Source: Nitrospirota bacterium
Lineage (GTDB): Bacteria; Nitrospirota; UBA9217
Reading direction: 5' to 3'
Length of the DNA stretch: 64,000 bases
Assembly (NCBI GenBank): GCA_963749655.1
Contig: CAVVOB010000013.1
Location: forward strand, 128,001-192,000
The stretch's first letter is position 1, and each line of letters opens with the position of its first letter. Both the position numbers and the translations under genes were made by a program. Of this stretch, positions 1-64,000 are shown one piece after another. The notes under the pieces were generated by a model. The model made no database searches, was not told where the DNA came from, and was given only the letters and a program-made list of their open reading frames with translations.

Positions 1-1
1 C

Positions 2-1153
<1,152 letters not shown>

Positions 1154-1220
1154 GCATTGCGAATTGCGGATTGCGAATTGCGGAATGGAAAGATAGTAAG
1201 GCAATTGCGGATTTCGGATT
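1154..1220. repeat. Heptanucleotide tandem repeat (GRATTGC-like)
   Basis: gcattgc gaattgc ggattgc gaattgc ggaatgg lies directly after the guaB stop. The same family occurs near 43681, 57983 and 59000. Confidence 0.8.
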
Positions 1221-1255
1221 GAACATCGCTGGGCCGACGCCCGGGGAGGACTGTC

Positions 1256-1693
1256 GTGAAAAAGAAGGCCTTGATCATTGCGGGCGTGCTGATTGTCCTG
1301 GCGGCCCTTGCCGGACTGCTGGTCGCCGACGACCTCGGGAACAAGAACAGCAGCGATGCGGTCCTGTATGTTTCGAGCTGCGCCGACTGCACACGCGTCG
1401 TCGTGTCCCGGGATTCGGGCTCCTGCGCCTGCGGCAAGGACCTCGTCGCGATGCATGTTCTGAAGCAGGAGGGGAACGAAGCGGTTCTCTGCGCCTGCGG
1501 CAAGGACTGCAGCTGTACGATCGACGAAAAAAATCCTTTGCAATGCGGCTGCGGAAAGCCGGTCAGGAAAGTCTCGCTGACAGCCGATCAAACCAGCGCC
1601 CCCTGCAAAGGCGGGAGCGAAAACTGCCCGCGTTCTGCAACGGATAAGCCCGTCGGCTGCGGAAAGTGCTCCAAACCCTGCAGGTCGATTTAA
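1256..1693 (+). CDS. Exported Cys-rich putative metal-binding protein
   Basis: GGAGGA RBS, GTG start and hydrophobic N-terminal signal. 15 Cys, several as CxC(G) units. Confidence 0.75.
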   Translation: MKKKALIIAGVLIVLAALAGLLVADDLGNKNSSDAVLYVSSCADCTRVVVSRDSGSCACGKDLVAMHVLKQEGNEAVLCACGKDCSCTIDEKNPLQCGCGKPVRKVSLTADQTSAPCKGGSENCPRSATDKPVGCGKCSKPCRSI

Positions 1694-1722
1694 ATTGTTC
1701 TCCTGTTCAAACCACGATAGCC

Positions 1723-1908
1723 ATGCCGAAAGTCACCAGTATTCGAAGCGCACGCAGTGCGACAAGGAATAAGACGCTGATGGGCCAGGGACCGGACGTT
1801 TTTACTCCCTGCAGCCAGGACATGACCATCTGCGGCGACTGCGAGGGGAACCGGGCGAAGAACGCATGCCCGAGGCTCAAGGAGTGGCTGGCGAAAAGGA
1901 AAGCCTGA
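1723..1908 (+). CDS. Small hypothetical protein with CxxC (61 aa)
   Basis: ATG at 1723, MPKVTSIR...PCSQDMTICGDC...ACPRLKEW. No clear RBS. Confidence 0.45.
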   Translation: MPKVTSIRSARSATRNKTLMGQGPDVFTPCSQDMTICGDCEGNRAKNACPRLKEWLAKRKA

Positions 1909-1992
1909 GCGCTGCCGGGCAAGGAACGTAAAATTGAACACCCTGAGTGTTGCCGGACTCAGGGTTTTTTATTCTGAGAGGCGTTGATCTGC

Positions 1993-4686
1993 ATGAATGT
2001 GGTCCCTAAACATACCAGTGCCGGCAAGAACCGGGAACTGCAGGCAGTTGTCATGCCTGTCGGCTCCGTGCGGATGGAATGGCTGGAAACACGGGAGCGG
2101 ATCGACAAGAGCAGGGAATTGCTGGAGCAGGAAGTCTTCAGGCGGTTCTCGGAAAACCCGGACGGCGCCTTTCTCTTTCTCGGGTTCCGCAGCGCCTCCG
2201 TTTCCCTCTCCCCCTCCCTTGATTTCCTGCGCGGGTTTTGCGGGCTTTTTGCCAGGAAACTGAGCGCTACTCCCAACCTCGAATTCATTCGCCAGGACGT
2301 CTCCGTCCGGCTGAACGATGAGGAGCGGGACTACTGGCTCGCATCGGTGCCCCCCATGACCGGGGCCGAGTATCTGACCAGGGTCGTACTGGACGATCTT
2401 TGGACGCGGCTCCATGCCGAGTTCCGCAACGAGATCCGGCATTACAAGGGGACGGTCGAGGAGTTCATACAACAATACAGCCCCGACGTGCACCTTACCG
2501 GCCGGGTATTCTTTCACCTTGTCGAGAGCAGGAAAAAGGACCTTCCCTTCAGGTTCTTCGCCACCTATTCCACGGGCTTCACCAAGCGGGGCAAATCGAA
2601 GCATCTTCCCCTCAAACATGCACTCGAGGAATACGGCAAAGACGGCAAGGAGCTGATCGACCTGCTTTCGACAGTGCATCGCGCCGCGAAAGAGAGCACC
2701 CTGATCGCGGGACTCCTTAAAAGCGGCGGATTGTTCCGTCACCTCGCATGGACCGCCAGGCAGGCTTACGACTTTCTGCGGGAAATCCCCCTCTACGAGC
2801 AATCGGGCATCCTGTGCCGCATCCCCGGCTGGTGGAAAGGCGCTTCATCGAGCCTCCATCTCAGCATCTCCCTGGGCGACAGCCGGCCTTCCCTGGTGGG
2901 AATGGATGCCCTGCTCAGTTTCGATATCGGGCTCCATATCGAGGATGAACCGATATCCGTCGAGGAGGCGCGCCGCCTGGTCGCGTCGTCCGAGGGGCTT
3001 ACCCTGATCAAAAACCGCTGGATGGCAGTTGACCCCGAGAAGCTGCGCCGGACCCTCGATGCCTATGAAAAAGCGCGCCAGCTGGCCGAGCGCGAGGGGC
3101 TTACGTTCCGCGACGCGCTCCGTCTGCAAATGAACCCCCGTTCCGCCCTGGATCTCGGCAAGCGTGACGCCGCCGTGACGATCACCAGCGGCGAATGGCT
3201 TGAATCGGTCATGGCGAAGATGCGCCATCCCGCCCTGATCGCTTCGGTCGACCCGGCGCCGTCCTTCAAGGCGGAACTGAGGCCCTACCAGGAAAAGGGC
3301 CTGAACTGGCTCGCCTTTCTGCACTCCCTGAATTTCGGCATGTGCCTTGCCGACGACATGGGGCTCGGCAAAACCGTGCAGGTGCTGGCGCTCCTGCATC
3401 TGTCGAAGCACCGGGAAGAGAAGGGGGCCAGCCTGGTCGTGATCCCCGCATCGCTTCTCGCCAACTGGGAGAACGAGATCCTGAAGTTCGCGCCGGACCT
3501 CAGGTACTACACGGCCCATCCTGCGGCCAACGCTTCCGGCGAAGTCGAACCGAAAACGCCTTCTGAGCTGGACGATCTCGACCTCGTGATCACGACCTAC
3601 GCCCGGGTGCAGAAGTACGAGTGGCTCCAGGCATACGACTGGAAGTATGTGGTCCTCGATGAGGCCCAGGCGATCAAGAACCCGGCGACGAAGCAGACCA
3701 GGGCGGTCAAGAAGCTGAAGGCCGCGAACCGGATCGTCATGACCGGCACGCCGGTGGAGAACAGGCTGTCCGACCTCTGGTCGCTCTTCGATTTCATCAA
3801 CCCCGGTCTTCTCGGGACCAGGCAGGAGTTCCGCAAATTTTCCAGAAACCTGGCCACAGACCCCGAGGGCTACGCCAGGCTCAGGAAGATCATCAGCCCC
3901 TATATTCTCAGAAGGCTCAAGACGGACAAGACGGTCATCTCCGATTTGCCGGACAAGGTCGAGATGAAGACGTGGTCGCTGTTAAGCAGGAAGCAGGCGG
4001 CGCTCTACCAGAAGCTGGTGGACGATCTCAGGCAGATCGTGGAGACCGTGGAAGGCATCCAGCGAAAGGGGATCATCCTGAGCTCGCTCATGAAGTTCAA
4101 GCAGCTCTGCAACCACCCGGACCAATACCTCGGCGACGGAGCTTACGAGGAGAGCGAAAGCGGCAAGTTCGGCAGGCTGCGCGAGATCTGCGAGACGATC
4201 CACGAGAAGCGGGAGCGCGTCCTCGTATTCACCCAGTTCCGGGAGATCACGGGCCCGCTCTCGGATTTTTTATCGGGAATATTCAGGCGGCAGGGCCTGG
4301 TGCTGCACGGCGGGACATCCGTGGGCAAGAGAAAAGAGATCGTGGCCAGGTTCCAGGACGAGGAATACGTTCCTTTCATGGTGCTGTCCCTCAAGGCCGG
4401 CGGTCTCGGGCTCAATCTGACGGCGGCTAACCACGTTATTCATTTCGACCGGTGGTGGAACCCCGCGGTCGAGAACCAGGCAACGGACCGCGCGTTCAGG
4501 ATCGGCCAGAAGAAAAAGGTGCTCGTCCACAAGTTCATCTCGAAAGGGACCGTTGAAGAGAAGATCGATCTGATGATCGAGGGGAAATTGAAGCTTTCGA
4601 AAGAGATCATCGAATCGGGCTCCGAGGCATGGATCACGGAGATGAGCAATGAAGAGCTGCTCGGGATGTTTACGCTGACGATATAG
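1993..4686 (+). CDS. SNF2-family (DEAD/DEAH) helicase
   Basis: LRPYQ, LADDMGLGKT, DEAQ, TGTPVEN, LNLTAAN and QATDRAFRIGQ motifs. The start could instead be TTG 1984. Confidence 0.93.
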   Translation: MNVVPKHTSAGKNRELQAVVMPVGSVRMEWLETRERIDKSRELLEQEVFRRFSENPDGAFLFLGFRSASVSLSPSLDFLRGFCGLFARKLSATPNLEFIRQDVSVRLNDEERDYWLASVPPMTGAEYLTRVVLDDLWTRLHAEFRNEIRHYKGTVEEFIQQYSPDVHLTGRVFFHLVESRKKDLPFRFFATYSTGFTKRGKSKHLPLKHALEEYGKDGKELIDLLSTVHRAAKESTLIAGLLKSGGLFRHLAWTARQAYDFLREIPLYEQSGILCRIPGWWKGASSSLHLSISLGDSRPSLVGMDALLSFDIGLHIEDEPISVEEARRLVASSEGLTLIKNRWMAVDPEKLRRTLDAYEKARQLAEREGLTFRDALRLQMNPRSALDLGKRDAAVTITSGEWLESVMAKMRHPALIASVDPAPSFKAELRPYQEKGLNWLAFLHSLNFGMCLADDMGLGKTVQVLALLHLSKHREEKGASLVVIPASLLANWENEILKFAPDLRYYTAHPAANASGEVEPKTPSELDDLDLVITTYARVQKYEWLQAYDWKYVVLDEAQAIKNPATKQTRAVKKLKAANRIVMTGTPVENRLSDLWSLFDFINPGLLGTRQEFRKFSRNLATDPEGYARLRKIISPYILRRLKTDKTVISDLPDKVEMKTWSLLSRKQAALYQKLVDDLRQIVETVEGIQRKGIILSSLMKFKQLCNHPDQYLGDGAYEESESGKFGRLREICETIHEKRERVLVFTQFREITGPLSDFLSGIFRRQGLVLHGGTSVGKRKEIVARFQDEEYVPFMVLSLKAGGLGLNLTAANHVIHFDRWWNPAVENQATDRAFRIGQKKKVLVHKFISKGTVEEKIDLMIEGKLKLSKEIIESGSEAWITEMSNEELLGMFTLTI

Positions 4687-4715
4687 AAGAGCGTTTAAAC
4701 CTGAAAAAATCAGTT

Positions 4716-4846
4716 AACCACTGATGAACACGGATAAACACGGATAAATCAGAAAGTTAAATTGAAACGCTGAATCGCCTGACGGGCAGCGCCGAAATGA
4801 TGGAGGTGTTCCTGACCTTGCTTTCCATCTGTGTCCATCTGTGGTT
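4716..4846. repeat. Palindromic intergenic repeat with 9-10-bp tandem arms
   Basis: aaccactgatgaacacggataaacacggata ... tccatctgtgtccatctgtggtt form inverted arms. A related arm occurs near 32325. Confidence 0.7.
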
Positions 4847-4923
4847 CCAACAGCAGTATTTAAAATGGAACAACACATCTCGGGGCGAGGCTTACGGCTT
4901 CAGGAGTGTGACTGGAATCCTGC

Positions 4924-5874
4924 ATGAAACGTGCGCATCAAAAAGATACACCCGACTTCCCGACCGGCAATCCAACTTTTAATAAAGGCTGCGAATACCG
5001 GGAACAGCTCGGTCCTGATGCCGACGGCCAGGTGCTTCTGGCGTATCTCTCCAAGCGCTACGATCACTCTGATCTCGACGAATGGACAGCGCGTATTGCC
5101 GAGGGCCGCGTTCTGATCGACGACCTGCCCGGTAATGCTGAAACCGTGCTGCGCAAAGGGTCCAGCCTTGTCTGGCAGCGGCCACCCTGGATCGAACCGG
5201 ATGCTCCCCGAACTTTTTCAATTCTCTACGAAGATCATGATCTCCTTGCTGTTGCCAAGCCGGCAGGCTTGCCCACGCTTCCGGGCGCAAACTTTCTGAC
5301 CGCAACGCTCCTCCATCTGGTCCGCTCCTGCGCGCCTGACGCCGCTCCTGTTCACCGCCTGGGGCGCTGGACATCAGGAATCGTGCTCTGCGCCAGAAAC
5401 GGTCAGACCCGCGCTTCGCTGATGGGGCAGTGGTCGAGGAAAGAGGTCGGGAAGCGCTACCGTGCGCTGGCCAGCGGAACGCCGGCATGGGATGAGATGA
5501 CGATTACAACGCCTATCGGCACTGTGCCCCATGCGCTTCTCGGTTCAGTCCATGCAGCAGCCGCTGACGGCAAGCCGTCTGTTTCCCGGGCTATTGTCCT
5601 TGAACGTCGAGAGAATTTTTTCCTTTGTGACGTGCACATTACCACAGGCCGTCCTCATCAGATCAGGATTCACCTGGCCTCAGCAGGTCACCCGCTCGTG
5701 GGCGATCCGCTGTACGGCGCAGGAGGTGTGCCTTTGCAGGATTCCCGCGCAGTGCCCGGCGATCCGGGCTATCACCTTCATGCTGCTGAACTGCGTTTTC
5801 GCCATCCCAGTACCGGGCAAGAGATGGTGATCGAATGCGAGCCCCCTGAGCTGTTGCGGGTGAAGCGGCGTTAA
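4924..5874 (+). CDS. RluA-family pseudouridine synthase
   Basis: KPAGL, HRLGRWTSG (catalytic Asp position appears as Gly), TGRPHQIRIHL and GDPLYG. Confidence 0.88.
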   Translation: MKRAHQKDTPDFPTGNPTFNKGCEYREQLGPDADGQVLLAYLSKRYDHSDLDEWTARIAEGRVLIDDLPGNAETVLRKGSSLVWQRPPWIEPDAPRTFSILYEDHDLLAVAKPAGLPTLPGANFLTATLLHLVRSCAPDAAPVHRLGRWTSGIVLCARNGQTRASLMGQWSRKEVGKRYRALASGTPAWDEMTITTPIGTVPHALLGSVHAAAADGKPSVSRAIVLERRENFFLCDVHITTGRPHQIRIHLASAGHPLVGDPLYGAGGVPLQDSRAVPGDPGYHLHAAELRFRHPSTGQEMVIECEPPELLRVKRR

Positions 5875-5885
5875 CATTTTTGCTT

Positions 5886-5931
5886 CTCACCTTTATCCTC
5901 TCCCAAAGGGGAGAGGGTTGGGTGAGGGGGG
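5886..5931. repeat. Short palindromic repeat (CTCACC..CTCTCCC / GGGAGAGG..GGTGAGG)
   Basis: Inverted arms are visible. A degenerate relative lies near 43830-43880. Confidence 0.6.
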
Positions 5932-6004
5932 GACTTTCCGATGTAACAATATTTACTTCGTTTGCACTAGTTCCGTAAGCTCCCTTACAAAGAACAGGAT
6001 GGAT

Positions 6005-6250
6005 ATGAACGACCAACAGCATAAAGATCCCCTTCACGGTGTCACGCTGGAAATGATTCTTACCCAGCTTGTTGAGCATCATGGGTGGGAGAAGATGGGG
6101 CAGATCATCGACATCAGGTGCTTTAATAATAATCCGAGCATCAAGTCCAGTCTGCAGTTTTTGAGAAGAACTCCCTGGGCGAGGGCGAAGGTTGAGGAAT
6201 TGTATCTGAAGTACAGGAGGAATGCTTTGAAGAAACAGGAGCGCGGTTAA
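6005..6250 (+). CDS. VF530 (DUF2132) family DNA-binding protein
   Basis: DPLHGVTLEMIL...GWE...IRCF..NPSIKSSLQFLRRTPWARAKVEELY signature. Confidence 0.9.
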   Translation: MNDQQHKDPLHGVTLEMILTQLVEHHGWEKMGQIIDIRCFNNNPSIKSSLQFLRRTPWARAKVEELYLKYRRNALKKQERG

Positions 6251-6366
6251 GGCGGTAAGAACTTGACAGCCGTGAAAGCGATTTTTATTCATTTCCAACT
6301 TAAAACTCACCACTCAAAACTAAGAACTCAAACCACCCCATCCCCTGAAAAACCCCGTCGAAATCG

Positions 6367-6395
6367 TTGACATTCGCAGCCATTTGCCCTACTCT
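6367..6395 (+). promoter_or_regulatory. Sigma70-type promoter
   Basis: TTGACA-17nt-TACTCT. Confidence 0.55.
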
Positions 6396-6785
6396 AATCG
6401 CAGAAAATTGCTCCAATAGTTTGCGAATTAAGAACTGAGAATTAAGAATTATAGTGCGAGGAGAACACACTAAGAAGTTTTCCCATCTTGTCGAAAAATC
6501 TCCCGCCGGTTTTCCTTTTCAATTCTATGGCAAGCATAGAAACAACATCCCTTTGAAGTCTAACGATCAACAGTACTCCCGAAGCGTCCTGGGATTATGC
6601 ATCAGATCCCGCGAATTGGACAGCTTCATCGGCCTATCAGAGAAAGACGTACCATTTCTGCTTCTTTTCATGCAAAGATAAATTCGACAAAGACCCGGGC
6701 GCCTATGCTGAAAAGACCAAAAAGGAAGGGAAAGCGGCACAGGAAGCAATGAGGGAAGCCTGTTCAGCGAAGGCGAGGTGAAGCA

Positions 6786-7814
6786 TTGGGCGACACGGAC
6801 GTCAGGGGATATTTGCAAACAGGACAGACAACCTGCCATGACACGGCAGGCCGCGAAGTTCCCTGCACCGGAAGCGGACAGGACGGCGAATTCCGGAAAG
6901 GCATTGCGTGGCTGCGACCTCGATTTGAACAGAAGGACGGAACAGTGCAGGATTGCCTTACCGGGCTCGTCTGGACGCGGAATGCGAACGTCGCCGAATT
7001 CCCCCTGACCTGGCAGGAAGCGCTCGATTTCGTCAAGGAAATGAACCGCAGCAGGACCTTCGGCTTTTCGGACTGGCGTCTTCCCAACCGCCGTGAGCTC
7101 CGGAGTCTCGTGAGCCATCAGACCAAAAATCCCGCGCTGCCGGAGGGGCACCCCTTCGGTAATGCTTTTCCCGGCTGGCGCTGGACATCGACGTCGGCTG
7201 CGATCAACACCGCCTATGCGTGGTATATACATACGGAAGGCGCGCGGATGTTTTACGGCAACAAAGAGCAGTTCTTTCTGCTCTGGCCTGTGCGGGGTGA
7301 GGGAAACGGGGTCCTGCCCGAGACCGGCCAGACAGAGTGCTGCGACGCAGCGGGACGCCCTGTTTCCTGCGCAGGCACGGGCCAGGACGGAGAATACCGT
7401 CTCGGCAAGCCCTGGCCTGCGCAGCGGTTTGAAGTCCTGGAAGATACTGTCATCGATCACATCACTAATCTCTGCTGGCTCAGAACCGTGGATCTTACCG
7501 GCGTGCCAATGACCTGGAAAGGTGCGTTGGAGGCAGTGGCGGCCTTAAATCAACGGTCATTGCGGGAAAAACTCTGGCGCCTGCCGAATATCAATGAGCT
7601 CGAATCCCTGGTGGACTGCAGCAGGCATAGCCCGGCGCTGCCTCCAGGTCATCCGTTCGACCGCGTGCAGGAGGGCTATTGGTCGTCGACAACAAGCATG
7701 TTCGAGCCGGACTGGGCATGGGCGCTGTATCTGACCAAGGGGGCTGTCGGGGTCGGTCAGAAAGGGGGAGCGCATTTCCATGCATGGTCGGTACGCGATG
7801 CAAAGGCTGGTTGA
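6786..7814 (+). CDS. DUF1566 (Lcl domain) protein with two tandem domains
   Basis: Two copies of TGQTxC...GxGQDGE...WP..RF...D..TxLxW...WRLPNxxELxSL...WxST. GAGGTG RBS before TTG. Confidence 0.88.
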   Translation: MGDTDVRGYLQTGQTTCHDTAGREVPCTGSGQDGEFRKGIAWLRPRFEQKDGTVQDCLTGLVWTRNANVAEFPLTWQEALDFVKEMNRSRTFGFSDWRLPNRRELRSLVSHQTKNPALPEGHPFGNAFPGWRWTSTSAAINTAYAWYIHTEGARMFYGNKEQFFLLWPVRGEGNGVLPETGQTECCDAAGRPVSCAGTGQDGEYRLGKPWPAQRFEVLEDTVIDHITNLCWLRTVDLTGVPMTWKGALEAVAALNQRSLREKLWRLPNINELESLVDCSRHSPALPPGHPFDRVQEGYWSSTTSMFEPDWAWALYLTKGAVGVGQKGGAHFHAWSVRDAKAG

Positions 7815-7900
7815 AGGGCCGCTCCCCGGTTGTCCGGCGTAACGGCCCTCTTCGGCAGAGGATTGCTGCGCTCCATCCGGCTGCCCGATAGGCCGGATTA

Positions 7901-8042
7901 TTAGCAGGTTGCTGACAAAGTCGCGTTTTGTCATTACGAAGAGCGATTGTCGCGACGCGGCAATCTCGAAGCGCTTGGCCTCAAGTGGGCGAGATTGCTT
8001 CGCTCGCAAAGACGGCTAAAAGATTTTTTCAGTGGCCCGTTA
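7901..8042. repeat. MITE-like composite palindrome
   Basis: Outer arms tagcaggttgctgacaaagtc / gattttttcagtggcccgtta enclose a gcaatctc...gagattgc hairpin. Confidence 0.55.
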
Positions 8043-8085
8043 GGAATCAAATGTAGAAAAGAAATATTTCTTCCTGAAGTCTGCA

Positions 8086-9181
8086 CAGTAGTGTCCGGTT
8101 AACTTGACCGCACCAGCACCAAAAGGCTTTATTGGCGCGGGTTACAATGCGATTTAGTTTGGTGTCGATTTGAAATCAGTTTACCTTTTCCCCGATTCAA
8201 GTAACTTCCAGAGGGTACATTCTTTGGAGGTGAGCCATGAATCAGGGCAAGACGCTGTTCGCGCAGCTCATGGAGTTCGTGCCATGGACCAGCTTTGCGC
8301 GCATCGTGACTCGATACGGCGGCGATTCCGGCGTACGCGTCTCTTCCCTGCACCGAACAATTTCGCGCGATGGCGTTTGCTCAACTGACGTATCGCGAGA
8401 GTCTGCGCGACATCGAGGCCTGTTTGCTGGCCAACCAGACGAAGCTGTACGGCATGGGATTCCGCTCTCCGGTCAAGCGTTCGACGCTGGCCGATGCCAA
8501 CGAAGGGCGCGATTGGCACATCTGGGCCGACTTGGCGGCGTTGCTGATCAGGCGTGCGCGCAAGCTGTACTGCAACGACAGCTTCGGTATCGAACTGGAC
8601 AACACGGTCTACGCCTTGGATGCCACGACCATTGACCTGTGCCTGTCGTTGTTTCCGTGGGCACCGTTTCGTTCTACCAAGGCTGCGGTCAAATTGCATA
8701 CGCTGCTCGATCTGCGCGGCAACATCCCGACGTTCATTCATATCTCGGACGGCAAGACCCACGAGGTCAATGTGCTGGATATGCTGACCGCGAAGCAGGC
8801 GCGTTCTACGTGATGGATCGCGGTTATCTGGACTTCGGTCGGTTGTTTGCAATGCATCAGGCCGGAGCCTTCTTCGTGACACGCGCCAAGCGCGGCATGG
8901 ATGCGCATCGGGTGTATTCGATGCCGATCGACCGGAACACCGGCATCATCTGCGATCAGCGCATCGTTCTGGACGGGTTCTACGTCTGCAAAGGATTATC
9001 CCGAGCAGTTGCGGCGTATCCGTTTCAAAGACCCGGAATCCGGCAAGACGCTGGTGTTCCTGACAAACAACACCGCGTTGCCGGCATTGACCATTGCCGC
9101 GCTGTACAAAAGCCGCTGGCAGGTCGAGTTGTTCTTCAAGTGGATCAAGCAGCATCTGCGCATCAAGCGTTTCATTGGTAC
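8086..9181 (+). mobile_element. IS4-family insertion sequence remnant, 3' truncated
   Basis: Probable left end cagtagtgtccggttaa at 8086. Transposase similarity stops at IKRFIGT and no right end was seen. Confidence 0.75.
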
Positions 9182-9221
9182 TGTTTTGGCTCAGCGTGAA
9201 CTGGACTTTCAGCCGATTTGA
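8237..9221 (+). pseudogene. IS4 transposase (DUF4372 + DDE) with three frameshifts
   Basis: Pieces join as MNQGKTLFAQL / CTEQFRAMAFAQLTYRESLRDIE..DATTIDL / FYVMDRGY / YKSRWQVELFFKWIKQHL. Shifts fall near 8339, 8790 and 8984. Confidence 0.88.
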
Positions 9222-9224
9222 GCA

Positions 9225-9284
9225 AGGTTGAATGAAATGAAACCCAACAAAGCCGTTGGGTTGCGCTCCGCTTAACCCAACCTA
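9225..9284. repeat. REP-like palindrome (AACCCAAC...GTTGGGTT...AACCCAACCTAC)
   Basis: Inverted arms end in CCTAC (GTAG on the other strand). The left part is degenerate next to the IS4 break. Confidence 0.6.
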
Positions 9285-9346
9285 CGACCTACGAACTGTC
9301 CATGCAAAGAAGTGCATAAAAATTTAATCGCTTATGGAGCCACCGG

Positions 9347-11197
9347 ATGAACAAAAATAAAATTATTCTCCTTCCAACTTTACTGTTGAGTATCATTCTC
9401 GTTTATTCAACTTATGGAGAGGCTCAGAGTACTGAAAGCCTGCCCCAGACAAAAAGTGAGAATGGCCGCTGGGGACTTATTGATCATAGCGGAAAATTTA
9501 TTCTTGAGCCAAAGTATGAAGAAATCAGATTGTTCAGCAATTGGATCGACAACGGCAGGGTGTGGATTAAAACAAACAATAAATGGGGCTTATTTGACCT
9601 TAAGGGAAAAATCATCGTCCCACCCACGTATGATAATGTTTCCAGTATCCAGGCTAATTATGACTATGCAGAGATTACACTGGCAGGCAATCACGGCCTT
9701 ATCACTCAAACGGGCAAGATTCTTGTGGAACTGCAATATTCTTCCTTACGCGTATTCGACGATGGCATGATAGAGGTTCGGACGCATGACGGCAAAAGAG
9801 GTTTTATTAATCAACAGGGTAAGATTATCGCTGCTCCTGTTTACGATCTGGTTCTGGATTATCAAAACCATATTAAGAGAGTGCAAAAGAACCAGCGATG
9901 GGGGTTGATCAAGGATGACGGACGCATCATTGTTCCCACCCTCTATTCGGCAATATCGGAACCGGTAGACAATGTTTCGCGCGTCAACATGAGCGGTAAG
10001 TGCGACTGGGAGGGTTATTGTGAGGGCGGGAAATGGGGTCTGATTGACGTAAAGGGGACGACCATCCTTGAACCCAAATACAATTACATAGACGATTTTC
10101 ATGACGGGCTCGCGACCGTTGTGATAAACGGCAAGTGGGGCTACTTGAATACCAGGGGCAATCTCGCAATAGCTGCAAAATTCGATGCAGCAAATGATTT
10201 CGATAATGGACACGCATCGGTCACCTATCGCGACGAAGCGGGTTACATTGACAGGAGCGGGACCTTTGTCAGGAGCTTTAACGAGAACCACTACGTCGGC
10301 TCAATCGATAACAGGATCGGCTTCTACATGTACTTAACGATGAAAGCAGGCGCTGTTTCAGGGCGATACTTCTATTTAAATCAAAAACGACCGATCACAG
10401 TACAGGGTAAAATCAATCCTGACGGATCGTTCGATTTGGAAGAGAAGTATGAGGGCAAGATCAGCGGAAAATTTCAAGGTACCTTCTCTGCAGCCTTTGA
10501 CAAGGCCGGCGGCGAATGGTTCGCGCCAAAGGGGAAAAAGAAATTACCATTCATTCTGCAGCAGGTGTCCCGGTTTACCGGCATGAACACATTTCGGAAT
10601 GTTCACGGTTTTCTTTATTTTTACCTTGAAAACCCGGAACTCCAGAAGACGGTCAATGCAATGCTCAGCAAGATCACGAAGGGAACTTCGCGTTTTCTTA
10701 TTCAGAGTAAGAACGATTTGGACAACATGGGCTGGCTGCTCGGGACCGAAGAAGAGTCATCGATCAATTCATCCGAATATAACGCAGACTATAAATCAAA
10801 TACGCTGATCAGCATCCATTACACGGATTATATGGAGGGAGGAGCTCACCCGAACACAGCGTACGCTTCGTTAAACCTGCGGTTTAATAATGGCCGGGTC
10901 TATGACATTTCCCTCGATGATCTCTTCCGGCAGGATGCAAATTACCTGCAGGTGATAATGGGTTACTGTGCAAGTAATTTAAAGGAACAAGGGGCCAGTG
11001 ACGCTATAGTAGGCCATATCCCCGCCTTGTCTGAAAAGCTCGACGTCTTTAATATTGAATCCTCAGGGATTAAATTTTCTTTTGCACCCTATCAAGTTGG
11101 TTCATATGCCGAGGGGTCTTATTTTGTTTTAGTTCCGTATAACGTCTTAAAAGGACTGATCAGGCTTGACGGGCCGCTTAAGGATGTCATCAAATAA
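9347..11197 (+). CDS. Secreted WG-repeat protein with C-terminal RsiV/DUF3298-like domain
   Basis: Signal peptide and repeated (K/R)WG(L/Y)I(D/N)xxG units. C-terminus has GGAHPN...SLDDLF...FAPYQVGSYAEG. Visibly more AT-rich than its neighbours. Confidence 0.82.
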   Translation: MNKNKIILLPTLLLSIILVYSTYGEAQSTESLPQTKSENGRWGLIDHSGKFILEPKYEEIRLFSNWIDNGRVWIKTNNKWGLFDLKGKIIVPPTYDNVSSIQANYDYAEITLAGNHGLITQTGKILVELQYSSLRVFDDGMIEVRTHDGKRGFINQQGKIIAAPVYDLVLDYQNHIKRVQKNQRWGLIKDDGRIIVPTLYSAISEPVDNVSRVNMSGKCDWEGYCEGGKWGLIDVKGTTILEPKYNYIDDFHDGLATVVINGKWGYLNTRGNLAIAAKFDAANDFDNGHASVTYRDEAGYIDRSGTFVRSFNENHYVGSIDNRIGFYMYLTMKAGAVSGRYFYLNQKRPITVQGKINPDGSFDLEEKYEGKISGKFQGTFSAAFDKAGGEWFAPKGKKKLPFILQQVSRFTGMNTFRNVHGFLYFYLENPELQKTVNAMLSKITKGTSRFLIQSKNDLDNMGWLLGTEEESSINSSEYNADYKSNTLISIHYTDYMEGGAHPNTAYASLNLRFNNGRVYDISLDDLFRQDANYLQVIMGYCASNLKEQGASDAIVGHIPALSEKLDVFNIESSGIKFSFAPYQVGSYAEGSYFVLVPYNVLKGLIRLDGPLKDVIK

Positions 11198-11328
11198 TGA
11201 TTGCCAGAGACGCAGGCGGGCACGCTGTGTGTGCGTTTCGTGCGTTAAAAGTCGGCAATTTCAACAAAAAGACGGTAGGTGCCTACTACCTGGTAGTTTT
11301 TTTAATCTGAATTTTTCAGGAGGAATCC

Positions 11329-11826
11329 ATGCAAAAAATAGTCATCCTGCTTGTTCCATTTTTGTTTGTCTCGTGTGTTCCGGCACCCCAGTCGGTAAGC
11401 GAGTTTCGTGATGCTATGCAGACCCACCCGTCGATGATGAAAGAAGAATCCCATACAGTTAGTCGAAATCTTTCCGTTGTCGTAAAGGATTTAGAGCGCA
11501 AATCGAAGGAATGTTTACAGTTTGGTTATGAATCGACCACCCGAGCCGGCGCTGCTTCGAGAAGTAACACCGTTCTCTACCATCCCCGCGTTCGAATGAG
11601 CGGGAAAGCCAAGGCTGAAATGTTCATTCAGGAGGAACATATTCCTGCAGCGGTAGGGTCTCCCAAAGGAGGAGCGTATGTATTCCTTACGGATATGAAG
11701 CAGGTATCTTCCTCCAAAACGCAAATGACCATATACAGTCCTTCATTCCCTACATGGCAGCCGATTATTGATGCAGTCAAGGGGTGGAGTGAGGGGAAAA
11801 ACATCAAGTGTCCCGATTCGCCCTGA
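11329..11826 (+). CDS. Putative lipoprotein
   Basis: AGGAGG RBS and lipobox FVSC. Confidence 0.75.
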   Translation: MQKIVILLVPFLFVSCVPAPQSVSEFRDAMQTHPSMMKEESHTVSRNLSVVVKDLERKSKECLQFGYESTTRAGAASRSNTVLYHPRVRMSGKAKAEMFIQEEHIPAAVGSPKGGAYVFLTDMKQVSSSKTQMTIYSPSFPTWQPIIDAVKGWSEGKNIKCPDSP

Positions 11827-11908
11827 TAGGGTCTTTCCGCTAATAGCCGGTCAATAGGGCGGGTATTGAACCACGTGAAACCCGGCGATGATTCTAACCA
11901 TTCGAGAG

Positions 11909-11932
11909 AGGGCCGCGAAAACCGCGGCCCTT
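11909..11932. terminator. GC-rich hairpin, possible terminator
   Basis: agggccgcg-aaaac-cgcggccct stem with a weak U tract. Confidence 0.35.
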
Positions 11933-12127
11933 AGCCGAGCCGTTCATGCAGGTTTCAACCGATAATTCTCATTTTTTCGTTCGGGCGCTTGCGCATACTT
12001 GTAGGAAAAACCCGCAGCAGCATTATGGAGGGAGCTTTGGGGATGTTGGTTCATATAGTTGCTGCATGATTTAATCGAGGTTGACTCCGGGACAATCCTT
12101 GGCCAACAGAAAAGCTGAAGGAGCAAC

Positions 12128-13378
12128 ATGGGCAAGACCGACTACGGCGTCAAATGCGCATCCATATTCGGCGGGGGAGTGGCCCTCGGCCTCGGCGGGC
12201 TTTTATTGTACGACGCGTTGTTTTATCGAGATCCCGATTTCGAAGCATGGGTCGTGCAGATCATCGGCGGCGCAGCCGCATGCCTCATGGCGCTCGTCGG
12301 GTTCTGGGCAGCATGGCGCTTCGGCAACGCAGAGAAACCGGCTGCTCCGTCAGACGAAAAAGAACGGCTGGAGAGGATCAGGCAGGCGTTTCATGAAAGC
12401 CCTGTCATGGCCGGTGTGAGCGGCGAGGAGGGTCACAGCGTATGCATCTACCGGACGATCGGTTTTGCCGCTATGGCGGTCTTCCTGGGGCTGTCGTTCA
12501 TCGCCCTTCGCATGGAGGCATACAGCGCCTTGAGCGGGATGTCCTTGTTCGGGGCTGCTGTCTTTTTCTTCATTGGCGTCGGCGCTTTGATTTTCGGATG
12601 GGTGGAAAACAAGGACCGGGAATCTCCTCGAGGACCGGTCAGCCTCCGGGCAGGCGGAGACCTGTTCGTGAACAGGCAAACCACTGCGTCGTTTGAAACT
12701 GTCGCCCCGCAGCAGGATATTCGGTCCGACGCACTTCCTCCGGTACAGGCCAATTATACGATCAAAGACCGGACTATTCTGGAGGCATGCGGGCCATACA
12801 AACCGGAAACGATCGACGGTCTCGGACGGTTCGTGATGGACGACCGCCGGGACTATTCCGGTGTAAACTTTCTTTTTACCGGCACTAAGATCGCCGCCCT
12901 GATCGCGGCCGCGGGCGGCCTGCTCCTGTTGGCCCCGAACCTCGCTCGTTTTGCAAAATACGCATTGGTCTTCGATTTCTTCGGCAAGATAATCGCCGGA
13001 ATGGGCGTTTTTTTCTTTGTAGCTTTTGGACTGATGCACCTGGTCTTCGTCAAGGGACGGCTGGGCTTTCGGTTGGAGATCGACAAAAGCGGGGGCACGG
13101 TCAGTTTTCACACCTATTGGTTCGCGTTCCATTTTAAAAGCAACTACGCCCTGCGCGCCTTCGATCATATCTTCGTCACCCGCGTGAAACTCGTGTTCAC
13201 AGACAGTCAAAACCACATTGAGAGTGAAATCCGGTTTCAGGTCTACCTCGCGGGCAAGGACCTGCTCGGCATCGTCTATTTTGACACCAATGAAAAGACG
13301 CAGGCATTCGCCGCTAAACTGGCCCGATATCTGGACCTGCCGGTGAAGGTGAATGTGGACGAGGAAACGGTGCTGTGA
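12128..13378 (+). CDS. Multi-pass membrane protein of unknown function
   Basis: AAGGAG RBS. About six hydrophobic segments and a soluble C-terminal domain. Confidence 0.72.
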   Translation: MGKTDYGVKCASIFGGGVALGLGGLLLYDALFYRDPDFEAWVVQIIGGAAACLMALVGFWAAWRFGNAEKPAAPSDEKERLERIRQAFHESPVMAGVSGEEGHSVCIYRTIGFAAMAVFLGLSFIALRMEAYSALSGMSLFGAAVFFFIGVGALIFGWVENKDRESPRGPVSLRAGGDLFVNRQTTASFETVAPQQDIRSDALPPVQANYTIKDRTILEACGPYKPETIDGLGRFVMDDRRDYSGVNFLFTGTKIAALIAAAGGLLLLAPNLARFAKYALVFDFFGKIIAGMGVFFFVAFGLMHLVFVKGRLGFRLEIDKSGGTVSFHTYWFAFHFKSNYALRAFDHIFVTRVKLVFTDSQNHIESEIRFQVYLAGKDLLGIVYFDTNEKTQAFAAKLARYLDLPVKVNVDEETVL

Positions 13379-13400
13379 ATCCGGAATTTTACAAAAATCG

Positions 13401-13430
13401 TTGACATTCGAAATCATTCGTCCTATATAT
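13401..13430 (+). promoter_or_regulatory. Sigma70-type promoter
   Basis: TTGACA-17nt-TATATA(T), a near copy of the promoter at 6367. Confidence 0.5.
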
Positions 13431-13528
13431 CCAATACCAGCAGCGTTCCCTGGACGTCCCCGGGGAATAATGTTTTTGACCAGAATTGCGCAGCGCCAAT
13501 AGCCGGGGAGAATCGGAGGATAGCAAAA

Positions 13529-14955
13529 ATGGGATATACAAAAACGATTATTACCCTGTTCGTCGTCTATCTGACCTGTGGCTGCGCCCCCAGTGCCAGC
13601 CGCGTTGATCCGCTGTCGAGCCTGAATATGGCGCCGGTGACCATATCACGATCACCGGAGTACAAGGAATTGTCCCTTGCACTGATCTTATCGGACAACA
13701 CAAGGAACACCGGCGAGCAATTGAAAAAATGGAACAGCATGATGAGGTTCAACGCAGCCGCGCAGGTTGATTTAGACAACGTCTTCGCCGGGCTCTTGGA
13801 CATTTTTCGAAAAAACTTCCTCAAAGTCGAGACTGTTCAAAACGTCGAAGAAGCCCGGAAGCTTAATGTCGATTGCATAGCCGTTCTTGACATCAATATG
13901 ACGTTAAGCAACTTCATATGGAATCCCACGGTAGTGGAAATTTCCTCCATCCTGCTCACAAAGGGGAAAATGGAAATCGATAACGTGCGGGGAGAAGCCA
14001 CCAAAAAGGGACACGGCGCTCTTGCATCAGCATTCAACGACGCGCAGGCGGAATTCCAAAATGCGCTCTTGTCGTCGAAAAAGCTTCATGAGTTCAGCAT
14101 GATGAATTCACGGGGTTTGCCTGTGATGGCTGCCGGGAGCCATCACAGGCATCTGTGTCCGGCGCGCCCGGGACACAAACATCGGAAATTGAGCATCCGT
14201 CATTTCCTCAGGACAGAAGGGTATTCAACGACGATGACGTTGCAGTGGTGATCGGAATAGAGAAGTACCTGAATGCGCCTTCATCCGACTATTCGTACGA
14301 TGACGCAGTCCTGGTCAAAGCCTATCTTGTTGCCCTGGGAATGAAGGAGAGAAATATTGAACTCCTGCTGAATGAAAAAGCCACCCAGTCCGGCATCAGG
14401 AAATCCATAGAAACATGGCTGCCGAACCGGGTAAAGAAAGGGAACCGCGTTTTTGTCTACTATTCCGGGCACGGGGCGCCGGAGCCGGCCAGCGGCGAAG
14501 CATATATCGTCCCTGCTGACGGCGATCCAAACTATCTTTCCGATACCGGCTATCCATTGCAGAGACTGTATGAAAAACTGGGAAGGCTCCAGGCAGCGGA
14601 AGTCGTGATTGCTCTGGATTCGTGTTTTTCCGGCGCAGGCGGCCGGTCCGTCCTTGCAAAAGGAGCGAGGCCGCTGGTTATGACGACGCAGGCTGCATTC
14701 AGATCGCAGAATATGGCAATTATTACGGCAACGCAGGGCGCTCAGATCAGCACATCTTCTCCAGAGAAAAAGCATGGAGTTTTCACGTATTATTTTCTGA
14801 AAGCTCTGCAACAAGGAAAGAAGAGTCTGGAAGAGGTTTATGCTTACTTAAAACCGCTGGTTGAAGATGAGGCGAAAATGCTGAATGTGGCGCAAACTCC
14901 GGGGATAACTCCTGCCCCTGATCAGCTGACAGGACGATTTATTTTGCAGCATTAG
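13529..14955 (+). pseudogene. Lipoprotein fused to caspase-family (peptidase C14) domain, split by one frameshift
   Basis: Lipobox LTCGC in ORF 13529. YYSGHG and DSCFSG catalytic dyad in ORF 14155. One extra G in the GGG at 14135-14137 would join them, so this may be a sequencing error. Confidence 0.75.
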
Positions 14956-15000
14956 AGACCGGCGTTCGGTACAAATTCAGGATCGCATAAAAGCATCCAC

Positions 15001-16836
15001 TCATTTCGGCATTTTAGGGCTGCTTTCCACGTAGTTTCTGATCTCCTCGATAAACTCCCTGCCGTACCGCTCAAGCTTGACGTCCCCCACGCCCGAGATC
15101 TGCCGCATCTCCGACTCGCTCGTCGGAAAATGCGTGCACATCTCGCGAAGCGTTTTGTCAGAGAAGATCACAAAGGGCGGAACCTCCTGCTCTTCTGCAA
15201 ACTTTTTTCTGATCATGCGGAGTCGCTCAAAAAGAGTTCTGTCGGAACTGCTGAGATCGCCGATCTGCTTGCGCCTGCCTTTTGTTTTTGCTTCTTCCCG
15301 CTTGAGCCCTGATATCTGCTCCTGTCCTGTAAGCTGCGCCGCCCCTTTTGGCGTCAATTTCAGCACCGGGTAGCGGTCCCCGTCCTGCCTGATCATTTCC
15401 TGGGCCAGCAATTCGTCAACGATGAACCGCCAGTGCATCTTGTCATGATGTTTCCCGGCTCCGAAGGTCTTGATCTTGTCATGACCCAGTTCCCTGATGC
15501 GCCTGGTGTCCGCTCCGATGACGATGTCGACGATATGCCCGATGCCGAACCGTTCGCTGGTCCGTGCCATGGCTGACATGATTATCCTGGCGTCCATGGA
15601 GATGTCTACCTGCTTGACCAGGCCGGTGCAGATATCGCAGGTGCCGCAATTGTCCCCGGGGTAAACTTCCCCGAAAAAGGCGAGGAGCTGTTTTCGCCTG
15701 CATACGTTATGGGAGGCGAACCGTACGGTCTGATTCAGCTTCTCCATGGCGATCGCCCGTTCGTGCTCGTCCTGCACCTGGTCGATGAAATACCGTATTT
15801 TCGGGATGTCGCCCCTGCTGAAATAGAGCAGGCAATGGGCAGGTTCTCCGTCCCGTCCCGCGCGTCCCGTTTCCTGGTAATAGCCCTCGATATGGCGGGG
15901 CAGATCGGCATGGACCACGAACCGGACGTTCGATTTGTCGATTCCCATGCCGAAGGCGATAGTTGCCACGATCACGGACACCTCGTCGCGGTTAAAGGCT
16001 TCCTGGTTCTTCTCACGCTTCTCCGCAGGCAATCCCGCATGGTAAGGGAGCGCCTTGATGCCGTGGGAAGCGAGAAAAGCAGCTGTTGTATCCACCGAGT
16101 CGCGCGTGGTCCGGTATATGATCCCTGCTTCATTCCCGCGGTCTTTGACAAATGCCAGGAGCTGCTCTTCAACTCCTGATTTGGCCTCCACCTGGTAGAA
16201 GAGGTTCGGCCGGTTGAAGGAGGCGCGGACCACCTGGGGCTTTCTAAGCCCTATCTTGCTGATGATGTCCTGCTGGACCTTTTGTGTTGCCGTGGCAGTG
16301 AAGGCTGCGACAGGAATGCCGGGAAAGTGCGTGGGAATGGCGGAGAGTGCGAGATAATCGGGCCGGAAATCGTGTCCCCATTCCGATATGCAGTGCGCTT
16401 CGTCGATAGCGAACAGCGCGATAGGGATGGCTTTCAGCGTGTCCATGAACTGCGGCATGGCAAAGCGTTCCGGCGCGATATAAAGGATCCTGATCCGGTT
16501 GCTCTTGAGCTCGAGGTACAGGTCTGTAATTTCCTTCTGTTCAAGAGAGCTGTTCATGAACGCGGCAGCGATACCATTCTCCTTTGCTGCGTCCACCTGG
16601 TCCTTCATGAGCGAGATAAGAGGGCTGATCACAACGGTTGTACCCTGCAGAAGGAGCGCCGGCAGCTGATAGCAGAGGGACTTCCCTCCGCCGGTAGGCA
16701 TGACTGCGAAGACATCCTGCTTATTCAGGATCGCGCTGATGATCGTTTCCTGGTTCGGGCGGAAAGATTCAAAGCCGAAGACCGTGCGGAGGGTATGGAA
16801 AACGGCAGATTTGTCTGGAGGTGTGCGGGTATCCAT
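15001..16836 (-). CDS. recQ: DNA helicase RecQ
   Basis: PTGGGKSLCYQ, DEAHCISEWGHDFRP, AFGMGIDK, QETGRAGRDG, Zn-binding Cys cluster, RQC and HRDC domains. ATG at 16836. Confidence 0.96.
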   Translation of the reverse strand: MDTRTPPDKSAVFHTLRTVFGFESFRPNQETIISAILNKQDVFAVMPTGGGKSLCYQLPALLLQGTTVVISPLISLMKDQVDAAKENGIAAAFMNSSLEQKEITDLYLELKSNRIRILYIAPERFAMPQFMDTLKAIPIALFAIDEAHCISEWGHDFRPDYLALSAIPTHFPGIPVAAFTATATQKVQQDIISKIGLRKPQVVRASFNRPNLFYQVEAKSGVEEQLLAFVKDRGNEAGIIYRTTRDSVDTTAAFLASHGIKALPYHAGLPAEKREKNQEAFNRDEVSVIVATIAFGMGIDKSNVRFVVHADLPRHIEGYYQETGRAGRDGEPAHCLLYFSRGDIPKIRYFIDQVQDEHERAIAMEKLNQTVRFASHNVCRRKQLLAFFGEVYPGDNCGTCDICTGLVKQVDISMDARIIMSAMARTSERFGIGHIVDIVIGADTRRIRELGHDKIKTFGAGKHHDKMHWRFIVDELLAQEMIRQDGDRYPVLKLTPKGAAQLTGQEQISGLKREEAKTKGRRKQIGDLSSSDRTLFERLRMIRKKFAEEQEVPPFVIFSDKTLREMCTHFPTSESEMRQISGVGDVKLERYGREFIEEIRNYVESSPKMPK

Positions 16837-17037
16837 GGGCTCTCTTTTCAAAAAAAGGACGTTACGACAAAAAATATAAAAGGCTTTTCTCGCGCAAAGC
16901 CGCAAAGTCGCAAAGAACGACAAGACATGATATGCATGAGTGAGCGCAAAGTCAAGCGACGTTGTGATACGTTGACTTATTCCAGGCGCAATGGTATAAG
17001 CAGGGCATACCGTGGAAGACTGATTGGGAATAGCTAA

Positions 17038-17565
17038 ATGACGAATAAATCAAAAATCAAGATTGCTGTCAGCTCCTGTTTGCTCGGCAACAACGTCCGC
17101 TATGACGGCAACAGCAGGCTGGATCAGTATATCCTCGACAGGTTCGGCTCGTTCGTTGATTGGGTGCCGGTCTGTCCCGAGGCCGAGTCCGGCATGCCGG
17201 TACCGCGGGAGCCGATGCAGCTCGTCGGAGATGCTGCAAAGCCGCGCCTGATAACGATCAACACGAAAATAGACCGCACGGAAGAGCTTACGCGCTGGAT
17301 TGGAATCAAACTGCAGGAGCTGGAGCAGGCGGGCATCTGTGGGTTCATTCTGAAGGCGCGATCGCCGAGCTGCAGCGTTCACGATGCGGAGTTCTTTTCT
17401 TCTGAAAGTGGATCCCTGGGGAGGAGGGCCGGGTTGTTTGCAGAAGCTATTACGATCAGGTTTCCGGCCTTGCCTGTCGAGGATGAAGAGGCGCTGCGGG
17501 ATCGCGAAATTCTGGAAAAGTTTATCAAGCGGATCAGGGGTGAATATTGGAATCAGACGCCATGA
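17038..17565 (+). CDS. DUF523 (2-thiouracil desulfurase-like) protein
   Basis: VSSCLLGxNVRYDG, VCPE, PRE and LKARSPSC motifs. Confidence 0.88.
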   Translation: MTNKSKIKIAVSSCLLGNNVRYDGNSRLDQYILDRFGSFVDWVPVCPEAESGMPVPREPMQLVGDAAKPRLITINTKIDRTEELTRWIGIKLQELEQAGICGFILKARSPSCSVHDAEFFSSESGSLGRRAGLFAEAITIRFPALPVEDEEALRDREILEKFIKRIRGEYWNQTP

Positions 17566-17638
17566 GGAAGAAGTATGCTTTTGTGTATGTATGACTTCCG
17601 GCAGGGATATTGTTAATTATTTTTAGAGTCTTTCTGCC

Positions 17639-17704
17639 GTCATGCCGGACTTGATCCGGCATCCAGGAGCTAGAAGACTGGATTCCCGCCTTCACGGGAA
17701 TGAC
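17639..17704. repeat. GTCATTCC-type palindromic repeat, copy 1
   Basis: gtcatgccggacttgatccggcatccag...ctggattcccgccttcacgggaatgac. Other copies at 24851 and 37436. Confidence 0.82.
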
Positions 17705-17755
17705 GATTTATTTATCTGCAGTCAAGGTTCTCGATAAGGCACTGCCGAATAATTC

Positions 17756-19507
17756 CTACGACCTGCCCCGGTTCGATGTTACCGTGCTGACGCGGGGCAG
17801 GCAGCTCGGGGAGCCGAAGAACAGCTTCAGGATGTTCGGCACCTTCAACTTCCATCCGCTCACGGGCCAGTCGAGCTCATGCTTCCCGCAGAGGGAATCC
17901 AGAGTGTTCAGTCCGAAGATCTCCTCGCGCAGGGATTCATCGACATTGTCCGGATCGGTTATCATCCCGCTCAAACGTATCGCCCGCTGAAGATGGTTCC
18001 TGACCCGGTCCGCGCTTCTCCCCCCGATGACACCGTAGCGCTCCTTGATATCCAGGAGCGCCAGCGCACCGTCGTAAGTGGCCCTCACGATATCGTCCCG
18101 CGTCATCCACTTCGTTTCATAGTTCAAGGTGAACTTCCAACTCGGCATGAGCATCGCCTTTCTGTGCTCTGCGAGCGTGCGATAGAAGAAACGGTAGCCG
18201 TATCGTTCGGGGTCCTCGAAGATGCCGCTTCCGGGGTCGATGAACGGCGCCAGCGGCGCCAGCAGGGGAAGCACCTTGCCGGTCGAGCCGTTGCTGCCGT
18301 ACCGCGCCAGGAGCGAGCCGCAGTACTTTACCGTCTCCATGACCGACGAGTAGTCCTGATAGGGAAGGCCGACCATGAAGAAGAGGTCGATCCGCTTGCA
18401 TCCTGCGTCGATCAGCGACTGGATCATGTTTTCCAGGGCTTCGTTCTCGTAGTTCTTGCCGAAGGTCCTGCGTACATTGATGTCGTGGGACTCCGGCGAG
18501 ATCTCCACGTTGAAGGTCTCGATGCTGTCTGCCACCTTATGGATCACCTCCTCCGGAGGAGGGCTGAAAAACTCGATGCAGATCTCGTTCTTGATCCGGT
18601 ATTTCTTAACGGCGTCGAGGAACCGGTCGCAGTACTCCCGCCCCGCCTGGAGCAGGTCCCCCAGGACCATCACCGGCGCGCCGGTGTACTCCGCAATGCG
18701 GTGAATATCGTCGGCGACCCGCTCGGGAGACCGGAAGCAGGGCTTCGACCGCGCGCAGACCTTTTGAAAGGCCGAGATCGATCCGCCGCAGGTGCCGCAG
18801 TTGTGATTGCACCCCCGCACCGAGAAGACCGCGGTAACGGGGTAGTTGAGCCAGTACTTGAAGGGAATATAACCCGAGGGATCGAAGTACTTGACCGCCA
18901 TCTTGAGCAGATGGGGATAGTCGAAATCCACGTAGTCGAGGTTCTCGGGCTTGAAGGACCGCTCATTGACCACGGTGCGGCCTTTCCCGTCGCGCCACAC
19001 CAGGTTGGGCACCTCTTCATAGCCCGATCCCCTGCTGATTGCCTTAAGGAGCAGCCGGAGCGGCTCTTCCGTGGATTCGCCGCAAACGATGAAATCGACG
19101 AAGGAGTAGTCCCTCATGATCTCCTCGTGGTAATAGGTGGAGGTCAGGCCGCCGAGAATGACGGGCTTGTCGGGATGATGCTTCTTCACCAGGGCCGCGA
19201 GGCTCAGGCTGCCGTCCACGTGGGGCATCCAGTGCAGATCGATGCCGAAGGCGCCGGCATTCAGGTTCTTGATATAGGCTTCGGGATCAAAGGAGCGCGA
19301 GCGGAGCATCCGGAGGGCCAGGTTGACGATCCGTACGGACATCCCGTGCCGGGTCAGGTAATCGGACATCGTGAGGAACCCGATGGGATAGATCTCGAAA
19401 ATCGACGACGACGGCACGACGTCGCTCACGGGCCCGAAGAAAAGGGGCAGTTCGCGGAACCGGAACACGCTCGGCGGATGGATGAGCAGCAGGTCAGGCC
19501 TGGACAT
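17756..19507 (-). CDS. B12-binding radical SAM protein (resembles TIGR04190/Ta0216 family)
   Basis: N-terminus DLLLIHPPSV..FGPVSDVVPSS.IFEIYPIGF, GIDLHW, ILGG and CxxxCxxC (CNHNCGTC). Confidence 0.85.
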   Translation of the reverse strand: MSRPDLLLIHPPSVFRFRELPLFFGPVSDVVPSSSIFEIYPIGFLTMSDYLTRHGMSVRIVNLALRMLRSRSFDPEAYIKNLNAGAFGIDLHWMPHVDGSLSLAALVKKHHPDKPVILGGLTSTYYHEEIMRDYSFVDFIVCGESTEEPLRLLLKAISRGSGYEEVPNLVWRDGKGRTVVNERSFKPENLDYVDFDYPHLLKMAVKYFDPSGYIPFKYWLNYPVTAVFSVRGCNHNCGTCGGSISAFQKVCARSKPCFRSPERVADDIHRIAEYTGAPVMVLGDLLQAGREYCDRFLDAVKKYRIKNEICIEFFSPPPEEVIHKVADSIETFNVEISPESHDINVRRTFGKNYENEALENMIQSLIDAGCKRIDLFFMVGLPYQDYSSVMETVKYCGSLLARYGSNGSTGKVLPLLAPLAPFIDPGSGIFEDPERYGYRFFYRTLAEHRKAMLMPSWKFTLNYETKWMTRDDIVRATYDGALALLDIKERYGVIGGRSADRVRNHLQRAIRLSGMITDPDNVDESLREEIFGLNTLDSLCGKHELDWPVSGWKLKVPNILKLFFGSPSCLPRVSTVTSNRGRS

Positions 19508-20138
19508 GGGTGAGGTTGCCTCCGAAGATCTTGCTCGAGTATTCGGCGACCATGTCTTTTGACACGGTTTCCATGATGTCGAAGAGAGTGTCGGCCACGA
19601 AATCAACGGCCGTGTTGAAGGGCGGGAAGAGCCTGATCGAACGGCTCAGCAGCCGCGTTTCCTGATTATAGAGATGAAGGATTTCACACAAAACTACTTC
19701 GAACGCTTTTTCCGGGTACGCTGCACGCACGGCGTCGCCGAACGGCAGACCGTCCTTCCACTGGGCGAGAATGCCGTGGACCGCGCCGAACAAACGGACG
19801 ATACGCTTCTTCCTTACATCAGCGATGTCCTCGTAGCGCACGGTTATGGAGAGCGAGGGGATGGCGAGGTGCTTGACGAAGAGGCGGTCCACCTTTTTTG
19901 TTTCCTCAAATACAGCGTCCACGTCGAGCTCCCTGCCCGCGGCAAAAGACTCCCCCGCATGCTCGATGATCAGACGGTCCTTCTCCACCTCTTTTTTGAC
20001 GTTGGCATCCAGGTAGGCGCCGACGAAGGGAAGCCGGGCTGCGCTCAGGGAGCGTCCCGTCATCCGGTCCAGGGACCGCTTGCTGAATTCTGTGAGCATG
20101 ATCCTGTCTTTTTCACAGAGCAGGGCAATTCTGTCCAT
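19494..20138 (-). CDS. Hypothetical helical protein, translationally coupled to the radical SAM gene
   Basis: GAGGTG RBS and a 14-nt overlap with the radical SAM start. Confidence 0.72.
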   Translation of the reverse strand: MDRIALLCEKDRIMLTEFSKRSLDRMTGRSLSAARLPFVGAYLDANVKKEVEKDRLIIEHAGESFAAGRELDVDAVFEETKKVDRLFVKHLAIPSLSITVRYEDIADVRKKRIVRLFGAVHGILAQWKDGLPFGDAVRAAYPEKAFEVVLCEILHLYNQETRLLSRSIRLFPPFNTAVDFVADTLFDIMETVSKDMVAEYSSKIFGGNLTHVQA

Positions 20139-20221
20139 CGTGCACCTCTGCGCGGAAATCCTGCGGCATCATTGCCGGCGCATTGTCTTTCTGAAGACTC
20201 GATCCTGTGTGGTACCCCGTG

Positions 20222-20929
20222 TCAGCGGGGTTTCACTGCCCGGTAAATGGTGGCGATCCCCATGGTGAGGGAATCGACGGTGACATCCTCATATCCGCAT
20301 GACAGAATGAGATCCTTGAACTCGTCCGGCGGATAAAAGGCGTTGATGGAGCGGGGCAAGTACAGATAGGGCGCTGCCGTCTTGACGACCGCCTTGCCGA
20401 TCATCGGCATGATCCGGAAGACATACCATTCATACAGCATGCGGAACCAGTGCGATCCCGGCTTGGTCAGCTCAAGGCAGACAAAAACGGCGCCGGGCTT
20501 CAGGACCCGCCAGAGCTCCTTCAGGGCAAGCGAGGTGTCCGGAATGTTTCTCATGCCGAAGGCGACGGTCACCGCGTCGAAGGTGTTTTCCCGGAAGGGG
20601 ACCTGTTTTGCATCGGACAGGACAAAGGAAATGTTCCGAAAGCGGCCGGCGGTCTTTTTACGGGCGCGCTTGAGCATTTCCTCGCAGAAGTCCGCGCCGG
20701 TCACCGTTCCGTCCTCGCCAACCTGGTTGGACAGGAGCATGGCCAGTTCACCGGTTCCGGTGCAGACATCGAGCACGCGGTCGCCCCGATGGATGCCCGA
20801 GTTGACCACGGCGCGCCTGCGCCAGAAGTGGTCGAAGCCGAAGCTGAAACTGCTGCTGAGCAGATCGACGTAGGGCGCGACGGTGGAGAAAATATTTTTT
20901 ATGAAGAGATCACGCTGCTCCAGTGACAT
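20222..20929 (-). CDS. ubiE: Ubiquinone/menaquinone biosynthesis methyltransferase UbiE/MenG
   Basis: IFSTVAPYVD..SFGFDHFWRR, VLDVCTGTG, FDAVTVAFGMRN, RVLKPG and YLYLPRSI. Confidence 0.85.
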   Translation of the reverse strand: MSLEQRDLFIKNIFSTVAPYVDLLSSSFSFGFDHFWRRRAVVNSGIHRGDRVLDVCTGTGELAMLLSNQVGEDGTVTGADFCEEMLKRARKKTAGRFRNISFVLSDAKQVPFRENTFDAVTVAFGMRNIPDTSLALKELWRVLKPGAVFVCLELTKPGSHWFRMLYEWYVFRIMPMIGKAVVKTAAPYLYLPRSINAFYPPDEFKDLILSCGYEDVTVDSLTMGIATIYRAVKPR

Positions 20930-21035
20930 GATTCGCCTTTCGCTGTAAATGCGCCCGGCGTACCCGCCGTCATGACGCTTCTGTATTTTCCGGTCTGCCC
21001 TGTCCGTCTCAGGTCCAAGGTGGTGAATCCATAAC

Positions 21036-21153
21036 TGATGAGTCGTAAGAAGTCAAGATTTGCCACAAGAGGCACAAAAAGCACAAAAAGAGTTTTTGAA
21101 AAATTAAACTTTTGTGACTTCTGTGGCTAAAAAAACTTTTTACGAAATCATCA
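21036..21153. repeat. MITE-like element with terminal inverted repeats and an internal palindrome
   Basis: tgatgagtcgtaagaagt / actttttacgaaatcatca ends with internal gccacaaga...tctgtggc. TAAC flanks both sides. Confidence 0.65.
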
Positions 21154-21156
21154 TAA

Positions 21157-21972
21157 CTAGTACACGAACTGCCCCAGAATGATCAGCACCAGCAGCAGGA
21201 ACCCGGCAGCCACGACCGCGAACCCGAAGATGATCCCCATGTCCGTTATCCAGTTCTTCTGCGGCTCCACCATGAGCCGGTCCATCTGCCGTTCTTCGGT
21301 CAGGCGCTGATACTCCAGCGGCCGTTCGTGCTGCAGTTCATGAACACTGACGGCCCCCGTGAAGATGACGGGATCCATCGGGAATTTTTCCGGCCGCATA
21401 TGAGTGTTGAAAAAGTGGATCGTGAAAATAAAGCCCGCCGCGAGGAGCGCCTCGTCGCTGTGGATGACCGTGGCGATGTTGAACACCCAGCCCGGGAAAA
21501 AACGGCCGAAGAACTCCGGGAACCAGAGGAACAGCCCCGACACGCCGATCATTCCCACGCCCCAGAATACGGCCCAGTAGTCGAACTTTTCCCAGTAGGT
21601 CCACCGGTCGAACTGCGGCTTCGGCCCCATCCCGAGGAACCACTTGAAGTTGTTGTAGATGTCTTCGAGGTCCTTGAGCCAGGGCACCATGGACTCGGGG
21701 CCGAGGGGGTTGAACCGCATTTTCCGGACAACCACGATATTGTGCAGGACATAGGCGATATGGGCCGCGAAGTACCCGAAGGTGAGGACCGCGCAGATGC
21801 GGTGGATGAGGGCCGCGCCCTGGTAGCCTCCTTCAAGCCCTACGAGCCAGGCCGCCCACGGCGCCTGGGCGTACTTGATCGGCATGCCCGAGGCAACGAG
21901 GCCGATGAAGCTGAGGGCCATGACCGCGTGCAGGACGCGGTGGTAAGCGTTGAACCGTCGTACCTGTGCCAT
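21157..21972 (-). CDS. Di-heme cytochrome b (FdnI/HydC-like, CbcL C-terminal-like)
   Basis: HRVLH, IHRICA, WTYWEKFDYWAVFWG, IHSDEALLA..FIFTIHFFNTHMRPEKFPMD. Confidence 0.88.
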   Translation of the reverse strand: MAQVRRFNAYHRVLHAVMALSFIGLVASGMPIKYAQAPWAAWLVGLEGGYQGAALIHRICAVLTFGYFAAHIAYVLHNIVVVRKMRFNPLGPESMVPWLKDLEDIYNNFKWFLGMGPKPQFDRWTYWEKFDYWAVFWGVGMIGVSGLFLWFPEFFGRFFPGWVFNIATVIHSDEALLAAGFIFTIHFFNTHMRPEKFPMDPVIFTGAVSVHELQHERPLEYQRLTEERQMDRLMVEPQKNWITDMGIIFGFAVVAAGFLLLVLIILGQFVY

Positions 21973-21973
21973 A

Positions 21974-22957
21974 TTATTCGCCCCCTTTCTTTGTCATACG
22001 TTCTTTCAGCGCGCGATAGGCCCAGAGGAACGTATGGATAAAGAAGAAGGTGAACACGCCGATCAAAAGCGTCGTCATGAACAGGAAGGTGTAGTAGAGA
22101 ATGGGGTATTTCTCCCGGTTGCCCTCTTCCCCGTGAGCGTAGAACTTCGTGAATCCCCGCGTCGCGTGGGCATGGCATTTTTTGCACGTGGCGAGGATAT
22201 TGTGCTGCGCCAGCGGCGACAGGCGGTCGGCGACGGAAACGATCGCATGGGACCCGTGGCAGTCAGCGCATTTCGCCATGGTGGCATAGCCGAGCTCCGT
22301 CACCTTGCCGTGGTAGGTCTTATGATAGGTCTTCATCTGCTCCTGGTGGCAGTTGCCGCATTGCCGGATGAGCGAAAGCTTCCACCGGTCGGTGACTGTC
22401 GGGGGTGCCAGGTGCTCCAGGTGGCAGTCAAAGCAGGTGGGCGCCTTCAGCGTCAGGTCGAGCTGGAGCGCCGTGGCGTGGATGCTGGTCCGGTATGCCT
22501 CATACTCGGCAGGATGACACTGCGAACAGAGAGCAGGGATCTTCTTCCTGTTCGTAGCCGAACGCGTGTCAGCGGAGGGGTAAATGGCATGCGACCCATG
22601 GCAGGTCTGGCACGTCGGCGCCGCGCCATTTCCCGCCGCGGCTTCTTTCCCGTGCACGCTCAGCTTGTACTGCTGAGCCTGCTCTTTCGGGGCGCCTTCG
22701 TTGCCCGTGAAGTGGCAGATGCCGCAGTTCACCTTCGCCGTCTTCCCGTGGGGATATTCCGTTATCCCGAGATGGCATTTGGCGCAGGCCAGGTGTCCGT
22801 GAACCGATTGCTCCAGTGCGGCGCGGTCGACATACCCCTTCGAGCCCTTCTGGCCGTGACAATCGTAACAGATATTCTGTGCGAAAGCGGCGAGGGGGAA
22901 GAGGAGGCAAAGGAACAGGAAAAAAAGTATTAGACGTTTCTTGCCAGGGCAATGCAT
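21974..22957 (-). CDS. Membrane-anchored nine-heme cytochrome c (CbcL N-terminal-like)
   Basis: Signal peptide, nine CxxCH motifs and a C-terminal TM helix with FFFIHT. Confidence 0.9.
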   Translation of the reverse strand: MHCPGKKRLILFFLFLCLLFPLAAFAQNICYDCHGQKGSKGYVDRAALEQSVHGHLACAKCHLGITEYPHGKTAKVNCGICHFTGNEGAPKEQAQQYKLSVHGKEAAAGNGAAPTCQTCHGSHAIYPSADTRSATNRKKIPALCSQCHPAEYEAYRTSIHATALQLDLTLKAPTCFDCHLEHLAPPTVTDRWKLSLIRQCGNCHQEQMKTYHKTYHGKVTELGYATMAKCADCHGSHAIVSVADRLSPLAQHNILATCKKCHAHATRGFTKFYAHGEEGNREKYPILYYTFLFMTTLLIGVFTFFFIHTFLWAYRALKERMTKKGGE

Positions 22958-23130
22958 GGCTAAATTGTAGCAAAGAATATCAGACTGTCAAGGTAGAGAA
23001 AAAAAGTTGTCAAATGTTGAGCACGGGCGGACAGTTGGCAGACTTCTCAATTCTGAAAATCGCGAGAAACGCAGGACTCCGGCAGTTTTTCATACGTAGT
23101 TATACTAAGGAAGCGGAAACGGCTTTGTTC

Positions 23131-23205
23131 ACCGCAGAGACGCAGAGGCGCGGAGGAACCGTTCAGTTATAAAATTTTTTCTCAGCGTCTCAGCGCATCT
23201 GCGGT
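23131..23205. repeat. Palindromic repeat with 9-bp tandem arms
   Basis: accgcagagacgcagaggcgcggag ... ctcagcgtctcagcgcatctgcggt. Confidence 0.75.
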
Positions 23206-23270
23206 AAGTTTTTTGCGCGCAGAACGCTGCTGGTGTTCATATCGTGTCGTCTGAGAGCTAATGATCCTGT

Positions 23271-24701
23271 CTACCTGATGATATCCGCCGTGAAGGAATA
23301 GAGCTGCGCGTCTTTCCAGGCGTCCTTGGGCAGGCCTGCCTTGATCGAGACCTGCTCAAGGAACGTCGGCACGTCCCAGTGATATTCCTCGGCAACCTGG
23401 GGGAGGAGGATGCCGCTGTTCCATCCCTTTACCAGGTAGAGTCCGTGCGTCCCGATCCTGATGTTTTTAACGTCCAACAGGAGTTCGAGGGGAGAAAGGA
23501 CTGTGACCTCGACGGACATATCGTTCAGCTCCTGAGGCGTCATGGGTTCGAATCGCGGGTCGCGGGAGCAGGCCGAGACTGCGTTCGTGATGACGGACTT
23601 GAACAGCGGCATGACGGGTTCGATGTTCCCGATGCAGCCCCGCAGGCGCCCGCTGCGATTGATCGTGACAAAGACGGCCCCGTTGGCCGCGAGACGGGCG
23701 TCTTTCGGTTCGAACTGCGGCGTCTTGCCGTGCTTCACATAGCTTTCTATCGTTCGTCTGGCAAGAGCGAGAAGCTCCCGTTGCTGTTCTGCTGTGAGCG
23801 CGCTTTTGTACAGGCCCAGCGCCGCATATCCCACGACCCGGGTACGGTCATTTGTCACATCGCCCGAGTTCGCCGCGTTGAACAGCACGCCGTTGGTTGC
23901 GCCGAGCCTCCGGGCCGCTGCCATGGCAACGAGCACCGCGTACCCGCCGCACATTTCACCCTCGCTGCTCCGGAGGCGCTGCTCCAGGTCTTCCACCGAC
24001 ATCCTGGCCACGGCGTTGGTGACCGTTCCGTCCATTTTTTTCGCTGTTCTGTAATCGTGATAATGGGAGAGGTCCGTGCTCGCGATGATGATCGTCTTCG
24101 GATTTTCAGCGACAATCGACGTAAGGCTGCGGATCAGGGAGTCGAAGGATTCCTGTGTGGGGCGGCCGATCAGGACAGGCACTATGGTGAAGCGCGTCAG
24201 CGTGCGCTGAAGGAACGGCAGCTGCACCTCGATCGAGTGCTCCTTTTCAAAGGCCGAGGTTGACGCCGTGACGCCTGCTTTCGGGTCGATGAGCTTTTTC
24301 GCGAGCCGGTCGTTGATCTTGATCGTTCCCAAAGGGGTCCGCATGCCGCCTGACGCATACACGACAGCGCCGTTCACCTCGGCGTAATGGCTCGGTCCGA
24401 TCAGTATAACCGTATCGACCGGCCGTTCCTGCAGATGGCGGTACGCATAGGCCGCGACCTGTCCGGAATACTGGTACCCGGCATGGGGCGCGATCAGGGC
24501 GATGAGCTTCCCTTCCACGGGGGTCGTCTTTGCGCGGGACAGGAAATCGTCGACCATGGCGGTAAGCGCCTGTTTGTCCGCGGGATAGAAGGCCCCGGCA
24601 ACCGCGGGCTCCTTGACGGTCCCGCCGGCGCCCACAAGCAGGACGGTCAGGACCAGGAGAATGGACAGCAATGCAGCTCCGACAAGGTGCTTACGCTTCA
24701 T
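23271..24701 (-). CDS. amrB: AmmeMemoRadiSam protein B (Memo) fused to protein A (AMMECR1), with N-terminal signal or anchor
   Basis: PAVAGAFYP, PHAGYQYSG, EHSIEVQLPFLQ, STDLSHY and MCG, then GAVFVTI..LRGCIG, DPRF, LLPQVA and KAGL. Confidence 0.92.
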   Translation of the reverse strand: MKRKHLVGAALLSILLVLTVLLVGAGGTVKEPAVAGAFYPADKQALTAMVDDFLSRAKTTPVEGKLIALIAPHAGYQYSGQVAAYAYRHLQERPVDTVILIGPSHYAEVNGAVVYASGGMRTPLGTIKINDRLAKKLIDPKAGVTASTSAFEKEHSIEVQLPFLQRTLTRFTIVPVLIGRPTQESFDSLIRSLTSIVAENPKTIIIASTDLSHYHDYRTAKKMDGTVTNAVARMSVEDLEQRLRSSEGEMCGGYAVLVAMAAARRLGATNGVLFNAANSGDVTNDRTRVVGYAALGLYKSALTAEQQRELLALARRTIESYVKHGKTPQFEPKDARLAANGAVFVTINRSGRLRGCIGNIEPVMPLFKSVITNAVSACSRDPRFEPMTPQELNDMSVEVTVLSPLELLLDVKNIRIGTHGLYLVKGWNSGILLPQVAEEYHWDVPTFLEQVSIKAGLPKDAWKDAQLYSFTADIIR

Positions 24702-24828
24702 CTTTTCTCCTCCAGAACCTGGCGGGCTTGTCCTGCTCCTTGGATTTTATCTTTTTTGCAAGAAAACTGATGATGCCGCCTGCGAGGAAGAATCCGAGGA
24801 AGCTCCTTCGTGATATGGTGTCCTTCAT
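24691..24828 (-). CDS. 45-aa twin-arginine (Tat) signal micro-protein, absent from the ORF track
   Basis: Hand translation gives MKDTISRRSFLGFFLAGGIISFLAKKIKSKEQDKPARFWRRKDEA*. GAGG RBS, and the ORF overlaps the amrB start by 11 nt. Confidence 0.75.
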   Translation of the reverse strand: MKDTISRRSFLGFFLAGGIISFLAKKIKSKEQDKPARFWRRKDEA

Positions 24829-24850
24829 TGTTCGCCTCTTTTCAAGGGCC

Positions 24851-24922
24851 GTCATTCCGGGCTTGACCCGGAATCCAGTGGCTTTTCGCTAAGTCCTGGA
24901 TTCCTGCTTCCGCAGGAATGAC
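24851..24922. repeat. GTCATTCC-type palindromic repeat, copy 2
   Basis: gtcattccgggcttgacccggaatccag...ctggattcctgcttccgcaggaatgac. Confidence 0.82.
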
Positions 24923-25006
24923 GAGCGATAGGGGTATATTGTTAACCCTCAATTCTCCGCAGCTTACTGCGGAGAGGTATTAGTAGCTTGCAACAAAGCC
25001 CCTTCT

Positions 25007-25981
25007 TCATCCCCACACTCCCGCGATCTTCATGCCGCAGAACCTGCATTTTCCCGACGCGATGTTGTTCTGCTTCACGAAATATCCGGTCCGCTCGATG
25101 ACGATCTTTTTGCAGCGCGGGCAGAGGGTGTTCTCTGCGTCGCTCCGCACATTGCCGATATAGACAAAGCGGAGTCCGGCGTCGAGGGCGGTTGTTCTGG
25201 CGTTTTTCAGCGTCTCGACGGGCGTGGGCGGCAGGTCCTTCAGCTTGTAACCCGGGAAGAACCGGGAAAAGTGAAGCGGCACGTCATTCCCGAGGTTCTT
25301 CACGATCCATTTGCACATGTCGCGGACCTGCGACAGGTTATCGTTCAACGTGGGGATGACCAGGTTCGTGACCTCGAGCCACACCTTGTCCTCCCTGAGC
25401 TGTACGAGGGAGTCCAGAACGGGTCTGAGCCTGCCGCCGCATATTCTTGCGTAGAAGTCCTCGGTAAAGGCCTTCAGGTCCACGTCGGCGGCATCGAGAT
25501 ACCTGGCGAGTTCGTGGAGCGGTTTTTTGTTGATGTACCCGCAGGAATGCATCGTGTTGTTGATGCCGTATTGGCGGGCGATTACCGCGGTGTCGTACAT
25601 GTATTCGTAGAACACCGTGGGTTCGGTGTAGGTGTAGGTGATTGTCCTGCACTGGTAGAACAGCGCCTGGCGGACGACATCCGCGGGAGGAAGGTCCCGG
25701 GAATCCACGTCCTCGGGGTTCGCCTGCGAGATCTCCCAGTTCTGGCAGAACTTGCAGCCCAGGACGCATCCTGCCGTTGCGATCGAAAAGGCGGTAGTTC
25801 CGGGATGGAAATGGAAGAAAGGCTTTTTTTCGATGGGGTCGATGGCCACGGCGCAGGGCTTCCCGTACACAAGGCTGTACAGTGTCCCGCCCTTGTTTAT
25901 CCTGGTCCTGCACCCGCCGATCTGAAATTCCTCGAGCACGCATTCGGTGGGGCAGAGTTCGCATTGGACTGTTTTCGCCAT
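25007..25981 (-). CDS. amrS: AmmeMemoRadiSam radical SAM enzyme, short at the N-terminus
   Basis: CELCPTEC, DPIEKKP, GCVLGCKFCQNWEISQ, YTYTEP, LHFSRFFP, YIGNV and a C-terminal Zn ribbon. Confidence 0.93.
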   Translation of the reverse strand: MAKTVQCELCPTECVLEEFQIGGCRTRINKGGTLYSLVYGKPCAVAIDPIEKKPFFHFHPGTTAFSIATAGCVLGCKFCQNWEISQANPEDVDSRDLPPADVVRQALFYQCRTITYTYTEPTVFYEYMYDTAVIARQYGINNTMHSCGYINKKPLHELARYLDAADVDLKAFTEDFYARICGGRLRPVLDSLVQLREDKVWLEVTNLVIPTLNDNLSQVRDMCKWIVKNLGNDVPLHFSRFFPGYKLKDLPPTPVETLKNARTTALDAGLRFVYIGNVRSDAENTLCPRCKKIVIERTGYFVKQNNIASGKCRFCGMKIAGVWG

Positions 25982-25997
25982 TAGTCAGTTAAATGTT

Positions 25998-26090
25998 TTG
26001 CCGCAGAGTTCTCAGAGGACACGGGAAAAAGCTTAAGAATCATTATTCCTGGAGTTTTCCTCTGTGCTCTCAATGTCCTCTGTGGCTAAA
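25998..26090. repeat. Palindromic repeat with 9-bp tandem arms
   Basis: gccgcagagttctcagaggacacgg ... ctctgtgctctcaatgtcctctgtggc. Confidence 0.72.
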
Positions 26091-26125
26091 GTTTTTCGGC
26101 TTGTCCTGAGCAGGATATGCTGGGG

Positions 26126-26329
26126 TTACTGCTTCTCCTTCCAGTAAGAGCCTTGATGCAGGCTGAGCCCCTTTTTCGAGATCGTGCTTTCGTAGTAGAC
26201 GCGGCGTTTCAGATAATTCTCGATGTCAGGTATCACCGTTTCCCGGAGCACGGAAAAGGCCAGAATCGCAATGACGAGCCCTGCGCTCGCGGAAAGCAAT
26301 ACCTTGAATTTTTGTTTGTCCTTCTCCAT
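26126..26329 (-). CDS. 67-aa single-TM micro-protein upstream of amrS
   Basis: MEKDKQKFKVLLSASAGLVIAILAFSVLRE...KKGLSLHQGSYWKEKQ*. Confidence 0.65.
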   Translation of the reverse strand: MEKDKQKFKVLLSASAGLVIAILAFSVLRETVIPDIENYLKRRVYYESTISKKGLSLHQGSYWKEKQ

Positions 26330-26405
26330 AGGCAGCAAATTAAATCTTCTCTCTCTGGTGGTTCTTTGTCAAGCCGCATTTACCGGCCTGCAGGGCCTTT
26401 TGCTG

Positions 26406-26464
26406 GTTCAGGCTTGCAGCCTGAACCAAATGTTAAGGTTTGGTTCAATCTTCAAGATTGAACC
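26406..26464. repeat. Two tandem related hairpins (GGTTCA...TGAACC)
   Basis: ggttcaggcttgcagcctgaacc and ggttcaatcttcaagattgaacc. Confidence 0.55.
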
Positions 26465-26544
26465 AGCGTGAGGCTTCGTGTGAGTTTTATGAATGCATCA
26501 ATCTTGAGTGAATCTGGCTAGTCCAAACTTGCCGCATAGTGCAA

Positions 26545-27771
26545 TCATCGACCTGCAGGGCCGTGCTGAAAACAGCGGTTGCAGCGGATGCACTCGGAAA
26601 CAGCCGGATTCGGCTTGTTCGCCACGGGACAATCGGCGCCGCTCGGATATCCCCTTGCCTCTCTTGACAAGGCGCCGGTCAGCGCGGCCACAGGACAAAG
26701 ATACCGGCACCAGAACCGTTCGATGCGCAGGTTCGCGGCAAGGGCAATAACGACGAGGGCCCATGTTAACGCTGTACCGTTGAAGGAAAAGAGCGTCACG
26801 TAGGCCTCGTAGTTCCCGTAGTCCGCGCTGCTGCCTGTGAACGCCAGAACAACGGCGAGGCCGAGCAGGCCATATTTCAAGGTTCTCGCACGGCCGTCCA
26901 GTTCGGGCGGGATTTCCCATTTGCGGAAAGGCAGCCTGCTTATGAACTCGGACAAAGCGCCGAAGGGGCAGAGCCAGCCGCAGTAGAACCTTCCTGCCAC
27001 GATGATAGACGCGAAGGTGCTGATAACGAGCACATACCACAGCATCGACGACGACGGCCTCAGGAGGACAAGGTTAAAGACGTGAATGACGGAGAAGGGG
27101 GCGGAAAGATATAAACCGACGATGATGACGGAAGAGGCCAGGCTGAGGTCCCTCAGCGTCTGAAACTTCCGCGATCGCCGCGTAAGAACATATCCCGCTG
27201 CAGCGGCGATGAACAGGCCTGCGTACCACAGCCAGGCGGTTTCGCGGCGGCCTGTGCCGGCCGGTCCGGAACTGATGCCGAGGACGTCCCTTGCCGCGGT
27301 GCGCGAGGACTCCCTGACCGTATCAGCCAGGGCTTTAACGCTCACCGTGGCGCGGGTGATCCCATCGATGTCGCGGTCCACCTCGAAGGGATCGGTCACG
27401 CTCTTCCCGATGAATTGGCTGAGATAGGACGGAAGCTCGAGATAGCGGACGTAATTCTTCGTCTCCCGGTGCTCGATGATCCTGAGGCCGGCGATCATTC
27501 CCTCGCGGCTCAGGACGACCATGACCTTGATCGGACCTGCATATCCCCTGATCTGCGGCACGATGTCATGGGAGTTGAAGGCGACAGCTCCATCCCCGGA
27601 GCGATAGACCGGTGGGCTGCCCTGCTTCTCTGCAAAACGCGAGTCAGGAGCAGCGATCTTGAGAATACTGCGTTCATCGGGCGCAGGCGCCATGAGGCGG
27701 GACCGGACAAGGTGGCCCGTGATCAGCGAACAGAGGGCAAGGGCTGTAAGGAGGATTCTAATTTTTTTCAT
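26545..27771 (-). CDS. NosR/NirI-like membrane protein with FMN-binding and 4Fe-4S-binding domains
   Basis: GYAGPI, DIDGITRATVS flavinylation-like motif, two CxxxCP (CGWLCP, CRYLCP) and C-terminal CIRCNRC. Confidence 0.82.
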   Translation of the reverse strand: MKKIRILLTALALCSLITGHLVRSRLMAPAPDERSILKIAAPDSRFAEKQGSPPVYRSGDGAVAFNSHDIVPQIRGYAGPIKVMVVLSREGMIAGLRIIEHRETKNYVRYLELPSYLSQFIGKSVTDPFEVDRDIDGITRATVSVKALADTVRESSRTAARDVLGISSGPAGTGRRETAWLWYAGLFIAAAAGYVLTRRSRKFQTLRDLSLASSVIIVGLYLSAPFSVIHVFNLVLLRPSSSMLWYVLVISTFASIIVAGRFYCGWLCPFGALSEFISRLPFRKWEIPPELDGRARTLKYGLLGLAVVLAFTGSSADYGNYEAYVTLFSFNGTALTWALVVIALAANLRIERFWCRYLCPVAALTGALSREARGYPSGADCPVANKPNPAVSECIRCNRCFQHGPAGR

Positions 27772-29854
27772 GGCCCAGGACCATCAGCAGCACCAGCGAA
27801 GACGCTTTCAGCGCAATCAGCGACAGGATCGCATTCCCGACTCCGAGAAGGGGCACGAAGAGTATGGATGCGGAGAGGGCTCCGAGAACGGCGCCTCCCA
27901 GGTCCACGGCATAGAGCCGCCCCGCATGCTCTCCCGGCTTCGCGCCTCCGATCAACCGGCTTATGAGCGCGAACTGCATCCCGGCCATGGCGCCGCAGAG
28001 GAGGACCATGACGTAATAGAACAGCTCGAGGGTGAAGAAAAGCGGCGCCACAAGAAGCAGCAGCAGTGAGGCCACGTCCAACGCCTGGACCCACGACTGC
28101 GATCGTTTCAGGAACCGGGCCCCGGAAGCGCCGGCCGCCGTGCCTGCCATGAAGAGGGCAGAGAGGATGCCGATCCGTTCGTAGACATAGCCGAACGACG
28201 CCTGATACATAAGCAGGACAGCCACGTTGAACGCCATGGCGAAGTAGCCGGTGGTGAAAAGGCTGTAATAGAACGTACGCTGTTTTCTCCAGAACAGGAC
28301 AACAGCCGTCAGGAGCAGTGCGGCAAAGGCCGTCAAGACGGGAACTTCGCCTGCGCCGACGATGCTGTTCAGGAACGCGCCGCCGTGCGTCTCCGTCCAG
28401 AGCATGAGGTTGTACAGGTAGGCGACCGGCCTGCGGTCCCTGTTGAGCGTGTCGACCGCGCCGAGCCGTGCAGCGACCATGTCCGTTTTCATCGGGTCGA
28501 AGATGTCCTTGAAGATAAGGGGGTAGAAGTATTCGGTCTGCACGCCCCGTGCGGAAAATCGCATCGCAAGCTCGTCAGGGTCCGCCTTCAGGGGCCTGTC
28601 CGAAGCGTACATGCCTCCGTATTCCTCGGAAGAGAGCGCCACGGTCGGGAAGACCGCCTTCAGCGAGCGGTAAATGGACCCGTTGGCGGCCTGCAGACGC
28701 CGTCCGATGTAGCCGTGGGACGCGGGCAGGGTCAGGGCGAGGACGCCGCCGGGGTTCAGGATCGCGCGGGCCTCGCGGAAAAATTCCACGGTATAGAACC
28801 TGTTGAGATTGGCGGTCGAAGGCTCGGGCAGGTTCAGGATCACGATATCGTACCGTGCTTTTGCAGCCGACCTGACAAAGGACCGCGCGTCCTGCACATT
28901 GACCTTCAGCCGTTTGTCGCCCAGCCGTTCCCGGTCCTCGCGGGTCAGGATGCTGAAGCAGAGGTCGATCATTTTGGGGTCGATCTCGACGAAGTCGACC
29001 TCCACCGCCGGATACTTCAGCAGCTCCCGCGCAACGGCCGCGGACCCGCCGATCAGCAGCACCCGGCCGGGCGACTCATGGAGCGACATCGGCACGTGGG
29101 CCCGCAGTTCCTCGGTCTGCTCATCGGGATAGGAGAACGCGAACCTGCCTGAGGTGAAAAGATTGAGCTGGTCGTCGGAATCGTAGAGCGCGAGCTCTCC
29201 ATACTTCGATTCCACGCGCTGAACCAGATCGAGGTCCTGTTCGGGCGCGTTCTCGACGATCGTCGTGGCCGCAACATGAAAAAGCAGGGGGATGACCAGG
29301 AACAGGAACCTCCGTTTTTTCTTCAGCAGCACGATCGTGAGCAGGATGTTCACGAAGCTGACTGCGGCGACAAGAGCGAAGGCATTGACGTTTCCGGCGA
29401 ACAGCACGGTAAAGAACAGGCCTCCGAGAAAAGAGCCCGCTGCCTCCAGGCCGTAGGTCCTGGCGGTGTCGCCTTTCAGGAAAGCCACGGCCAGCGGAAA
29501 CTGGGTGCCGATCATGAAGCAGACAGGGGCGAGGGCAAGAACAGTGGAGAGCACCGTGGTAGTCAGGGGGACCGTTTCGCCTGCTACCAGGCCGAAGACC
29601 GGGTGAATGAGGCTGATGAACAAGACGGAGGTTTGGGCCAGGAGAGCAACGCCGAAGAAGGAATACTCAAAAGCGTTTCTGTACCGGAACCTCCGGCCGA
29701 AGATGCTGCCGAGTCCGACGGCAAGGAGCCAGACCGCAAGGGTGATGCCGATGTCGAGCTCGTTCCCGGAGAAGACGGTCAAAAGCTGGCGCAAGGCGAT
29801 GATCTGCACCAGGATCGAGGTGAACCCCATTCCGAGAACAGCAAGGATGTTCAT
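27758..29854 (-). CDS. Fused membrane / spermidine-synthase-like SAM-dependent transferase
   Basis: TM bundles flank ESKYG, VLLIGG, FVEIDP, DARSF, YDIVILNLPEP and NRFYTVEFF. Confidence 0.85.
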   Translation of the reverse strand: MNILAVLGMGFTSILVQIIALRQLLTVFSGNELDIGITLAVWLLAVGLGSIFGRRFRYRNAFEYSFFGVALLAQTSVLFISLIHPVFGLVAGETVPLTTTVLSTVLALAPVCFMIGTQFPLAVAFLKGDTARTYGLEAAGSFLGGLFFTVLFAGNVNAFALVAAVSFVNILLTIVLLKKKRRFLFLVIPLLFHVAATTIVENAPEQDLDLVQRVESKYGELALYDSDDQLNLFTSGRFAFSYPDEQTEELRAHVPMSLHESPGRVLLIGGSAAVARELLKYPAVEVDFVEIDPKMIDLCFSILTREDRERLGDKRLKVNVQDARSFVRSAAKARYDIVILNLPEPSTANLNRFYTVEFFREARAILNPGGVLALTLPASHGYIGRRLQAANGSIYRSLKAVFPTVALSSEEYGGMYASDRPLKADPDELAMRFSARGVQTEYFYPLIFKDIFDPMKTDMVAARLGAVDTLNRDRRPVAYLYNLMLWTETHGGAFLNSIVGAGEVPVLTAFAALLLTAVVLFWRKQRTFYYSLFTTGYFAMAFNVAVLLMYQASFGYVYERIGILSALFMAGTAAGASGARFLKRSQSWVQALDVASLLLLLVAPLFFTLELFYYVMVLLCGAMAGMQFALISRLIGGAKPGEHAGRLYAVDLGGAVLGALSASILFVPLLGVGNAILSLIALKASSLVLLMVLGHEKN

Positions 29855-29919
29855 GGCCGGTAAGACCCTCCGAGAAACACCTTCTCATTATGCTGTGCGC
29901 GGAACCCCCTGTCAAGGGA

Positions 29920-30017
29920 CTTGAGAGGGCAGAGGGCAGGGGGCAGGAGTGAGGAGTGAGGAGTCAGGAGTAAGGAGACAGCGCAAACCCGAAACCCGAG
30001 ACGAGAAACCCGAAACT
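29920..30017. repeat. Heptanucleotide tandem repeats (GAGTGAG then AAACCCG)
   Basis: Directly visible tandem units between divergent genes. Confidence 0.7.
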
Positions 30018-30081
30018 CTGTTTTTTGATTTATCTTGCAAAAGTTTCGGAGGTTCGATACTATGGCCGAAGGGAGACCTTC

Positions 30082-30948
30082 ATGCAGATCGACAAACATG
30101 TTCACGCTTTAAAAATTCCATTTACGATCACGACGCCCCGTGGTTTCCTGGACCGGTTCGTGTACGTCTATCTCATCTACGGCACGAACGGCGTACATCT
30201 CATCGACACGGGCGTGGCTTCTTCGGAGCAGACGATCTTCAATTATCTCAGGGCCACGGACCGCAAGGTGAGCGACATATCGCTGATCATCCAGACCCAC
30301 GCCCACCCCGACCATATCGGCGCTTCACGAACCATCAAGGGCGAGACGGGGTGCGCGGTCGCGGTCCATCCCGCGGAGAGGGCCTGGATCGAGAACGTGC
30401 AGCTCCAAGCCAAAGAGCGGCCGGTGCCGGGCTTCGATACTCTTGTGGCCGGGTCGCTCGTCGTGAACAGACTGCTGGAGGACGGCGAGGTCTTTGATCT
30501 CGGCTGCGGTCTGAAACTGCAGGTGTTCCATACGCCGGGCCACTCGAAAGGATCGATCTCCATACTGCTGCTCGGATACATGTCCCTTTTTTCCGGAGAC
30601 GCTGTACCGGTTCCCGGAGAAATGCCGATCTACGAGGATGTAGCTGTGTCGGTCGCTTCGATCAAGAAGCTGCAGGCAGTGAAGGACCTGCGCTACCTGC
30701 TTTCCTCCTGGGACGACCCGCGCAAGGGAGACGAGGCTTACGAGCGCATGGATGAAGGGCTTGCCTACATTCAGCGTGTGCACGACGCGGTCAGAAAGTG
30801 TTCTGCCGGCGACGCGAAATCGGACCTCCCAAAACTCACGCCCTTGGTGCTGACGGAATTGGGGCTCCCTCCGGAACTCGCAAATCCTCTCGTAGCGCGG
30901 ACCTTCGCCGCCCATCTCGAGGTGCGGGACCGAAAAGATATAATCTAA
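30082..30948 (+). CDS. MBL-fold metallo-hydrolase
   Basis: LIDTG, THAHPDHIG, HTPGHS and FSGD. GGGAG RBS. Confidence 0.9.
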   Translation: MQIDKHVHALKIPFTITTPRGFLDRFVYVYLIYGTNGVHLIDTGVASSEQTIFNYLRATDRKVSDISLIIQTHAHPDHIGASRTIKGETGCAVAVHPAERAWIENVQLQAKERPVPGFDTLVAGSLVVNRLLEDGEVFDLGCGLKLQVFHTPGHSKGSISILLLGYMSLFSGDAVPVPGEMPIYEDVAVSVASIKKLQAVKDLRYLLSSWDDPRKGDEAYERMDEGLAYIQRVHDAVRKCSAGDAKSDLPKLTPLVLTELGLPPELANPLVARTFAAHLEVRDRKDII

Positions 30949-31127
30949 GAACAGTCTTCTCATCCCCATTAATCATGCAGCCCCATCTCTCCCGGGTCGG
31001 ATCGTGATGCCTGCATTGATAACGGCGGACCAGGGTACGCTCAGGAATCCATCAATTTCTATTTACAAGCCGGTCAGTGCCCTGTTATACTCGTAGAAAC
31101 ATGACCACGTCAAGGAGAGCGGCGCGA

Positions 31128-31622
31128 ATGTATTATGAAAATGTGTTCAGTTCGCTCCAGAAGAATAGAATTCGATACGCCGTCGCCGGCGGCGTCGCTC
31201 TTGTGCTTCATGGGGTGGTCAGGTTCACGGCTGACCTTGATCTGATCGTGGACCTTCAGCCGGACAATCTCAGACGGTTTGTCCACGCTCTGACGGAACT
31301 GGGTTTTCTGCCGAGAAATCCGGTGAAAGCGGAGCTAATTCTTGACCCCGCGATCCGGGATGGATGGAAGCGGGAAAAGGGGATGGAGGTTTTTTCATTC
31401 GTTGATCCGAAACAACCGATGTCCCTCATCGATGTGTTTATCGAGGAAAAGATCCCCTTTCAAGAGGTCATGCAGGAGCTCGTACAAATGGAAGCAAAGG
31501 GAATTTCGATCCCGGTTGTTTCTCTTCGGCATTTGAAGAGGCTCAAGCAAGCTGCGGGCAGGCCGCAGGACCTTGCGGATATAGAGGCGATCGAGGCAAT
31601 GGAAAAACCGGTGGAGGAGTGA
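31128..31622 (+). CDS. Nucleotidyltransferase (DUF6036-like)
   Basis: AVAGGVALVLHG..RFTADLDL and LK..AGRPQDLADI. AGGAG RBS. Confidence 0.82.
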   Translation: MYYENVFSSLQKNRIRYAVAGGVALVLHGVVRFTADLDLIVDLQPDNLRRFVHALTELGFLPRNPVKAELILDPAIRDGWKREKGMEVFSFVDPKQPMSLIDVFIEEKIPFQEVMQELVQMEAKGISIPVVSLRHLKRLKQAAGRPQDLADIEAIEAMEKPVEE

Positions 31623-31801
31623 TGGATAAGCGACTGAAGAAAAGCTCCTTTGTGTTTCGTCCATCGCCGGAGTCATTGAAGCAGTTCAAGGATGCCCCCC
31701 CTGAAGCGAAGCTGAATTGGCTTGAAGAGGCAAATCTGTTCGTGTACGATTTTGTGCCGCCGGATAAATTGAAGCGATGGAAAAGGATTACGGGACGGTG
31801 A
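31619..31801 (+). CDS. Small partner protein of the nucleotidyltransferase
   Basis: GTGA overlap with the upstream stop and a GGAGGAG RBS. PEAKLNWLEEAN helix. Confidence 0.68.
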   Translation: MMDKRLKKSSFVFRPSPESLKQFKDAPPEAKLNWLEEANLFVYDFVPPDKLKRWKRITGR

Positions 31802-31972
31802 AGACCGGAAATTCAGCGGGCACGTTCATCCCTGGAGAGGTTGCGGTTTGACTTCGGGAAAAAACGGGTTTCTCCGAATCGTAGCGAATAAACAACGACG
31901 CAACGGATTCCACTCTTATCATCCCCTATTTCCCCCGAAGAAGTAATTGCATCCCCAGCGGTATAATCAAGC

Positions 31973-32305
31973 ATGAAGAAAAAAGTGAACGAGCCGCCAG
32001 TCCCTCATGAGATGCACGATACGATCCGTCACGGGCTTGTGACCGCCCTGACAGAGGGGCCGCTTTCTGCAAAGGAGCTGTCCGGAGCGATCGGCATTCC
32101 CGAGAAGGAAGTTTATGACCATCTCGAGCACATCCGGAAATCGATCGTATCAACGGGACGCCATCTGGTCGTAACGCCGGCGGAGTGCAGGAAATGCGGG
32201 TTCGAATTTTCGAAGCGGGAGCGGCTGAAAAAGCCGAGCAAGTGTCCGGTCTGCAGGGGAGAGTCGATCCACGACCCGCTGTTTGCGATCGAGGAAGATC
32301 CTTGA
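31973..32305 (+). CDS. HTH transcriptional regulator with C-terminal Zn ribbon
   Basis: SAKELS..IGIPEKEVYDHLEHI, CRKCGF and PSKCPVC. Confidence 0.85.
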   Translation: MKKKVNEPPVPHEMHDTIRHGLVTALTEGPLSAKELSGAIGIPEKEVYDHLEHIRKSIVSTGRHLVVTPAECRKCGFEFSKRERLKKPSKCPVCRGESIHDPLFAIEEDP

Positions 32306-32459
32306 ACTAAATAACGGCGGTCGGAACCACGGATGAACACGGTAAAGAACTAGAATCAATACCTTATCCGGGCAAGAGATTTATCCGCGCAGTACTTCCT
32401 GTTCAGTCCTCAGGCTCTCTATGCGACCTTGGCGCCTTCACTCTTCGCGGTGAAGGATC

Positions 32460-33041
32460 TCATTTCTTCCCATGAAACAGCTCGCTCCCCGCGCCGGGAT
32501 AGATCTTCCGCTCGGCCTTCGGCGTCGGATTCTTCACCGCAGGCCAACGATCGAATCGGGGCTCCGGTCCTTCCTGCGCTGCCGGGCCCGGCTGCCGGTC
32601 GGCCATGAGCGGCTCGCTCCGCACATCCGTTCCTGTCACGTGGTAGCTGAACTCGATGGGGATGCCGTTCGGGTCGTAGGAATAGATCGAATGGATGAAC
32701 CCATGGTCTATGACTTCCGAAACCCAGATTCCTGCGGCAGCGATGCGGTCCTTCAACTCCCAGAGGTCGTCATCGGTCTCGACACCGAGCGACACATGGT
32801 CGAAAATGAAGGGTCCACTCGTCGGCCTTCCGTGCTCTTTTTCCTCGACAGGCGTGATGCCTGGCCATTCGAAGAACGTGATCATGTCATGCCCGGAAAC
32901 CTCGAAAAAGTATTGACGGTAGCCCGGCTTGCCCAGTCCCGCGATGAGCCGGAAACCGAGCAGGTCCCTCCAGAACCGGATGGTTTCTTCCATGTTTCCT
33001 GTTGTCAGCGCAAGATGATTAATTCCGTTGTAGGTCGCCAT
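32460..33041 (-). CDS. VOC/glyoxalase family protein
   Basis: GINHLAL, FWRDLLG, DHVSL and SIYSYDPNGIPIEF. Confidence 0.9.
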   Translation of the reverse strand: MATYNGINHLALTTGNMEETIRFWRDLLGFRLIAGLGKPGYRQYFFEVSGHDMITFFEWPGITPVEEKEHGRPTSGPFIFDHVSLGVETDDDLWELKDRIAAAGIWVSEVIDHGFIHSIYSYDPNGIPIEFSYHVTGTDVRSEPLMADRQPGPAAQEGPEPRFDRWPAVKNPTPKAERKIYPGAGSELFHGKK

Positions 33042-33199
33042 TTCATGCCCCCGCTATTTTGTTCACGTAAGTCTACCTGAGCGGAACGGAATTTTGAAGC
33101 ATTTTTTTAATTTGCATCAGGAGGGATAAACAGGAAAAGACAGAACATTGCAGCCGAACGATGAGCACTTAAGAATGATTTATTTGCTACAATGTAAGC

Positions 33200-33514
33200 A
33201 TGGACAACACCATTTTGCGCGACATCATCGAAGTGGAAAAGGAAATCCAGCAATCCGTTGACAAAGCAAAAGATATGACCCGTGAATGGCTTGCGGCCAG
33301 GAAGCAGGAGATCAATGACAACCGTGCGCGCGAGGAGCAGGAGCTCGCAGCGTCCTTTCAAAAGTCCCGTGAGAACCTCGTCCGGGAAGCGGAAACCAGG
33401 TCCTCCGAGCTGCTGCGCCGTGCAGAGCAGAAAAATGCCCGCATGGCACAAGTGCGAAATGACACATTGGCGGCCATAGTCTCGAAGGAAATCCGCCGGA
33501 TACTGCCGGAATAA
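33200..33514 (+). CDS. A/V-type ATPase peripheral stalk subunit H (G)
   Basis: Charged coiled-coil of 104 aa, first in the operon and 3 nt before subunit I. Confidence 0.75.
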   Translation: MDNTILRDIIEVEKEIQQSVDKAKDMTREWLAARKQEINDNRAREEQELAASFQKSRENLVREAETRSSELLRRAEQKNARMAQVRNDTLAAIVSKEIRRILPE

Positions 33515-33517
33515 ACC

Positions 33518-35395
33518 ATGATCGTCCGGATGGCAAAGGTCGAGATCGTCGGGGCGAAAGAGCTGCTCCAGCCCGCGCTTGCGCTGCTTCGCGAGCTCGG
33601 CATCTTCCAGGTCGAACCAGCGATGGTCGGTTTTCTTGCGGAAGGCCAGGAAGACGATGTACGCGCCTTCATGCTCGACGAGAAGACGATCCTCGAGCGT
33701 GTTTTTCTCAATGAACTGCGCATCAAGGTCGCCGATCTCCTGTCGCACCTGCCGAAGCTGCAGTTCAGAAGCAGTTACCTCGACCCCCGTCCCGTCATCG
33801 ATACCGTGGCAACGGCCGTTGAAAAGCACGGCGCAACGGTCAAAGAACAGAACGAACGGAAAGAATCGCTCCAGAAGGAGCGCGGCGAGCTGGAGCGGTA
33901 CGCTCTGTTCCTCGGCGCTCTGGCCCCGCTCGTCGGGAGCGCCAAGGAAACGCCGGACCTCGAATTCATCGGTTTGACCATCCAGGAGCCCGATATGGTG
34001 CCCCGTCTGAAGGACGCGATCTCCCGCATAACGGACTGGAAGTTCGATCTGGCCACCGAACCGGCCCGGGACGGCACGCTGGTGGGGCTTATCACGGTGG
34101 AAAAGGACCGGGCCGACCGGGTGAAAAAGACCTTGAGCGACGAGCAGGTGCCGGAGTTGATATTCCCGCCGTCGTTCACCGGCCTCAGCTTTCAGGAAAA
34201 GATCTCCTCTGTACGGCGCAGAATAGGCGTGGTCAGCCTGCAGATCGAGGGGATCGATGCGTCGCTGGCGCAGTTCACGCTGCGCTGGGGCCCCATCTAC
34301 CGGAGCGTGCGGGAGTGGATCGATGACCGGTTGTCGCTTCTTTCGACGACCGCCGCGGCCTTCGAAACGCGCATGTGCTTCTTCGTGAACGGCTGGATGC
34401 CCGCCGGCGACGTGGCCGGGGTCAGGAAGGCGCTGGTGCAGCAGTTCGGGGGCAGCGTTGTCCTGGAGGAAAAAGAGCTGCGCGAAGAGGACCTTGACCG
34501 GGTCCCGATCATCCTGAAGAACCCGCCCTACTTCAAACCGTTCGAGATATTCACGAGTCTCCTGCCGCTGCCTGCGTACAGCTCCTACGATCCGACGCCG
34601 TTTATCGGCATTTTTTTTCCGGTGTTCTTCGGCATGATACTGGGCGACGCCGGATACGGCCTGCTCCTGCTCGGCCTCTCCTTCTTTCTGGCCCGAAAGT
34701 TCAGGAGCCGGAAAATGGTGCGAAGCGGCGCGAAGATCCTGCTGGTCGCATCGCTCTACTCGACCTTCTTCGGCGTGCTCTTCGGAGAGTTCTTCGGCGA
34801 CCTGCCTGAGCGGTTTTTCCATCTCCAGCCCCTCTGCATCGAGCGGCGCACCGCGGTCGTGCCGATGATCTTTTTCACGCTTGCGGTGGGAACGGCCCAT
34901 GTCCTTCTGGGGCTTCTCTTCGGCGTGATCACGGGCTTCCGGAAGAAGGAACGAAAAGAGGCCCTGTACCGGCTTCTGAGCATCATCATGATCCTTGCCC
35001 TGATCGTCGTCCTGGCCTCGTTCTTCGAGGTCATCCCGTCGCTCCTTGCGCGGCCGGTCATCATTGCAATCCTCTTTATGACCCCGCTTCTGTTCTTTAC
35101 CGGCGGCCTGCTGGCGCCGCTCGAGCTTCTGAAGAGCATCGGCAACATCATCTCCTATGTCCGCATCATGGCCATCGGTCTTACGTCGGTGCTGCTTGCT
35201 TTCGTGGCGAACAATCTCGGCGGACTGACCGGCGACGTAGTGACCGGTGTCGTCGTGGCCGGCCTTATCCATCTGCTCAATATCATTCTCGGCGTGTTCT
35301 CGCCGACGATCCACTCGCTGAGGCTCCATTACGTTGAGTTTTTCAGCAAGTTCATGGAACACGGGGGGAGAAGGTTCGAGCCGCTGCGGCGGTAA
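33518..35395 (+). CDS. atpI: A/V-type ATPase subunit I (a)
   Basis: YDPTP, FFGMILGDAGYG, NIISYVRI and HSLRLHYVEFFSKF. Confidence 0.95.
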   Translation: MIVRMAKVEIVGAKELLQPALALLRELGIFQVEPAMVGFLAEGQEDDVRAFMLDEKTILERVFLNELRIKVADLLSHLPKLQFRSSYLDPRPVIDTVATAVEKHGATVKEQNERKESLQKERGELERYALFLGALAPLVGSAKETPDLEFIGLTIQEPDMVPRLKDAISRITDWKFDLATEPARDGTLVGLITVEKDRADRVKKTLSDEQVPELIFPPSFTGLSFQEKISSVRRRIGVVSLQIEGIDASLAQFTLRWGPIYRSVREWIDDRLSLLSTTAAAFETRMCFFVNGWMPAGDVAGVRKALVQQFGGSVVLEEKELREEDLDRVPIILKNPPYFKPFEIFTSLLPLPAYSSYDPTPFIGIFFPVFFGMILGDAGYGLLLLGLSFFLARKFRSRKMVRSGAKILLVASLYSTFFGVLFGEFFGDLPERFFHLQPLCIERRTAVVPMIFFTLAVGTAHVLLGLLFGVITGFRKKERKEALYRLLSIIMILALIVVLASFFEVIPSLLARPVIIAILFMTPLLFFTGGLLAPLELLKSIGNIISYVRIMAIGLTSVLLAFVANNLGGLTGDVVTGVVVAGLIHLLNIILGVFSPTIHSLRLHYVEFFSKFMEHGGRRFEPLRR

Positions 35396-35648
35396 AGAAA
35401 CAGAGATAGATTGCGGCACATCATCGCTGGGTTCGGGTCGATGTAGTCGTAATAGTCGTCATTCCCGCTTGCCGGGAATCGTAGTGGTTTTTTCACTGAG
35501 GGAAATCCGATTCCGGACAAGCCCCGACTGGTCGGGGCAGGCCGGCGGCGCCCCGCATCAATATTTTTCACAAGGAGCGGGGAATGACGTCAAAATATAA
35601 CAACTACGATCATTTTAAAGATTCTTGCATCAGGTAAAGGAGGCTCCT

Positions 35649-35873
35649 ATGAGCATGGAAAAAGTCCTTATTGCGTTGTGCGCAGCCCTGGCGATCGGCC
35701 TCACGGCCCTTGCCACGGCCTGGGCACAGTCCAAGATCGGGGCGGCCGGCGCCGGCGCCCTGGCCGAGAAACCCGAGCTGACCGGAACGATCGTGATCCT
35801 CGTCGCCATTCCCGAGACCATGGTGATCCTCGGCTTCGTCGTGTCGACGATGATCCTCTTCACGGTAAAGTAG
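35649..35873 (+). CDS. atpK: A/V-type ATPase subunit K (c), single hairpin
   Basis: AAGGAGG RBS. AWAQSKIGAAGAGALAEKPE...AIPETMVILG. Confidence 0.93.
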   Translation: MSMEKVLIALCAALAIGLTALATAWAQSKIGAAGAGALAEKPELTGTIVILVAIPETMVILGFVVSTMILFTVK

Positions 35874-36467
35874 ATGAGCTCGCGGGAACTGATCGAATCG
35901 CTCCGCTGCGCCGGCGAGGAGAAGATCCGCGCGATCAGGCAGGAGGCGGAACAGGAAACGGAAACTGTGCGAACGGACGCCGCCCGGAAGATCGAGGAGC
36001 TGCGGAAGAAGTATGCCGGCCGGCTTGCCGCCGCAGCGGACGCCGAGACGGGGAAGGCTCTGGCCGACGCGGAAAAACAGCTGCGCAAGCTTCGCCTGTC
36101 CACGGAGCAGGTAATTGCCGAACGCCTGCTCGCCGTCGCCCGGTCCGCGCTGCAGGAGCTGCGGGACGAACACTATCCCGCTGTTTTTGAAAAGCTGGCG
36201 CTGGAGCTGCCTGTTCTCGGCTGGAAGCTTGTGCGGGTGAACCCCCTTGACGTGAAGCTCGCGCGAACCTATTTTCCCGAAGCGGAGATCGTCCCCCTCG
36301 AGACGATTGCGGGAGGGATGGACGCCGCGCTTGCCGACGGGTCGCTCCGGGTCGTCAATACCTTCGAAAAGAGGCTGGAGCGGTCCTGGAGCGAACTGCT
36401 GCCGCTGCTGCTCAGAAACGTTTCAAAGGAGGCCTCCGATGGAGCTGCTGCTCCGGAATCCCGCTGA
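35874..36467 (+). CDS. atpE: A/V-type ATPase subunit E
   Basis: Coiled-coil N-terminus, VNPLD and GG..VVNTFEKRL. Confidence 0.88.
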   Translation: MSSRELIESLRCAGEEKIRAIRQEAEQETETVRTDAARKIEELRKKYAGRLAAAADAETGKALADAEKQLRKLRLSTEQVIAERLLAVARSALQELRDEHYPAVFEKLALELPVLGWKLVRVNPLDVKLARTYFPEAEIVPLETIAGGMDAALADGSLRVVNTFEKRLERSWSELLPLLLRNVSKEASDGAAAPESR

Positions 36468-37407
36468 TCCCGGCTATCCTGTCGAGTACCTGCTGTCGAG
36501 GATCAGGGGACGGCGGTCGAAACTGGTGCGGGACTGGAAACCGCTTCTTTACGATGCGGGCCTTTTCGACGCAACGCCGTCGTCGAGAAGCAACGGATTG
36601 CTGAAGGCCGGATCTCCGGAAGGCGTCTGGAGAAATCTGCTGCAGGAATACGGCTGGGTCTATGGTCAGATGAACAGGGAGCTCCGCGAAGTGTTCGGCC
36701 CCTTCTTCCTCCACTCGGAACTCAGGACCATCTTCATCTGTCTTCGCCATCTCGTGGAGAAGAAGGCCGGCGCGGTCGAAGAGCTTCTGAACTGGAGCCT
36801 GCTCTCCGGCGAGATGAAAGACGTGCTCCTGTCGAGCGCTGATGTGCCGGCGGCAGTGAAAGGCGTGGAGCGCCTGTTCCGCTCTCTGTCAAGCCGATTC
36901 GCCGGCCTCTCCGATGTCCTGGAGACGGATGGCCTGCGCGGCGCGGAGCAGCGGCTGACGGAAACCTATCTTGAGGTGACGGTAAGAACGGCACGCCATC
37001 CCATCATGAAGCGTTTCTTTTCCAGAGTCGTCGATGCGCGAAACATCATGAGCCTCTATAAGTATCTTCGTCTCGATCTGAAGACGGCCCCGTCGTTTCT
37101 GCCGGGCGGCAGCATTGCCGAAGCGAGAATGAAGGACCTGGTGGCGAAGGATGATATCCTCGCCGTCATACCGCTGGTCCGCGAGCTCACCGGTATGACG
37201 ATCGAGCGGCCCGATCCCACGGCCGTGGAGCTTGCCCTGTACCGGGGCATGACGAAATGGCTGAAAAAGGAGGGGCGGGAGCCCTTCGGCGCAGGTCCCA
37301 TCCTTGATTATTTGTGGCGCTGCTCCCTGGAGGCGATGAATCTGAGCGTTCTCCATCAGGCGCGGGGAGTCGAGCGGGAGGCCGTGGCAGCGGAGCTGGT
37401 GCAGTGA
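36439..37407 (+). CDS. atpC: A/V-type ATPase subunit C (d)
   Basis: AAGGAGG RBS, YLLSRIRGRRSKL, position in the operon and ILDYLW...EAMNL. Confidence 0.82.
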   Translation: MELLLRNPADPGYPVEYLLSRIRGRRSKLVRDWKPLLYDAGLFDATPSSRSNGLLKAGSPEGVWRNLLQEYGWVYGQMNRELREVFGPFFLHSELRTIFICLRHLVEKKAGAVEELLNWSLLSGEMKDVLLSSADVPAAVKGVERLFRSLSSRFAGLSDVLETDGLRGAEQRLTETYLEVTVRTARHPIMKRFFSRVVDARNIMSLYKYLRLDLKTAPSFLPGGSIAEARMKDLVAKDDILAVIPLVRELTGMTIERPDPTAVELALYRGMTKWLKKEGREPFGAGPILDYLWRCSLEAMNLSVLHQARGVEREAVAAELVQ

Positions 37408-37435
37408 GTGTCGATCCCGTCCGCCTGCACATTTT

Positions 37436-37508
37436 GTCATTCCGGACCTGATCCGGAATCCAGTCTTCTTCAGGATAGGTTCTGGATTCCTGCTTTCGCA
37501 GGAATGAC
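37436..37508. repeat. GTCATTCC-type palindromic repeat, copy 3
   Basis: gtcattccggacctgatccggaatccag...ctggattcctgctttcgcaggaatgac. Confidence 0.82.
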
Positions 37509-37581
37509 CGATAGAGTGCTTATGGATGTTGTATAGGTTACCATTGCTAACGATGGGTCGCGTTCCAGCGGGAAATGAACT

Positions 37582-37902
37582 GTGAAGAAGATCGCTTTCA
37601 TAACGCCGCCCGATGCAGGATACGGCTTCAACCTGACCGGTGTCCCACAGTACGTGACCGATGCCGGAGAGCTGGAAGCAACTCTCAAAAAGGCCATGGC
37701 GGACCAGAACGCCGGCCTCGTCATCGTCGATGAGAGGCTCATCGGGGCAATGCCTGAGGAACGGCTTCGCGAGCTCGATCACGGCTGGGGAGGGGTCTTC
37801 CTCATCCTGCCCTCGCCGGAGAAGCCGCCCGAGGAAGTCGAAGACTACGCGGCACGGCTCATCCGCCGGGCGATCGGGTATCATGTGAGGTTGAAATTGT
37901 GA
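37582..37902 (+). CDS. atpF: A/V-type ATPase subunit F
   Basis: GFNLTGV, GLVIVDE and LIRRAIG. Confidence 0.9.
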   Translation: MKKIAFITPPDAGYGFNLTGVPQYVTDAGELEATLKKAMADQNAGLVIVDERLIGAMPEERLRELDHGWGGVFLILPSPEKPPEEVEDYAARLIRRAIGYHVRLKL

Positions 37903-37928
37903 GGAAACTGAAAAGAGGGAAAGAATTT

Positions 37929-38024
37929 TGCGCGCAAAGCCGCAAAGACGCAAAGAAAGGCGAAGTCCTCGGGTTTAAAACCAGTATTTAAGATTCCCTT
38001 TGCGCCTTTGCGGCTTTGCGCGAG
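37929..38024. repeat. Palindromic repeat (CGCAAAG tandem arms)
   Basis: cgcgcaaagccgcaaagacgcaaag ... ctttgcgcctttgcggctttgcgcg. One arm also occurs at 16889-16916. Confidence 0.8.
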
Positions 38025-38111
38025 ACGACTTTGCTTCTGCCTCGTTGTCCCGGCTTTTCCGGGTCAGGATGAAGCATTCGTTAGTTTAGGATCGAATCAA
38101 AGGAGTCAACG

Positions 38112-39740
38112 ATGTCCGGAAGGATCCTCGGCATATCAGGTCCCACGGTCAGCTCGGACCTCAAAGGGCTCAAGCTCTATGAGCGGGTCTACGTGGGGCG
38201 CGCCATGCTTACCGGTGAGGTGGTGCGCATCGAGCGGGACAAAACGGTGATCCAGGTCTACGAAGATACGCGCGGACTCGCCGGGGGCGAGCCCGTGAAG
38301 GGCGTGGGCATGCCGCTGACGGTGCGGCTCGGTCCCGGTCTTCTCGGAGGTATGTTCGACGGCCTTCAGCGGCCCCTGGAGCGGCTGCGGGAGGAGATGG
38401 GGCACTTCATCACCGGCGGCAGGGAGATGTACGCCCTGGATTACACGAAGCGGTGGAAGTTCACTCCGCTGCGCAAGGCCGGTGACGAGGTTCGCCCCGG
38501 CGAGATCATCGGATCGGTGCAGGAAGGCCCGTTCGAGCACTTCATCATGGCGAGCCCGACGGCCGGAGGCACGATCGTGCGGATCACCAGCGGCGGCATC
38601 AGCCTCGATGAGCCGCTCGGCGATTACCAGGGCGAGCGGGAGATCCCGGGATGCCACGAATGGCCGGTGCGCATCGCCCGCCCCTTTCGCAGGAAATTCG
38701 CTCCCGCTTCCCCGCTGATCACGGGTCAGCGGAGCATCGACTTTCTCTTCCCCCTTGCGCGGGGCGGGACCGCGATCTTCCCCGGCGGGTTCGGCACGGG
38801 CAAGACCATTCTCGAGCAGTCGATTGCAAAGTTCGCCGACGTGGATATCGTGGTGTACGTCGGGTGCGGCGAGCGGGGCAACGAGATGGCGGACATGATC
38901 GCCGAGTTCGGCGAGCTGAAGGACCCCTGGACCAAGCGGCCCCTGCGGGACCGGACCGTTCTCGTGGTCAATACGTCGAACATGCCCGTGGCTGCGCGCG
39001 AAGCGTCGATCTATACGGCCGTCACCATGGCCGAGTATTACCGGGACATGGGCTACCATGTCCTGTTCCTGGCCGACAGCCTCTCCCGCTGGGCCGAGGC
39101 GCTCCGCGAGATTTCGTCGTCCCTCGAGGAAATGCCGGGAGAGGAAGGGTATCCGACCTATCTCGCTTCGCGGCTGTCCGGGTTCCTGGAGCGTGCCGGC
39201 GTGGTCGAGACCCTGGGTGGAAAGATCGGGTCGCTCAGCATGATCCTTTCGGTCTCGCCGCCGGGCGGGGATTTTACCGAGCCGGTAACGCAGGCCTGCC
39301 TCAGGACCACAGGCGCCTTCCTGATGCTCGACACGTCGCTCGCCCACCGGAGGCACTACCCCGCGATCAACTGGTTCCAGAGCTATTCTCTCTATGCCGA
39401 TGAAGTGGCGGGGCATTACCGCGATAAGGTGTCGCCGGAGTGGAACGATCTCGTTCGGCGGTGCAAGCAGGTCCTGCAGCAGGAGGAGACGCTGCGCGAG
39501 ATTGCCGAGATCGTTGGGGTCGAAGGACTGCAGGACGCCGATCGTCTGCTGATGCGCACGGCCGAAATGATCCGCACAAGCTTCCTGCAGCAGAACGCTT
39601 ACAGCGACGACGCCTTCTCGCCGCCCGACAAGACCATGGCGATCATGAAGCGCATCCTTGATTTCCTCGACGCCGCGACGGCCAGGTTGAAGGCAGGAGC
39701 TTCGCTGGAAGAGGCGATGAAAGTAACCAGTAAGGAGTGA
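38112..39740 (+). CDS. atpA: A/V-type ATPase catalytic subunit A
   Basis: PGGFGTGKT, GCGERGNEM, NTSNMPVAAREAS, DSLSRWAEALREIS and EEGYPTYL. Confidence 0.96.
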   Translation: MSGRILGISGPTVSSDLKGLKLYERVYVGRAMLTGEVVRIERDKTVIQVYEDTRGLAGGEPVKGVGMPLTVRLGPGLLGGMFDGLQRPLERLREEMGHFITGGREMYALDYTKRWKFTPLRKAGDEVRPGEIIGSVQEGPFEHFIMASPTAGGTIVRITSGGISLDEPLGDYQGEREIPGCHEWPVRIARPFRRKFAPASPLITGQRSIDFLFPLARGGTAIFPGGFGTGKTILEQSIAKFADVDIVVYVGCGERGNEMADMIAEFGELKDPWTKRPLRDRTVLVVNTSNMPVAAREASIYTAVTMAEYYRDMGYHVLFLADSLSRWAEALREISSSLEEMPGEEGYPTYLASRLSGFLERAGVVETLGGKIGSLSMILSVSPPGGDFTEPVTQACLRTTGAFLMLDTSLAHRRHYPAINWFQSYSLYADEVAGHYRDKVSPEWNDLVRRCKQVLQQEETLREIAEIVGVEGLQDADRLLMRTAEMIRTSFLQQNAYSDDAFSPPDKTMAIMKRILDFLDAATARLKAGASLEEAMKVTSKE

Positions 39741-39825
39741 GGTGTAAGGAGTAGGAGGTGGGCGGAGATACGAGAAGATTTTTTGTCTCCTTCCTTTTCA
39801 CTCCTGACTATTCACCTGAATCGAT

Positions 39826-41154
39826 ATGCGCCTTTCCGAACACATATACCGCACCATTTCGACCGTGGCAGGCCCCCTGCTCTTTGTCCAGAACGTGCAG
39901 GCGGCGAGGATCGGCGAGGTCGTGACGGTCCACACCCCCGACGGCAGGAATGTGGAGGCGGAGGTGCTCGAGATCGACGGAGACACCGTGATGGTAGAGG
40001 TCTACGGCTCGACCCAGGGGCTGGACATCGAGCGGACCTCCATATCGTTCACCGATGCGATCAAGAAGGTCCCCCTGTCCGCGGACATCGTGGGAAGGAT
40101 CTTCAACGGCTCCTTCGAACCCAAGGACGGGGAGCCCATGTTTATCCCGGAAACCTGGGCGCCGATCACCGGCGCGCCCATGAATCCGTCGGCGCGCGCC
40201 CGGCCGGAAGACTTCATCGAGACCGGGTTCTCCACCATCGACGGGCTGAACACGCTGGTGCGGGGACAGAAGCTGCCGGTGTTCTCCTGTGCAGGCCTGC
40301 CGTCCAAGGAGGTCGTCGCCTCGATCCTCCGGAACTCCCGGCTCGCGGACACCAAAAAGAAGTTCATCGTCGTCTTCGCCGCGCTGGGGCTCACGTTCCA
40401 TGAATACTCCTTCTACCTGAAGGTGCTCGAGGAGATGCGGACGGGGTTCGTGGCCTTCGTGAACATGGCGGACGAGCCGGTCATGGAGCGGCTCCTCGCG
40501 CCGCGTTTCGCACTGACCGTGGCCGAGTTCCTTGCCTTCGAAAAGGGCATGGACATCCTGGTCATAATCACGGACATGACGAACTATTGCGATGCCCTGC
40601 GCGAGATCTCGACGGCGCGGGAGGAACTGCCGGGCAGGCGCGGCTACCCCGGGTACATGTACTCCGACCTTGCCTCGCTCTACGAACGGGCCGGGCGCAT
40701 ATACGGTCAGGAGGGATCGGTTACCATGCTTCCGGTCGTGACCATGCCCGAGGACGACATTACCCATCCGATCCCCGATCTCACAGGATACATAACGGAA
40801 GGGCAGATCGTTCTGACACGGTCGCTCCATCAGAAGGGGATCTTTCCGCCCGTCGACGTCCTCCCGAGCCTGTCGCGGCTCATGCAGAAAGGGATCGGCG
40901 AAGGCCGCACGCGGGCGGACCACCGGCAGGTGGCGAACAACCTGTACAAGTATTACGCAAAAGGACGGGACCTGCGCAGGCTGGAAGCGATCGTGGGGCG
41001 TGACGGCATGACGAAAGGGGACATCCTCATGCTCGATTTCGCCGACGCTTTCGAGAAGGATTTCGTGGGCCAGAGCGGCGCGCGGCGGACGGTCCAGGAG
41101 ACCCTCGATGCGGGATTGGCGTTGATCAGGAAGTTTTCGCTGGAAATGGTTTAA
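39826..41154 (+). CDS. atpB: A/V-type ATPase subunit B
   Basis: TLVRGQKLP, DMTNYCDALREIS, PGRRGYPGYMY and PIPDLTGYITEGQ. Confidence 0.96.
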   Translation: MRLSEHIYRTISTVAGPLLFVQNVQAARIGEVVTVHTPDGRNVEAEVLEIDGDTVMVEVYGSTQGLDIERTSISFTDAIKKVPLSADIVGRIFNGSFEPKDGEPMFIPETWAPITGAPMNPSARARPEDFIETGFSTIDGLNTLVRGQKLPVFSCAGLPSKEVVASILRNSRLADTKKKFIVVFAALGLTFHEYSFYLKVLEEMRTGFVAFVNMADEPVMERLLAPRFALTVAEFLAFEKGMDILVIITDMTNYCDALREISTAREELPGRRGYPGYMYSDLASLYERAGRIYGQEGSVTMLPVVTMPEDDITHPIPDLTGYITEGQIVLTRSLHQKGIFPPVDVLPSLSRLMQKGIGEGRTRADHRQVANNLYKYYAKGRDLRRLEAIVGRDGMTKGDILMLDFADAFEKDFVGQSGARRTVQETLDAGLALIRKFSLEMV

Positions 41155-41160
41155 AAGCAG

Positions 41161-41283
41161 TTTTGAGTTTTTAGTTTTGAGTTTTGAGTTTTGAATCGAG
41201 GCAAATATGAACCGTATTTTGTCATCACTTAAACTCTGAGGTTTGAGCTCTAAACTCAGAACTCAAAACTCACAACTCAAAAC
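41161..41283. repeat. Inverted heptanucleotide tandem arrays (TTTTGAG)n ... (AAACTCA)n
   Basis: The two arrays are reverse complements. The same family occurs at 6300-6450. Confidence 0.8.
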
Positions 41284-41294
41284 CGGAGTAATTC

Positions 41295-41927
41295 ATGATC
41301 CATCCGACCCGCACGAACCTGCTTCTGCTCAAGGACAAGTCGCGGTCCGTGGTGAACAGCATCGCCATTCTGAAGGCGAGAAAACAGGCGCTCATCAAGG
41401 AATTTCTCGCCGCTACCCTGCCGTTTCTGCGCTCCCGTGAAGACATCAGAAAATCCTACGGCAAGGCGCTCCGCGAGCTGGCATTGGCACTGGGCCGCGA
41501 GGGCAGGGACGTCGTCGCGTCGATCGCCAAAGCAACGATGCGCGAGTTCGGCATCGATGTGATCGAAAAAAGCATCTGGGGGCTCCGGTACAAAGACATC
41601 GTGTTTCACGACGCGCCGGTGCGGGACGCCGACAAACGCGGCTATGATGAGCGGGGCACCACGCCGCACCTGGAGGAGGGGACCGGGCTGTTCGAGAAAC
41701 TGCTTGAGGCGATGCTGAACATCGCCGCCTACGAGAGCAAGCTCAAGCGTCTCGGTGACGAGATCATGCGCACGTCGAGAAGGATCAAGGTGCTGGAAGA
41801 GATGGTGCTGCCCGGCCTCAAGCTCCAGATCCGAACTATCACGCAGTACATCGGCGAGCGGGAGCGCGAATCGTTCTATCGGCTGAAGAGGGTGAAAGAG
41901 CTGCTGTCGGAAAAGGCCGGGGATTAG
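41295..41927 (+). CDS. atpD: A/V-type ATPase subunit D
   Basis: IHPTRTNLL, ILKARKQAL, EIMRTSRRIKVLE and ERERESFYRLK. Confidence 0.94.
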   Translation: MIHPTRTNLLLLKDKSRSVVNSIAILKARKQALIKEFLAATLPFLRSREDIRKSYGKALRELALALGREGRDVVASIAKATMREFGIDVIEKSIWGLRYKDIVFHDAPVRDADKRGYDERGTTPHLEEGTGLFEKLLEAMLNIAAYESKLKRLGDEIMRTSRRIKVLEEMVLPGLKLQIRTITQYIGERERESFYRLKRVKELLSEKAGD

Positions 41928-41964
41928 TTTGTGTGTCAAGGACTTCAATAAGCAAGAATTTTTT

Positions 41965-42056
41965 ACCGCGAAGGCGCGAGGGACGCGAGGAGGTAAATTC
42001 TGAATTAAAATTAAAGGGGTATAGGCCGTCCTGGCGACCTTTGCGCCCTCGCGGTT
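41965..42056. repeat. Palindromic repeat with 9-bp tandem arms
   Basis: accgcgaaggcgcgagggacgcgagg ... cctggcgacctttgcgccctcgcggt. Confidence 0.7.
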
Positions 42057-42226
42057 CCATGCCTTGATTCATCGGGAAAAAGTAGCAGCAATGACATGCC
42101 CTCCGCGTTTTGGACCCCGGAAAACCCACCTTATCCATCCTCTTTCAGCAAGCAGCCGACCGGCCTTCATCAGTGGTGATAAAATAAGATCAGGATTACC
42201 TGAAAGGTATTCCGGGCGAAGATAAT

Positions 42227-43675
42227 TTGATGAAAGTCAGTTCTGCATACGAGTGGATTAAGATAGCAGTCCCGCTATCGGCCGTCGTGCTGCTTCTCTT
42301 GCACGGCTGCGGCACAAAAAACACAGGTTCCACGGCAACGTCGCCGGTGGTGGCGATCAGCATAACACCGGGAACGCCCAGCATTGCACCCAACACGACG
42401 TTGCAACTGGCCGCATCGGGCAAACGGGCCGACGGTTTAAGCGGCGCCCTGACGGCGCTGGTGACCTGGGGAAGCTCGAATCCCTCCATTGCTTCGGTGG
42501 ACAGCAAGGGTTTGGCGACAGCCCTGAGCGCTGGTTCGACAACGATCTCTGCGCAGTCCGGATCGCTGGCGGGTACTGTCACGCTGACCGTATCGCCGGT
42601 CGGCGCCCTGGCTGTGACGCCTTCTTCGCAGACCATCGCCGTTGGCACGACGTTTCAGTTCACTGCAACGGCGACTTTGCTGAACGGAGCAACGCAGGAC
42701 CTCACTACGTTCGTTACCTGGGCGTCATCAGACACGAGCGTAGCGACCACAGCACGCGGTCTGGCGACCGCTTCTTCCACGACAACGGGAGCGACTACTC
42801 TATCGGCTTCGTGGAGCGGCATTACGGGAACAGCGAGTCTTAGCGTCTCTTTAGTATCGTCGATCGCGGTCAGCCCGGCAAGCGCATCCATCATTCTGGG
42901 AACATCCCAGCAGTTTACTGCTATGGGAGTGCTGTCCACGGGCGGCTCGACGCAGGACCTGACATCGTGGGCTGCCTGGACGTCGACGTCGCCTGCCGTG
43001 GCATCGGTCAGCAGCACGGCTGGATCGAAAGGCCTGGCAATTTCCGCATCAGCAGGGACGACGTTTATCAGCGCAACCTATGCAGGAGTTGTCTCGAATG
43101 CAGCGATCTTGACGGTCACCGCCGCGGTCATCAATTCCATCGCAGTTACCCCGGTGAGCGCGAGTGTTGCGGTCGGCGGCACCCAGCAGTTTGTTGCCAT
43201 GGGAACCTATTCCGACGGCACCCAGAAGGACATCAGCGCTGCGGCAACGTGGACTTCAAATGCTCCAGCGGTTGCGACTATAAGTAATGCCGCCGGGTCC
43301 AACGGCCTGGCAACGGCAAAGGCGGCAGGGACGACGAGCATTTCCGCTTCCTTCTCGGGAAAGACTTCAAACAGCGCCGCCATGACGGTCATTCCGGCGG
43401 TGCTGATGTCCATGACCCTGTCACCGGCGAATCCCAGCATGGTCATGGGCACGGTCGTGCAATTCACCGCCATCGGCACCTTATCCGACGGCACGACAAC
43501 AGACTTGACCTCGTCGGCGACCTGGACCTCATCCAACCAGCAGGTTGCGACCGTGAGCGATCAGGTGGGTTCCAAAGGCCTTGCCACGTCCGCCGCCGTC
43601 ACGGGAACGTCGACAATAACCGCGACATCGGGACCGGTCTCGGGAAGCACCGTCCTGACAGTTACACTCTTCTGA
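42227..43675 (+). CDS. Lipoprotein with five bacterial Ig-like (Big_2) domains
   Basis: Lipobox LLHGC. Five repeats of the form I.V.P...QF.A.G...DLT...W.S....VA.....GLA, rich in Ser/Thr. Confidence 0.88.
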   Translation: MMKVSSAYEWIKIAVPLSAVVLLLLHGCGTKNTGSTATSPVVAISITPGTPSIAPNTTLQLAASGKRADGLSGALTALVTWGSSNPSIASVDSKGLATALSAGSTTISAQSGSLAGTVTLTVSPVGALAVTPSSQTIAVGTTFQFTATATLLNGATQDLTTFVTWASSDTSVATTARGLATASSTTTGATTLSASWSGITGTASLSVSLVSSIAVSPASASIILGTSQQFTAMGVLSTGGSTQDLTSWAAWTSTSPAVASVSSTAGSKGLAISASAGTTFISATYAGVVSNAAILTVTAAVINSIAVTPVSASVAVGGTQQFVAMGTYSDGTQKDISAAATWTSNAPAVATISNAAGSNGLATAKAAGTTSISASFSGKTSNSAAMTVIPAVLMSMTLSPANPSMVMGTVVQFTAIGTLSDGTTTDLTSSATWTSSNQQVATVSDQVGSKGLATSAAVTGTSTITATSGPVSGSTVLTVTLF

Positions 43676-43975
43676 CAAAACAATTCGCAATTCAAAATTC
43701 GCAAGTTGATACTTGTCTAAATCGCCGAATTATCGTAATGTCGTTGTGCGGGAGTTTCCTTCCGGATGCGGTTAGACCTTATCACATTCTCCCGTTCATG
43801 ACCGCTTGACCTGAATTTTATCTGCAATGCCGTCCTCTCATGGAGGCCTCTTCTCAGCGGAGAAAGAGCCGGGTGAGGGAATTTCCGGAATTTGTATAAC
43901 GATTAGTATGGTAATTTGGATCAACCTAATGCTCCACGCGGTCCGCTGCCGGTGCGTGAACTCCTCGTGATATCT

Positions 43976-45353
43976 GGATCTTCTGACTTTCCTGTGGGTC
44001 ACTAAGAAGCATATATATGGATATAAGGCCCATTTGAAGCTGCTTTTAACGATTTATTGCTCTTTGATAACTTGACACGTTTCGGTGCAAAGGGTATCGT
44101 CTTGCCTTATGAAGAAGACCACCCTTAGCTCGCTCTATAGCTTTCCGGGATTTCGAGCCCAGTCACGGTTAAAGGATGACCCGGACGATCCCGGTGGTCG
44201 TATTATCATCCTGCGACGACGGCAAAAAAAACTACCTGTTCCTGTGGCAGTAGCCGACGAGGCTTCTACGATCGCGTCAACCATCGGGTCAGAGATCTGG
44301 ACTCCGGCGGCATTCGGATCTCTCTTGAGTTCGAGTATCGCCGCATATTCTGCCGGAGGTGCCAAGCCGTGAAGCGAGAGACCCTTGCCTGGCTGGCATC
44401 ATCCAAGAGATTCACCGGACGGTTCGAACAGGCCATTGGGCGTCAGTGTCGTGAAATGTCCATATCGCGAGTAGCTGAGATGAACCGCTTAAGCTGGGAC
44501 CAGGTCCAGCGCATCGAGAAAAGCTACATGCGTGATTTGCTGGCGAAGCACCCGCCGTCCAAGGACCTTCGCGTGATCGGCATCGATGAAATATCCATCC
44601 GTAAGGGCCATACCTATGCAATCGTTGTTGCCGATCTGGATCAGCAGCGCCCGATATGGCTTGGCGGCAACGGCCGCAAGGAAGAGGATTTAGACCTCTT
44701 CTTCAATGAAATTGGACCGGATATATCGAAGGGCATCAAGCTGGCGGTCATGGATATGTGGAAGCCTTTCAGAAACGCTACTAAACACCATGCACCGGAC
44801 GCTCAGCTCGTCTTCGACAAGTTCCATGTACTCCGGCACCTGTCGTTCGCCTTGGATGAGGTTAGGCGGAGCGAATACAAACGTGTCAATGACAAAGAAC
44901 GACGGTTCATCAAGGGCCAGCGCTATACGCTGCTTTCAAACCGGGACAACCTGGATATGAATGGCAAGCGGGCTTTGAAACTCCTACTCAAGGCCAATAG
45001 CCGCCTTCACAAGGCTTATTTACTCAAGGAATCTTTCGGCCAGCTGTGGTCATACAACAATCCGACCTGGGCACGGAAGTTCTTTGAGAACTGGAAAGAA
45101 CAGCTTCGCTGGAGCCGCTTGGAACCGTTTCAAAAGTTTGCTGCAATGATCGAACGCCACTGGGATGGAATCATCAGTTACTGTCATCCCGACAACAAGG
45201 TCTCCCTCGGGTTCATGGAGGGATTAAACAACAAGATTCGGGTAATTCAACGTCGGGCTTATGGCATAAAGGATAAAGAGTATCTTCAGCTGAAGGTGCT
45301 GACTTCCTTTCTCCCAGATGCTATAAATGACCCACACTAAACCCGGAAGACCC
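43976..45353 (+). mobile_element. Complete ISL3-family insertion sequence (1378 bp)
   Basis: 26-bp imperfect IRs (20/26 match) starting with GG. 8-bp TSD TGATATCT at 43968-43975 and 45354-45361. Confidence 0.93.
44109..45340 (+). CDS. ISL3 transposase needing a -1 frameshift at A8 (44224-44231)
   Basis: MKKTT...RRRQKK, then the -1 frame gives TTCSCG...YDR..RVRDL...CRRC. Downstream motifs are GIDEIS, MDMW, DKFHV and EGLNNKI..RRAYG. Confidence 0.9.
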
Positions 45354-45368
45354 TGATATCTTAAGGAG

Positions 45369-45872
45369 ATGGTGATGCGTTTTTTACTATTGTCGTCATT
45401 ATTGTTGATGGTGCATCCTCCGGTTGCAACGGCAGAGCCAAGTGCAATAATACTGTCGGACACAGCCGGATGTCCAAAGAACAATCCATTCAAGGAAGAC
45501 AACTTGAAGGTCATAGTTCAAGACGATGAAAAACTGCTTGAGAGCAAAAACTTTTGTTCGTCATACGGCGAGGCAACTGCGGAAATTGAAAAAGACGCTC
45601 AAGGAGTTTCCTTCCTCCTTCTTCGTTATGAAATAGGGAGAGGCATACATGCTAGAAACGAATATCTTGCTGTTTATAAAGTTGATCGTTATTAGATCGA
45701 ACATTGCATTATCCCGATATCCGCACCTGCCGGGCCGCAGAGCGAATGGCGGTACAAGTATCACGTCTCAAAACCATCATCCGGCGGTTTGAGATTGAAC
45801 ATGACGCTGGATGTCGGCAAAGATGCCGAGCTGTTTCCCGCTGACAAATCCCGGCAGATTGAAGTGAGATAG
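45369..45872 (+). pseudogene. Secreted protein interrupted by an in-frame TAG
   Basis: AAGGAG RBS and signal peptide. TAG at 45693-45695 is followed by 58 further sense codons in the same frame. Confidence 0.6.
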
Positions 45873-46126
45873 TGAAATGTCGGGTGTCTCTGAAAGACGC
45901 GCCCTTCAAGCGCAATCGTGCGCGAGTAAAAATGGTCTGAAAGAAGCAGAGTCGTTGAACATATTTCTCCTTGCTCCTTTCGCTCAAGTAGGGTATTCTC
46001 GACCTATCGGGAGAACACCGTAGAGAAGTTTTCCCTTTCACCGAAGACCCTCCCTGGCAGCAGTTTTTCGAGTCAATAAAATAAGAAAAGCACAAACAGA
46101 AGCAGCGTCCCGCTATCGGTGCGTTT

Positions 46127-48514
46127 ATGCAGAATACCATGTCAAAATTTCAATACACCCTTCTGATCGGGGCCTTCTCGTTCTACGCCGCTATCACACT
46201 CTTCGGTTTTAATGCGCTCTACGAATCGCCCTATACCGGTCTCAGGCTGACGCCCTGGAGAGAAAAAATTCTTGTCGAAGGCGTTGATTCAGGCAGCCCG
46301 GCAGACATTAGCGGTGTCCGGTTCGGGGATAGACTGATAACGGTAAATGGCGATGAGATCCCCCCTATTGTTTTTTTTGAAGAGCCCGATCATCTTCGGT
46401 GGAAAAAAGACCGGTCGGTTTTCCGGCACTGGCGGGAGCGGTTTGACGAAACGATCGACAAAGGGAGATTCCTGACCCTTGGGATCCAGAGGGCCGGGGA
46501 ACATATCACGGTCTCTTTCATTCCAACACAGTTTCCGTTCAGCAGGGCCTTGCTCAGAACCCTGCCGGCATATGCTGTCGCGTGGGCCTCGACGGTGCTA
46601 GCCCTGATCGTACTGCGGAAAAAACAGGACGAGGTTGCCCGGCTAAATGTCATGATGTGGTACGTGACAGGCATTGTCGGCATCACGTTGACACCCTACA
46701 CCGTGCGTGACATTGCCTTCCCGACAGACGCCATGCTGACGCTGTCCCGGATCAATCGCCTTGCAATGTTTTTTTCGGTCTTCGCATGGATCAATTTTAT
46801 CCTCGTATTCCCGCGGAGGAGAAAGGTGCTTGATGTCTATCCCGGGATAGGAGTGGGTTTATACGCGGCAGCAGTACTGCTGACCCTTCTCGATCTTGCC
46901 GGCGCATTCGACGATACGTTTGTTCTCTCTTATAGCGCGGTCGGAGGAGGCGGCGCAATTATCGCATTCCGGCTCATATACGATCTGGTGAAAGAACGGG
47001 ACTCGTCTTCAGAGAAGCAGATCCAGTGGGTCGTTTTCGGCATAGCGGGCGGGGACCTTGTTCAGTCTCTTGATTCTGCACTTTATCCCGCTTCTGCTGG
47101 GTTTGCCGTGCCATAAGCGACGGGTCGGCATATCTTCTTCTGGTCTTCGCGGCGGCGGGGTTTGCTTTTGCCATCACGCGCTACCGTCTGATGGACATCG
47201 ATACGATCGTCGATCAAGCCATCATTTTCGGTCTGACCATTCTCATCCTGGAAGGTCTCGAGCTTGCGTTCTTCGGGCTCATCGCGCCCCGCTTCCCCGT
47301 AGCATTGAGCGCGCCATATCTGTCGATCGCGACGATTCTTCTGATCGTATTTCTTTATCTGCCGGTGCGGAATCGGGTGAAAAGGGGAGTGGAACGGCTG
47401 TTTAAACGGGGCATCTATGACAGCGAGGAAGAGCTGAGGAAATTCACGTTCCTTCTCGGCGCGTGCGACCATACGCCGGCAATGGAGAAATTTACCGCCT
47501 TTGTGCGGGAGCTCTTGGGCGCACGCGGAGTGCGGATCGTAATGCTCGAGGAGCATGCCGGTTTACCGGGCCGGAGCTGGCAGCGGGTCGCTGTCCGGAG
47601 ATACGGGTCACCGGACATCAGCGCGAAACATTTAGCCGGCTATTTTCAAAGCAGAAGAAATTCGTCGTTCGGGTACGAAATCGTGGAAAGCGGCCTTCGA
47701 GCGCGCCGAGCCGTCGAGGGATATGGCAGCGTCGCTTTTCGTTCCTTTTTTTGTCGCCGACGAATGCACCGGTGTCGTGGTCCTTTTACCGAAGTGGAAC
47801 GGGACCGTGTATTCAAGAAAAGACCGGTCCTTGCTCGAGGCCTGCGCAGTAGCATGCTCCTACGCGCTGGCTGCGGAGCGGAAGCGGGCGGAACTGGAGC
47901 AGGAAAGGACGCGGCTTGCCCGCGAGATCCATGACGGCATCAGCTCCGAGTTCTCCGGCATTCTCTCCTATGGCGAGAAAGGCGGTCAATGCATCGGCGA
48001 CGGGATGTCGGCTGCATCTGCGGAGGAATTGTTCTCCAGGATCGTAACCTCCTCGCGGCGCGGCCTGCAGGAGCTCCGGAACATCGTCTGGGCGCTTAAT
48101 ACGGAACGTCAGTCCCTCGGTTACCTGGCCGCGTATGTAAAACGCTTTACTGCGGATTTCCTTGATGCAGGCGGGATCGCCCTATCCATGCGCAACCCCG
48201 ACGACCGTGAGAATGTGATGCTGCCGCCGACCATCTCACTGACCTTGTTTCGCATCGTCCAGGAACTGTGTCACAATGCACTGAAATATTCAGGCGCCGC
48301 GTGCGTTACAGTGGACCTCCGCACAGCAAGGGGCCTGATCGCGCTCTCCTTCGCAGATGACGGCAAAGGCTATGACCCCGGCCTTCCTCCGGCGGGCACG
48401 GGCAATGGTCTTCGGAACATCGAAAAGCGCGTGGAGGAACTCGGCGGTACGCTACAGATCAAAACGGCCCCGGGAAAAGGGACCATGGTAGCCGTGCAGG
48501 TCCCCCTGCCGTGA
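46127..48514 (+). pseudogene. Membrane sensor histidine kinase (PDZ, TMs, HisKA_3, HATPase) with at least three frameshifts
   Basis: SPA...GDRLITVNG PDZ, RYRLMDID, ERTRLAREIHDG, QELCHNALKYS, DDGKG and GLRNI. +1 shifts near 47052, 47109 and 47694. Confidence 0.82.
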
Positions 48515-48559
48515 CATCCCAGTTTGGGCGATTGTAAAAAAAATCGTCAGGGAGTATTG

Positions 48560-49214
48560 TTGAACTCCAGGAATATTCTGATCGTCGAAGACCACGAGCC
48601 GACCCGCAACCGCCTCGCAACCATGCTCAAAGGCCGCAAGGGGTATGCGGTCATAGCCGCGTTCGGGGACGCCGAATCCGCCCTGGAACGGCTCAAGACC
48701 GAGATCCCCGATCTGATCATCATGGACCTCGGACTGCCGGGCATGTCGGGCATCGAGGCGATCACGGCTATCAAGAGCCTGTATCCGGCTGTCGAGATAC
48801 TGGTTTTCACGGTGATGGAAGACGACGACAAGGTCTTTGCATCATTGCGCGCTGGAGCCTCGGGATATCTTCTGAAGGACTGCGACGCCCCAGCAGATTT
48901 TCACGTCGCTTGATGAATTAGAATCCGGCGGCGCGCCCATGTCCTTTTCCATTGCGCGCAAGGTCCTGGGCGAGTTCCAGAGGGTCGCCCTCGGAGGACG
49001 CCCTGTCCGATATCATCCCCCCCTGTCGTCCCGGGAGACCGCGATTCTCGAAATGCTGTACAAGGGCGACAGCTATAAAGAGATTGCGGACAAGCTGTCC
49101 CTGAGCATCCATACGGTCCACACCCATATAAAAAATACTTACGTCAAGCTCCACGTCAATTCCCGCTCCCAGGCCATCTATGAGGCGTGCAGGCAGAAAA
49201 TCATCAAGCGATAG
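48560..49214 (+). pseudogene. NarL/LuxR response regulator with one frameshift
   Basis: IVEDH, MDLGLPG and GASGYLLKD. Removing the T at 48881 restores ATPQQI...GGAPMS and the HTH (LSSRE...EIADKL..SIHTVHTH). Confidence 0.85.
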
Positions 49215-49373
49215 CTGTTGGTATCTCATTTAGCTCGATTCAGAAAATCCCCGGTAAATGCCCTGTTGCGCCTGTTCTCCTGTAATTTATTGTTGCCATT
49301 CCCGGTTTTGGCGAATTGACGGAACCCTCTCACTCCCCATAAACGGCTTTATTAAAACAAGGAGGAAATAGCC

Positions 49374-49508
49374 ATGCCGTCAACTCTTATGAAGAAGCCT
49401 GCAGGAGGAATGCTTTTCGCTGCTGTATTCCTGGTTTTCGGCTGCAGCGGCGACCAGTATGACGCGATCGCATTGCAGTATGCGGGCAATAATGCCTTTC
49501 GGTCCTGA
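49374..49508 (+). pseudogene. 44-aa lipoprotein, probably a truncated remnant
   Basis: AAGGAGG RBS. MPSTLMKK...VFLVFGC lipobox, then only about 20 residues before TGA. Confidence 0.45.
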
Positions 49509-49968
49509 TCCATGAAGGGGAGTAGACAATTCGATAGGCATAATCGCTCGATCAACATATAACTCATAATTTCAGGGAACGTGTCCTTTGCATTGAATAG
49601 AACTCGATTGCAATTTTGACTGTATGGGTAATAAGACACTGGAGCAGGAGAGATATTAAAAAGGGCGAGGAGAAGGCAAGGAGGCATTAACGAGGGAAAT
49701 TGCAGGAAATTGATGACGTTCCTTCTATAGATTAGGGGGGAATGACGATACTCTGCAGGACTTATTTCTCCTTTTTGTCCTTGACGCCAGCTAATATTCC
49801 CGCTTGTTGTATACCGTCAGGTATCAGGGATGGTCCTCGTCGTCCGGATAGGTCTCCGTCGAAGGACAGGGGTAATCGCGCATGGCGTGGAAGGATATGG
49901 GATCGATGACGTCGGTTACGCCGAAATATTGCAGCATGGGTCGGACTTTAGGATATCCGCATCGAACG

Positions 49969-50019
49969 CAAAAAGAGCGACACTGAGGGTTATCACGCTG
50001 AGCGCTGCCCTCAGTGTCG
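49969..50019 (-). terminator. Intrinsic terminator of the cytochrome operon
   Basis: 12-bp perfect stem cgacactgaggg / ccctcagtgtcg followed by CTCTTTTT on the minus strand. Confidence 0.7.
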
Positions 50020-50041
50020 TTTGTATGGCCCTGCCGCGCAC

Positions 50042-50107
50042 TTAACAGGGATGCACCACCGCGCTCCCGACGATTTTGGGAGCCACATACTTGATTTTAC
50101 CTTTCAC
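50042..50107 (-). CDS. 21-aa peptide MKGKIKYVAPKIVGSAVVHPC, candidate RiPP precursor, absent from the ORF track
   Basis: AAGGAGGT RBS, GTG start and TAA stop. It lies between the upstream gene and the terminator. Confidence 0.68.
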   Translation of the reverse strand: MKGKIKYVAPKIVGSAVVHPC

Positions 50108-50151
50108 GCTCCACCTCCTTTCCTGGACGCCTCATTATCGCATGCGGAATA

Positions 50152-50946
50152 TCATTTGTTTGCGGATCCCCGGCCGGGAAACTTACTGACTTTGATGTTG
50201 ATCGCAGACGTGCTTAGCCCCGTCGACACGTTCACTGCCGCTGCTTCTCTTTCACCATAGGCGCCGATCATCTCGCCGGCGGAAGGCGGGCCGCCGCCGT
50301 AAACACTCCTCGACTTCAGGTAATAGCTTCCGCCCTTGTGGACCCTCAAAATATACCTTCCGTCCTTGCTCGTTCGCTCAGAGGCAAAAACGGGCTTCCC
50401 CGACATCGCGGGCGACGTATAGGCGAATACCAGGGCGTTTTCGACGGGTTTTCCCTGCGGATCAATGACCGTCCCCTCGATTGCGGTGATTTCGCCGGGC
50501 TCCGTCGCAGCTTTTTTGAAGGGGACCGCCCCGGAGATCACCCCGATATCGATCATTTCTCCCTGTATTACGCGATAGACCAGGGGTGAACCTTTTTCGT
50601 CCGCGCTGGCAAAAAAATAATCGCCTTCCTTCGGCGGGCCTGTCTTCTCACCCGATGTTCTTTTTATCGCTCCCGCAAAGTATTTGCCCTCAGGGAGAGC
50701 GATCGAAAACCAACCCTCGTCATTGATCGGGGCCACATAGTCCGGGATCCTCCAGTATTTGTCCCGGGATGGCGGAGGACCGGAGGCCTCGCTGAAGAAA
50801 AATATCTGCCCCCCGGACATCGGGCCGCCGCCCTTCAGCATCAGACGTCCGGTTACCGCGCCTGTTTTGCCCTCCGGGACTGCCGTGGTGACGATGCAAA
50901 GGGAACCTGCAAAAAAGAAGAGGACCGGAAGAAAGGAATGTTTCAT
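50152..50946 (-). CDS. Exported protein with two carboxypeptidase-regulatory-like (prealbumin-like) beta domains
   Basis: AAGGAG RBS and signal peptide. Two repeats of G.V....G.P..A..F...G.Y.L...G.YY...GPP..G. Confidence 0.8.
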   Translation of the reverse strand: MKHSFLPVLFFFAGSLCIVTTAVPEGKTGAVTGRLMLKGGGPMSGGQIFFFSEASGPPPSRDKYWRIPDYVAPINDEGWFSIALPEGKYFAGAIKRTSGEKTGPPKEGDYFFASADEKGSPLVYRVIQGEMIDIGVISGAVPFKKAATEPGEITAIEGTVIDPQGKPVENALVFAYTSPAMSGKPVFASERTSKDGRYILRVHKGGSYYLKSRSVYGGGPPSAGEMIGAYGEREAAAVNVSTGLSTSAINIKVSKFPGRGSANK

Positions 50947-51010
50947 AAAGGATGCTCCTTTCCTTGCCGGTGTCGCATGCGTCGGAACAGTCGCGGCTGT
51001 CCGCCCGCCG

Positions 51011-54000
51011 TCAGTTTTCACGGGTGTTGTACTGCAGCCGGTATTCCGTATGGTCCACGTCGGACGGATAATTTTCGACTGCCGGGTCATAGGGGTAATT
51101 GGTCATCGCCTTGAACGGGAGCGGCTCGACGGTATGGGGAATATCCACATTTCCTGTTGCCTTGTAATAGCCGTTGGCATAGACCATGTATCTCCTCGCT
51201 TTTTCGACCGGCGGCTGGCTGTCTGCGCTGAAGCTCATTCTGAGCTCCTCGCCGCCGGCAAAAATGACGAACTTGTCGTCAGTCTGCGTCAACAAGGGAG
51301 TTACATCTCCATACTTCGTATAATTGCCGCTGAAATATGACGTGTCCCGGATCACCAGATTGCCGTAGAGGTAGTCGAAAATTTCACCGTCTGTTTTTTG
51401 GCTGAATCCGTAATAACCGAGGGTCGCCGACACCAGCGGCAGTTCCGTGACCGTTACAGCCTCGTCAAGAGTCGTGTCAAAGAATATGGCGTCAACGTAG
51501 ACCTTGTAAAGGAAGCTCAGCCTGAACTTGTATGCCGGCGTGGTAAAGATGTTCGTTATGTCCACAATATATGCATTGCTTCTTTCTTTTGGCGAGAAGA
51601 TCTCCTTCACGGTATAAGGCACCAGCGTCCAGTTCCCGTTCGCGTCAAGGACTTCCAGTCTGGTGAGTTTGCCATTGGGCGCAAGCTGGGTTTTCCGCGC
51701 CATGCCGGCGGACGTTGTGGGAACGACCATCTCGGCGTCGATGATCAGCTTGATCTGCGGCGCTGATGACTGGTCGCCCAGATCGAATTCCAGGGTGTGC
51801 CAGTTGAAATCGATGTTCCTGTCGGTATTCAGGATGAGGTAGTCCTCGTCGGAATCGGCAAGCTGCGCCGAGACATCTTCGCCCGTATTCACATGGGTAA
51901 TGGACAGGGGTCTTTTGAGGGTCTTGTCCACCGTGTGGATCATCTGCGCCGGCTCGGCGTATGTCCCTGCGGTCCTTAATTCCTGATAAATATCCCTGTC
52001 CAGGGGATAATCCACGGCATAGAGTTTCAAGGTGTCGAAGTAGTCGGTCTCGTCCCGCTCTTCCACGATCCTGAGGTTGTAATAGCCGTCCAGTAACTGC
52101 GGTGTGTTCCCGATCAGGTGGTATTCATAGGGATTTGGTTTTCTCCATCCCGCGGCCGTCTTCGTTCCCAGGAATCCGGTCGGGAACGTGTCTGTTTCAA
52201 ACGCAAATGCGGCGCCGTCCCAGGAGTATAACGTCGGGCAGGTGCTGCAGCCATACAGGCAGCACGGATCACCATAGCATCCGTCGTTCACGGTGAACGA
52301 CCAGGATGCGGACCACGGTCCGGTTTCCAGCGTCGCGCTGTTCCGGGCCTGTACACGCCAGTAGTATGCAGCAGGGCCCGGGGACGGGTACCAGTAGAGG
52401 TTTGTCATCCATCCGGAAGATACCACCCCGGAGCTGAATGTCGCATCCGTGCCGTATTGGGCAAGATACTCTACAAATGCTCCCGGTACAGTGCTCCATT
52501 GCAGAACAGAGTCACTGAGCACGGCAGAGCCGTTCACAGGATTCAGCAAGGTAACCGGTGAAGGAACGACGCCGTCCGTCGCCGTGAACGTGTCCGAGGC
52601 AGACCAGGCGGAGGCAGCGTCCTGGGCCCCGGTATGGTTTCCATCCCGTGCTTTGACTCTCCAGTACCATATGGCATTGTTCCCGACCGTGAGAGTATGG
52701 CTCGTTCCTGATATCCAGCCGGAGTTGTAGTTCGGGCTGGAGAAGTCGGATGCGTCGTCAACTTCAACGTAATATTGTACCGGCCCTCCGTCCGAATCTG
52801 TTGCGGCGCTCCACTGGAGGGTAACAGAGCATGATCCGGCACATATCGTGGTCGGCTCGTCAATAAGTACTGGAACGGCCGGCGGAAGCGAGATATAAAA
52901 TGTGTAATTTCCCGATGTGGTTTCATTCCCGGCGCCGCTTTTTGAACGCACCCGGTAATTGTATGTGGAGTGGTTAACCAGGTTTTGGAGCGCAACGCTG
53001 TGGTTAAGGACAAGTGTGCTGTTTCCCGCTGTCGAACCGTAGCTTGAAGTCAGTCCATAATCGACAGAGGAAGTGCTGTAGCTTTTGTTCGTCTGCCAGG
53101 TGATCGTCGCCTGCACGTTGCTTCCGACCGCAGTGAATGAACCCGCTGTAGGGCCGGAGCTTATGGCCGGGATTTCCTGGGCCCATTGTGTAACCGTATT
53201 CCAGCTCTGGTCAGCGGCCTGGTTTTCATGACAGGATACGGCAATGAGGTAGCCGCTGTAATTAGGATCATATCCTTCACCGCCTCCATGACTGCCGGGG
53301 AAGGCCCCCTTGCCTCCGCCATATTCTGCGCCACCGGAGCCTACCATTGAATCGTCAGCATACCAGTTGGGGCCTGAACTCCCGGAGAGCACGGGATTTA
53401 AATTGAAATCAGAGCGGCCCTTGTGTTTATTATCGAAGCAATTGGTGACCATTAAACGCGGTAACCGGGCGTTGTGGGGCGTATGGCATTTCGAGCAGGA
53501 ATAATTGTGCTTGATCGTGCCATTTGCCGTTTTCCATCCCTTGACCGCTTCGTGTATTCTGTCCTTGCTCTTCCAGGTGTGGTTGGTGGCGTTTGTCAGA
53601 TCTTCCCTAAGATGGCATCTGAGGCAGAGCCCGGCAAACTGGCTGTCTGTCTGCGTCACCATGGATATCGCACCCTGACTGATATCAGAAGCGGCCGTGT
53701 TCTGGTCAATATGATAAGCATTGCCGGCATTCACATCGGTAATCGTGCCCGTTTGATCCAGGGAAGGGGCCGCGTCTTCCCTGTACGGGGAGGTTAACCA
53801 CGTGCCTTTCAGAATGGGCACTGCGTAAGCCTTGTCCTCAGCGGCAATGATGTTTGTGTTTGTCGTCACTCCATGAGGATCATGACAGGGAGTACAGAGA
53901 CCTCGGACCGTACCGGCGGGCGTACTCGCCAGGCTCGCCGATGCGCCGAAGTGTCCCCCCTTATTTCCAATGATGGCCTTATAAGGGAACCTTTGTTGTG

Positions 54001-56833
54001 AGCCGAACGTGCCCGTACCGAAAGACTCCGTATCCCAGTATCCCATGATCTTTTGACTGGCTCCGAAGGTGTCGGCGTATCCCCACGGCGTTGATCCTGC
54101 ATTTGCGTTCAGGTGGCAATCAAAGCAGAGGCCCGCCCCCGGATTATAGGAATTCTTTTCTGCTGATGATCCGCCTGCCGACGGTTTGTAGACAGTCGTA
54201 CTCTTCAGTATCCCGCCGTTGGGCGTTTCGCTTGTATAGCTTGATGTTGTACCCTCCACCGTCGAACCATGCGAATTATGACAATCAAAACATGCGACGA
54301 TTTTAGCATTGACGCCGCCCCGTGTCGGATTTAATTCATAATCAACGCCCGAGCTCCATTTGCCGGCGGTTTTCCACGTGCCGTTCACCACGGTCCAGGT
54401 TCCGCCGGCAGCCTGACAGGCGGGTTGCGTGGTGTTGGCGTCCGTGTAATATTCCGTCCAGCAATAAGCCGGGTCGAATTCGTCGCATACCTCCACGGGG
54501 AGGGTACAGTAGCTCGGCCCTGTACATCTATTCTCAGCAATGCCGGTGCATGCTGTTCCGGTCCATGTGCCGCCGAATTGTCCGCATGTCCCTGCTGTGA
54601 AGTCTGCGCAGAAATTTTGTTCGCATGCGCCCTGAGCGATGTTTATACAGGCACCATCCCAGGCGCCGCCGAATTCCGTACAGATCGTTTGTGTAATATT
54701 CGCGCCAAAACATTCATTGGGTGCGTCCGGCCACCCGCCGCCATAATTATTCTGCGCATTGCCGTGAGCTGAATATGCCTTGGTGATGTTCTTCTTGGCC
54801 GCTTTGGCCGTCGTTGTATATTTTCCCCAGCTCGTTGTTCCTGTCTGCAGATACTTTGAACCGATACTGGTTCCGTCCCATGCATACTGTTTCGGGGTTT
54901 TCCCGTCTCCAAAGGGCTGTGTGGCGTTGTTCTGGTCGCTGTGGCAGCCGAGGCAGTGGCTGTTGATCTTCTCAATTTCTGTCCTCGACCCGCTGGCCGT
55001 ATACTGCACCGCTGTCGATCCTTCGGTATATGTTGCCGGTCTTGCGCCGTTTCCGAATATGACGAGGTCAACCGGTGATCCCGACGCAGCGGATCCTCCA
55101 TGAAAGGCGGAATTGATGCTGCCGTCGCTGTTCGCCTCCCAGTGGCACTGGTAACAATGGACGCCGGAAACCGACGCCCCCTGCACGTGGTGGGAATTCC
55201 CGCTGAACTGGGGCTCAATGGCTGGGCGGCTGCCCTGGGCGACGGCATGGCAGCTCAGGCAGGCCGACGCGCCCCACTGCGTTCCGGTGTCCCCATGGCA
55301 GGAGACCGTGCTGCACGTCCCATTTGGCTTTGCGAAGGAGTAGGTGAAGTTCCTGCCCGGTCCGGGCTGAAGATCGTATACATTGTTCACGTGGAGGGCC
55401 GGATCGGTCACTCCCATGCCGTTCGTCGTCGTGGCGTAATGGCAATTATCGCAGGAATAGTTGTGCTTTCCATGGGAGTTCGGTTTGGGAGAACCGCTCG
55501 CATAGTTCGGCGGATATCCGTGGCAGGAATCGCACGATGCAGCGCCGGTGCCCCAGTTCGGTGAGGCGATGGACGGCACGACACCGGTGGCAACCGCTGT
55601 TCCGTCGCTGTGGCAGTATACGGCGATGCAGGTCATGGTCCCGTTCCGCGTCACGGACGTGCCGGCGTTGCCTGCCGTGTAGGAGAAGCCGTTGGCAAGG
55701 GCGCTTCTGCCGTCGTAGCTCCCGCTCTGATAGGCGCTTTTCGCGATCGTGAACCCGATCTGGATCGTCTTGTCATAAATGACCGCGGCCGGCATGCCGT
55801 TCGTATGGCAAGTAGAACAGGAATAGTTGAGCGTTACCGCATGCTTTCCATGGGCGCCCGGTGTCGATGAGCCTGTTCCGCCGTCATTGTTCACGAGGCC
55901 GTTCGTTATACTGCCGTTGTTCGGGGAGGCCACGAGCGGGGGGACCCCATGACACTGTGCGCAGTTCGCCTTGAAGCCGTTGGAGTGCTGGTGGCAGCTC
56001 TCCGTGCAGTTCGTCCCTGCAGCGGCAGGGTGGCCCTGGTCAAGTTTGCTCCCGTCGGCGGTAAAGTATTTCGTCTGGGTGTGGCAGACCTGGCAGATGC
56101 CGTTAATGGCGGTATCCCCGTCGGCAAAGGAGTTCGTTCCCGTGGGAGCGAAGAAGAGCACGGACCTGGTGCCGTTCGCCGTAGTCACGGTATCATTGAT
56201 GAGTTTGCCGTACTTGAGGCCGTAGGAGGTCCCGACGCCTCCGGTGTAGCGGGTGGTCATCCCGGCCTGTTCGGCGCGGACCGTGATCGTGGTCGCGGTG
56301 TTGTCGGCAATCTCGTAGAAAATCGTCGGATAGCCGCTGTTCGGGACGAGGATATGGTTCTTCCACTGTCCCGGGGTCCAGGCCTTGGCGCTGTCCGTCA
56401 AGGTCAAGGATGTAGTGGCCGCCGTCGAGACGCCGCTTTCGATATACCCGCTTGCGAGATAGGCGCGCTGCTGTCGCTGATAGTGCGGGTTGTGGCAGGT
56501 CATACACTCGACAGTCCAGGTGCCGTTATCGTAGGTGCTTCCGGTGTTTGCGGCAGAATGGGTCTTGATGTTGTTGTACTTTTCGTCTATGACGATGGAG
56601 CCCGGGTTGTCGTGGCAGCTTCCGCACAACAGGTTGAGCCTGGTATTGTCTCCGCTCCAGGGGCCGAGCGACCAGTCAGGGGCGCTTGCACTGATGGGGA
56701 CATGGCACAGGGTGCATTCGACGCTTGTTGCAGCCGTATTGTGCGGCGCATCAACGGCAGAGGATTGCTGTACGAAGGGGGCAAGGCTGGTCAGGAGCAG
56801 CAGGGCCGCTAGTTTAGTAAATACGTTCTTCAT
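51011..56833 (-). CDS. Giant multiheme cytochrome c (CxxxxCH/CxxCH type) with FN3/Ig domains and a C-terminal beta domain
   Basis: Signal peptide, 16 CxxCH, 1 CX3CH and 2 CX4CH. Three FN3/Ig-like repeats (YxWRV/YRVR). Confidence 0.93.
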   Translation of the reverse strand: MKNVFTKLAALLLLTSLAPFVQQSSAVDAPHNTAATSVECTLCHVPISASAPDWSLGPWSGDNTRLNLLCGSCHDNPGSIVIDEKYNNIKTHSAANTGSTYDNGTWTVECMTCHNPHYQRQQRAYLASGYIESGVSTAATTSLTLTDSAKAWTPGQWKNHILVPNSGYPTIFYEIADNTATTITVRAEQAGMTTRYTGGVGTSYGLKYGKLINDTVTTANGTRSVLFFAPTGTNSFADGDTAINGICQVCHTQTKYFTADGSKLDQGHPAAAGTNCTESCHQHSNGFKANCAQCHGVPPLVASPNNGSITNGLVNNDGGTGSSTPGAHGKHAVTLNYSCSTCHTNGMPAAVIYDKTIQIGFTIAKSAYQSGSYDGRSALANGFSYTAGNAGTSVTRNGTMTCIAVYCHSDGTAVATGVVPSIASPNWGTGAASCDSCHGYPPNYASGSPKPNSHGKHNYSCDNCHYATTTNGMGVTDPALHVNNVYDLQPGPGRNFTYSFAKPNGTCSTVSCHGDTGTQWGASACLSCHAVAQGSRPAIEPQFSGNSHHVQGASVSGVHCYQCHWEANSDGSINSAFHGGSAASGSPVDLVIFGNGARPATYTEGSTAVQYTASGSRTEIEKINSHCLGCHSDQNNATQPFGDGKTPKQYAWDGTSIGSKYLQTGTTSWGKYTTTAKAAKKNITKAYSAHGNAQNNYGGGWPDAPNECFGANITQTICTEFGGAWDGACINIAQGACEQNFCADFTAGTCGQFGGTWTGTACTGIAENRCTGPSYCTLPVEVCDEFDPAYCWTEYYTDANTTQPACQAAGGTWTVVNGTWKTAGKWSSGVDYELNPTRGGVNAKIVACFDCHNSHGSTVEGTTSSYTSETPNGGILKSTTVYKPSAGGSSAEKNSYNPGAGLCFDCHLNANAGSTPWGYADTFGASQKIMGYWDTESFGTGTFGSQQRFPYKAIIGNKGGHFGASASLASTPAGTVRGLCTPCHDPHGVTTNTNIIAAEDKAYAVPILKGTWLTSPYREDAAPSLDQTGTITDVNAGNAYHIDQNTAASDISQGAISMVTQTDSQFAGLCLRCHLREDLTNATNHTWKSKDRIHEAVKGWKTANGTIKHNYSCSKCHTPHNARLPRLMVTNCFDNKHKGRSDFNLNPVLSGSSGPNWYADDSMVGSGGAEYGGGKGAFPGSHGGGEGYDPNYSGYLIAVSCHENQAADQSWNTVTQWAQEIPAISSGPTAGSFTAVGSNVQATITWQTNKSYSTSSVDYGLTSSYGSTAGNSTLVLNHSVALQNLVNHSTYNYRVRSKSGAGNETTSGNYTFYISLPPAVPVLIDEPTTICAGSCSVTLQWSAATDSDGGPVQYYVEVDDASDFSSPNYNSGWISGTSHTLTVGNNAIWYWRVKARDGNHTGAQDAASAWSASDTFTATDGVVPSPVTLLNPVNGSAVLSDSVLQWSTVPGAFVEYLAQYGTDATFSSGVVSSGWMTNLYWYPSPGPAAYYWRVQARNSATLETGPWSASWSFTVNDGCYGDPCCLYGCSTCPTLYSWDGAAFAFETDTFPTGFLGTKTAAGWRKPNPYEYHLIGNTPQLLDGYYNLRIVEERDETDYFDTLKLYAVDYPLDRDIYQELRTAGTYAEPAQMIHTVDKTLKRPLSITHVNTGEDVSAQLADSDEDYLILNTDRNIDFNWHTLEFDLGDQSSAPQIKLIIDAEMVVPTTSAGMARKTQLAPNGKLTRLEVLDANGNWTLVPYTVKEIFSPKERSNAYIVDITNIFTTPAYKFRLSFLYKVYVDAIFFDTTLDEAVTVTELPLVSATLGYYGFSQKTDGEIFDYLYGNLVIRDTSYFSGNYTKYGDVTPLLTQTDDKFVIFAGGEELRMSFSADSQPPVEKARRYMVYANGYYKATGNVDIPHTVEPLPFKAMTNYPYDPAVENYPSDVDHTEYRLQYNTREN

Positions 56834-56963
56834 GCATTACCCGATGTTGGTTCTGACGCATTGCTACCGGTCTGCTGTATGATGCAAGGCTTTTAGTTCG
56901 GCTGCCCGCTTGTTAAGTTTGTTTACCTATAAATCTGCTCATATAACCGATGGTAATACCTTG

Positions 56964-56979
56964 AGCAATAATCGCACCA
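56964..56979 (-). promoter_or_regulatory. Sigma54 (-24/-12) promoter of the cytochrome operon
   Basis: The minus strand reads TGGTGCGATTATTGCT against consensus TGGCACGNNNNTTGCW. An IHF-like TTTCAATATGTTG lies just upstream. Confidence 0.62.
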
Positions 56980-57311
56980 AATATCCATAGCGCCATATTT
57001 CAATATGTTGTGGAAAAAGTGTTCCCCAAGTAGTGAGTATTTTTGCTCAAAAAATGGTGTTTTCACCGATTTTTTTGGTACTAATGAACTGAATAAATTT
57101 TGAACATTTGTTAATGTAACAATTCGTAATGTACTTTTCCTCCTGGAAAAATCAGCACCAAGAAGGGCCTCTGTAGTCTTTAAAGCATATGTCTGGTCAG
57201 GAGTTCAAGCATTCTCTATGTACTCTCCCCCATCCGTTCGCCGCCATACAAGACGCTTGCAGGACCGATTGTTCCTGTGTTATTGTACCATCACTCATCC
57301 GGGTTACGACC

Positions 57312-57698
57312 ATGCACGACTTCGATATGAAAGAAATGCTCATTGATTATATGGGTCGGGGATTCCTCGATAATATTATCGCGCTGTTCCGCCAGGACCC
57401 ATCAGTATACCGACACGTGGCAGACATGATAGGCCATGACAACATCAGGGTCCGGCTCGGCGCAACGGCCCTTGTGGAAGAGCTGGCAGGCGATCATCGA
57501 AAGGAGCTGAAAGATGCCGTTCCCGGGCTCGTTGCGCTCCTCGGGCATGAAAATCCAACCATACGGGGGGACGCTGTATCGGTGCTCGGCATGATCAGAG
57601 ATGAGAATTCCCTGGAAGCGGTGAAGGGGTGTCTGCTGGACGACCATCCCGGAGTACGGGAGGCGGCCCGGGAGGCGCTGGCTGAGTTCGGACAATAA
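57312..57698 (+). CDS. HEAT-repeat protein
   Basis: RVRLGATAL, IRGDAVSVLG and VREAAREAL repeats. Confidence 0.82.
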   Translation: MHDFDMKEMLIDYMGRGFLDNIIALFRQDPSVYRHVADMIGHDNIRVRLGATALVEELAGDHRKELKDAVPGLVALLGHENPTIRGDAVSVLGMIRDENSLEAVKGCLLDDHPGVREAAREALAEFGQ

Positions 57699-57728
57699 AT
57701 ACAAAAGCGCACGCGGGAGAACCGCATG

Positions 57729-57932
57729 TCAATGGTTCCCGATGAAACCCCATTTCCTGAGGAAGTGCGCGATCAGAATGCCGGACAGGAAGAGGGTGCC
57801 GGTGATGCCGATGAGAGTGAAGAAAAGGTAAAGCATCCTTCGTGACAGCCGCGGTTCCGACGGTTTGATCGAGCGAAAGTAAACGAGGATGCTGAAACCC
57901 AGGCCGAGAATGAAACTGAAGGCTTCGATCAT
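57729..57932 (-). CDS. Small two-TM membrane protein
   Basis: MIEAFSFILGLGF... with two hydrophobic helices. Confidence 0.55.
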   Translation of the reverse strand: MIEAFSFILGLGFSILVYFRSIKPSEPRLSRRMLYLFFTLIGITGTLFLSGILIAHFLRKWGFIGNH

Positions 57933-58126
57933 GCGGAATAGTATCCTAACAGGAGCACAGGTGTCAACCTCGAAGAACATTTCGAATTGCGGCTTACGGA
58001 TTGTGGATTGAGAAATGCAAGTCGCGGACGCGTTTTTTATTTGACAGCTTTTCTCCTCTCCATTAATATTGAGCGTCCTGCGCCGGCCCAAGCGGCCATG
58101 CGCTCACGCCGTAAATCAGGTGCCCG

Positions 58127-58450
58127 ATGAAAGGCGACAAAGAACAGGACGATGAAGAAGGCTGGGAGTTCGGCGATGTCTGGAAACAGGGATCTGCTGA
58201 CGATGCCCCGGCAAGCGAAGTAGAGTATGTCGAGGTCCTGCGGGGCGACACCGGAAGAGGGTTCGATGACTCTCTTATGCTGGACCTCGTGAGCTATCTC
58301 GGTTCGCGCGGCATCCGCGCCACCTATGATTCTTTTTCCCTGGGCATGGAGCCGGCGGCGATCAAATCCTATGTGCTCCGCGTCGAGGCGGGGAACGAAC
58401 GCCTTGCGCTGGAATATCTGGCGGAAAAGTTCAAAGATCCGCGACTGTAG
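58127..58450 (+). CDS. Acidic hypothetical protein (DUF2007-like C-terminus)
   Basis: LVSYLGSRGI...YVLRV....ALEYL pattern. Confidence 0.6.
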   Translation: MKGDKEQDDEEGWEFGDVWKQGSADDAPASEVEYVEVLRGDTGRGFDDSLMLDLVSYLGSRGIRATYDSFSLGMEPAAIKSYVLRVEAGNERLALEYLAEKFKDPRL

Positions 58451-58523
58451 GCGACTCAACGCAGGTCGTCGCGGCTTCTGTTTCAGCCCGGCGTTTGTTT
58501 ATTTTTTATCTAAGGAGAACCGC

Positions 58524-58997
58524 ATGTCCGAAGAAAAGGAAATCAAGGAACTGGACGAAAATCTCGATGTCTACAAATCGAAAATATCGCAGGTAAACAA
58601 AGCGACCCTTACGTGGGACAAGGAACTTATATTCATCGGCCGCACGAACCGGGGGTACGAGGTGGAGTATGATGCCCAGCAGCAGTGGGGGTGCTCTCCC
58701 ACCGAGACCCTGCTCCTGAGCGTCGCGGGATGCATGGCCATCGACATGGTCTCGTTTCTCAAGAAGATGAAGTGCGAAATAAAAGCATACAAGATGGACA
58801 TCATGGGAGAGCGGAATCCCACTCCGCCCCAGTACTACACCTCGATGGAAATGATCATTTCCGTATCAGGAACGGGTCTTACGGCCAAGAAGCTCGAACG
58901 GGCGGTATCGCTGTCCCACGAAAAGTACTGTTCCGTCTACCACACGCTCCGGAAGGACATGAAAATGAAGGTGGACTATACGTTCGAGAACGTATAA
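58524..58997 (+). CDS. OsmC family protein
   Basis: AAGGAG RBS, SPTETLLLSVAGC and SLSHEKYCSV. Confidence 0.9.
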   Translation: MSEEKEIKELDENLDVYKSKISQVNKATLTWDKELIFIGRTNRGYEVEYDAQQQWGCSPTETLLLSVAGCMAIDMVSFLKKMKCEIKAYKMDIMGERNPTPPQYYTSMEMIISVSGTGLTAKKLERAVSLSHEKYCSVYHTLRKDMKMKVDYTFENV

Positions 58998-58999
58998 TT

Positions 59000-59083
59000 T
59001 TGGAATGCGGATTGCGGAATTAACGTTAAAGTGGAATCAGGCTGTACAGCTCATAATCCGAAATTCGAAATCCGAAATCGAAA
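59000..59083. repeat. Inverted heptanucleotide arrays (GGATTGC)n ... (AATCCGA)n
   Basis: Directly visible between osmC and cls. Confidence 0.68.
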
Positions 59084-60232
59084 ATGACCACGGTTCGTCT
59101 CCTCAAGAACGGCAGCGAAACCTTCCCGGCCATGTTCACGGCGATTGATGCGGCATCGTCGAGCGTCGCACTCGAAATGTACATCGTCGCCGATGACGAG
59201 ACCGGACGGGAATTCCGCAGACATCTGGTCGATGCGGCCCGGCGCGGTGTGCATGTCAGGGTCCTCGTGGACTCCTGGGGCTCTTGGAACCTGCCGGATG
59301 CGTTCTGGGATGAACTTCGCGCTGCGGGCGCCCTGATTCGCTGGTTTCATCCACTCGCCAAAGGTCTCTTCCCCTTCCGGAACCACCGCAAACTGCTGCT
59401 GGTCGATAACCATTCCGCCTATGTCGGCGGCCTTAATATTTCCGATGAGTATTATCGAGGCGCCGGGGGTGGCCTGCCCTGGAGGGACAATGCCCTGGAG
59501 ATCAGAGGGCCGGAGGCCGCCGCGCTGCGCCGCTCTTTCCTGCGCATGTGGGCGAAGGCCGAGGCGCCGCTGCGCAAGCTGATCTTCGCCCGACGTCGCG
59601 ATCGGCTGAAGACGAGGCCGGAGTGCGGTCCCGTGCATTTTCTGGAAAGCGGACCGGAGAGTCCGGTCCGCTACGTGCGCCGGGCTTACCGGCAGATGGT
59701 CAAAAACGCCCATTCGACGATCGACCTCTCCATGGGCTATTTTTATCCCCACGGCAGTATGCTCAGGGCGCTCAAGCGGGCCGCGCAGCGGGGGGTGCGT
59801 ATCCGGCTCCTCATGCCGCAGCAGAGCGACATTCCTATCACCCGGTGGGCGGCCCGGGGCCTCTACGGCAGGCTCCTCCGGGCAGGCGTGGAGATCTGGG
59901 AATACACTCCCTCCATGATGCACTCCAAGTTGGCGATCGCCGATGATACGGTGATCGCCGGGTCGGCGAACCTCGACATACGGAGCGGCAGGTTCAATTA
60001 CGAACTGGTCGCTGTCGTGGAAGACCGGGAACTCGCAGCCCGTGCGCGCGCCGACTTCGAGGACGACATAAGGCAGTCCGTCAGGATCGGTATCGAGGAA
60101 TGGGACAATCGGTCGGCATTCCAGAAGCTCAAGGAGAGGTTCAGCTACTGTCTGCTTGCCCGGTTCGATATCTTCATATCCAGTCGGGAGATGCCGAAAC
60201 AGGCAAGGCTGCGGGACTCGGGGAAAGACTGA
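59084..60232 (+). CDS. clsB: Cardiolipin synthase B-like phospholipase D
   Basis: Two HKD motifs (NHRKLLLVD, HSKLAIAD) and no N-terminal TM. Confidence 0.85.
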   Translation: MTTVRLLKNGSETFPAMFTAIDAASSSVALEMYIVADDETGREFRRHLVDAARRGVHVRVLVDSWGSWNLPDAFWDELRAAGALIRWFHPLAKGLFPFRNHRKLLLVDNHSAYVGGLNISDEYYRGAGGGLPWRDNALEIRGPEAAALRRSFLRMWAKAEAPLRKLIFARRRDRLKTRPECGPVHFLESGPESPVRYVRRAYRQMVKNAHSTIDLSMGYFYPHGSMLRALKRAAQRGVRIRLLMPQQSDIPITRWAARGLYGRLLRAGVEIWEYTPSMMHSKLAIADDTVIAGSANLDIRSGRFNYELVAVVEDRELAARARADFEDDIRQSVRIGIEEWDNRSAFQKLKERFSYCLLARFDIFISSREMPKQARLRDSGKD

Positions 60233-60275
60233 AGCATATCGCTTTTGCATGCTGTCAATATGATGGGAGGCCTTC

Positions 60276-60848
60276 ATGAACCTTAAGAGTAGCAGAACGG
60301 AAATGAACCTGCTTGCCGCGTTCGCCGGGGAATCGCAGGCGCGCAACCGGTATACTTTTTTCGGCAGCGCAGCAAAGAAGGAGGGATACGAGCAGATAGC
60401 GTCCATCTTCCTCGAGACTGCCGAGAATGAGAAGGAGCATGCCAAGCGGTTCTTCAGGTTCCTCGAGGGCGGCATGGTCGAGTTCACCGCGACCTTTCCC
60501 GCGGGCATTATTGGCACAACGGCGCAGAACCTCGCCGCCGCTGCCGCGGGAGAGCATGAAGAGTGGACGAAACTCTACCCCGGCTTCGGCGACATAGCCG
60601 CAGAGGAAGGATTTCCCGGCGTTGCTGCAGCATTCAGGTATATTGCGAAGGTGGAGGTGGAGCATGAGAAGCGGTTCCTGAAACTTCTCGAAAACATTGA
60701 GCGCGGGAGAGTTTTTGTCAGGGACGCTCCCTCGACCTGGATCTGCAGCAACTGCGGGTATCATCATGAAGGCCTCGAAGCCCCTGAAAAATGCCCCACC
60801 TGTCTGCATCCCAAGAGTTTTTTTGAACTTTGGATGGAAAATTATTGA
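60276..60848 (+). CDS. rbr: Rubrerythrin
   Basis: AFAGESQARNRY, ENEKEH, EVEHE and C-terminal CSNCG...CPTC. Confidence 0.95.
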   Translation: MNLKSSRTEMNLLAAFAGESQARNRYTFFGSAAKKEGYEQIASIFLETAENEKEHAKRFFRFLEGGMVEFTATFPAGIIGTTAQNLAAAAAGEHEEWTKLYPGFGDIAAEEGFPGVAAAFRYIAKVEVEHEKRFLKLLENIERGRVFVRDAPSTWICSNCGYHHEGLEAPEKCPTCLHPKSFFELWMENY

Positions 60849-61070
60849 CTCGCAACGGCAAAAGTCTCTCGACTCCTGCCGCGGAGAGGCTGCGATTTTT
60901 TTCAAATAAATTTCTGTCTGATCCGATCCACCTTTACAACATATCAAAGTAAAATTTGAGAATATTTAAACAGTAATATTTAGTTTAATCAAAAAAAACT
61001 TGACAGGCCCGCCCGTCCTCTGGTACTCTGCTTTCGGGGGCGCAAAAAAAAATATCGCGAGGGGGTCATC

Positions 61071-61433
61071 ATGTCAAAACTGAATTGCTGGGAAGCAATG
61101 CAATGCGGGCGTGAGCCCGGGGGGGCAAGAAAAGAGCTCGGCATCTGTCCCGTAACAACGGAATACCGGCTCCATGGCACTCACGGCGGCAAGCACGGAG
61201 GAAGGGCCTGCTGGATCATCGCAGGCACGTTGTGCGGCGGAAAGGCGCAGGGGACCTTTGCCCAGAAATACAGCAACTGCGAGAAATGCAGGTTTTATCA
61301 GAGTGTAAGGCAGGAGGAGGGGTCTGCTTTCAAGTTGTCTCTTGTGTTGATGCAGCGGCTGAACGCAAAGCCCGATCTTTTAAAACAGAAAACGGCGCCT
61401 GCGGATCAGCACAACAGCCAGGCGCGGACATAA
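61071..61433 (+). CDS. Two-CW-domain Cys-rich protein
   Basis: NCWE..CGREPGG...CP...GRACW..AGTLC...CEKCRFY. Confidence 0.82.
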   Translation: MSKLNCWEAMQCGREPGGARKELGICPVTTEYRLHGTHGGKHGGRACWIIAGTLCGGKAQGTFAQKYSNCEKCRFYQSVRQEEGSAFKLSLVLMQRLNAKPDLLKQKTAPADQHNSQART

Positions 61434-61462
61434 CCCGGTTTTCCGGGGACATTCTCATGAAG

Positions 61463-61496
61463 GCGGCCGCCGGGACATCCGGCTGGCCGCTTTTTT
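61463..61496 (+). terminator. Intrinsic terminator
   Basis: gcggcc-gccgg...ccggc-t-ggccgc followed by T6. Confidence 0.65.
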
Positions 61497-61595
61497 ATTC
61501 CAAGTCCCGAGCTGCGACCAGCCTTGTTCTGTATTGCTTTCACGGTGCCGACGTCGTATAATGTTGCAGTTTCGGATTAACGGAGGTTTCTGTAC

Positions 61596-61904
61596 ATGGA
61601 TACAAAAGACTGGAAAGTGACGGAGGCGCCCACTTGTCCGCACTGTAAGCAACTGATGGAACAACTGGATGCGCGCTACCTCGACTGGGACTCTCCCTAC
61701 CTCTGGGTATGCTTCAACAACGAATGCACGCTGTTCAAGAAGGGCTGGAACCACATGATGGAAACCGTGGGGCAACTGGTGTCCTACCGCTTCATGATCC
61801 ATCCCCAGAACGGAGAAAAGGGCGTGATCCCGGCGTTCAGCAACCAGTACCTGGAGCAGCACGGCAAACCGGGAGACCCTTACACGGATCCTGAGTGCAG
61901 TTGA
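61596..61904 (+). CDS. Zinc-ribbon protein
   Basis: GGAGG RBS and CPHC...VCFNNEC. Confidence 0.78.
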   Translation: MDTKDWKVTEAPTCPHCKQLMEQLDARYLDWDSPYLWVCFNNECTLFKKGWNHMMETVGQLVSYRFMIHPQNGEKGVIPAFSNQYLEQHGKPGDPYTDPECS

Positions 61905-61923
61905 TCGGATAAAGAATGATCAT

Positions 61924-61959
61924 AAGCCGGGGGCTTTTTCGAAGCCCCCGGCTTTTTTT
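61924..61959 (+). terminator. Intrinsic terminator
   Basis: gccgggggctt / aagcccccggc stem followed by T7. Confidence 0.8.
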
Positions 61960-62210
61960 GTCCCGAGAGCCCGCCGGTCAAAAACACCTTTTTGACCGGC
62001 AGAACACGACTCCTGCAAAAGAGGATCCTTCCCGAAGAGATGCATCTTCCCCGACCGGAACCTGATATTTCCTGCACAGACCCTTGGGTACCTCGCCTAC
62101 TTCGGAGCTTCGCCGCCTGAAGCGATGAATGTGCTGTTTCGGCCTGACCGGGCGAACAGGCAAGGCTTCCCGGGCCGGAAGCAGCAGGGGAAAAATCGGC
62201 CGGCCGGAAG

Positions 62211-62597
62211 TCAGGGATTGACGTTGATCAGTCTGTTGAATTTAGCTACCGGAGAGAGCTTGTAAAGGGGAACTTTCTTTGTGGTAGCGAGCATCGCGTA
62301 CCCGCGGGGATCGTAAAGCCATCTGCTCCCGTCGGAGAGGTCGATTTTATAGAGCCAGTGAGGCATGAAATTACGGGGTGTGACCTGTTTTTTTGCTTTC
62401 CAGATCGACTGGAACGCGGCCACGGCGCGCGGATGGGTCACAACGTGGATCACCTCGAATCGGTCATTCCGTACGGTAACGCCTGACCGGCGCGCTGCTG
62501 AAACGGGCGCTGCCGCTGTCAGGACCAGAAGGACGACCGCCATGAGGGTTCCGGCAATGATGCCGGCCATGTTGACTGTTCTGTGCCGTTCGTTCAT
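62211..62597 (-). CDS. Exported basic hypothetical protein
   Basis: GGAG RBS and a signal peptide ending in VSA. Confidence 0.65.
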   Translation of the reverse strand: MNERHRTVNMAGIIAGTLMAVVLLVLTAAAPVSAARRSGVTVRNDRFEVIHVVTHPRAVAAFQSIWKAKKQVTPRNFMPHWLYKIDLSDGSRWLYDPRGYAMLATTKKVPLYKLSPVAKFNRLINVNP

Positions 62598-62749
62598 GAT
62601 TTTTCTCCGTTGGTCTCTTTATGAGTTCCGTGATGTGAAAGTCATTTTCATTGCATAACGCTGACGCAGAGAAAAAACGACAATGACAAAAAGGGGGCAC
62701 AGCCAGGGATAGCGCGGCTAATGCGGCCCCCCCGAATCCCGATGATTTC

Positions 62750-63589
62750 CTAGCCGAGGCCGTCCCTCCCCGGTTTGATATGGTATTTCTTTATTTCCGC
62801 GAGTGAGAATACGGGACCTTCCTCGCAGATGAGCTTCCTGCCGCAGAAACAGTGCCCGCACTTCCCTACGCCGCATTTCATGTGGGCCTCGAGGGTGGTA
62901 ATGATGTGATCGTCAGGCATGCCCATGAGCGACAGGTCGCGCATGGCCGCCTGGATCATGATATGGGGCCCGCAGATGTAGGCGGTGCAGTTCTTGAAGT
63001 CCACCTTTGCCTTGCCGAAGTGCTCGGTTACGAGTCCGGTGCATCCCTTCCAGCTTTCGATCTGGCAGGTGTCCACGGTAAGGATGACCTCGGCGCCTTT
63101 ATCCTGCCATGCCTGGACCTCGTCCATGAACAGGACTTCCGCGGGATTGCGCGATCCGTACATGACCGTAATGCCCGATTGCCCGCCCGAACGCGCGCGG
63201 CTGTTCACCATTTTGTTGATGAGCGGCCGGAGCGGCACGACCCCGATCCCACCGCAGATGAACAGCGTGTCCTGGTGTCCGTTGATGGGGAAGGGTTTGC
63301 CGTAGGGGCCGCGCAGCCAGACGGCGTCGCCTGCGCGGTGCGAGTTCAAGGCCGACGAGACGTGTCCGACGGAGCGCACGCAGATTTCGAGATGGTTTCC
63401 CGCTCCGGGCGTGGACGTGATCGAGATCGGAACCTCGCCGGCGCCCATGACCGACACCATGACGAACTGTCCGGGCTGGTAGGCAAAATCATCGGGCACG
63501 TCGATCGAGAAGAGCTTGACGTCTTTGGCGACCTCGCTCACGGCGGCAATTGATGTTTTAAACGGCAGGTAGATGTTGTTTGTTTTCAT
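62750..63589 (-). CDS. FAD/NAD(P)-binding oxidoreductase (AsrB / sulfhydrogenase gamma-like)
   Basis: PGQF, GEVPISI, RGPYG, GGIGVVPLR, ICGP and MKCGVGKCGHC...CEEGPVF. Confidence 0.9.
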   Translation of the reverse strand: MKTNNIYLPFKTSIAAVSEVAKDVKLFSIDVPDDFAYQPGQFVMVSVMGAGEVPISITSTPGAGNHLEICVRSVGHVSSALNSHRAGDAVWLRGPYGKPFPINGHQDTLFICGGIGVVPLRPLINKMVNSRARSGGQSGITVMYGSRNPAEVLFMDEVQAWQDKGAEVILTVDTCQIESWKGCTGLVTEHFGKAKVDFKNCTAYICGPHIMIQAAMRDLSLMGMPDDHIITTLEAHMKCGVGKCGHCFCGRKLICEEGPVFSLAEIKKYHIKPGRDGLG

Positions 63590-63599
63590 AATTCCACTG

Positions 63600-63760
63600 A
63601 TGCATGGTGCAGAGTGCATGGCGCAGAGAGCAGAGAGCAGAGAGCAGAGAGCAGAGAGTAACTGCGTTCCCCCATGCCCCATGTTCTATGCCCACGCCTT
63701 ATGCCCTATGCGCTCTGCTCCATGCGCTATGCCTTTGTTCTCAAGCCCTCTGCCCTATGC
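63600..63760. repeat. Inverted heptanucleotide arrays (GCAGAGA)n ... (CTATGCC/CTCTGC)n
   Basis: Directly visible tandem units between the two asr-like genes. Confidence 0.75.
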
Positions 63761-64000
63761 GTCTTTATCCCCTGTCTGGTCCGATCCCTTGATCTTGAGC
63801 GCAACCGTCGCCATGTCGATCTTCCCCGGGCACGATAGTGCGCAGCGGCCGCATCCCACGCACCCGAAGGCCCCGAACTGAGCGGGCCAGTGCAAGAGCT
63901 TGTGATGGAACCACCGCTTGGTGCGGTTGACCTTGTCCTGGGCGGGAATGACGCCGCCCGCCATGCGGGTGAATCCCTTGAACATGCAGGCGTCCCAGAG
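63755..64000 (-). CDS. 4Fe-4S dicluster protein (AsrA / sulfhydrogenase beta-like), 5' end outside window
   Basis: WDAC..GFTRMAGG, RWFHHKL and GCVGCGRCALSCP. Confidence 0.85.
   Translation of the reverse strand, partial: LWDACMFKGFTRMAGGVIPAQDKVNRTKRWFHHKLLHWPAQFGAFGCVGCGRCALSCPGKIDMATVALKIKGSDQTGDKDA

Follow-up and report, generated by a model that had tools for sequence, protein, structure and literature searches.

What does a cobalamin-binding radical SAM protein do beside a set of respiratory cytochromes and a menaquinone methyltransferase? This question is raised by a window of 64,000 nucleotides from a Nitrospirota bacterium (contig CAVVOB010000013.1, positions 128,001 to 192,000), in which five minus-strand genes follow one another as listed here in the coordinates of the window.

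22964..22991, minus strand: sigma-70-like promoter match (TTGACA-16-TACAAT, 11/12 matches, TG present), a match to the consensus only
21974..22957, minus strand: nine-haem c-type cytochrome, 327 aa, with nine CXXCH motifs, PF14522 (Cytochrome_C7) and PF14537 (Cytochrom_c3_2)
21157..21972, minus strand: HydC/FdnI-type membrane cytochrome b of the dihaem type, 271 aa, PF01292 at 33.8 bits (cut-off 30.1)
20222..20929, minus strand: demethylmenaquinone methyltransferase MenG/UbiE, 235 aa, TIGR01934 at 230 bits (cut-off 158.35)
19494..20138, minus strand: unk214, predicted all-helical soluble protein of 214 aa without a known family, model pLDDT 85.5
17756..19507, minus strand: B12-binding radical SAM protein of TIGR04190 (B12_SAM_Ta0216, the Ta0216 family), 583 aa from its likely start, with PF02310 and PF04055

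The best explanation of this arrangement is that the five genes form one operon, carried by an anaerobic member of the Nitrospirota whose menaquinone comes from the futalosine route. The promoter match immediately precedes the cytochrome c gene and marks the likely start of the operon. The c-type cytochrome displays two hydrophobic segments, a predicted N-terminal signal peptide (residues 5-31) and a predicted C-terminal membrane anchor (residues 284-314). A single nucleotide separates its stop from the start of cytochrome b, the two being distinct ORFs. The b subunit also matched the formate dehydrogenase gamma family weakly and under cut-off (TIGR01583, 39.6 bits). CbcL of Geobacter sulfurreducens is defined in PMC6295460 by nine haem c motifs (CX2CH) and, after them, a dihaem b membrane domain like HydC/FdnI, an N-to-C order that is the gene order here. 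By this architecture, the two genes make up a split CbcL-like module for electron transfer from quinol to the periplasm, in agreement with the CbcL-like oxidase of the earlier note, though in split form. CbcL is a single polypeptide, whereas two are encoded here and in all 16 related loci, and a crude scan predicts fewer helices in the b subunit than in CbcL. The likeness to CbcL (GSU0274) is one of architecture; in NCBIfam there was a weak match of 28 bits to the GSU2203-family decahaem cytochromes.

The MenG of this operon is the only TIGR01934 match over cut-off in its own genome (G000). For MpqE, the methyl-plastoquinone methyltransferase of Nitrospirota, the score stayed under cut-off (NF052510, 220.1 bits against 335). 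The same genome, 86.6% complete, encodes MqnA and MqnD, and MqnC was not found in it at E 1e-10. The earlier note had proposed an alternative to the class C methylases MqnK/MenK, and the genome indeed holds no candidate for these: its sole HemN-like protein, which is also its sole HemN_C protein, scores as HemW (TIGR00539, 321.6 bits; cut-off 205).

Membership of the radical SAM protein in TIGR04190, the Ta0216 family to which the earlier note had likened it, was confirmed by HMM (629.9 bits against a cut-off of 500, profile positions 1-516 of 554), and a scan of the own genome agrees. The longest ORF spans 17756-19606; since the HMM match begins at residue 38 and an identical database protein (P0001) is 583 aa long, the likely start is 19507, from which the overlap with the end of unk214 is 14 nt, against 113 nt from the longest ORF. 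The B12-binding domain (PF02310, residues 70-180) precedes the radical SAM domain (PF04055, residues 263-428), and the three cysteines of the CX3CX2C motif (C233, C237 and C240) show almost no variation in alignments A1 and A2. Neither Pfam nor NCBIfam gave a HemN-family match in this protein, and no solved structure similar to it was detectable by sequence. Domain architecture is what places it among the putative class B methylases.

Within the same Nitrospirota family, the order cytochrome c, cytochrome b, ubiE, unk214 and radical SAM is syntenic in 16/16 loci fetched, with cytochrome b orthologues 73-82% identical throughout. The flanks differ among these loci, and only one shares those of the window. 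The constant core of the unit is the pair of unk214 and the radical SAM protein, which co-occur in 31/31 genomes out of 64 in the family. Altogether 32 of the 64 carry unk214, namely these 31 with TIGR04190 and one with a frameshifted cluster. The pair also stands with ubiE alone (L153), with the two cytochromes alone (L157, L053) or solo (L152), and in P0124 its two members are fused.

The linkage to quinone genes on which the earlier note had staked its proposal is thus conserved in the family, and it recurs independently outside Nitrospirota by fusion, by proximity to MenG and by adjacency to MenA or polyprenyl synthase. Fusions of the radical SAM protein to UbiE form seven clusters at 90% identity, those named being from Actinobacteria and Ca. 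Aquicultor; their UbiE domains are 47-76% identical to that of the window, some lie on contigs of up to 208 kb, and P0159 is an additional example. Among the other long UbiE fusions in the same search (P0277-P0284), five carry a polyprenyl synthase (PF00348) and one a chorismate-binding enzyme (PF00425), while P0279 and P0280 display no quinone-pathway domain. On Eggerthellaceae-type contigs, a true MenG (233 bits) lies downstream of the radical SAM gene, two genes on and 0.8-2.3 kb away in seven loci. Methylmenaquinone is described as the main quinone of Adlercreutzia, a genus of Eggerthellaceae (PMC8549271). Against the idea, the ring methylation of Coriobacteriia that make methylmenaquinone is already explained by the class C enzymes MenK/MenK2 in PMC10114718. 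In Aerophobetes, Lentisphaerales, Planctomycetota and L095, the gene has as neighbours MenA (129 bits against a cut-off of 102), a polyprenyl synthase and another radical SAM protein, and polyprenyl synthase flanks it in L159, L203 and L087. When a tree of the family (166 members) was divided into 20 clades, seven of them had ubiE, MenA or IspB as a neighbour or fusion partner of the radical SAM gene. Because the gene is co-operonic with menG and a quinol oxidase, and relatives from several other phyla adjoin menaquinone genes or are fused to them, we tentatively favour a role as a cobalamin-dependent tailoring enzyme of menaquinone, probably a methylase.

Other members of the family point elsewhere. 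Enrichment of MenG with TIGR04190 was not seen in a sample of 151 Anaerolineae genomes of at least 85% completeness: MenG was present in 39/54 genomes with TIGR04190 and in 71/97 without it. Of those 54 carriers, 15 have no MenG, and 11 of the 15 have no MenA over cut-off either. Likewise, 8/42 other carriers, of undefined completeness, have no MenG, MqnA/D or MenA over cut-offs; these include both Thermoplasmata, in whose two loci no quinone gene was found near the radical SAM gene. Many TIGR04190 members adjoin SelA, MoxR or UppS rather than quinone genes. In the largest clades, no quinone gene lies close by: SelA is downstream in 29/33 rows of the Syntrophaceae-type clade, and the neighbours in Anaerolineae are MoxR/DUF58 or nothing; methanogen-like archaeal loci pair UppS with the radical SAM protein. 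No paper in the literature searched linked the family to quinones.

These contexts bear on two alternatives that we consider unlikely, yet deserving of weight. One is that the enzyme acts on a polyprenyl chain or lipid (a quinone tail, polyprenyl phosphate or other isoprenoid) instead of the naphthoquinone ring, the menG linkage reflecting shared lipid metabolism. Precedents exist in HpnP and HpnR, class B methylases of hopanoids, and the TIGR04190 family is weakly similar to HpnR and to B12 radical SAM proteins annotated for lipid biosynthesis. The existence of carriers without MenG or MenA agrees with this account, as do the trans-polyprenyl synthase adjoining the gene in L077, L080, L087, L095, L159 and L203 and the cis-prenyltransferase UppS directly upstream in 8/12 methanogen-like loci. 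For unk214, no Pfam or NCBIfam family was found even at E 10; its structural neighbours include many terpene-synthase and prenyl-synthase folds, but at Z 5.3-6.2 these lie below the meaningful level for helical bundles, and hhalign found no relation to polyprenyl synthases. The UbiE fusions and MenG adjacency, moreover, point to the quinone itself.

An unrelated or housekeeping role, with the proximity to quinone genes an accident of operon shuffling among genes of anaerobic respiration, appears unlikely too. It would accommodate the lack of MenG enrichment in Anaerolineae, SelA or SelB as neighbours in 35/166 rows and 5/20 clades, the MoxR/DUF58 contexts, and fusions to TatC and PGA_cap. Against this, we estimate that MenG, MenA or IspB, three genes among a few thousand, would fall within 4 kb of a random gene in about 1% of loci, whereas they did so in 32/166 rows and seven clades, and the UbiE fusion has been kept across domains diverged to 47% identity. 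Much less probable is that the pair matures the cytochrome complex, at haem or at a protein residue. The pair adjoins the cytochromes without ubiE in L157 and L053, in L061 the gene immediately before the radical SAM gene, on its upstream side, encodes a cytochrome b, L093 displays both cytochromes followed by it, and B12 radical SAM enzymes acting on tetrapyrroles exist (BchE, a weak match to the query). Nevertheless, G118 and G121 carry the pair without the cytochromes, G126-G128 the cytochromes without the pair, the fusions are to UbiE and not to cytochromes, and in most of the family no cytochrome lies close to the gene. Least probable of all is a core role in menaquinone synthesis without methylation, such as a replacement for one futalosine-pathway step: the missing MqnC and an amidohydrolase beside the gene in L176, resembling aminofutalosine deaminase or 5'-deoxyadenosine deaminase, speak for it, but half of the family genomes do without the enzyme, among them the 100% complete G024, which has MqnA/D and MenG. 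Because relatives without the radical SAM protein keep these genes, it is an accessory and not a core enzyme.

In the quinone-tailoring role that we favour, the accessory unit of unk214 and the radical SAM protein would act on menaquinone or on its prenylated precursor. A methyl group would most likely be added to an unactivated carbon by a class B mechanism, in which methylcobalamin would donate the methyl group and hydrogen would be abstracted by a 5'-deoxyadenosyl radical, while unk214 may hold the lipid substrate or present it to the enzyme. The site of methylation could be the naphthoquinone ring, resulting in methylmenaquinone, or the polyprenyl tail. The cytochrome complex of the operon would in turn draw on the over-methylated, lower-potential product.

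TIGR04190, a large family without an assigned function, was found in more than 580 species-level genomes among the matches listed and in 54 of the 151 sampled Anaerolineae. If true, a tie to menaquinone would give it a testable function and bring a class B enzyme into quinone biosynthesis, in which the known methylases are class C. It would also bear on how anaerobes, gut Eggerthellaceae included, control the redox potential of the quinone pool. A broader view, possible but rather doubtful, is that TIGR04190 and its partner form a second, cobalamin-dependent route to over-methylated, lower-potential menaquinones in seven lineages or more, among them Thermoplasmata and the Eggerthellaceae of the human gut. 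At the gene level, this route would be coupled to dedicated complexes that react with quinones (CbcL-like cytochromes, NrfD-type formate dehydrogenase and Fpo-like complexes), letting anaerobes tune the quinone pool per electron-transfer module, and in Thermoplasmata the enzyme could be the missing thermoplasmaquinone synthase. A recent preprint (10.1101/2025.09.17.676790) describes the genomic prediction of methylated menaquinones as unreliable and several rare quinones as lacking known enzymes.

The proposed outcome is that of MqnK, MenK and MenK2, the menaquinone C8/C7 methyltransferases described in PMC10114718, namely an extra methyl group put on menaquinone after MenG, as accessory tailoring. 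Those class C enzymes are HemN-like, whereas TIGR04190 has an N-terminal B12 domain and no HemN_C. Not all radical SAM enzymes with a B12 domain are methylases, as BchE and HpnJ illustrate. The class B methylases HpnP/HpnR, KedN5 and PhpK, which attach methyl groups to unactivated carbons in lipids or natural products, resemble TIGR04190 in having a B12 domain ahead of a radical SAM domain that carries CX3CX2C, and HMM matches of the protein to their families were weak (22-40 bits, far under those cut-offs). Unlike them, TIGR04190 is accompanied in Nitrospirota by a helical partner dedicated to it. For this partner, the nearest parallel is an operon of Escherichia coli, in which the methyltransferase gene ubiE is followed by the lipid-carrier accessory gene ubiJ and then by ubiB. 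Unlike the ubiJ product, unk214 has no SCP2 or any other Pfam domain, and its carrier role is putative; in both operons, a small accessory protein outside any catalytic family is encoded directly after the gene of the quinone methyltransferase.

The window spans 128001-192000 on contig 13, part of a genome bin of 4.27 Mb (86.6% complete, 5.8% contamination), whose proteins have nearest relatives labelled Nitrospirota or Thermodesulfovibrionales. The cluster comprises five genes arranged head to tail on the minus strand, and the gene set given in the earlier note (five co-oriented genes) proved correct in every item.

Genes of the cluster, in gene order
Cytochrome c (cytc), minus strand: 327 aa, exactly nine CXXCH motifs, signal-like N-terminus, C-terminal hydrophobic anchor
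Cytochrome b (cytb), minus strand: 271 aa, Ni_hydr_CYTB / FdnI type, start 1 nt past the cytochrome c stop
MenG/UbiE, minus strand: 235 aa, preceded by a 227-nt gap; TIGR01934 230 bits, cut-off 158
19494-20138, minus strand, unk214: 214 aa, preceded by an 83-nt gap; no Pfam or NCBIfam family
17756-19507, minus strand, rSAM (B12-binding radical SAM protein): start placed at 19507, overlapping unk214; TIGR04190 629.9 bits, cut-off 500

The rSAM start, which gives a 14-nt overlap, was placed on the basis of an HMM match that begins at residue 38 of the longest ORF and of an identical 583-aa database protein (P0001). Directly upstream of the cytochrome c gene lies a promoter-like site, a consensus match only (11 of 12 positions). 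An Rfam search of window positions 17000-24000 for riboswitches or other RNAs returned only a chance miRNA match, and none inside the cytochrome b-menG gap (20930-21156). This gap varies in length: against 227 nt in the window, 11 of the 16 related loci have 4-7 nt and the remaining five have 17-303 nt. MpqE was rejected as the identity of the clustered methyltransferase (220 bits, cut-off 335).

The surroundings of the cluster were also inspected. Directly upstream (23271-25981, minus strand) is a complete AmmeMemoRadiSam system, made up of a fused Memo-AMMECR1 protein (476 aa; TIGR04336 and TIGR04335) and a radical SAM partner (TIGR04337, 375.6 bits). The system probably does not belong to the cluster, since its genes adjoin the cluster in only one of the 16 related loci (L038). 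At 26545-29854, on the same strand, the gene of a NosR/NapH-like membrane protein (FMN_bind and Fer4_5) shares a 14-nt overlap with that of a 698-aa protein carrying a spermidine-synthase-type domain in its middle. Downstream of the cluster (15001-17565), a RecQ helicase (TIGR01389, 743 bits, minus strand) and a DUF523 / 2-thiouracil desulfurase protein (plus strand) are ordinary neighbours, not kept with the cluster in relatives.

TIGR04190 is present in 31 of the 64 genomes of the host's family and was not found in the 24 genomes searched from eleven further families in the phylum. The order cytc-cytb-ubiE-unk214-rSAM is retained in all 16 loci with long flanks. The unk214 gene occurs in 32 of the 64 genomes, namely the 31 that carry rSAM and G107, in which the cluster is frameshifted. 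The G107 genome is in 7 contigs, and its locus (L155, G107:C6:1831000-1846000) holds the entire five-gene cluster, with ubiE and rSAM split over several frames and unk214 reading through one TGA; the broken frames could reflect decay or assembly indels. The cytochrome b orthologue (at least 64% identity) is separable from the unk214-rSAM pair, occurring without it in G126-G128 and missing from the pair-bearing genomes G118 and G121. Variant loci contain ubiE-unk214-rSAM (L153), cytc-cytb-unk214-rSAM (L157, L053), unk214-rSAM preceded by a cytochrome c remnant (L152), or cytc-cytb alone (L154, L156). MenG stands alone in family members without the pair, and G024, a complete genome of this kind, still has MqnA/D and MenG. 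From these patterns, the functional unit is unk214 plus rSAM, and it is an accessory unit and no core step of menaquinone synthesis.

Two VitK2_biosynth proteins of the MqnA/MqnD class are encoded in the genome itself, as is a single UbiA-type prenyltransferase; no MenA was found in it, and the clustered MenG is its sole match above the cut-off. Judging by this gene content, the host is a menaquinone producer by the futalosine pathway. MqnC was not found in this genome at E 1e-10, which in a bin 86.6% complete is no evidence of absence. The only HemN_C-bearing protein of the genome scores as HemW, and no class C MqnK/MenK candidate is visible, so that the accessory rSAM enzyme occurs in a host without such a candidate.

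The partner protein unk214 matched no family at E 10 and no named cluster in the ESM Atlas, where the best score (0.88) was to hypothetical proteins. When 24 orthologues, 39-56% identical to the protein of the window, are aligned, 22 columns are invariant, mostly polar ones, and no cysteine motif appears. The AlphaFold model is confident and all-helical, with seven helices (pLDDT 85.5, pTM 0.84). Foldseek returned nothing from the PDB at E 0.001, and the best VIA-align Z was 6.2, under the meaningful level for helical proteins; about one quarter of the VIA-align top 50 were terpene synthase/prenyl synthase alpha-folds, aligned over ~150-170 residues. Comparison by hhalign with two polyprenyl-synthase-like neighbours gave a probability of <1%. 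An isoprenoid-binding role for unk214, to which the predicted fold may point, is thus a lead and no finding. The predicted complex of rSAM and unk214 scored 0.00, which carries no weight either way, and a profile of rSAM had no match among PDB sequences at E 0.001.

The analysis was extended to the wider TIGR04190 family. A scan of one genome per species yielded at least 580 confirmed relatives, with 80 loci retained. Members sampled from, among others, Thermoplasmata, Syntrophaceae, Bellilinea and a methanogen-like archaeon all scored 636-682 bits against TIGR04190, and by these scores they are true family members, at 41-50% identity. In the 80 listed loci, the ubiE, unk214 and cytochromes of the window were not found near rSAM outside the Nitrospirota clade (tblastn, E 1e-8), the exceptions being a weak ubiE-like match ~7 kb off (L112) and a weak cytochrome c-like match (L118). 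Clustering of all neighbouring ORFs and annotation of the representatives revealed four recurrent contexts.

Recurrent gene contexts of the TIGR04190 family
Context 1, Syntrophaceae and relatives: formate dehydrogenase, FdhE, UshA-like protein, rSAM, SelA, pseudouridine synthase, YfiH-type protein
Context 2, Anaerolineae: MoxR, rSAM, DUF58, or nothing recurrent
Context 3, Aerophobetes, Lentisphaerales, Planctomycetota, Spirochaetota and one further bacterium: MobA, MenA, long-chain polyprenyl diphosphate synthase, second radical SAM, rSAM
Context 4, deltaproteobacterial locus L061: HydC-type cytochrome b directly upstream of rSAM

The MenA of context 3 scores 129 bits against TIGR00751 (cut-off 102), and a frequent neighbour is SelB or an NrfD-type formate dehydrogenase. 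Wherever MenA or polyprenyl synthase occurs, the second radical SAM gene (~300-325 aa; L077, L079, L080, L095, L101, L102) lies directly upstream of the TIGR04190 gene. The closest family to its product is PTO1314 (121 bits, cut-off 306), and the protein has a weak DUF3463/HpnH-like tail; the family names Ta0216 (TIGR04190) and PTO1314 both derive from Thermoplasmatales genomes. L061 contains two diverged TIGR04190 copies (8914-10689 and 16782-18467) in opposite orientation, 6 kb apart, and the cytochrome b directly upstream of the first is a HydC-type fusion protein of 409 aa.

Gene fusions were also detected. In P0123 and P0159, a TIGR04190-type rSAM protein carries a UbiE/COQ5 domain at its C-terminus (Pfam), and P0124 is unk214 fused to rSAM. 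Searching with the UbiE part of P0123 among long proteins only returned 15 proteins, seven of them with rSAM joined to UbiE. In these seven, the UbiE domain shares 47-76% identity with that of the query, so the fusion has been retained through substantial divergence. Some of these fusions lie on contigs of up to 208 kb, and those that are named come under Actinobacteria or Candidatus Aquicultor. Among the other eight (P0277-P0284), UbiE is joined to a polyprenyl synthase (PF00348) in five and to a chorismate-binding enzyme (PF00425) in one, so most other long UbiE fusion partners in this search are quinone-pathway enzymes; P0279 and P0280 have no quinone-pathway domain. P0122 (TatC) and P0130 (PGA_cap) are putative TIGR04190-type fusions, each a single representative.

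A metagenome scan with P0123 returned 80 loci, and in seven high-GC loci MenG lies 0.8-2.3 kb downstream of rSAM. One of them, L176, combines a MenG of 233 bits (TIGR01934) with an rSAM of 589.7 bits, and its divergent upstream amidohydrolase resembles 5'-deoxyadenosine deaminase or aminofutalosine deaminase, under both cut-offs. Proteins 75-90% identical to the L176 rSAM carry the labels Eggerthellaceae, Raoultibacter, Candidatus Aphodovivens or Coriobacteriia. Methylmenaquinone is the major quinone of Adlercreutzia, a member of the Eggerthellaceae (PMC8549271), and Coriobacteriia are among the few makers of (di)methylmenaquinone (10.1101/2025.09.17.676790). Methylation at positions 8 and 7 is accounted for by two class C enzymes, MenK and MenK2, on the evidence of expression in Wolinella or of assays (PMC10114718). 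This weakens the coincidence between Eggerthellaceae and methylmenaquinone, since both methylations already have an explanation. We take the MenK and MenK2 genes to have come from Adlercreutzia.

Prenyl-chain enzymes form another group of neighbours. In L159 and L203, rSAM is flanked by a short HepT-like ORF on one side and by a full polyprenyl synthase on the other. In 8 of 12 archaeal methanogen-like loci, which form one clade, the cis-prenyltransferase UppS is encoded immediately upstream of a genuine TIGR04190 member (636 bits). The UppS-linked loci are L229, L223 and six more, and a methanogenesis marker 11 gene occurs on such contigs. L229 also has Fpo/Nuo-type subunits C and D ~2 kb downstream of rSAM. 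A serious rival to methylation of the ring is that the target would be the quinone tail, or a polyprenyl lipid in general; UppS and the polyprenyl synthases speak for this, the MenG neighbours and the rSAM-UbiE fusions against it.

The frequency of such linkage was tallied on a FastTree phylogeny of 166 members (INDEPENDENCE), comprising the window, genome loci, metagenome loci and fusions. The tree has local support values only, and 20 clades resulted from a cut at a tip height of 0.75. The genes ubiE, MenA or IspB are adjacent or fused in 32 of the 166 rows and 7 of the 20 clades, and SelA or SelB is adjacent in 35 rows and 5 clades, both lower bounds because many contigs are too short for neighbours. 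By a rough estimate, chance would bring three given genes among a few thousand to within 4 kb of any random gene in ~1% of loci. The SelA/SelB linkage matches the quinone linkage in frequency. It may, at a guess, be left over from formate dehydrogenase superclusters such as those in L095 and L102, which unite formate dehydrogenase and MobA with MenA, polyprenyl synthase, two radical SAM genes and SelB. SelA follows the TIGR04190 gene within ~50 nt in Syntrophaceae-type loci (L067-L076, L084, L086, L122; L181-L207).

The phyletic pattern was less favourable to a quinone role. In the 42 carriers lying outside the Nitrospirota core, MenG is above the cut-off in 27 and MenA in 16, and MqnA/D occurs in 7; eight, including both Thermoplasmata bins, have none of the three, in genomes of unstated completeness. 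TIGR04190 was also found in 54 of 151 evenly sampled Anaerolineae genomes, all at least 85% complete. MenG occurs in 39 of the 54 carriers (72%) and in 71 of the 97 non-carriers (73%). In the 15 carriers without MenG, MenA is above the cut-off in 4 and not in 11; the generic UbiA family (PF01040) matched all 15 Anaerolineae searched and is uninformative on quinones. The Anaerolineae pattern gives no support for strict dependence on menaquinone, and carriers lacking quinone markers lean against a strict family-wide tie.

The earlier note had proposed that rSAM is a cobalamin-dependent menaquinone methyltransferase feeding the adjacent CbcL-like complex. This proposal is partly supported. The family's link to menaquinone genes is genuine, turning up again in fusions and in several unrelated lineages; strict menaquinone dependence is not borne out in Anaerolineae. 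On balance, we think it fairly probable that the TIGR04190 family acts on a prenylquinone or its precursor. The full explanation, in which the unk214-rSAM unit of the five-gene operon would tailor menaquinone, most likely by methylation, for the co-encoded cytochromes, is one we hold only tentatively. Within it, rSAM may methylate, and may methylate the ring; ring-methylated menaquinone as the product seems rather unlikely. A core-pathway role was rejected as the main reading, since non-carriers retain the pathway markers. We found no published tie of TIGR04190, or of any B12 radical SAM enzyme, to menaquinone in a search that excluded subscription journals and supplements.

The cytochromes of the cluster can be compared with CbcL of Geobacter, which, as described in PMC6295460, has nine CX2CH motifs within its N-terminal half, plus a HydC/FdnI-like dihaem cytochrome b with six helices within the C-terminal half. 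The cytochromes c and b of the cluster present the same parts in the same order. Unlike CbcL, they are two polypeptides, and they are split in this way in all 16 relatives.

What the first reader, a model, noticed from the sequence alone, without database searches (positions are those of the whole stretch)
24691..24828. Unannotated stand-alone Tat peptide that looks like the detached N-terminus of AmrS
Seen: a 45-aa ORF with RBS, SRRSFL, a hydrophobic core and a short tail ending KPARFWRRK, coupled to amrB and carrying no passenger domain. From my knowledge of the family, AmrS proteins normally begin with an EA(x)(F/Y)(Y/W) segment just before VxCxLCP, sometimes behind a Tat-like leader. The neighbouring AmrS starts abruptly at MAKTVQCELCP. 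Inference: the peptide supplies the missing strand in trans and carries the folded Fe-S enzyme to the Tat system by hitch-hiking.
Basis: partly seen in the sequence, partly recalled or inferred. Interest (0 to 1): 0.82.

Follow-up and report, generated by a model that had tools for sequence, protein, structure and literature searches.

The report
Split-off Tat leader of AmrS
A conserved 45-residue protein carries the twin-arginine export leader and the first beta-strand that the neighbouring radical SAM enzyme AmrS has lost, and it probably docks onto that enzyme to take it to, or across, the cell membrane.

Summary
The ORF is real. It lies at 24691-24828 on the minus strand. It has a Shine-Dalgarno site, an SRRSFL motif and a hydrophobic core, and its tail overlaps the amrBA start by 11 nt. 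It is conserved. All 23 related loci that have an N-terminally short AmrS and downstream DNA carry such an ORF between amrS and amrBA. RR and A-x-F are invariant, with synonymous codon variation. A profile search found 101 small predicted proteins of this kind in public data.

The 54 closest relatives with an intact AmrS N-terminus carry the same two elements fused to the enzyme: a leader (RR, KR or plain hydrophobic) followed by an EAxF(Y/W) strand just before VxCxLCP. The micro-ORF is therefore the detached N-terminus of AmrS, encoded downstream.

A complex model places tail residues 33-43 against AmrS residues 3-9 and 32-36 (ipSAE 0.92, best control 0.01). This recreates the hairpin seen in a fused-form model.

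Strand donation in trans is well supported by computation. Tat-dependent hitch-hiking is plausible but untested. The h-region looks like a membrane anchor, the Tat HMMs score below their cut-offs, and tatC reads in several frames in this assembly.

I rate it a new variant of a known kind.

The parts
24691..24828 (-). Micro-ORF of 45 aa: a twin-arginine leader, a hydrophobic anchor, a basic linker and an AxFW docking strand.
   Evidence: Searches give the sequence. Searches show conservation. Searches found 101 small proteins in the representative library.
24835..24839 (-). AGAGG Shine-Dalgarno-like site, six nt upstream of the micro-ORF ATG.
   Evidence: Orthologues mostly have GGAG- or GGGG-type sites at the same place.
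24796..24813 (-). Codons for S-R-R-S-F-L (residues 6-11), the twin-arginine motif.
   Evidence: R7 and R8 are invariant in 16 of 16 sequences and F10 in at least 90%. The Arg codons vary synonymously. 100 of the 102 library hits contain RR.
24757..24801 (-). Hydrophobic core (residues 10-24), followed by KK.
   Evidence: The best 13-residue Kyte-Doolittle mean has a median of 2.13 in 17 micro-ORFs, against 1.41 in 16 fused RR leaders.
24700..24732 (-). Docking tail (residues 33-43, DKPARFWRRKD). It is equivalent to the EAxF(Y/W) strand of fused AmrS.
   Evidence: These are the interface residues of the complex model. One search aligns them to fused N-termini. A36, F38 and W39 are invariant.
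24707..24713 (-). GGAGGAG inside the W-R-R codons. It serves as the Shine-Dalgarno site of amrBA, so this stretch has two uses.
   Evidence: In 17 of 17 sequences TGG is followed by AGR or AAR codons, 7-13 nt before the amrBA start.
25007..25981 (-). amrS, an N-terminally short radical SAM enzyme of the AmmeMemoRadiSam system (324 aa).
   Evidence: TIGR04337 scores 375.6 bits against a cut-off of 220, over profile positions 11-333. A TGA lies two codons upstream of the ATG.
23271..24701 (-). amrB-amrA fusion (476 aa) with an N-terminal signal-like hydrophobic segment. It is translationally coupled to the micro-ORF.
   Evidence: TIGR04336 plus TIGR04335, and Pfam Memo plus AMMECR1. A Cys at the end of the h-region is present in 15 of 15 orthologues but is Gly in the window.
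24848..24932 (.). Dispersed palindromic repeat inserted in the spacer between amrS and the micro-ORF.
   Evidence: 24 matches in the genome, 13 of them spanning at least 55 nt elsewhere. The spacer RNA fold has a z-score of -5.55. Orthologous spacers can be as short as 1-2 nt.
26545..27771 (-). NosR/NapH-like membrane protein with an FMN-binding domain and 4Fe-4S motifs. It is a possible electron conduit and belongs to the conserved neighbourhood.
   Evidence: It is found next to amrS in 7 of 80 loci.
27758..29854 (-). Polytopic membrane protein with a spermidine-synthase-like (SAM-family) domain. It is a conserved neighbour of leader-bearing AmrS.
   Evidence: It is found within the fetched flanks in 30 of 80 loci across several phyla.

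Best explanation
The micro-ORF encodes the detached N-terminus of AmrS: a twin-arginine leader and membrane anchor, a variable basic linker, and the first strand of AmrS's N-terminal beta-hairpin. The gene was split at the hairpin turn, and the N-terminal piece now sits downstream of amrS, translationally coupled to amrBA.

Proposed mechanism:
- After AmrS has folded and received its clusters in the cytoplasm, the peptide's A-x-F-W tail pairs with AmrS strand 3-9 and packs on residues 32-36. Homology supports this step and a model agrees with it.
- The RR leader is then recognised by TatBC, and the pair is moved to the outer face of the membrane. The uncleaved hydrophobic leader remains there as a signal-anchor, beside the exported AmrB-AmrA fusion. 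This step is inferred.
- Putting the signal on a separate 40-50 aa peptide would make targeting post-translational and dependent on a folded cargo. This is inferred.
For: 1. It is a real protein.
- It is present in 23 of the 23 short-AmrS loci that have downstream DNA.
- RR, A, F and W are invariant in 16 of 16 sequences.
- Invariant Arg, Ala and Phe residues use different synonymous codons.
- dN/dS is below 1 in all 34 computable pairs.
- A profile search gave 102 library hits at E<=1e-3. Of these, 101 are at most 110 aa, 100 contain RR and 97 have the A-x-aromatic-aromatic tail.

2. It is a split gene.
- All 54 fused relatives (51-60% identical) carry a leader plus the strand before VxCxLCP. 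The leaders are 25 RR, 10 KR, 18 hydrophobic without RR, and 1 cut by a contig end.
- None of the 54 has a credible micro-ORF downstream. Three regex hits had no hydrophobic stretch.
- The micro-ORFs align to that N-terminal part and stop where short AmrS starts.

3. It docks on AmrS.
- Complex prediction gave a score of 0.92 in each of 3 runs, with the best of 3 controls at 0.01. That mark was reached by 58 of 80 solved complexes and 2 of 110 mismatched pairs. The counts hold only roughly, because my own alignments were used.
- The runs agree in at least 96% of contacts, and the partner pLDDT is at least 49.
- The interface is peptide residues 33-43 with AmrS residues 3-9, 15, 27, 30, 32-36, 39, 125-127, 129, 151 and 153-154.
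- In the fused-form model, the equivalent residues form a hairpin (strands 45-48 and 52-55, pLDDT about 96) in the same register.
- No AmrS relative is in the PDB by sequence. The closest fold is PFL-AE at 18% identity.

4. Export is plausible.
- RR never becomes K, whereas other basic positions interchange K and R.
- KK follows the h-region.
- AmrBA orthologues have a lipoprotein-like signal with Cys in 15 of 15.
- A NosR-like electron-transfer membrane protein and a SAM-family membrane protein are conserved neighbours.
- tatA has 6 hits in this genome.
- tatC is intact in 13 of 15 relatives and in 5 of 5 genomes that hold split loci.
Against: - No experiment or expression data exist.
- Halves of a split gene tend to pass complex prediction simply because they resemble the intact chain. 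The model therefore shows likeness to the fused fold, not measured binding. The peptide's own pLDDT is only about 50.
- Pfam TAT_signal scores 13.8 bits against a cut-off of 22.7, and matches 2 of 16 family members at E<=10. TIGR01409 matches 1 of 16.
- No A-x-A cleavage site is seen.
- The h-region (median KD 2.13) is far more hydrophobic than the fused RR leaders (1.41). That could favour Sec/YidC insertion or simple anchoring.
- The C-terminal flank is more basic than the N-terminal one. By the positive-inside rule this favours a cytoplasmic tail.
- The W-R/K codons double as the amrBA Shine-Dalgarno site, so part of the tail's conservation may act at the DNA level.
- tatC of this assembly is split over at least three frames.
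- A radical SAM enzyme outside the cytoplasm would need SAM and a low-potential reductant there. I found no precedent in the literature searches.
- 18 fused relatives carry non-RR, Sec-like leaders, which sits badly with obligatory Tat export of this enzyme.
Confidence: 0.55

Rival explanations
1. Membrane tether without export. The peptide inserts as a small anchor with its basic tail in the cytoplasm and holds AmrS at the inner face of the membrane. From there AmrS acts on, or receives electrons from, membrane partners while keeping access to cytoplasmic SAM and reductants.
For: - The h-region is as hydrophobic as a transmembrane helix (median KD 2.13).
- There is no cleavage site.
- The tail is more basic than the N-terminal flank.
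- Radical SAM chemistry needs cytoplasmic SAM and a reductant (established knowledge).
- The Tat HMMs score below their cut-offs.
- The docking model fits this reading equally well.
Against: - RR is invariant, while other basic positions swap K and R.
- 25 fused relatives have RR leaders, several followed by A-x-A-like sites.
- The partner AmrBA has an export or lipoprotein-type signal in 15 of 15 orthologues. It would then sit on the other side of the membrane from AmrS.
Confidence: 0.22
2. The peptide is a small Tat-inserted or exported subunit of AmrB-AmrA rather than of AmrS. Its place and its coupling to amrBA reflect that partnership.
For: - Its stop overlaps the amrBA start by 4 to 19 nt in 14 of 17 loci, and the other three start 2-14 nt after it.
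- It always lies directly upstream of amrBA.
Against: - It aligns to the N-terminus of fused AmrS, not to AmrBA.
- It occurs only where AmrS lacks that segment: 23 of 23 short-AmrS loci against 0 credible cases in 54 fused loci.
- AmrBA has its own signal.
- The modelled interface is with AmrS. AmrBA itself was not modelled.
Confidence: 0.08
3. The ORF is a decaying remnant or a coupling leader. Its translation only serves to deliver ribosomes to amrBA, and the peptide has no function of its own.
For: - The W-R/K codons form the amrBA Shine-Dalgarno site in 17 of 17 sequences.
- No family model exists.
- No homologue was found by the word-index searches.
Against: - RR and A-x-F are invariant far from the Shine-Dalgarno site and show synonymous variation.
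- dN/dS has a median of 0.26.
- The ORF is open in 23 of 23 loci across at least four phyla.
- 101 small-protein clusters in the library keep both motifs.
Confidence: 0.04

Closest known systems
Fused long-form AmrS (TIGR04337 members with an N-terminal RR, KR or hydrophobic leader), seen here in loci L071-L132
   Same: It has the same leader, then an EAxF(Y/W) strand, then VxCxLCP. The core is 51-60% identical, and amrBA and the SAM-family membrane protein are the same neighbours.
   Different: There the leader and strand are covalently part of the enzyme, and the RR leaders are less hydrophobic. Here they form a separate 45-aa protein encoded downstream of the enzyme.
Tat hitch-hiker export of signal-less subunits, such as [NiFe] hydrogenase large subunits carried by HyaA/HybO (Rodrigue et al. 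1999, cited in passages of PMC10924467 that I read)
   Same: A cofactor-containing, signal-less protein would leave the cytoplasm bound to a partner that carries the RR signal, and the carrier stays membrane-anchored.
   Different: Known carriers are full redox subunits with their own cofactors. This carrier has only about 10 docking residues and no domain of its own. Export is not shown here.
[quoted passage not shown]
   Same: It is a small protein whose main known role is to supply a twin-arginine signal to, and stabilise, a signal-less Fe-S/FAD catalytic subunit.
   Different: The gamma subunit is 168 aa, with a 47-aa cleaved signal and a folded five-helix mature part of 121 aa. It is not a fragment of its cargo. 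The micro-protein is 39-50 aa in most loci (up to 75 with linker insertions), appears uncleaved, and is a piece of the cargo's own fold.
Uncleaved Tat signal-anchors and Tat-integrated tail-anchored proteins. The Rieske protein example is recalled. Tail-anchored examples come from PMC10924467 (abstract and passages).
   Same: A hydrophobic RR-bearing helix would stay in the membrane after Tat transport.
   Different: In those cases the anchor is covalently joined to the transported domain.
Engineered hitch-hiker selections, in which a Tat signal fused to a bait exports a prey (PMC4273604, title and abstract in the search listing only)
   Same: A Tat signal on a short binding partner would carry a signal-less folded protein.
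   Different: That system is man-made. This would be a natural counterpart.
TIGR02811 'formate dehydrogenase region TAT target' small proteins (description recalled, not from a call)
   Same: They are stand-alone proteins of under 70 aa with an RR signal and a short conserved C-terminal motif, next to a redox enzyme.
   Different: There is no sequence match: NCBIfam scans of the window ORF and of 16 family members gave no such hit. The tail motif and the enzyme context also differ.

Membership tests
Twin-arginine (Tat) signal peptide | Consecutive RR in an (S/T)-R-R-x-F-L type motif ahead of the hydrophobic region | tested here: met
   The window has SRRSFL. RR is invariant in 16 of 16 sequences and F10 is present in at least 90%. 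RR is present in all 23 loci and in 100 of the 102 library hits.
Twin-arginine (Tat) signal peptide | Score above the curated cut-off of the family models (PF10518, TIGR01409) | tested here: not met
   PF10518 gives 13.8 bits against a cut-off of 22.7 (E=0.058) and matches 2 of 16 members at E<=10. TIGR01409 matches 1 of 16 and not the window ORF. Fused leaders also match weakly: 9 of 24 at E<=1.
Twin-arginine (Tat) signal peptide | Moderately hydrophobic h-region and an A-x-A signal-peptidase site | tested here: not met
   The h-region has a median KD of 2.13, against 1.41 in fused RR leaders. By eye there is no A-x-A site before the KK. It looks like a signal-anchor rather than a cleaved signal.
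Twin-arginine (Tat) signal peptide | A Tat translocase is present in the organism | tested here: inconclusive
   tatA has 6 hits over the cut-off. tatC gives three partial hits below the cut-off, spread over at least three frames, in an assembly that is 86.6% complete. tatC is intact in 13 of 15 relatives and in 5 of 5 other genomes with split loci.
Twin-arginine (Tat) signal peptide | Export depends on RR and on TatC | not testable with these tools
   This needs a genetic or biochemical assay.
AmmeMemoRadiSam radical SAM enzyme (TIGR04337), N-terminal segment | Homology of the ORF to the N-terminal leader plus strand of intact family members | tested here: met
   Alignment A4 lines up RR-x-F-L and (K/R)EA-x-F(W/Y) with seven fused N-termini and with the cytoplasmic paralogue. 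The ORFs end before VxCxLCP.
AmmeMemoRadiSam radical SAM enzyme (TIGR04337), N-terminal segment | The adjacent AmrS lacks exactly that segment, and the split and fused forms are mutually exclusive | tested here: met
   AmrS matches the profile from position 11. A micro-ORF is present in 23 of 23 short-AmrS loci and in 0 credible cases among 54 fused loci. One odd locus, L116, has neither.
AmmeMemoRadiSam system | Co-located A (AMMECR1), B (Memo) and radical SAM genes | tested here: met
   TIGR04335, TIGR04336 and TIGR04337 all score above their cut-offs in adjacent genes.
Tat hitch-hiker carrier | The carrier has the signal, the cargo has none, and the two form a complex | tested here: inconclusive
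   The first two points are met by sequence. Complex formation is only modelled: 0.92 against a best control of 0.01. A split gene may pass by likeness to the intact fold.
Tat hitch-hiker carrier | The cargo is co-translocated | not testable with these tools
   This needs fractionation or reporter assays.
TIGR02811 small Tat proteins of formate dehydrogenase regions | Match to the family model | tested here: not met
   There is no hit in NCBIfam at E<=0.01 for the window ORF or at E<=10 for the 16 family members.

The most novel reading that the evidence does not exclude
This family would be a natural 'detachable signal peptide': a protein of about 40 residues whose only parts are a Tat signal-anchor and one beta-strand borrowed from its cargo. 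Through it, a folded radical SAM enzyme would be exported and pinned to the outer face of the membrane. There it would work with a lipoprotein Memo-AMMECR1 fusion, a NosR-like electron conduit and a SAM-family membrane protein. That would make it the first extracytoplasmic radical SAM system.
Probability: 0.4. Interest if true: 0.88.

Novelty: new variant of a known kind. Interest (0 to 1): 0.72.

Why it matters
Tat hitch-hiking is known only for carriers that are full subunits or folded proteins. A carrier reduced to a signal plus a single complementing strand would show the minimum needed to take a folded protein through Tat. It would also give a natural template for split-signal export tools, and it would link export directly to correct folding of the cargo's N-terminal sheet.

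The result also shows that a whole subfamily of AmrS carries export-type leaders. All 54 fused relatives examined carry a fused leader; all 23 split loci with downstream DNA carry it in trans, and one further locus (L116) has neither. This subfamily sits next to an AmrB-AmrA fusion with a lipoprotein-type signal. That points to an envelope-located version of the AmmeMemoRadiSam system, whose function is still unknown and whose Memo and AMMECR1 components are conserved up to humans.

A radical SAM enzyme working outside the cytoplasm would be unprecedented in the papers I could search. It would raise testable questions about how SAM and electrons are supplied there.

Finally, this is a clean example of a gene split at a hairpin turn with the N-terminal piece relocated downstream.

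Tried and rejected
- **Word-index protein searches.** Searches with the 45-aa ORF found nothing, either among near-length proteins or among longer ones. These are weak negatives for a short query. The later profile search did find the family.
- **Relatives of the window's genome.** A six-frame search of 40 relatives with the ORF gave only chance-level hits (E>=0.0138). Those relatives also lack this amrS paralogue: their best hit is 50% identical, of the type found on contig C29.
- **Expression.** The look-up of sequencing runs listed no RNA holder, and all 24 rows hold only 0.04 of the words. Read laying was therefore not used, and nothing can be said about expression.
- **Solved structures.** No sequence relative of AmrS is in the PDB.
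- **Frameshift fusion of the micro-ORF to AmrBA.** Considered and rejected. AmrBA has its own start codon, Shine-Dalgarno site and signal segment in every locus.
- **Micro-ORF as a lost N-terminus of AmrBA.** Considered and rejected. AmrBA in fused loci starts with its own signal and has no EAxFW segment.
- **Single versus multiple origin of the split.** The quick tree needs 2 changes of the split label but cannot exclude 1. Three loci (L095, L108, L120) were left out because my motif search missed them. L116 and L122 were labelled 'fused' although they are neither.
- **Literature.** Searches for AmmeMemoRadiSam; for AMMECR1 with radical SAM and Memo; for radical SAM with twin-arginine; and for a four-term query (radical SAM, twin-arginine, periplasmic, hitchhiker; any three) found no paper on Tat-leader AmrS or on this peptide. 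Only listings and abstracts were seen, except for passages of PMC10924467, PMC13673990 and PMC6719666. Supplements were not opened.
- **Not used.** The second structure prediction, the metagenome scan and the protein atlas were not used.
Full report
**What is in the window**

On the minus strand, 24828-24691 encodes a 45-aa protein. An AGAGG site lies six nt before its ATG. The protein has three parts:
- SRRSFL at residues 6-11.
- A hydrophobic stretch at residues 10-24, followed by KK.
- A basic tail ending DKPARFWRRKDEA.

The ATG of the next gene (24701) lies inside the ORF, giving an 11-nt overlap. The W-R-R codons spell GGAGGAG, which is that gene's Shine-Dalgarno site. The next gene is an AmrB-AmrA fusion that matches TIGR04336 and TIGR04335 (Pfam Memo and AMMECR1) and has an N-terminal signal-like segment.

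The upstream gene (25981-25007) is AmrS. It scores 375.6 bits on TIGR04337 (cut-off 220), but the match begins only at profile position 11. AmrS starts five residues before its first Cys, and a TGA lies two codons upstream of its ATG.

The 178-nt spacer between amrS and the ORF holds a palindromic repeat that is dispersed in the genome (24 matches) and strongly structured (z = -5.55).

**Is the ORF real?**

Early searches found nothing:
- The word-index protein searches gave no homologue.
- Forty relatives of the window's genome gave only chance-level hits.
- Those relatives also lack this amrS paralogue. They hold only the type found on contig C29 of the same genome, a 351-aa AmrS with an intact N-terminal segment next to archease and RtcB.

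A scan of one genome per species with AmrS returned 80 loci. Eighteen of them, from Thermodesulfovibrionales/Nitrospirota MAGs, are 65-77% identical and all start as abruptly as the window's AmrS. Of these 18:
- L069 ends inside amrS, which leaves 17 with downstream DNA.
- All 17 have an equivalent ORF between amrS and amrBA. In L060 it is cut by the contig end, and in L058 it carries an in-frame insertion in the linker.

Evidence for selection on the protein:
- In the 16-sequence alignment, only R7, R8, A36, F38 and W39 are invariant. Other basic positions swap K and R.
- Invariant Arg, Ala and Phe residues use several synonymous codons.
- Of 120 sequence pairs, 34 gave an unsaturated dS, and all 34 have dN/dS below 1 (median 0.26).
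- The ORF's stop overlaps the amrBA start by 4-19 nt in 14 of 17 loci. In several loci its start follows the amrS stop within 1-2 nt.

A profile of 21 micro-ORFs was searched against 1.84 billion representative proteins. It found 102 hits at E<=1e-3:
- 101 are 34-104 aa long and match up to their C-terminus.
- 100 contain RR.
- 97 have the A-x-aromatic-aromatic tail. I read 38 of the sequences.

This is a genuine small-protein family, and neither Pfam nor NCBIfam has a model for it.

**What it is**

The remaining 62 loci are 51-60% identical and come from Omnitrophota, Thermodesulfobacteriota, Aminicenantes, Acidobacteriota and other phyla. They fall into three groups.

- 54 loci have a fused AmrS. 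Its N-terminus reads leader, then (K/R)EA-x-(F/Y)(Y/W)-x-K-L (or KLSPYF in one clade), then about 4 residues, then V-x-C-x-L-C-P. The leaders are 25 RR, 10 KR, 18 hydrophobic without RR, and 1 cut by a contig end.
- 6 loci (L077, L085, L086, L107, L111, L112) have a short AmrS. The named records are from Omnitrophota, Fermentibacterota and Planctomycetota; three records are unclassified. All six have an RR micro-ORF directly downstream, although L112 has a divergent tail.
- 2 loci fit neither pattern. L122 is a leaderless, cytoplasmic-type AmrS. L116 lacks both the segment and a micro-ORF.

Split and fused forms are therefore mutually exclusive. A micro-ORF is present in 23 of the 23 short-AmrS loci with downstream DNA, against 0 credible cases in the 54 fused loci. 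Three regex hits in fused loci had no hydrophobic stretch.

Aligned together, the micro-ORFs match the first 50-60 residues of the fused enzymes and stop where the short enzymes begin.

In a quick tree of the AmrS core, the split label needs two changes, and one change is not excluded. The Nitrospirota split clade has 100% support (the rows left out or mislabelled are listed under Tried and rejected).

It is encoded downstream of the enzyme. A tandem duplication followed by complementary loss would explain that position, but this is inference and no intermediate was seen.

**Does it still belong to the fold?**

- An AlphaFold2 model of a fused form (L100, 24-row alignment) has a mean pLDDT of 88.8. 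The leader is disordered (residues 11-34 below 50). The EAxFY segment and the x-V-x-C segment form a confident beta-hairpin, with strands 45-48 and 52-55 and a block pLDDT of 96.
- The complex job used the window's AmrS and the 45-aa peptide, each with its own alignment. It scored 0.92 in all three runs, against 0.01 for the best of three controls. That mark was reached by 58 of 80 solved complexes and 2 of 110 mismatched pairs, although the counts hold only roughly because my own alignments were used. The runs agree in at least 96% of contacts, and the partner pLDDT is at least 49.
- The interface is peptide residues 33-43 with AmrS residues 3-9, 15, 27, 30, 32-36, 39, 125-127, 129, 151 and 153-154. 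The tightest pairs (W39 with C7, F38 with E8 and L9) have the register of the fused hairpin.
- No AmrS relative is in the PDB by sequence, and the nearest fold is PFL-AE at 18% identity. Memory of a solved complex is therefore unlikely. A split gene can still score well merely because it resembles the intact chain, so this supports binding without demonstrating it.

**How it most likely works**

Points in favour of Tat hitch-hiking:
- The RR is strictly invariant.
- KK follows the h-region.
- The fused relatives have RR-type leaders.
- AmrBA orthologues carry a lipoprotein-like signal, with a Cys at the end of the h-region in 15 of 15. The window has Gly at that position.
- Two membrane proteins are conserved neighbours and could serve an enzyme outside the cytoplasm. 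One is a NosR/NapH-like protein with an FMN domain and Fe-S motifs, found in 7 of 80 loci. The other is a polytopic protein with a spermidine-synthase-like SAM-family domain, found in 30 of 80 loci across phyla.
- tatA is present, with 6 hits.
- tatC is intact in 13 of 15 relatives and in 5 of 5 other genomes with split loci.

Points against:
- The Tat HMMs score below their cut-offs.
- No cleavage site is visible.
- The h-region is as hydrophobic as a membrane anchor: median 2.13 against 1.41 for fused RR leaders.
- The tail is more basic than the N-terminal flank.
- Eighteen fused relatives have Sec-like leaders.
- tatC of this 86.6%-complete assembly is broken over at least three frames, which may be assembly indels.
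- No periplasmic radical SAM enzyme turned up in the literature searches.

I conclude that the peptide is a trans-acting signal-anchor plus strand donor. I put the full export reading at about 0.55, a cytoplasmic-face tether at about 0.2, and the other readings below 0.1 each.

**Comparison with known systems**

It would work like Tat hitch-hiking of hydrogenase subunits (passages of PMC10924467). It would also work like the dedicated 168-aa gamma 'hitchhiker protein' of FAD glucose dehydrogenase (passages of PMC6719666). It differs from both because the carrier has no domain of its own and is a fragment of the cargo's fold.

It is a member of the AmrS N-terminal segment by homology. It meets the RR motif test for a Tat signal, but not the curated score or the cleavage-site features. 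I therefore file it as a new variant of a known kind.

Noticed in passing
window 24848-24932 (spacer between amrS and the micro-ORF): A palindromic, MITE/REP-like repeat has 24 matches in the genome, 13 of them spanning at least 55 nt at 75-92% identity. It accounts for most of the 178-nt spacer, which is only 1-2 nt in some orthologous loci. The alternative upstream ATG (24855) lies inside it.
   Followed up: partly
G000 contig C18, about 11,000-11,800 (L134 1179-2036): tatC of this assembly reads in at least three frames. The C-terminal third is 87% identical to a congener's intact TatC. This could be assembly indels or a recent pseudogene. tatC is intact in 13 of 15 relatives.
   Followed up: partly
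window 27758-29854 and 26545-27771; loci L058-L131: A polytopic membrane protein with a spermidine-synthase-like domain is a neighbour of leader-bearing AmrS in 30 of 80 loci across phyla. A NosR/NapH-like protein with FMN and Fe-S motifs is a neighbour in 7 of 80. They may supply a SAM-related substrate and electrons to an envelope-located system.
   Followed up: partly
loci L071-L073, L075, L076, L081, L083, L092, L093, L095-L099, L109, L118, L130, L131: Eighteen fused AmrS, mostly from Omnitrophota, carry hydrophobic leaders without RR. Some have A-x-A-like sites and so look Sec-type. That is odd for an Fe-S enzyme.
   Followed up: no
L085 about 40-345 and 1387-1593: This locus has the usual RR micro-ORF downstream of amrS (69 aa). 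It also has a second ORF just upstream of amrS, with a transmembrane-like segment and a tail of the same strand motif (QEAGFYEV). This may be an in-place split of an older leader.
   Followed up: no
L058 5145-5372; protein P0053: Two family members carry a similar insertion of about 30 aa in the linker between the anchor and the docking strand, and the frame stays open. The linker tolerates large length changes.
   Followed up: no
window 24640-24701 (AmrBA N-terminus): The window's AmrB-AmrA fusion has Gly where 15 of 15 orthologues have the Cys that ends a lipoprotein-like signal. In this genome the protein may be a soluble or signal-anchored form instead of a lipoprotein.
   Followed up: partly
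window 24707-24713 and the equivalent sites in 16 loci: The Trp codon of the docking motif is always followed by AGR or AAR codons, forming the amrBA Shine-Dalgarno site. Split forms in Nitrospirota always have W here, where fused forms mostly have Y. This may reflect the dual use.
   Followed up: partly
G000 contig C29 (L002 1046-2511): A second, leaderless AmrS paralogue (351 aa, 48% identical) lies next to archease and RtcB rather than next to amrA and amrB. This is the copy shared with the genus relatives.
   Followed up: no
window 25982-26544: The intergenic region upstream of amrS is about 560 nt long. It contains inverted repeats and a 70-aa ORF (26126-26338). No clear Shine-Dalgarno site precedes the amrS ATG.
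   Followed up: no
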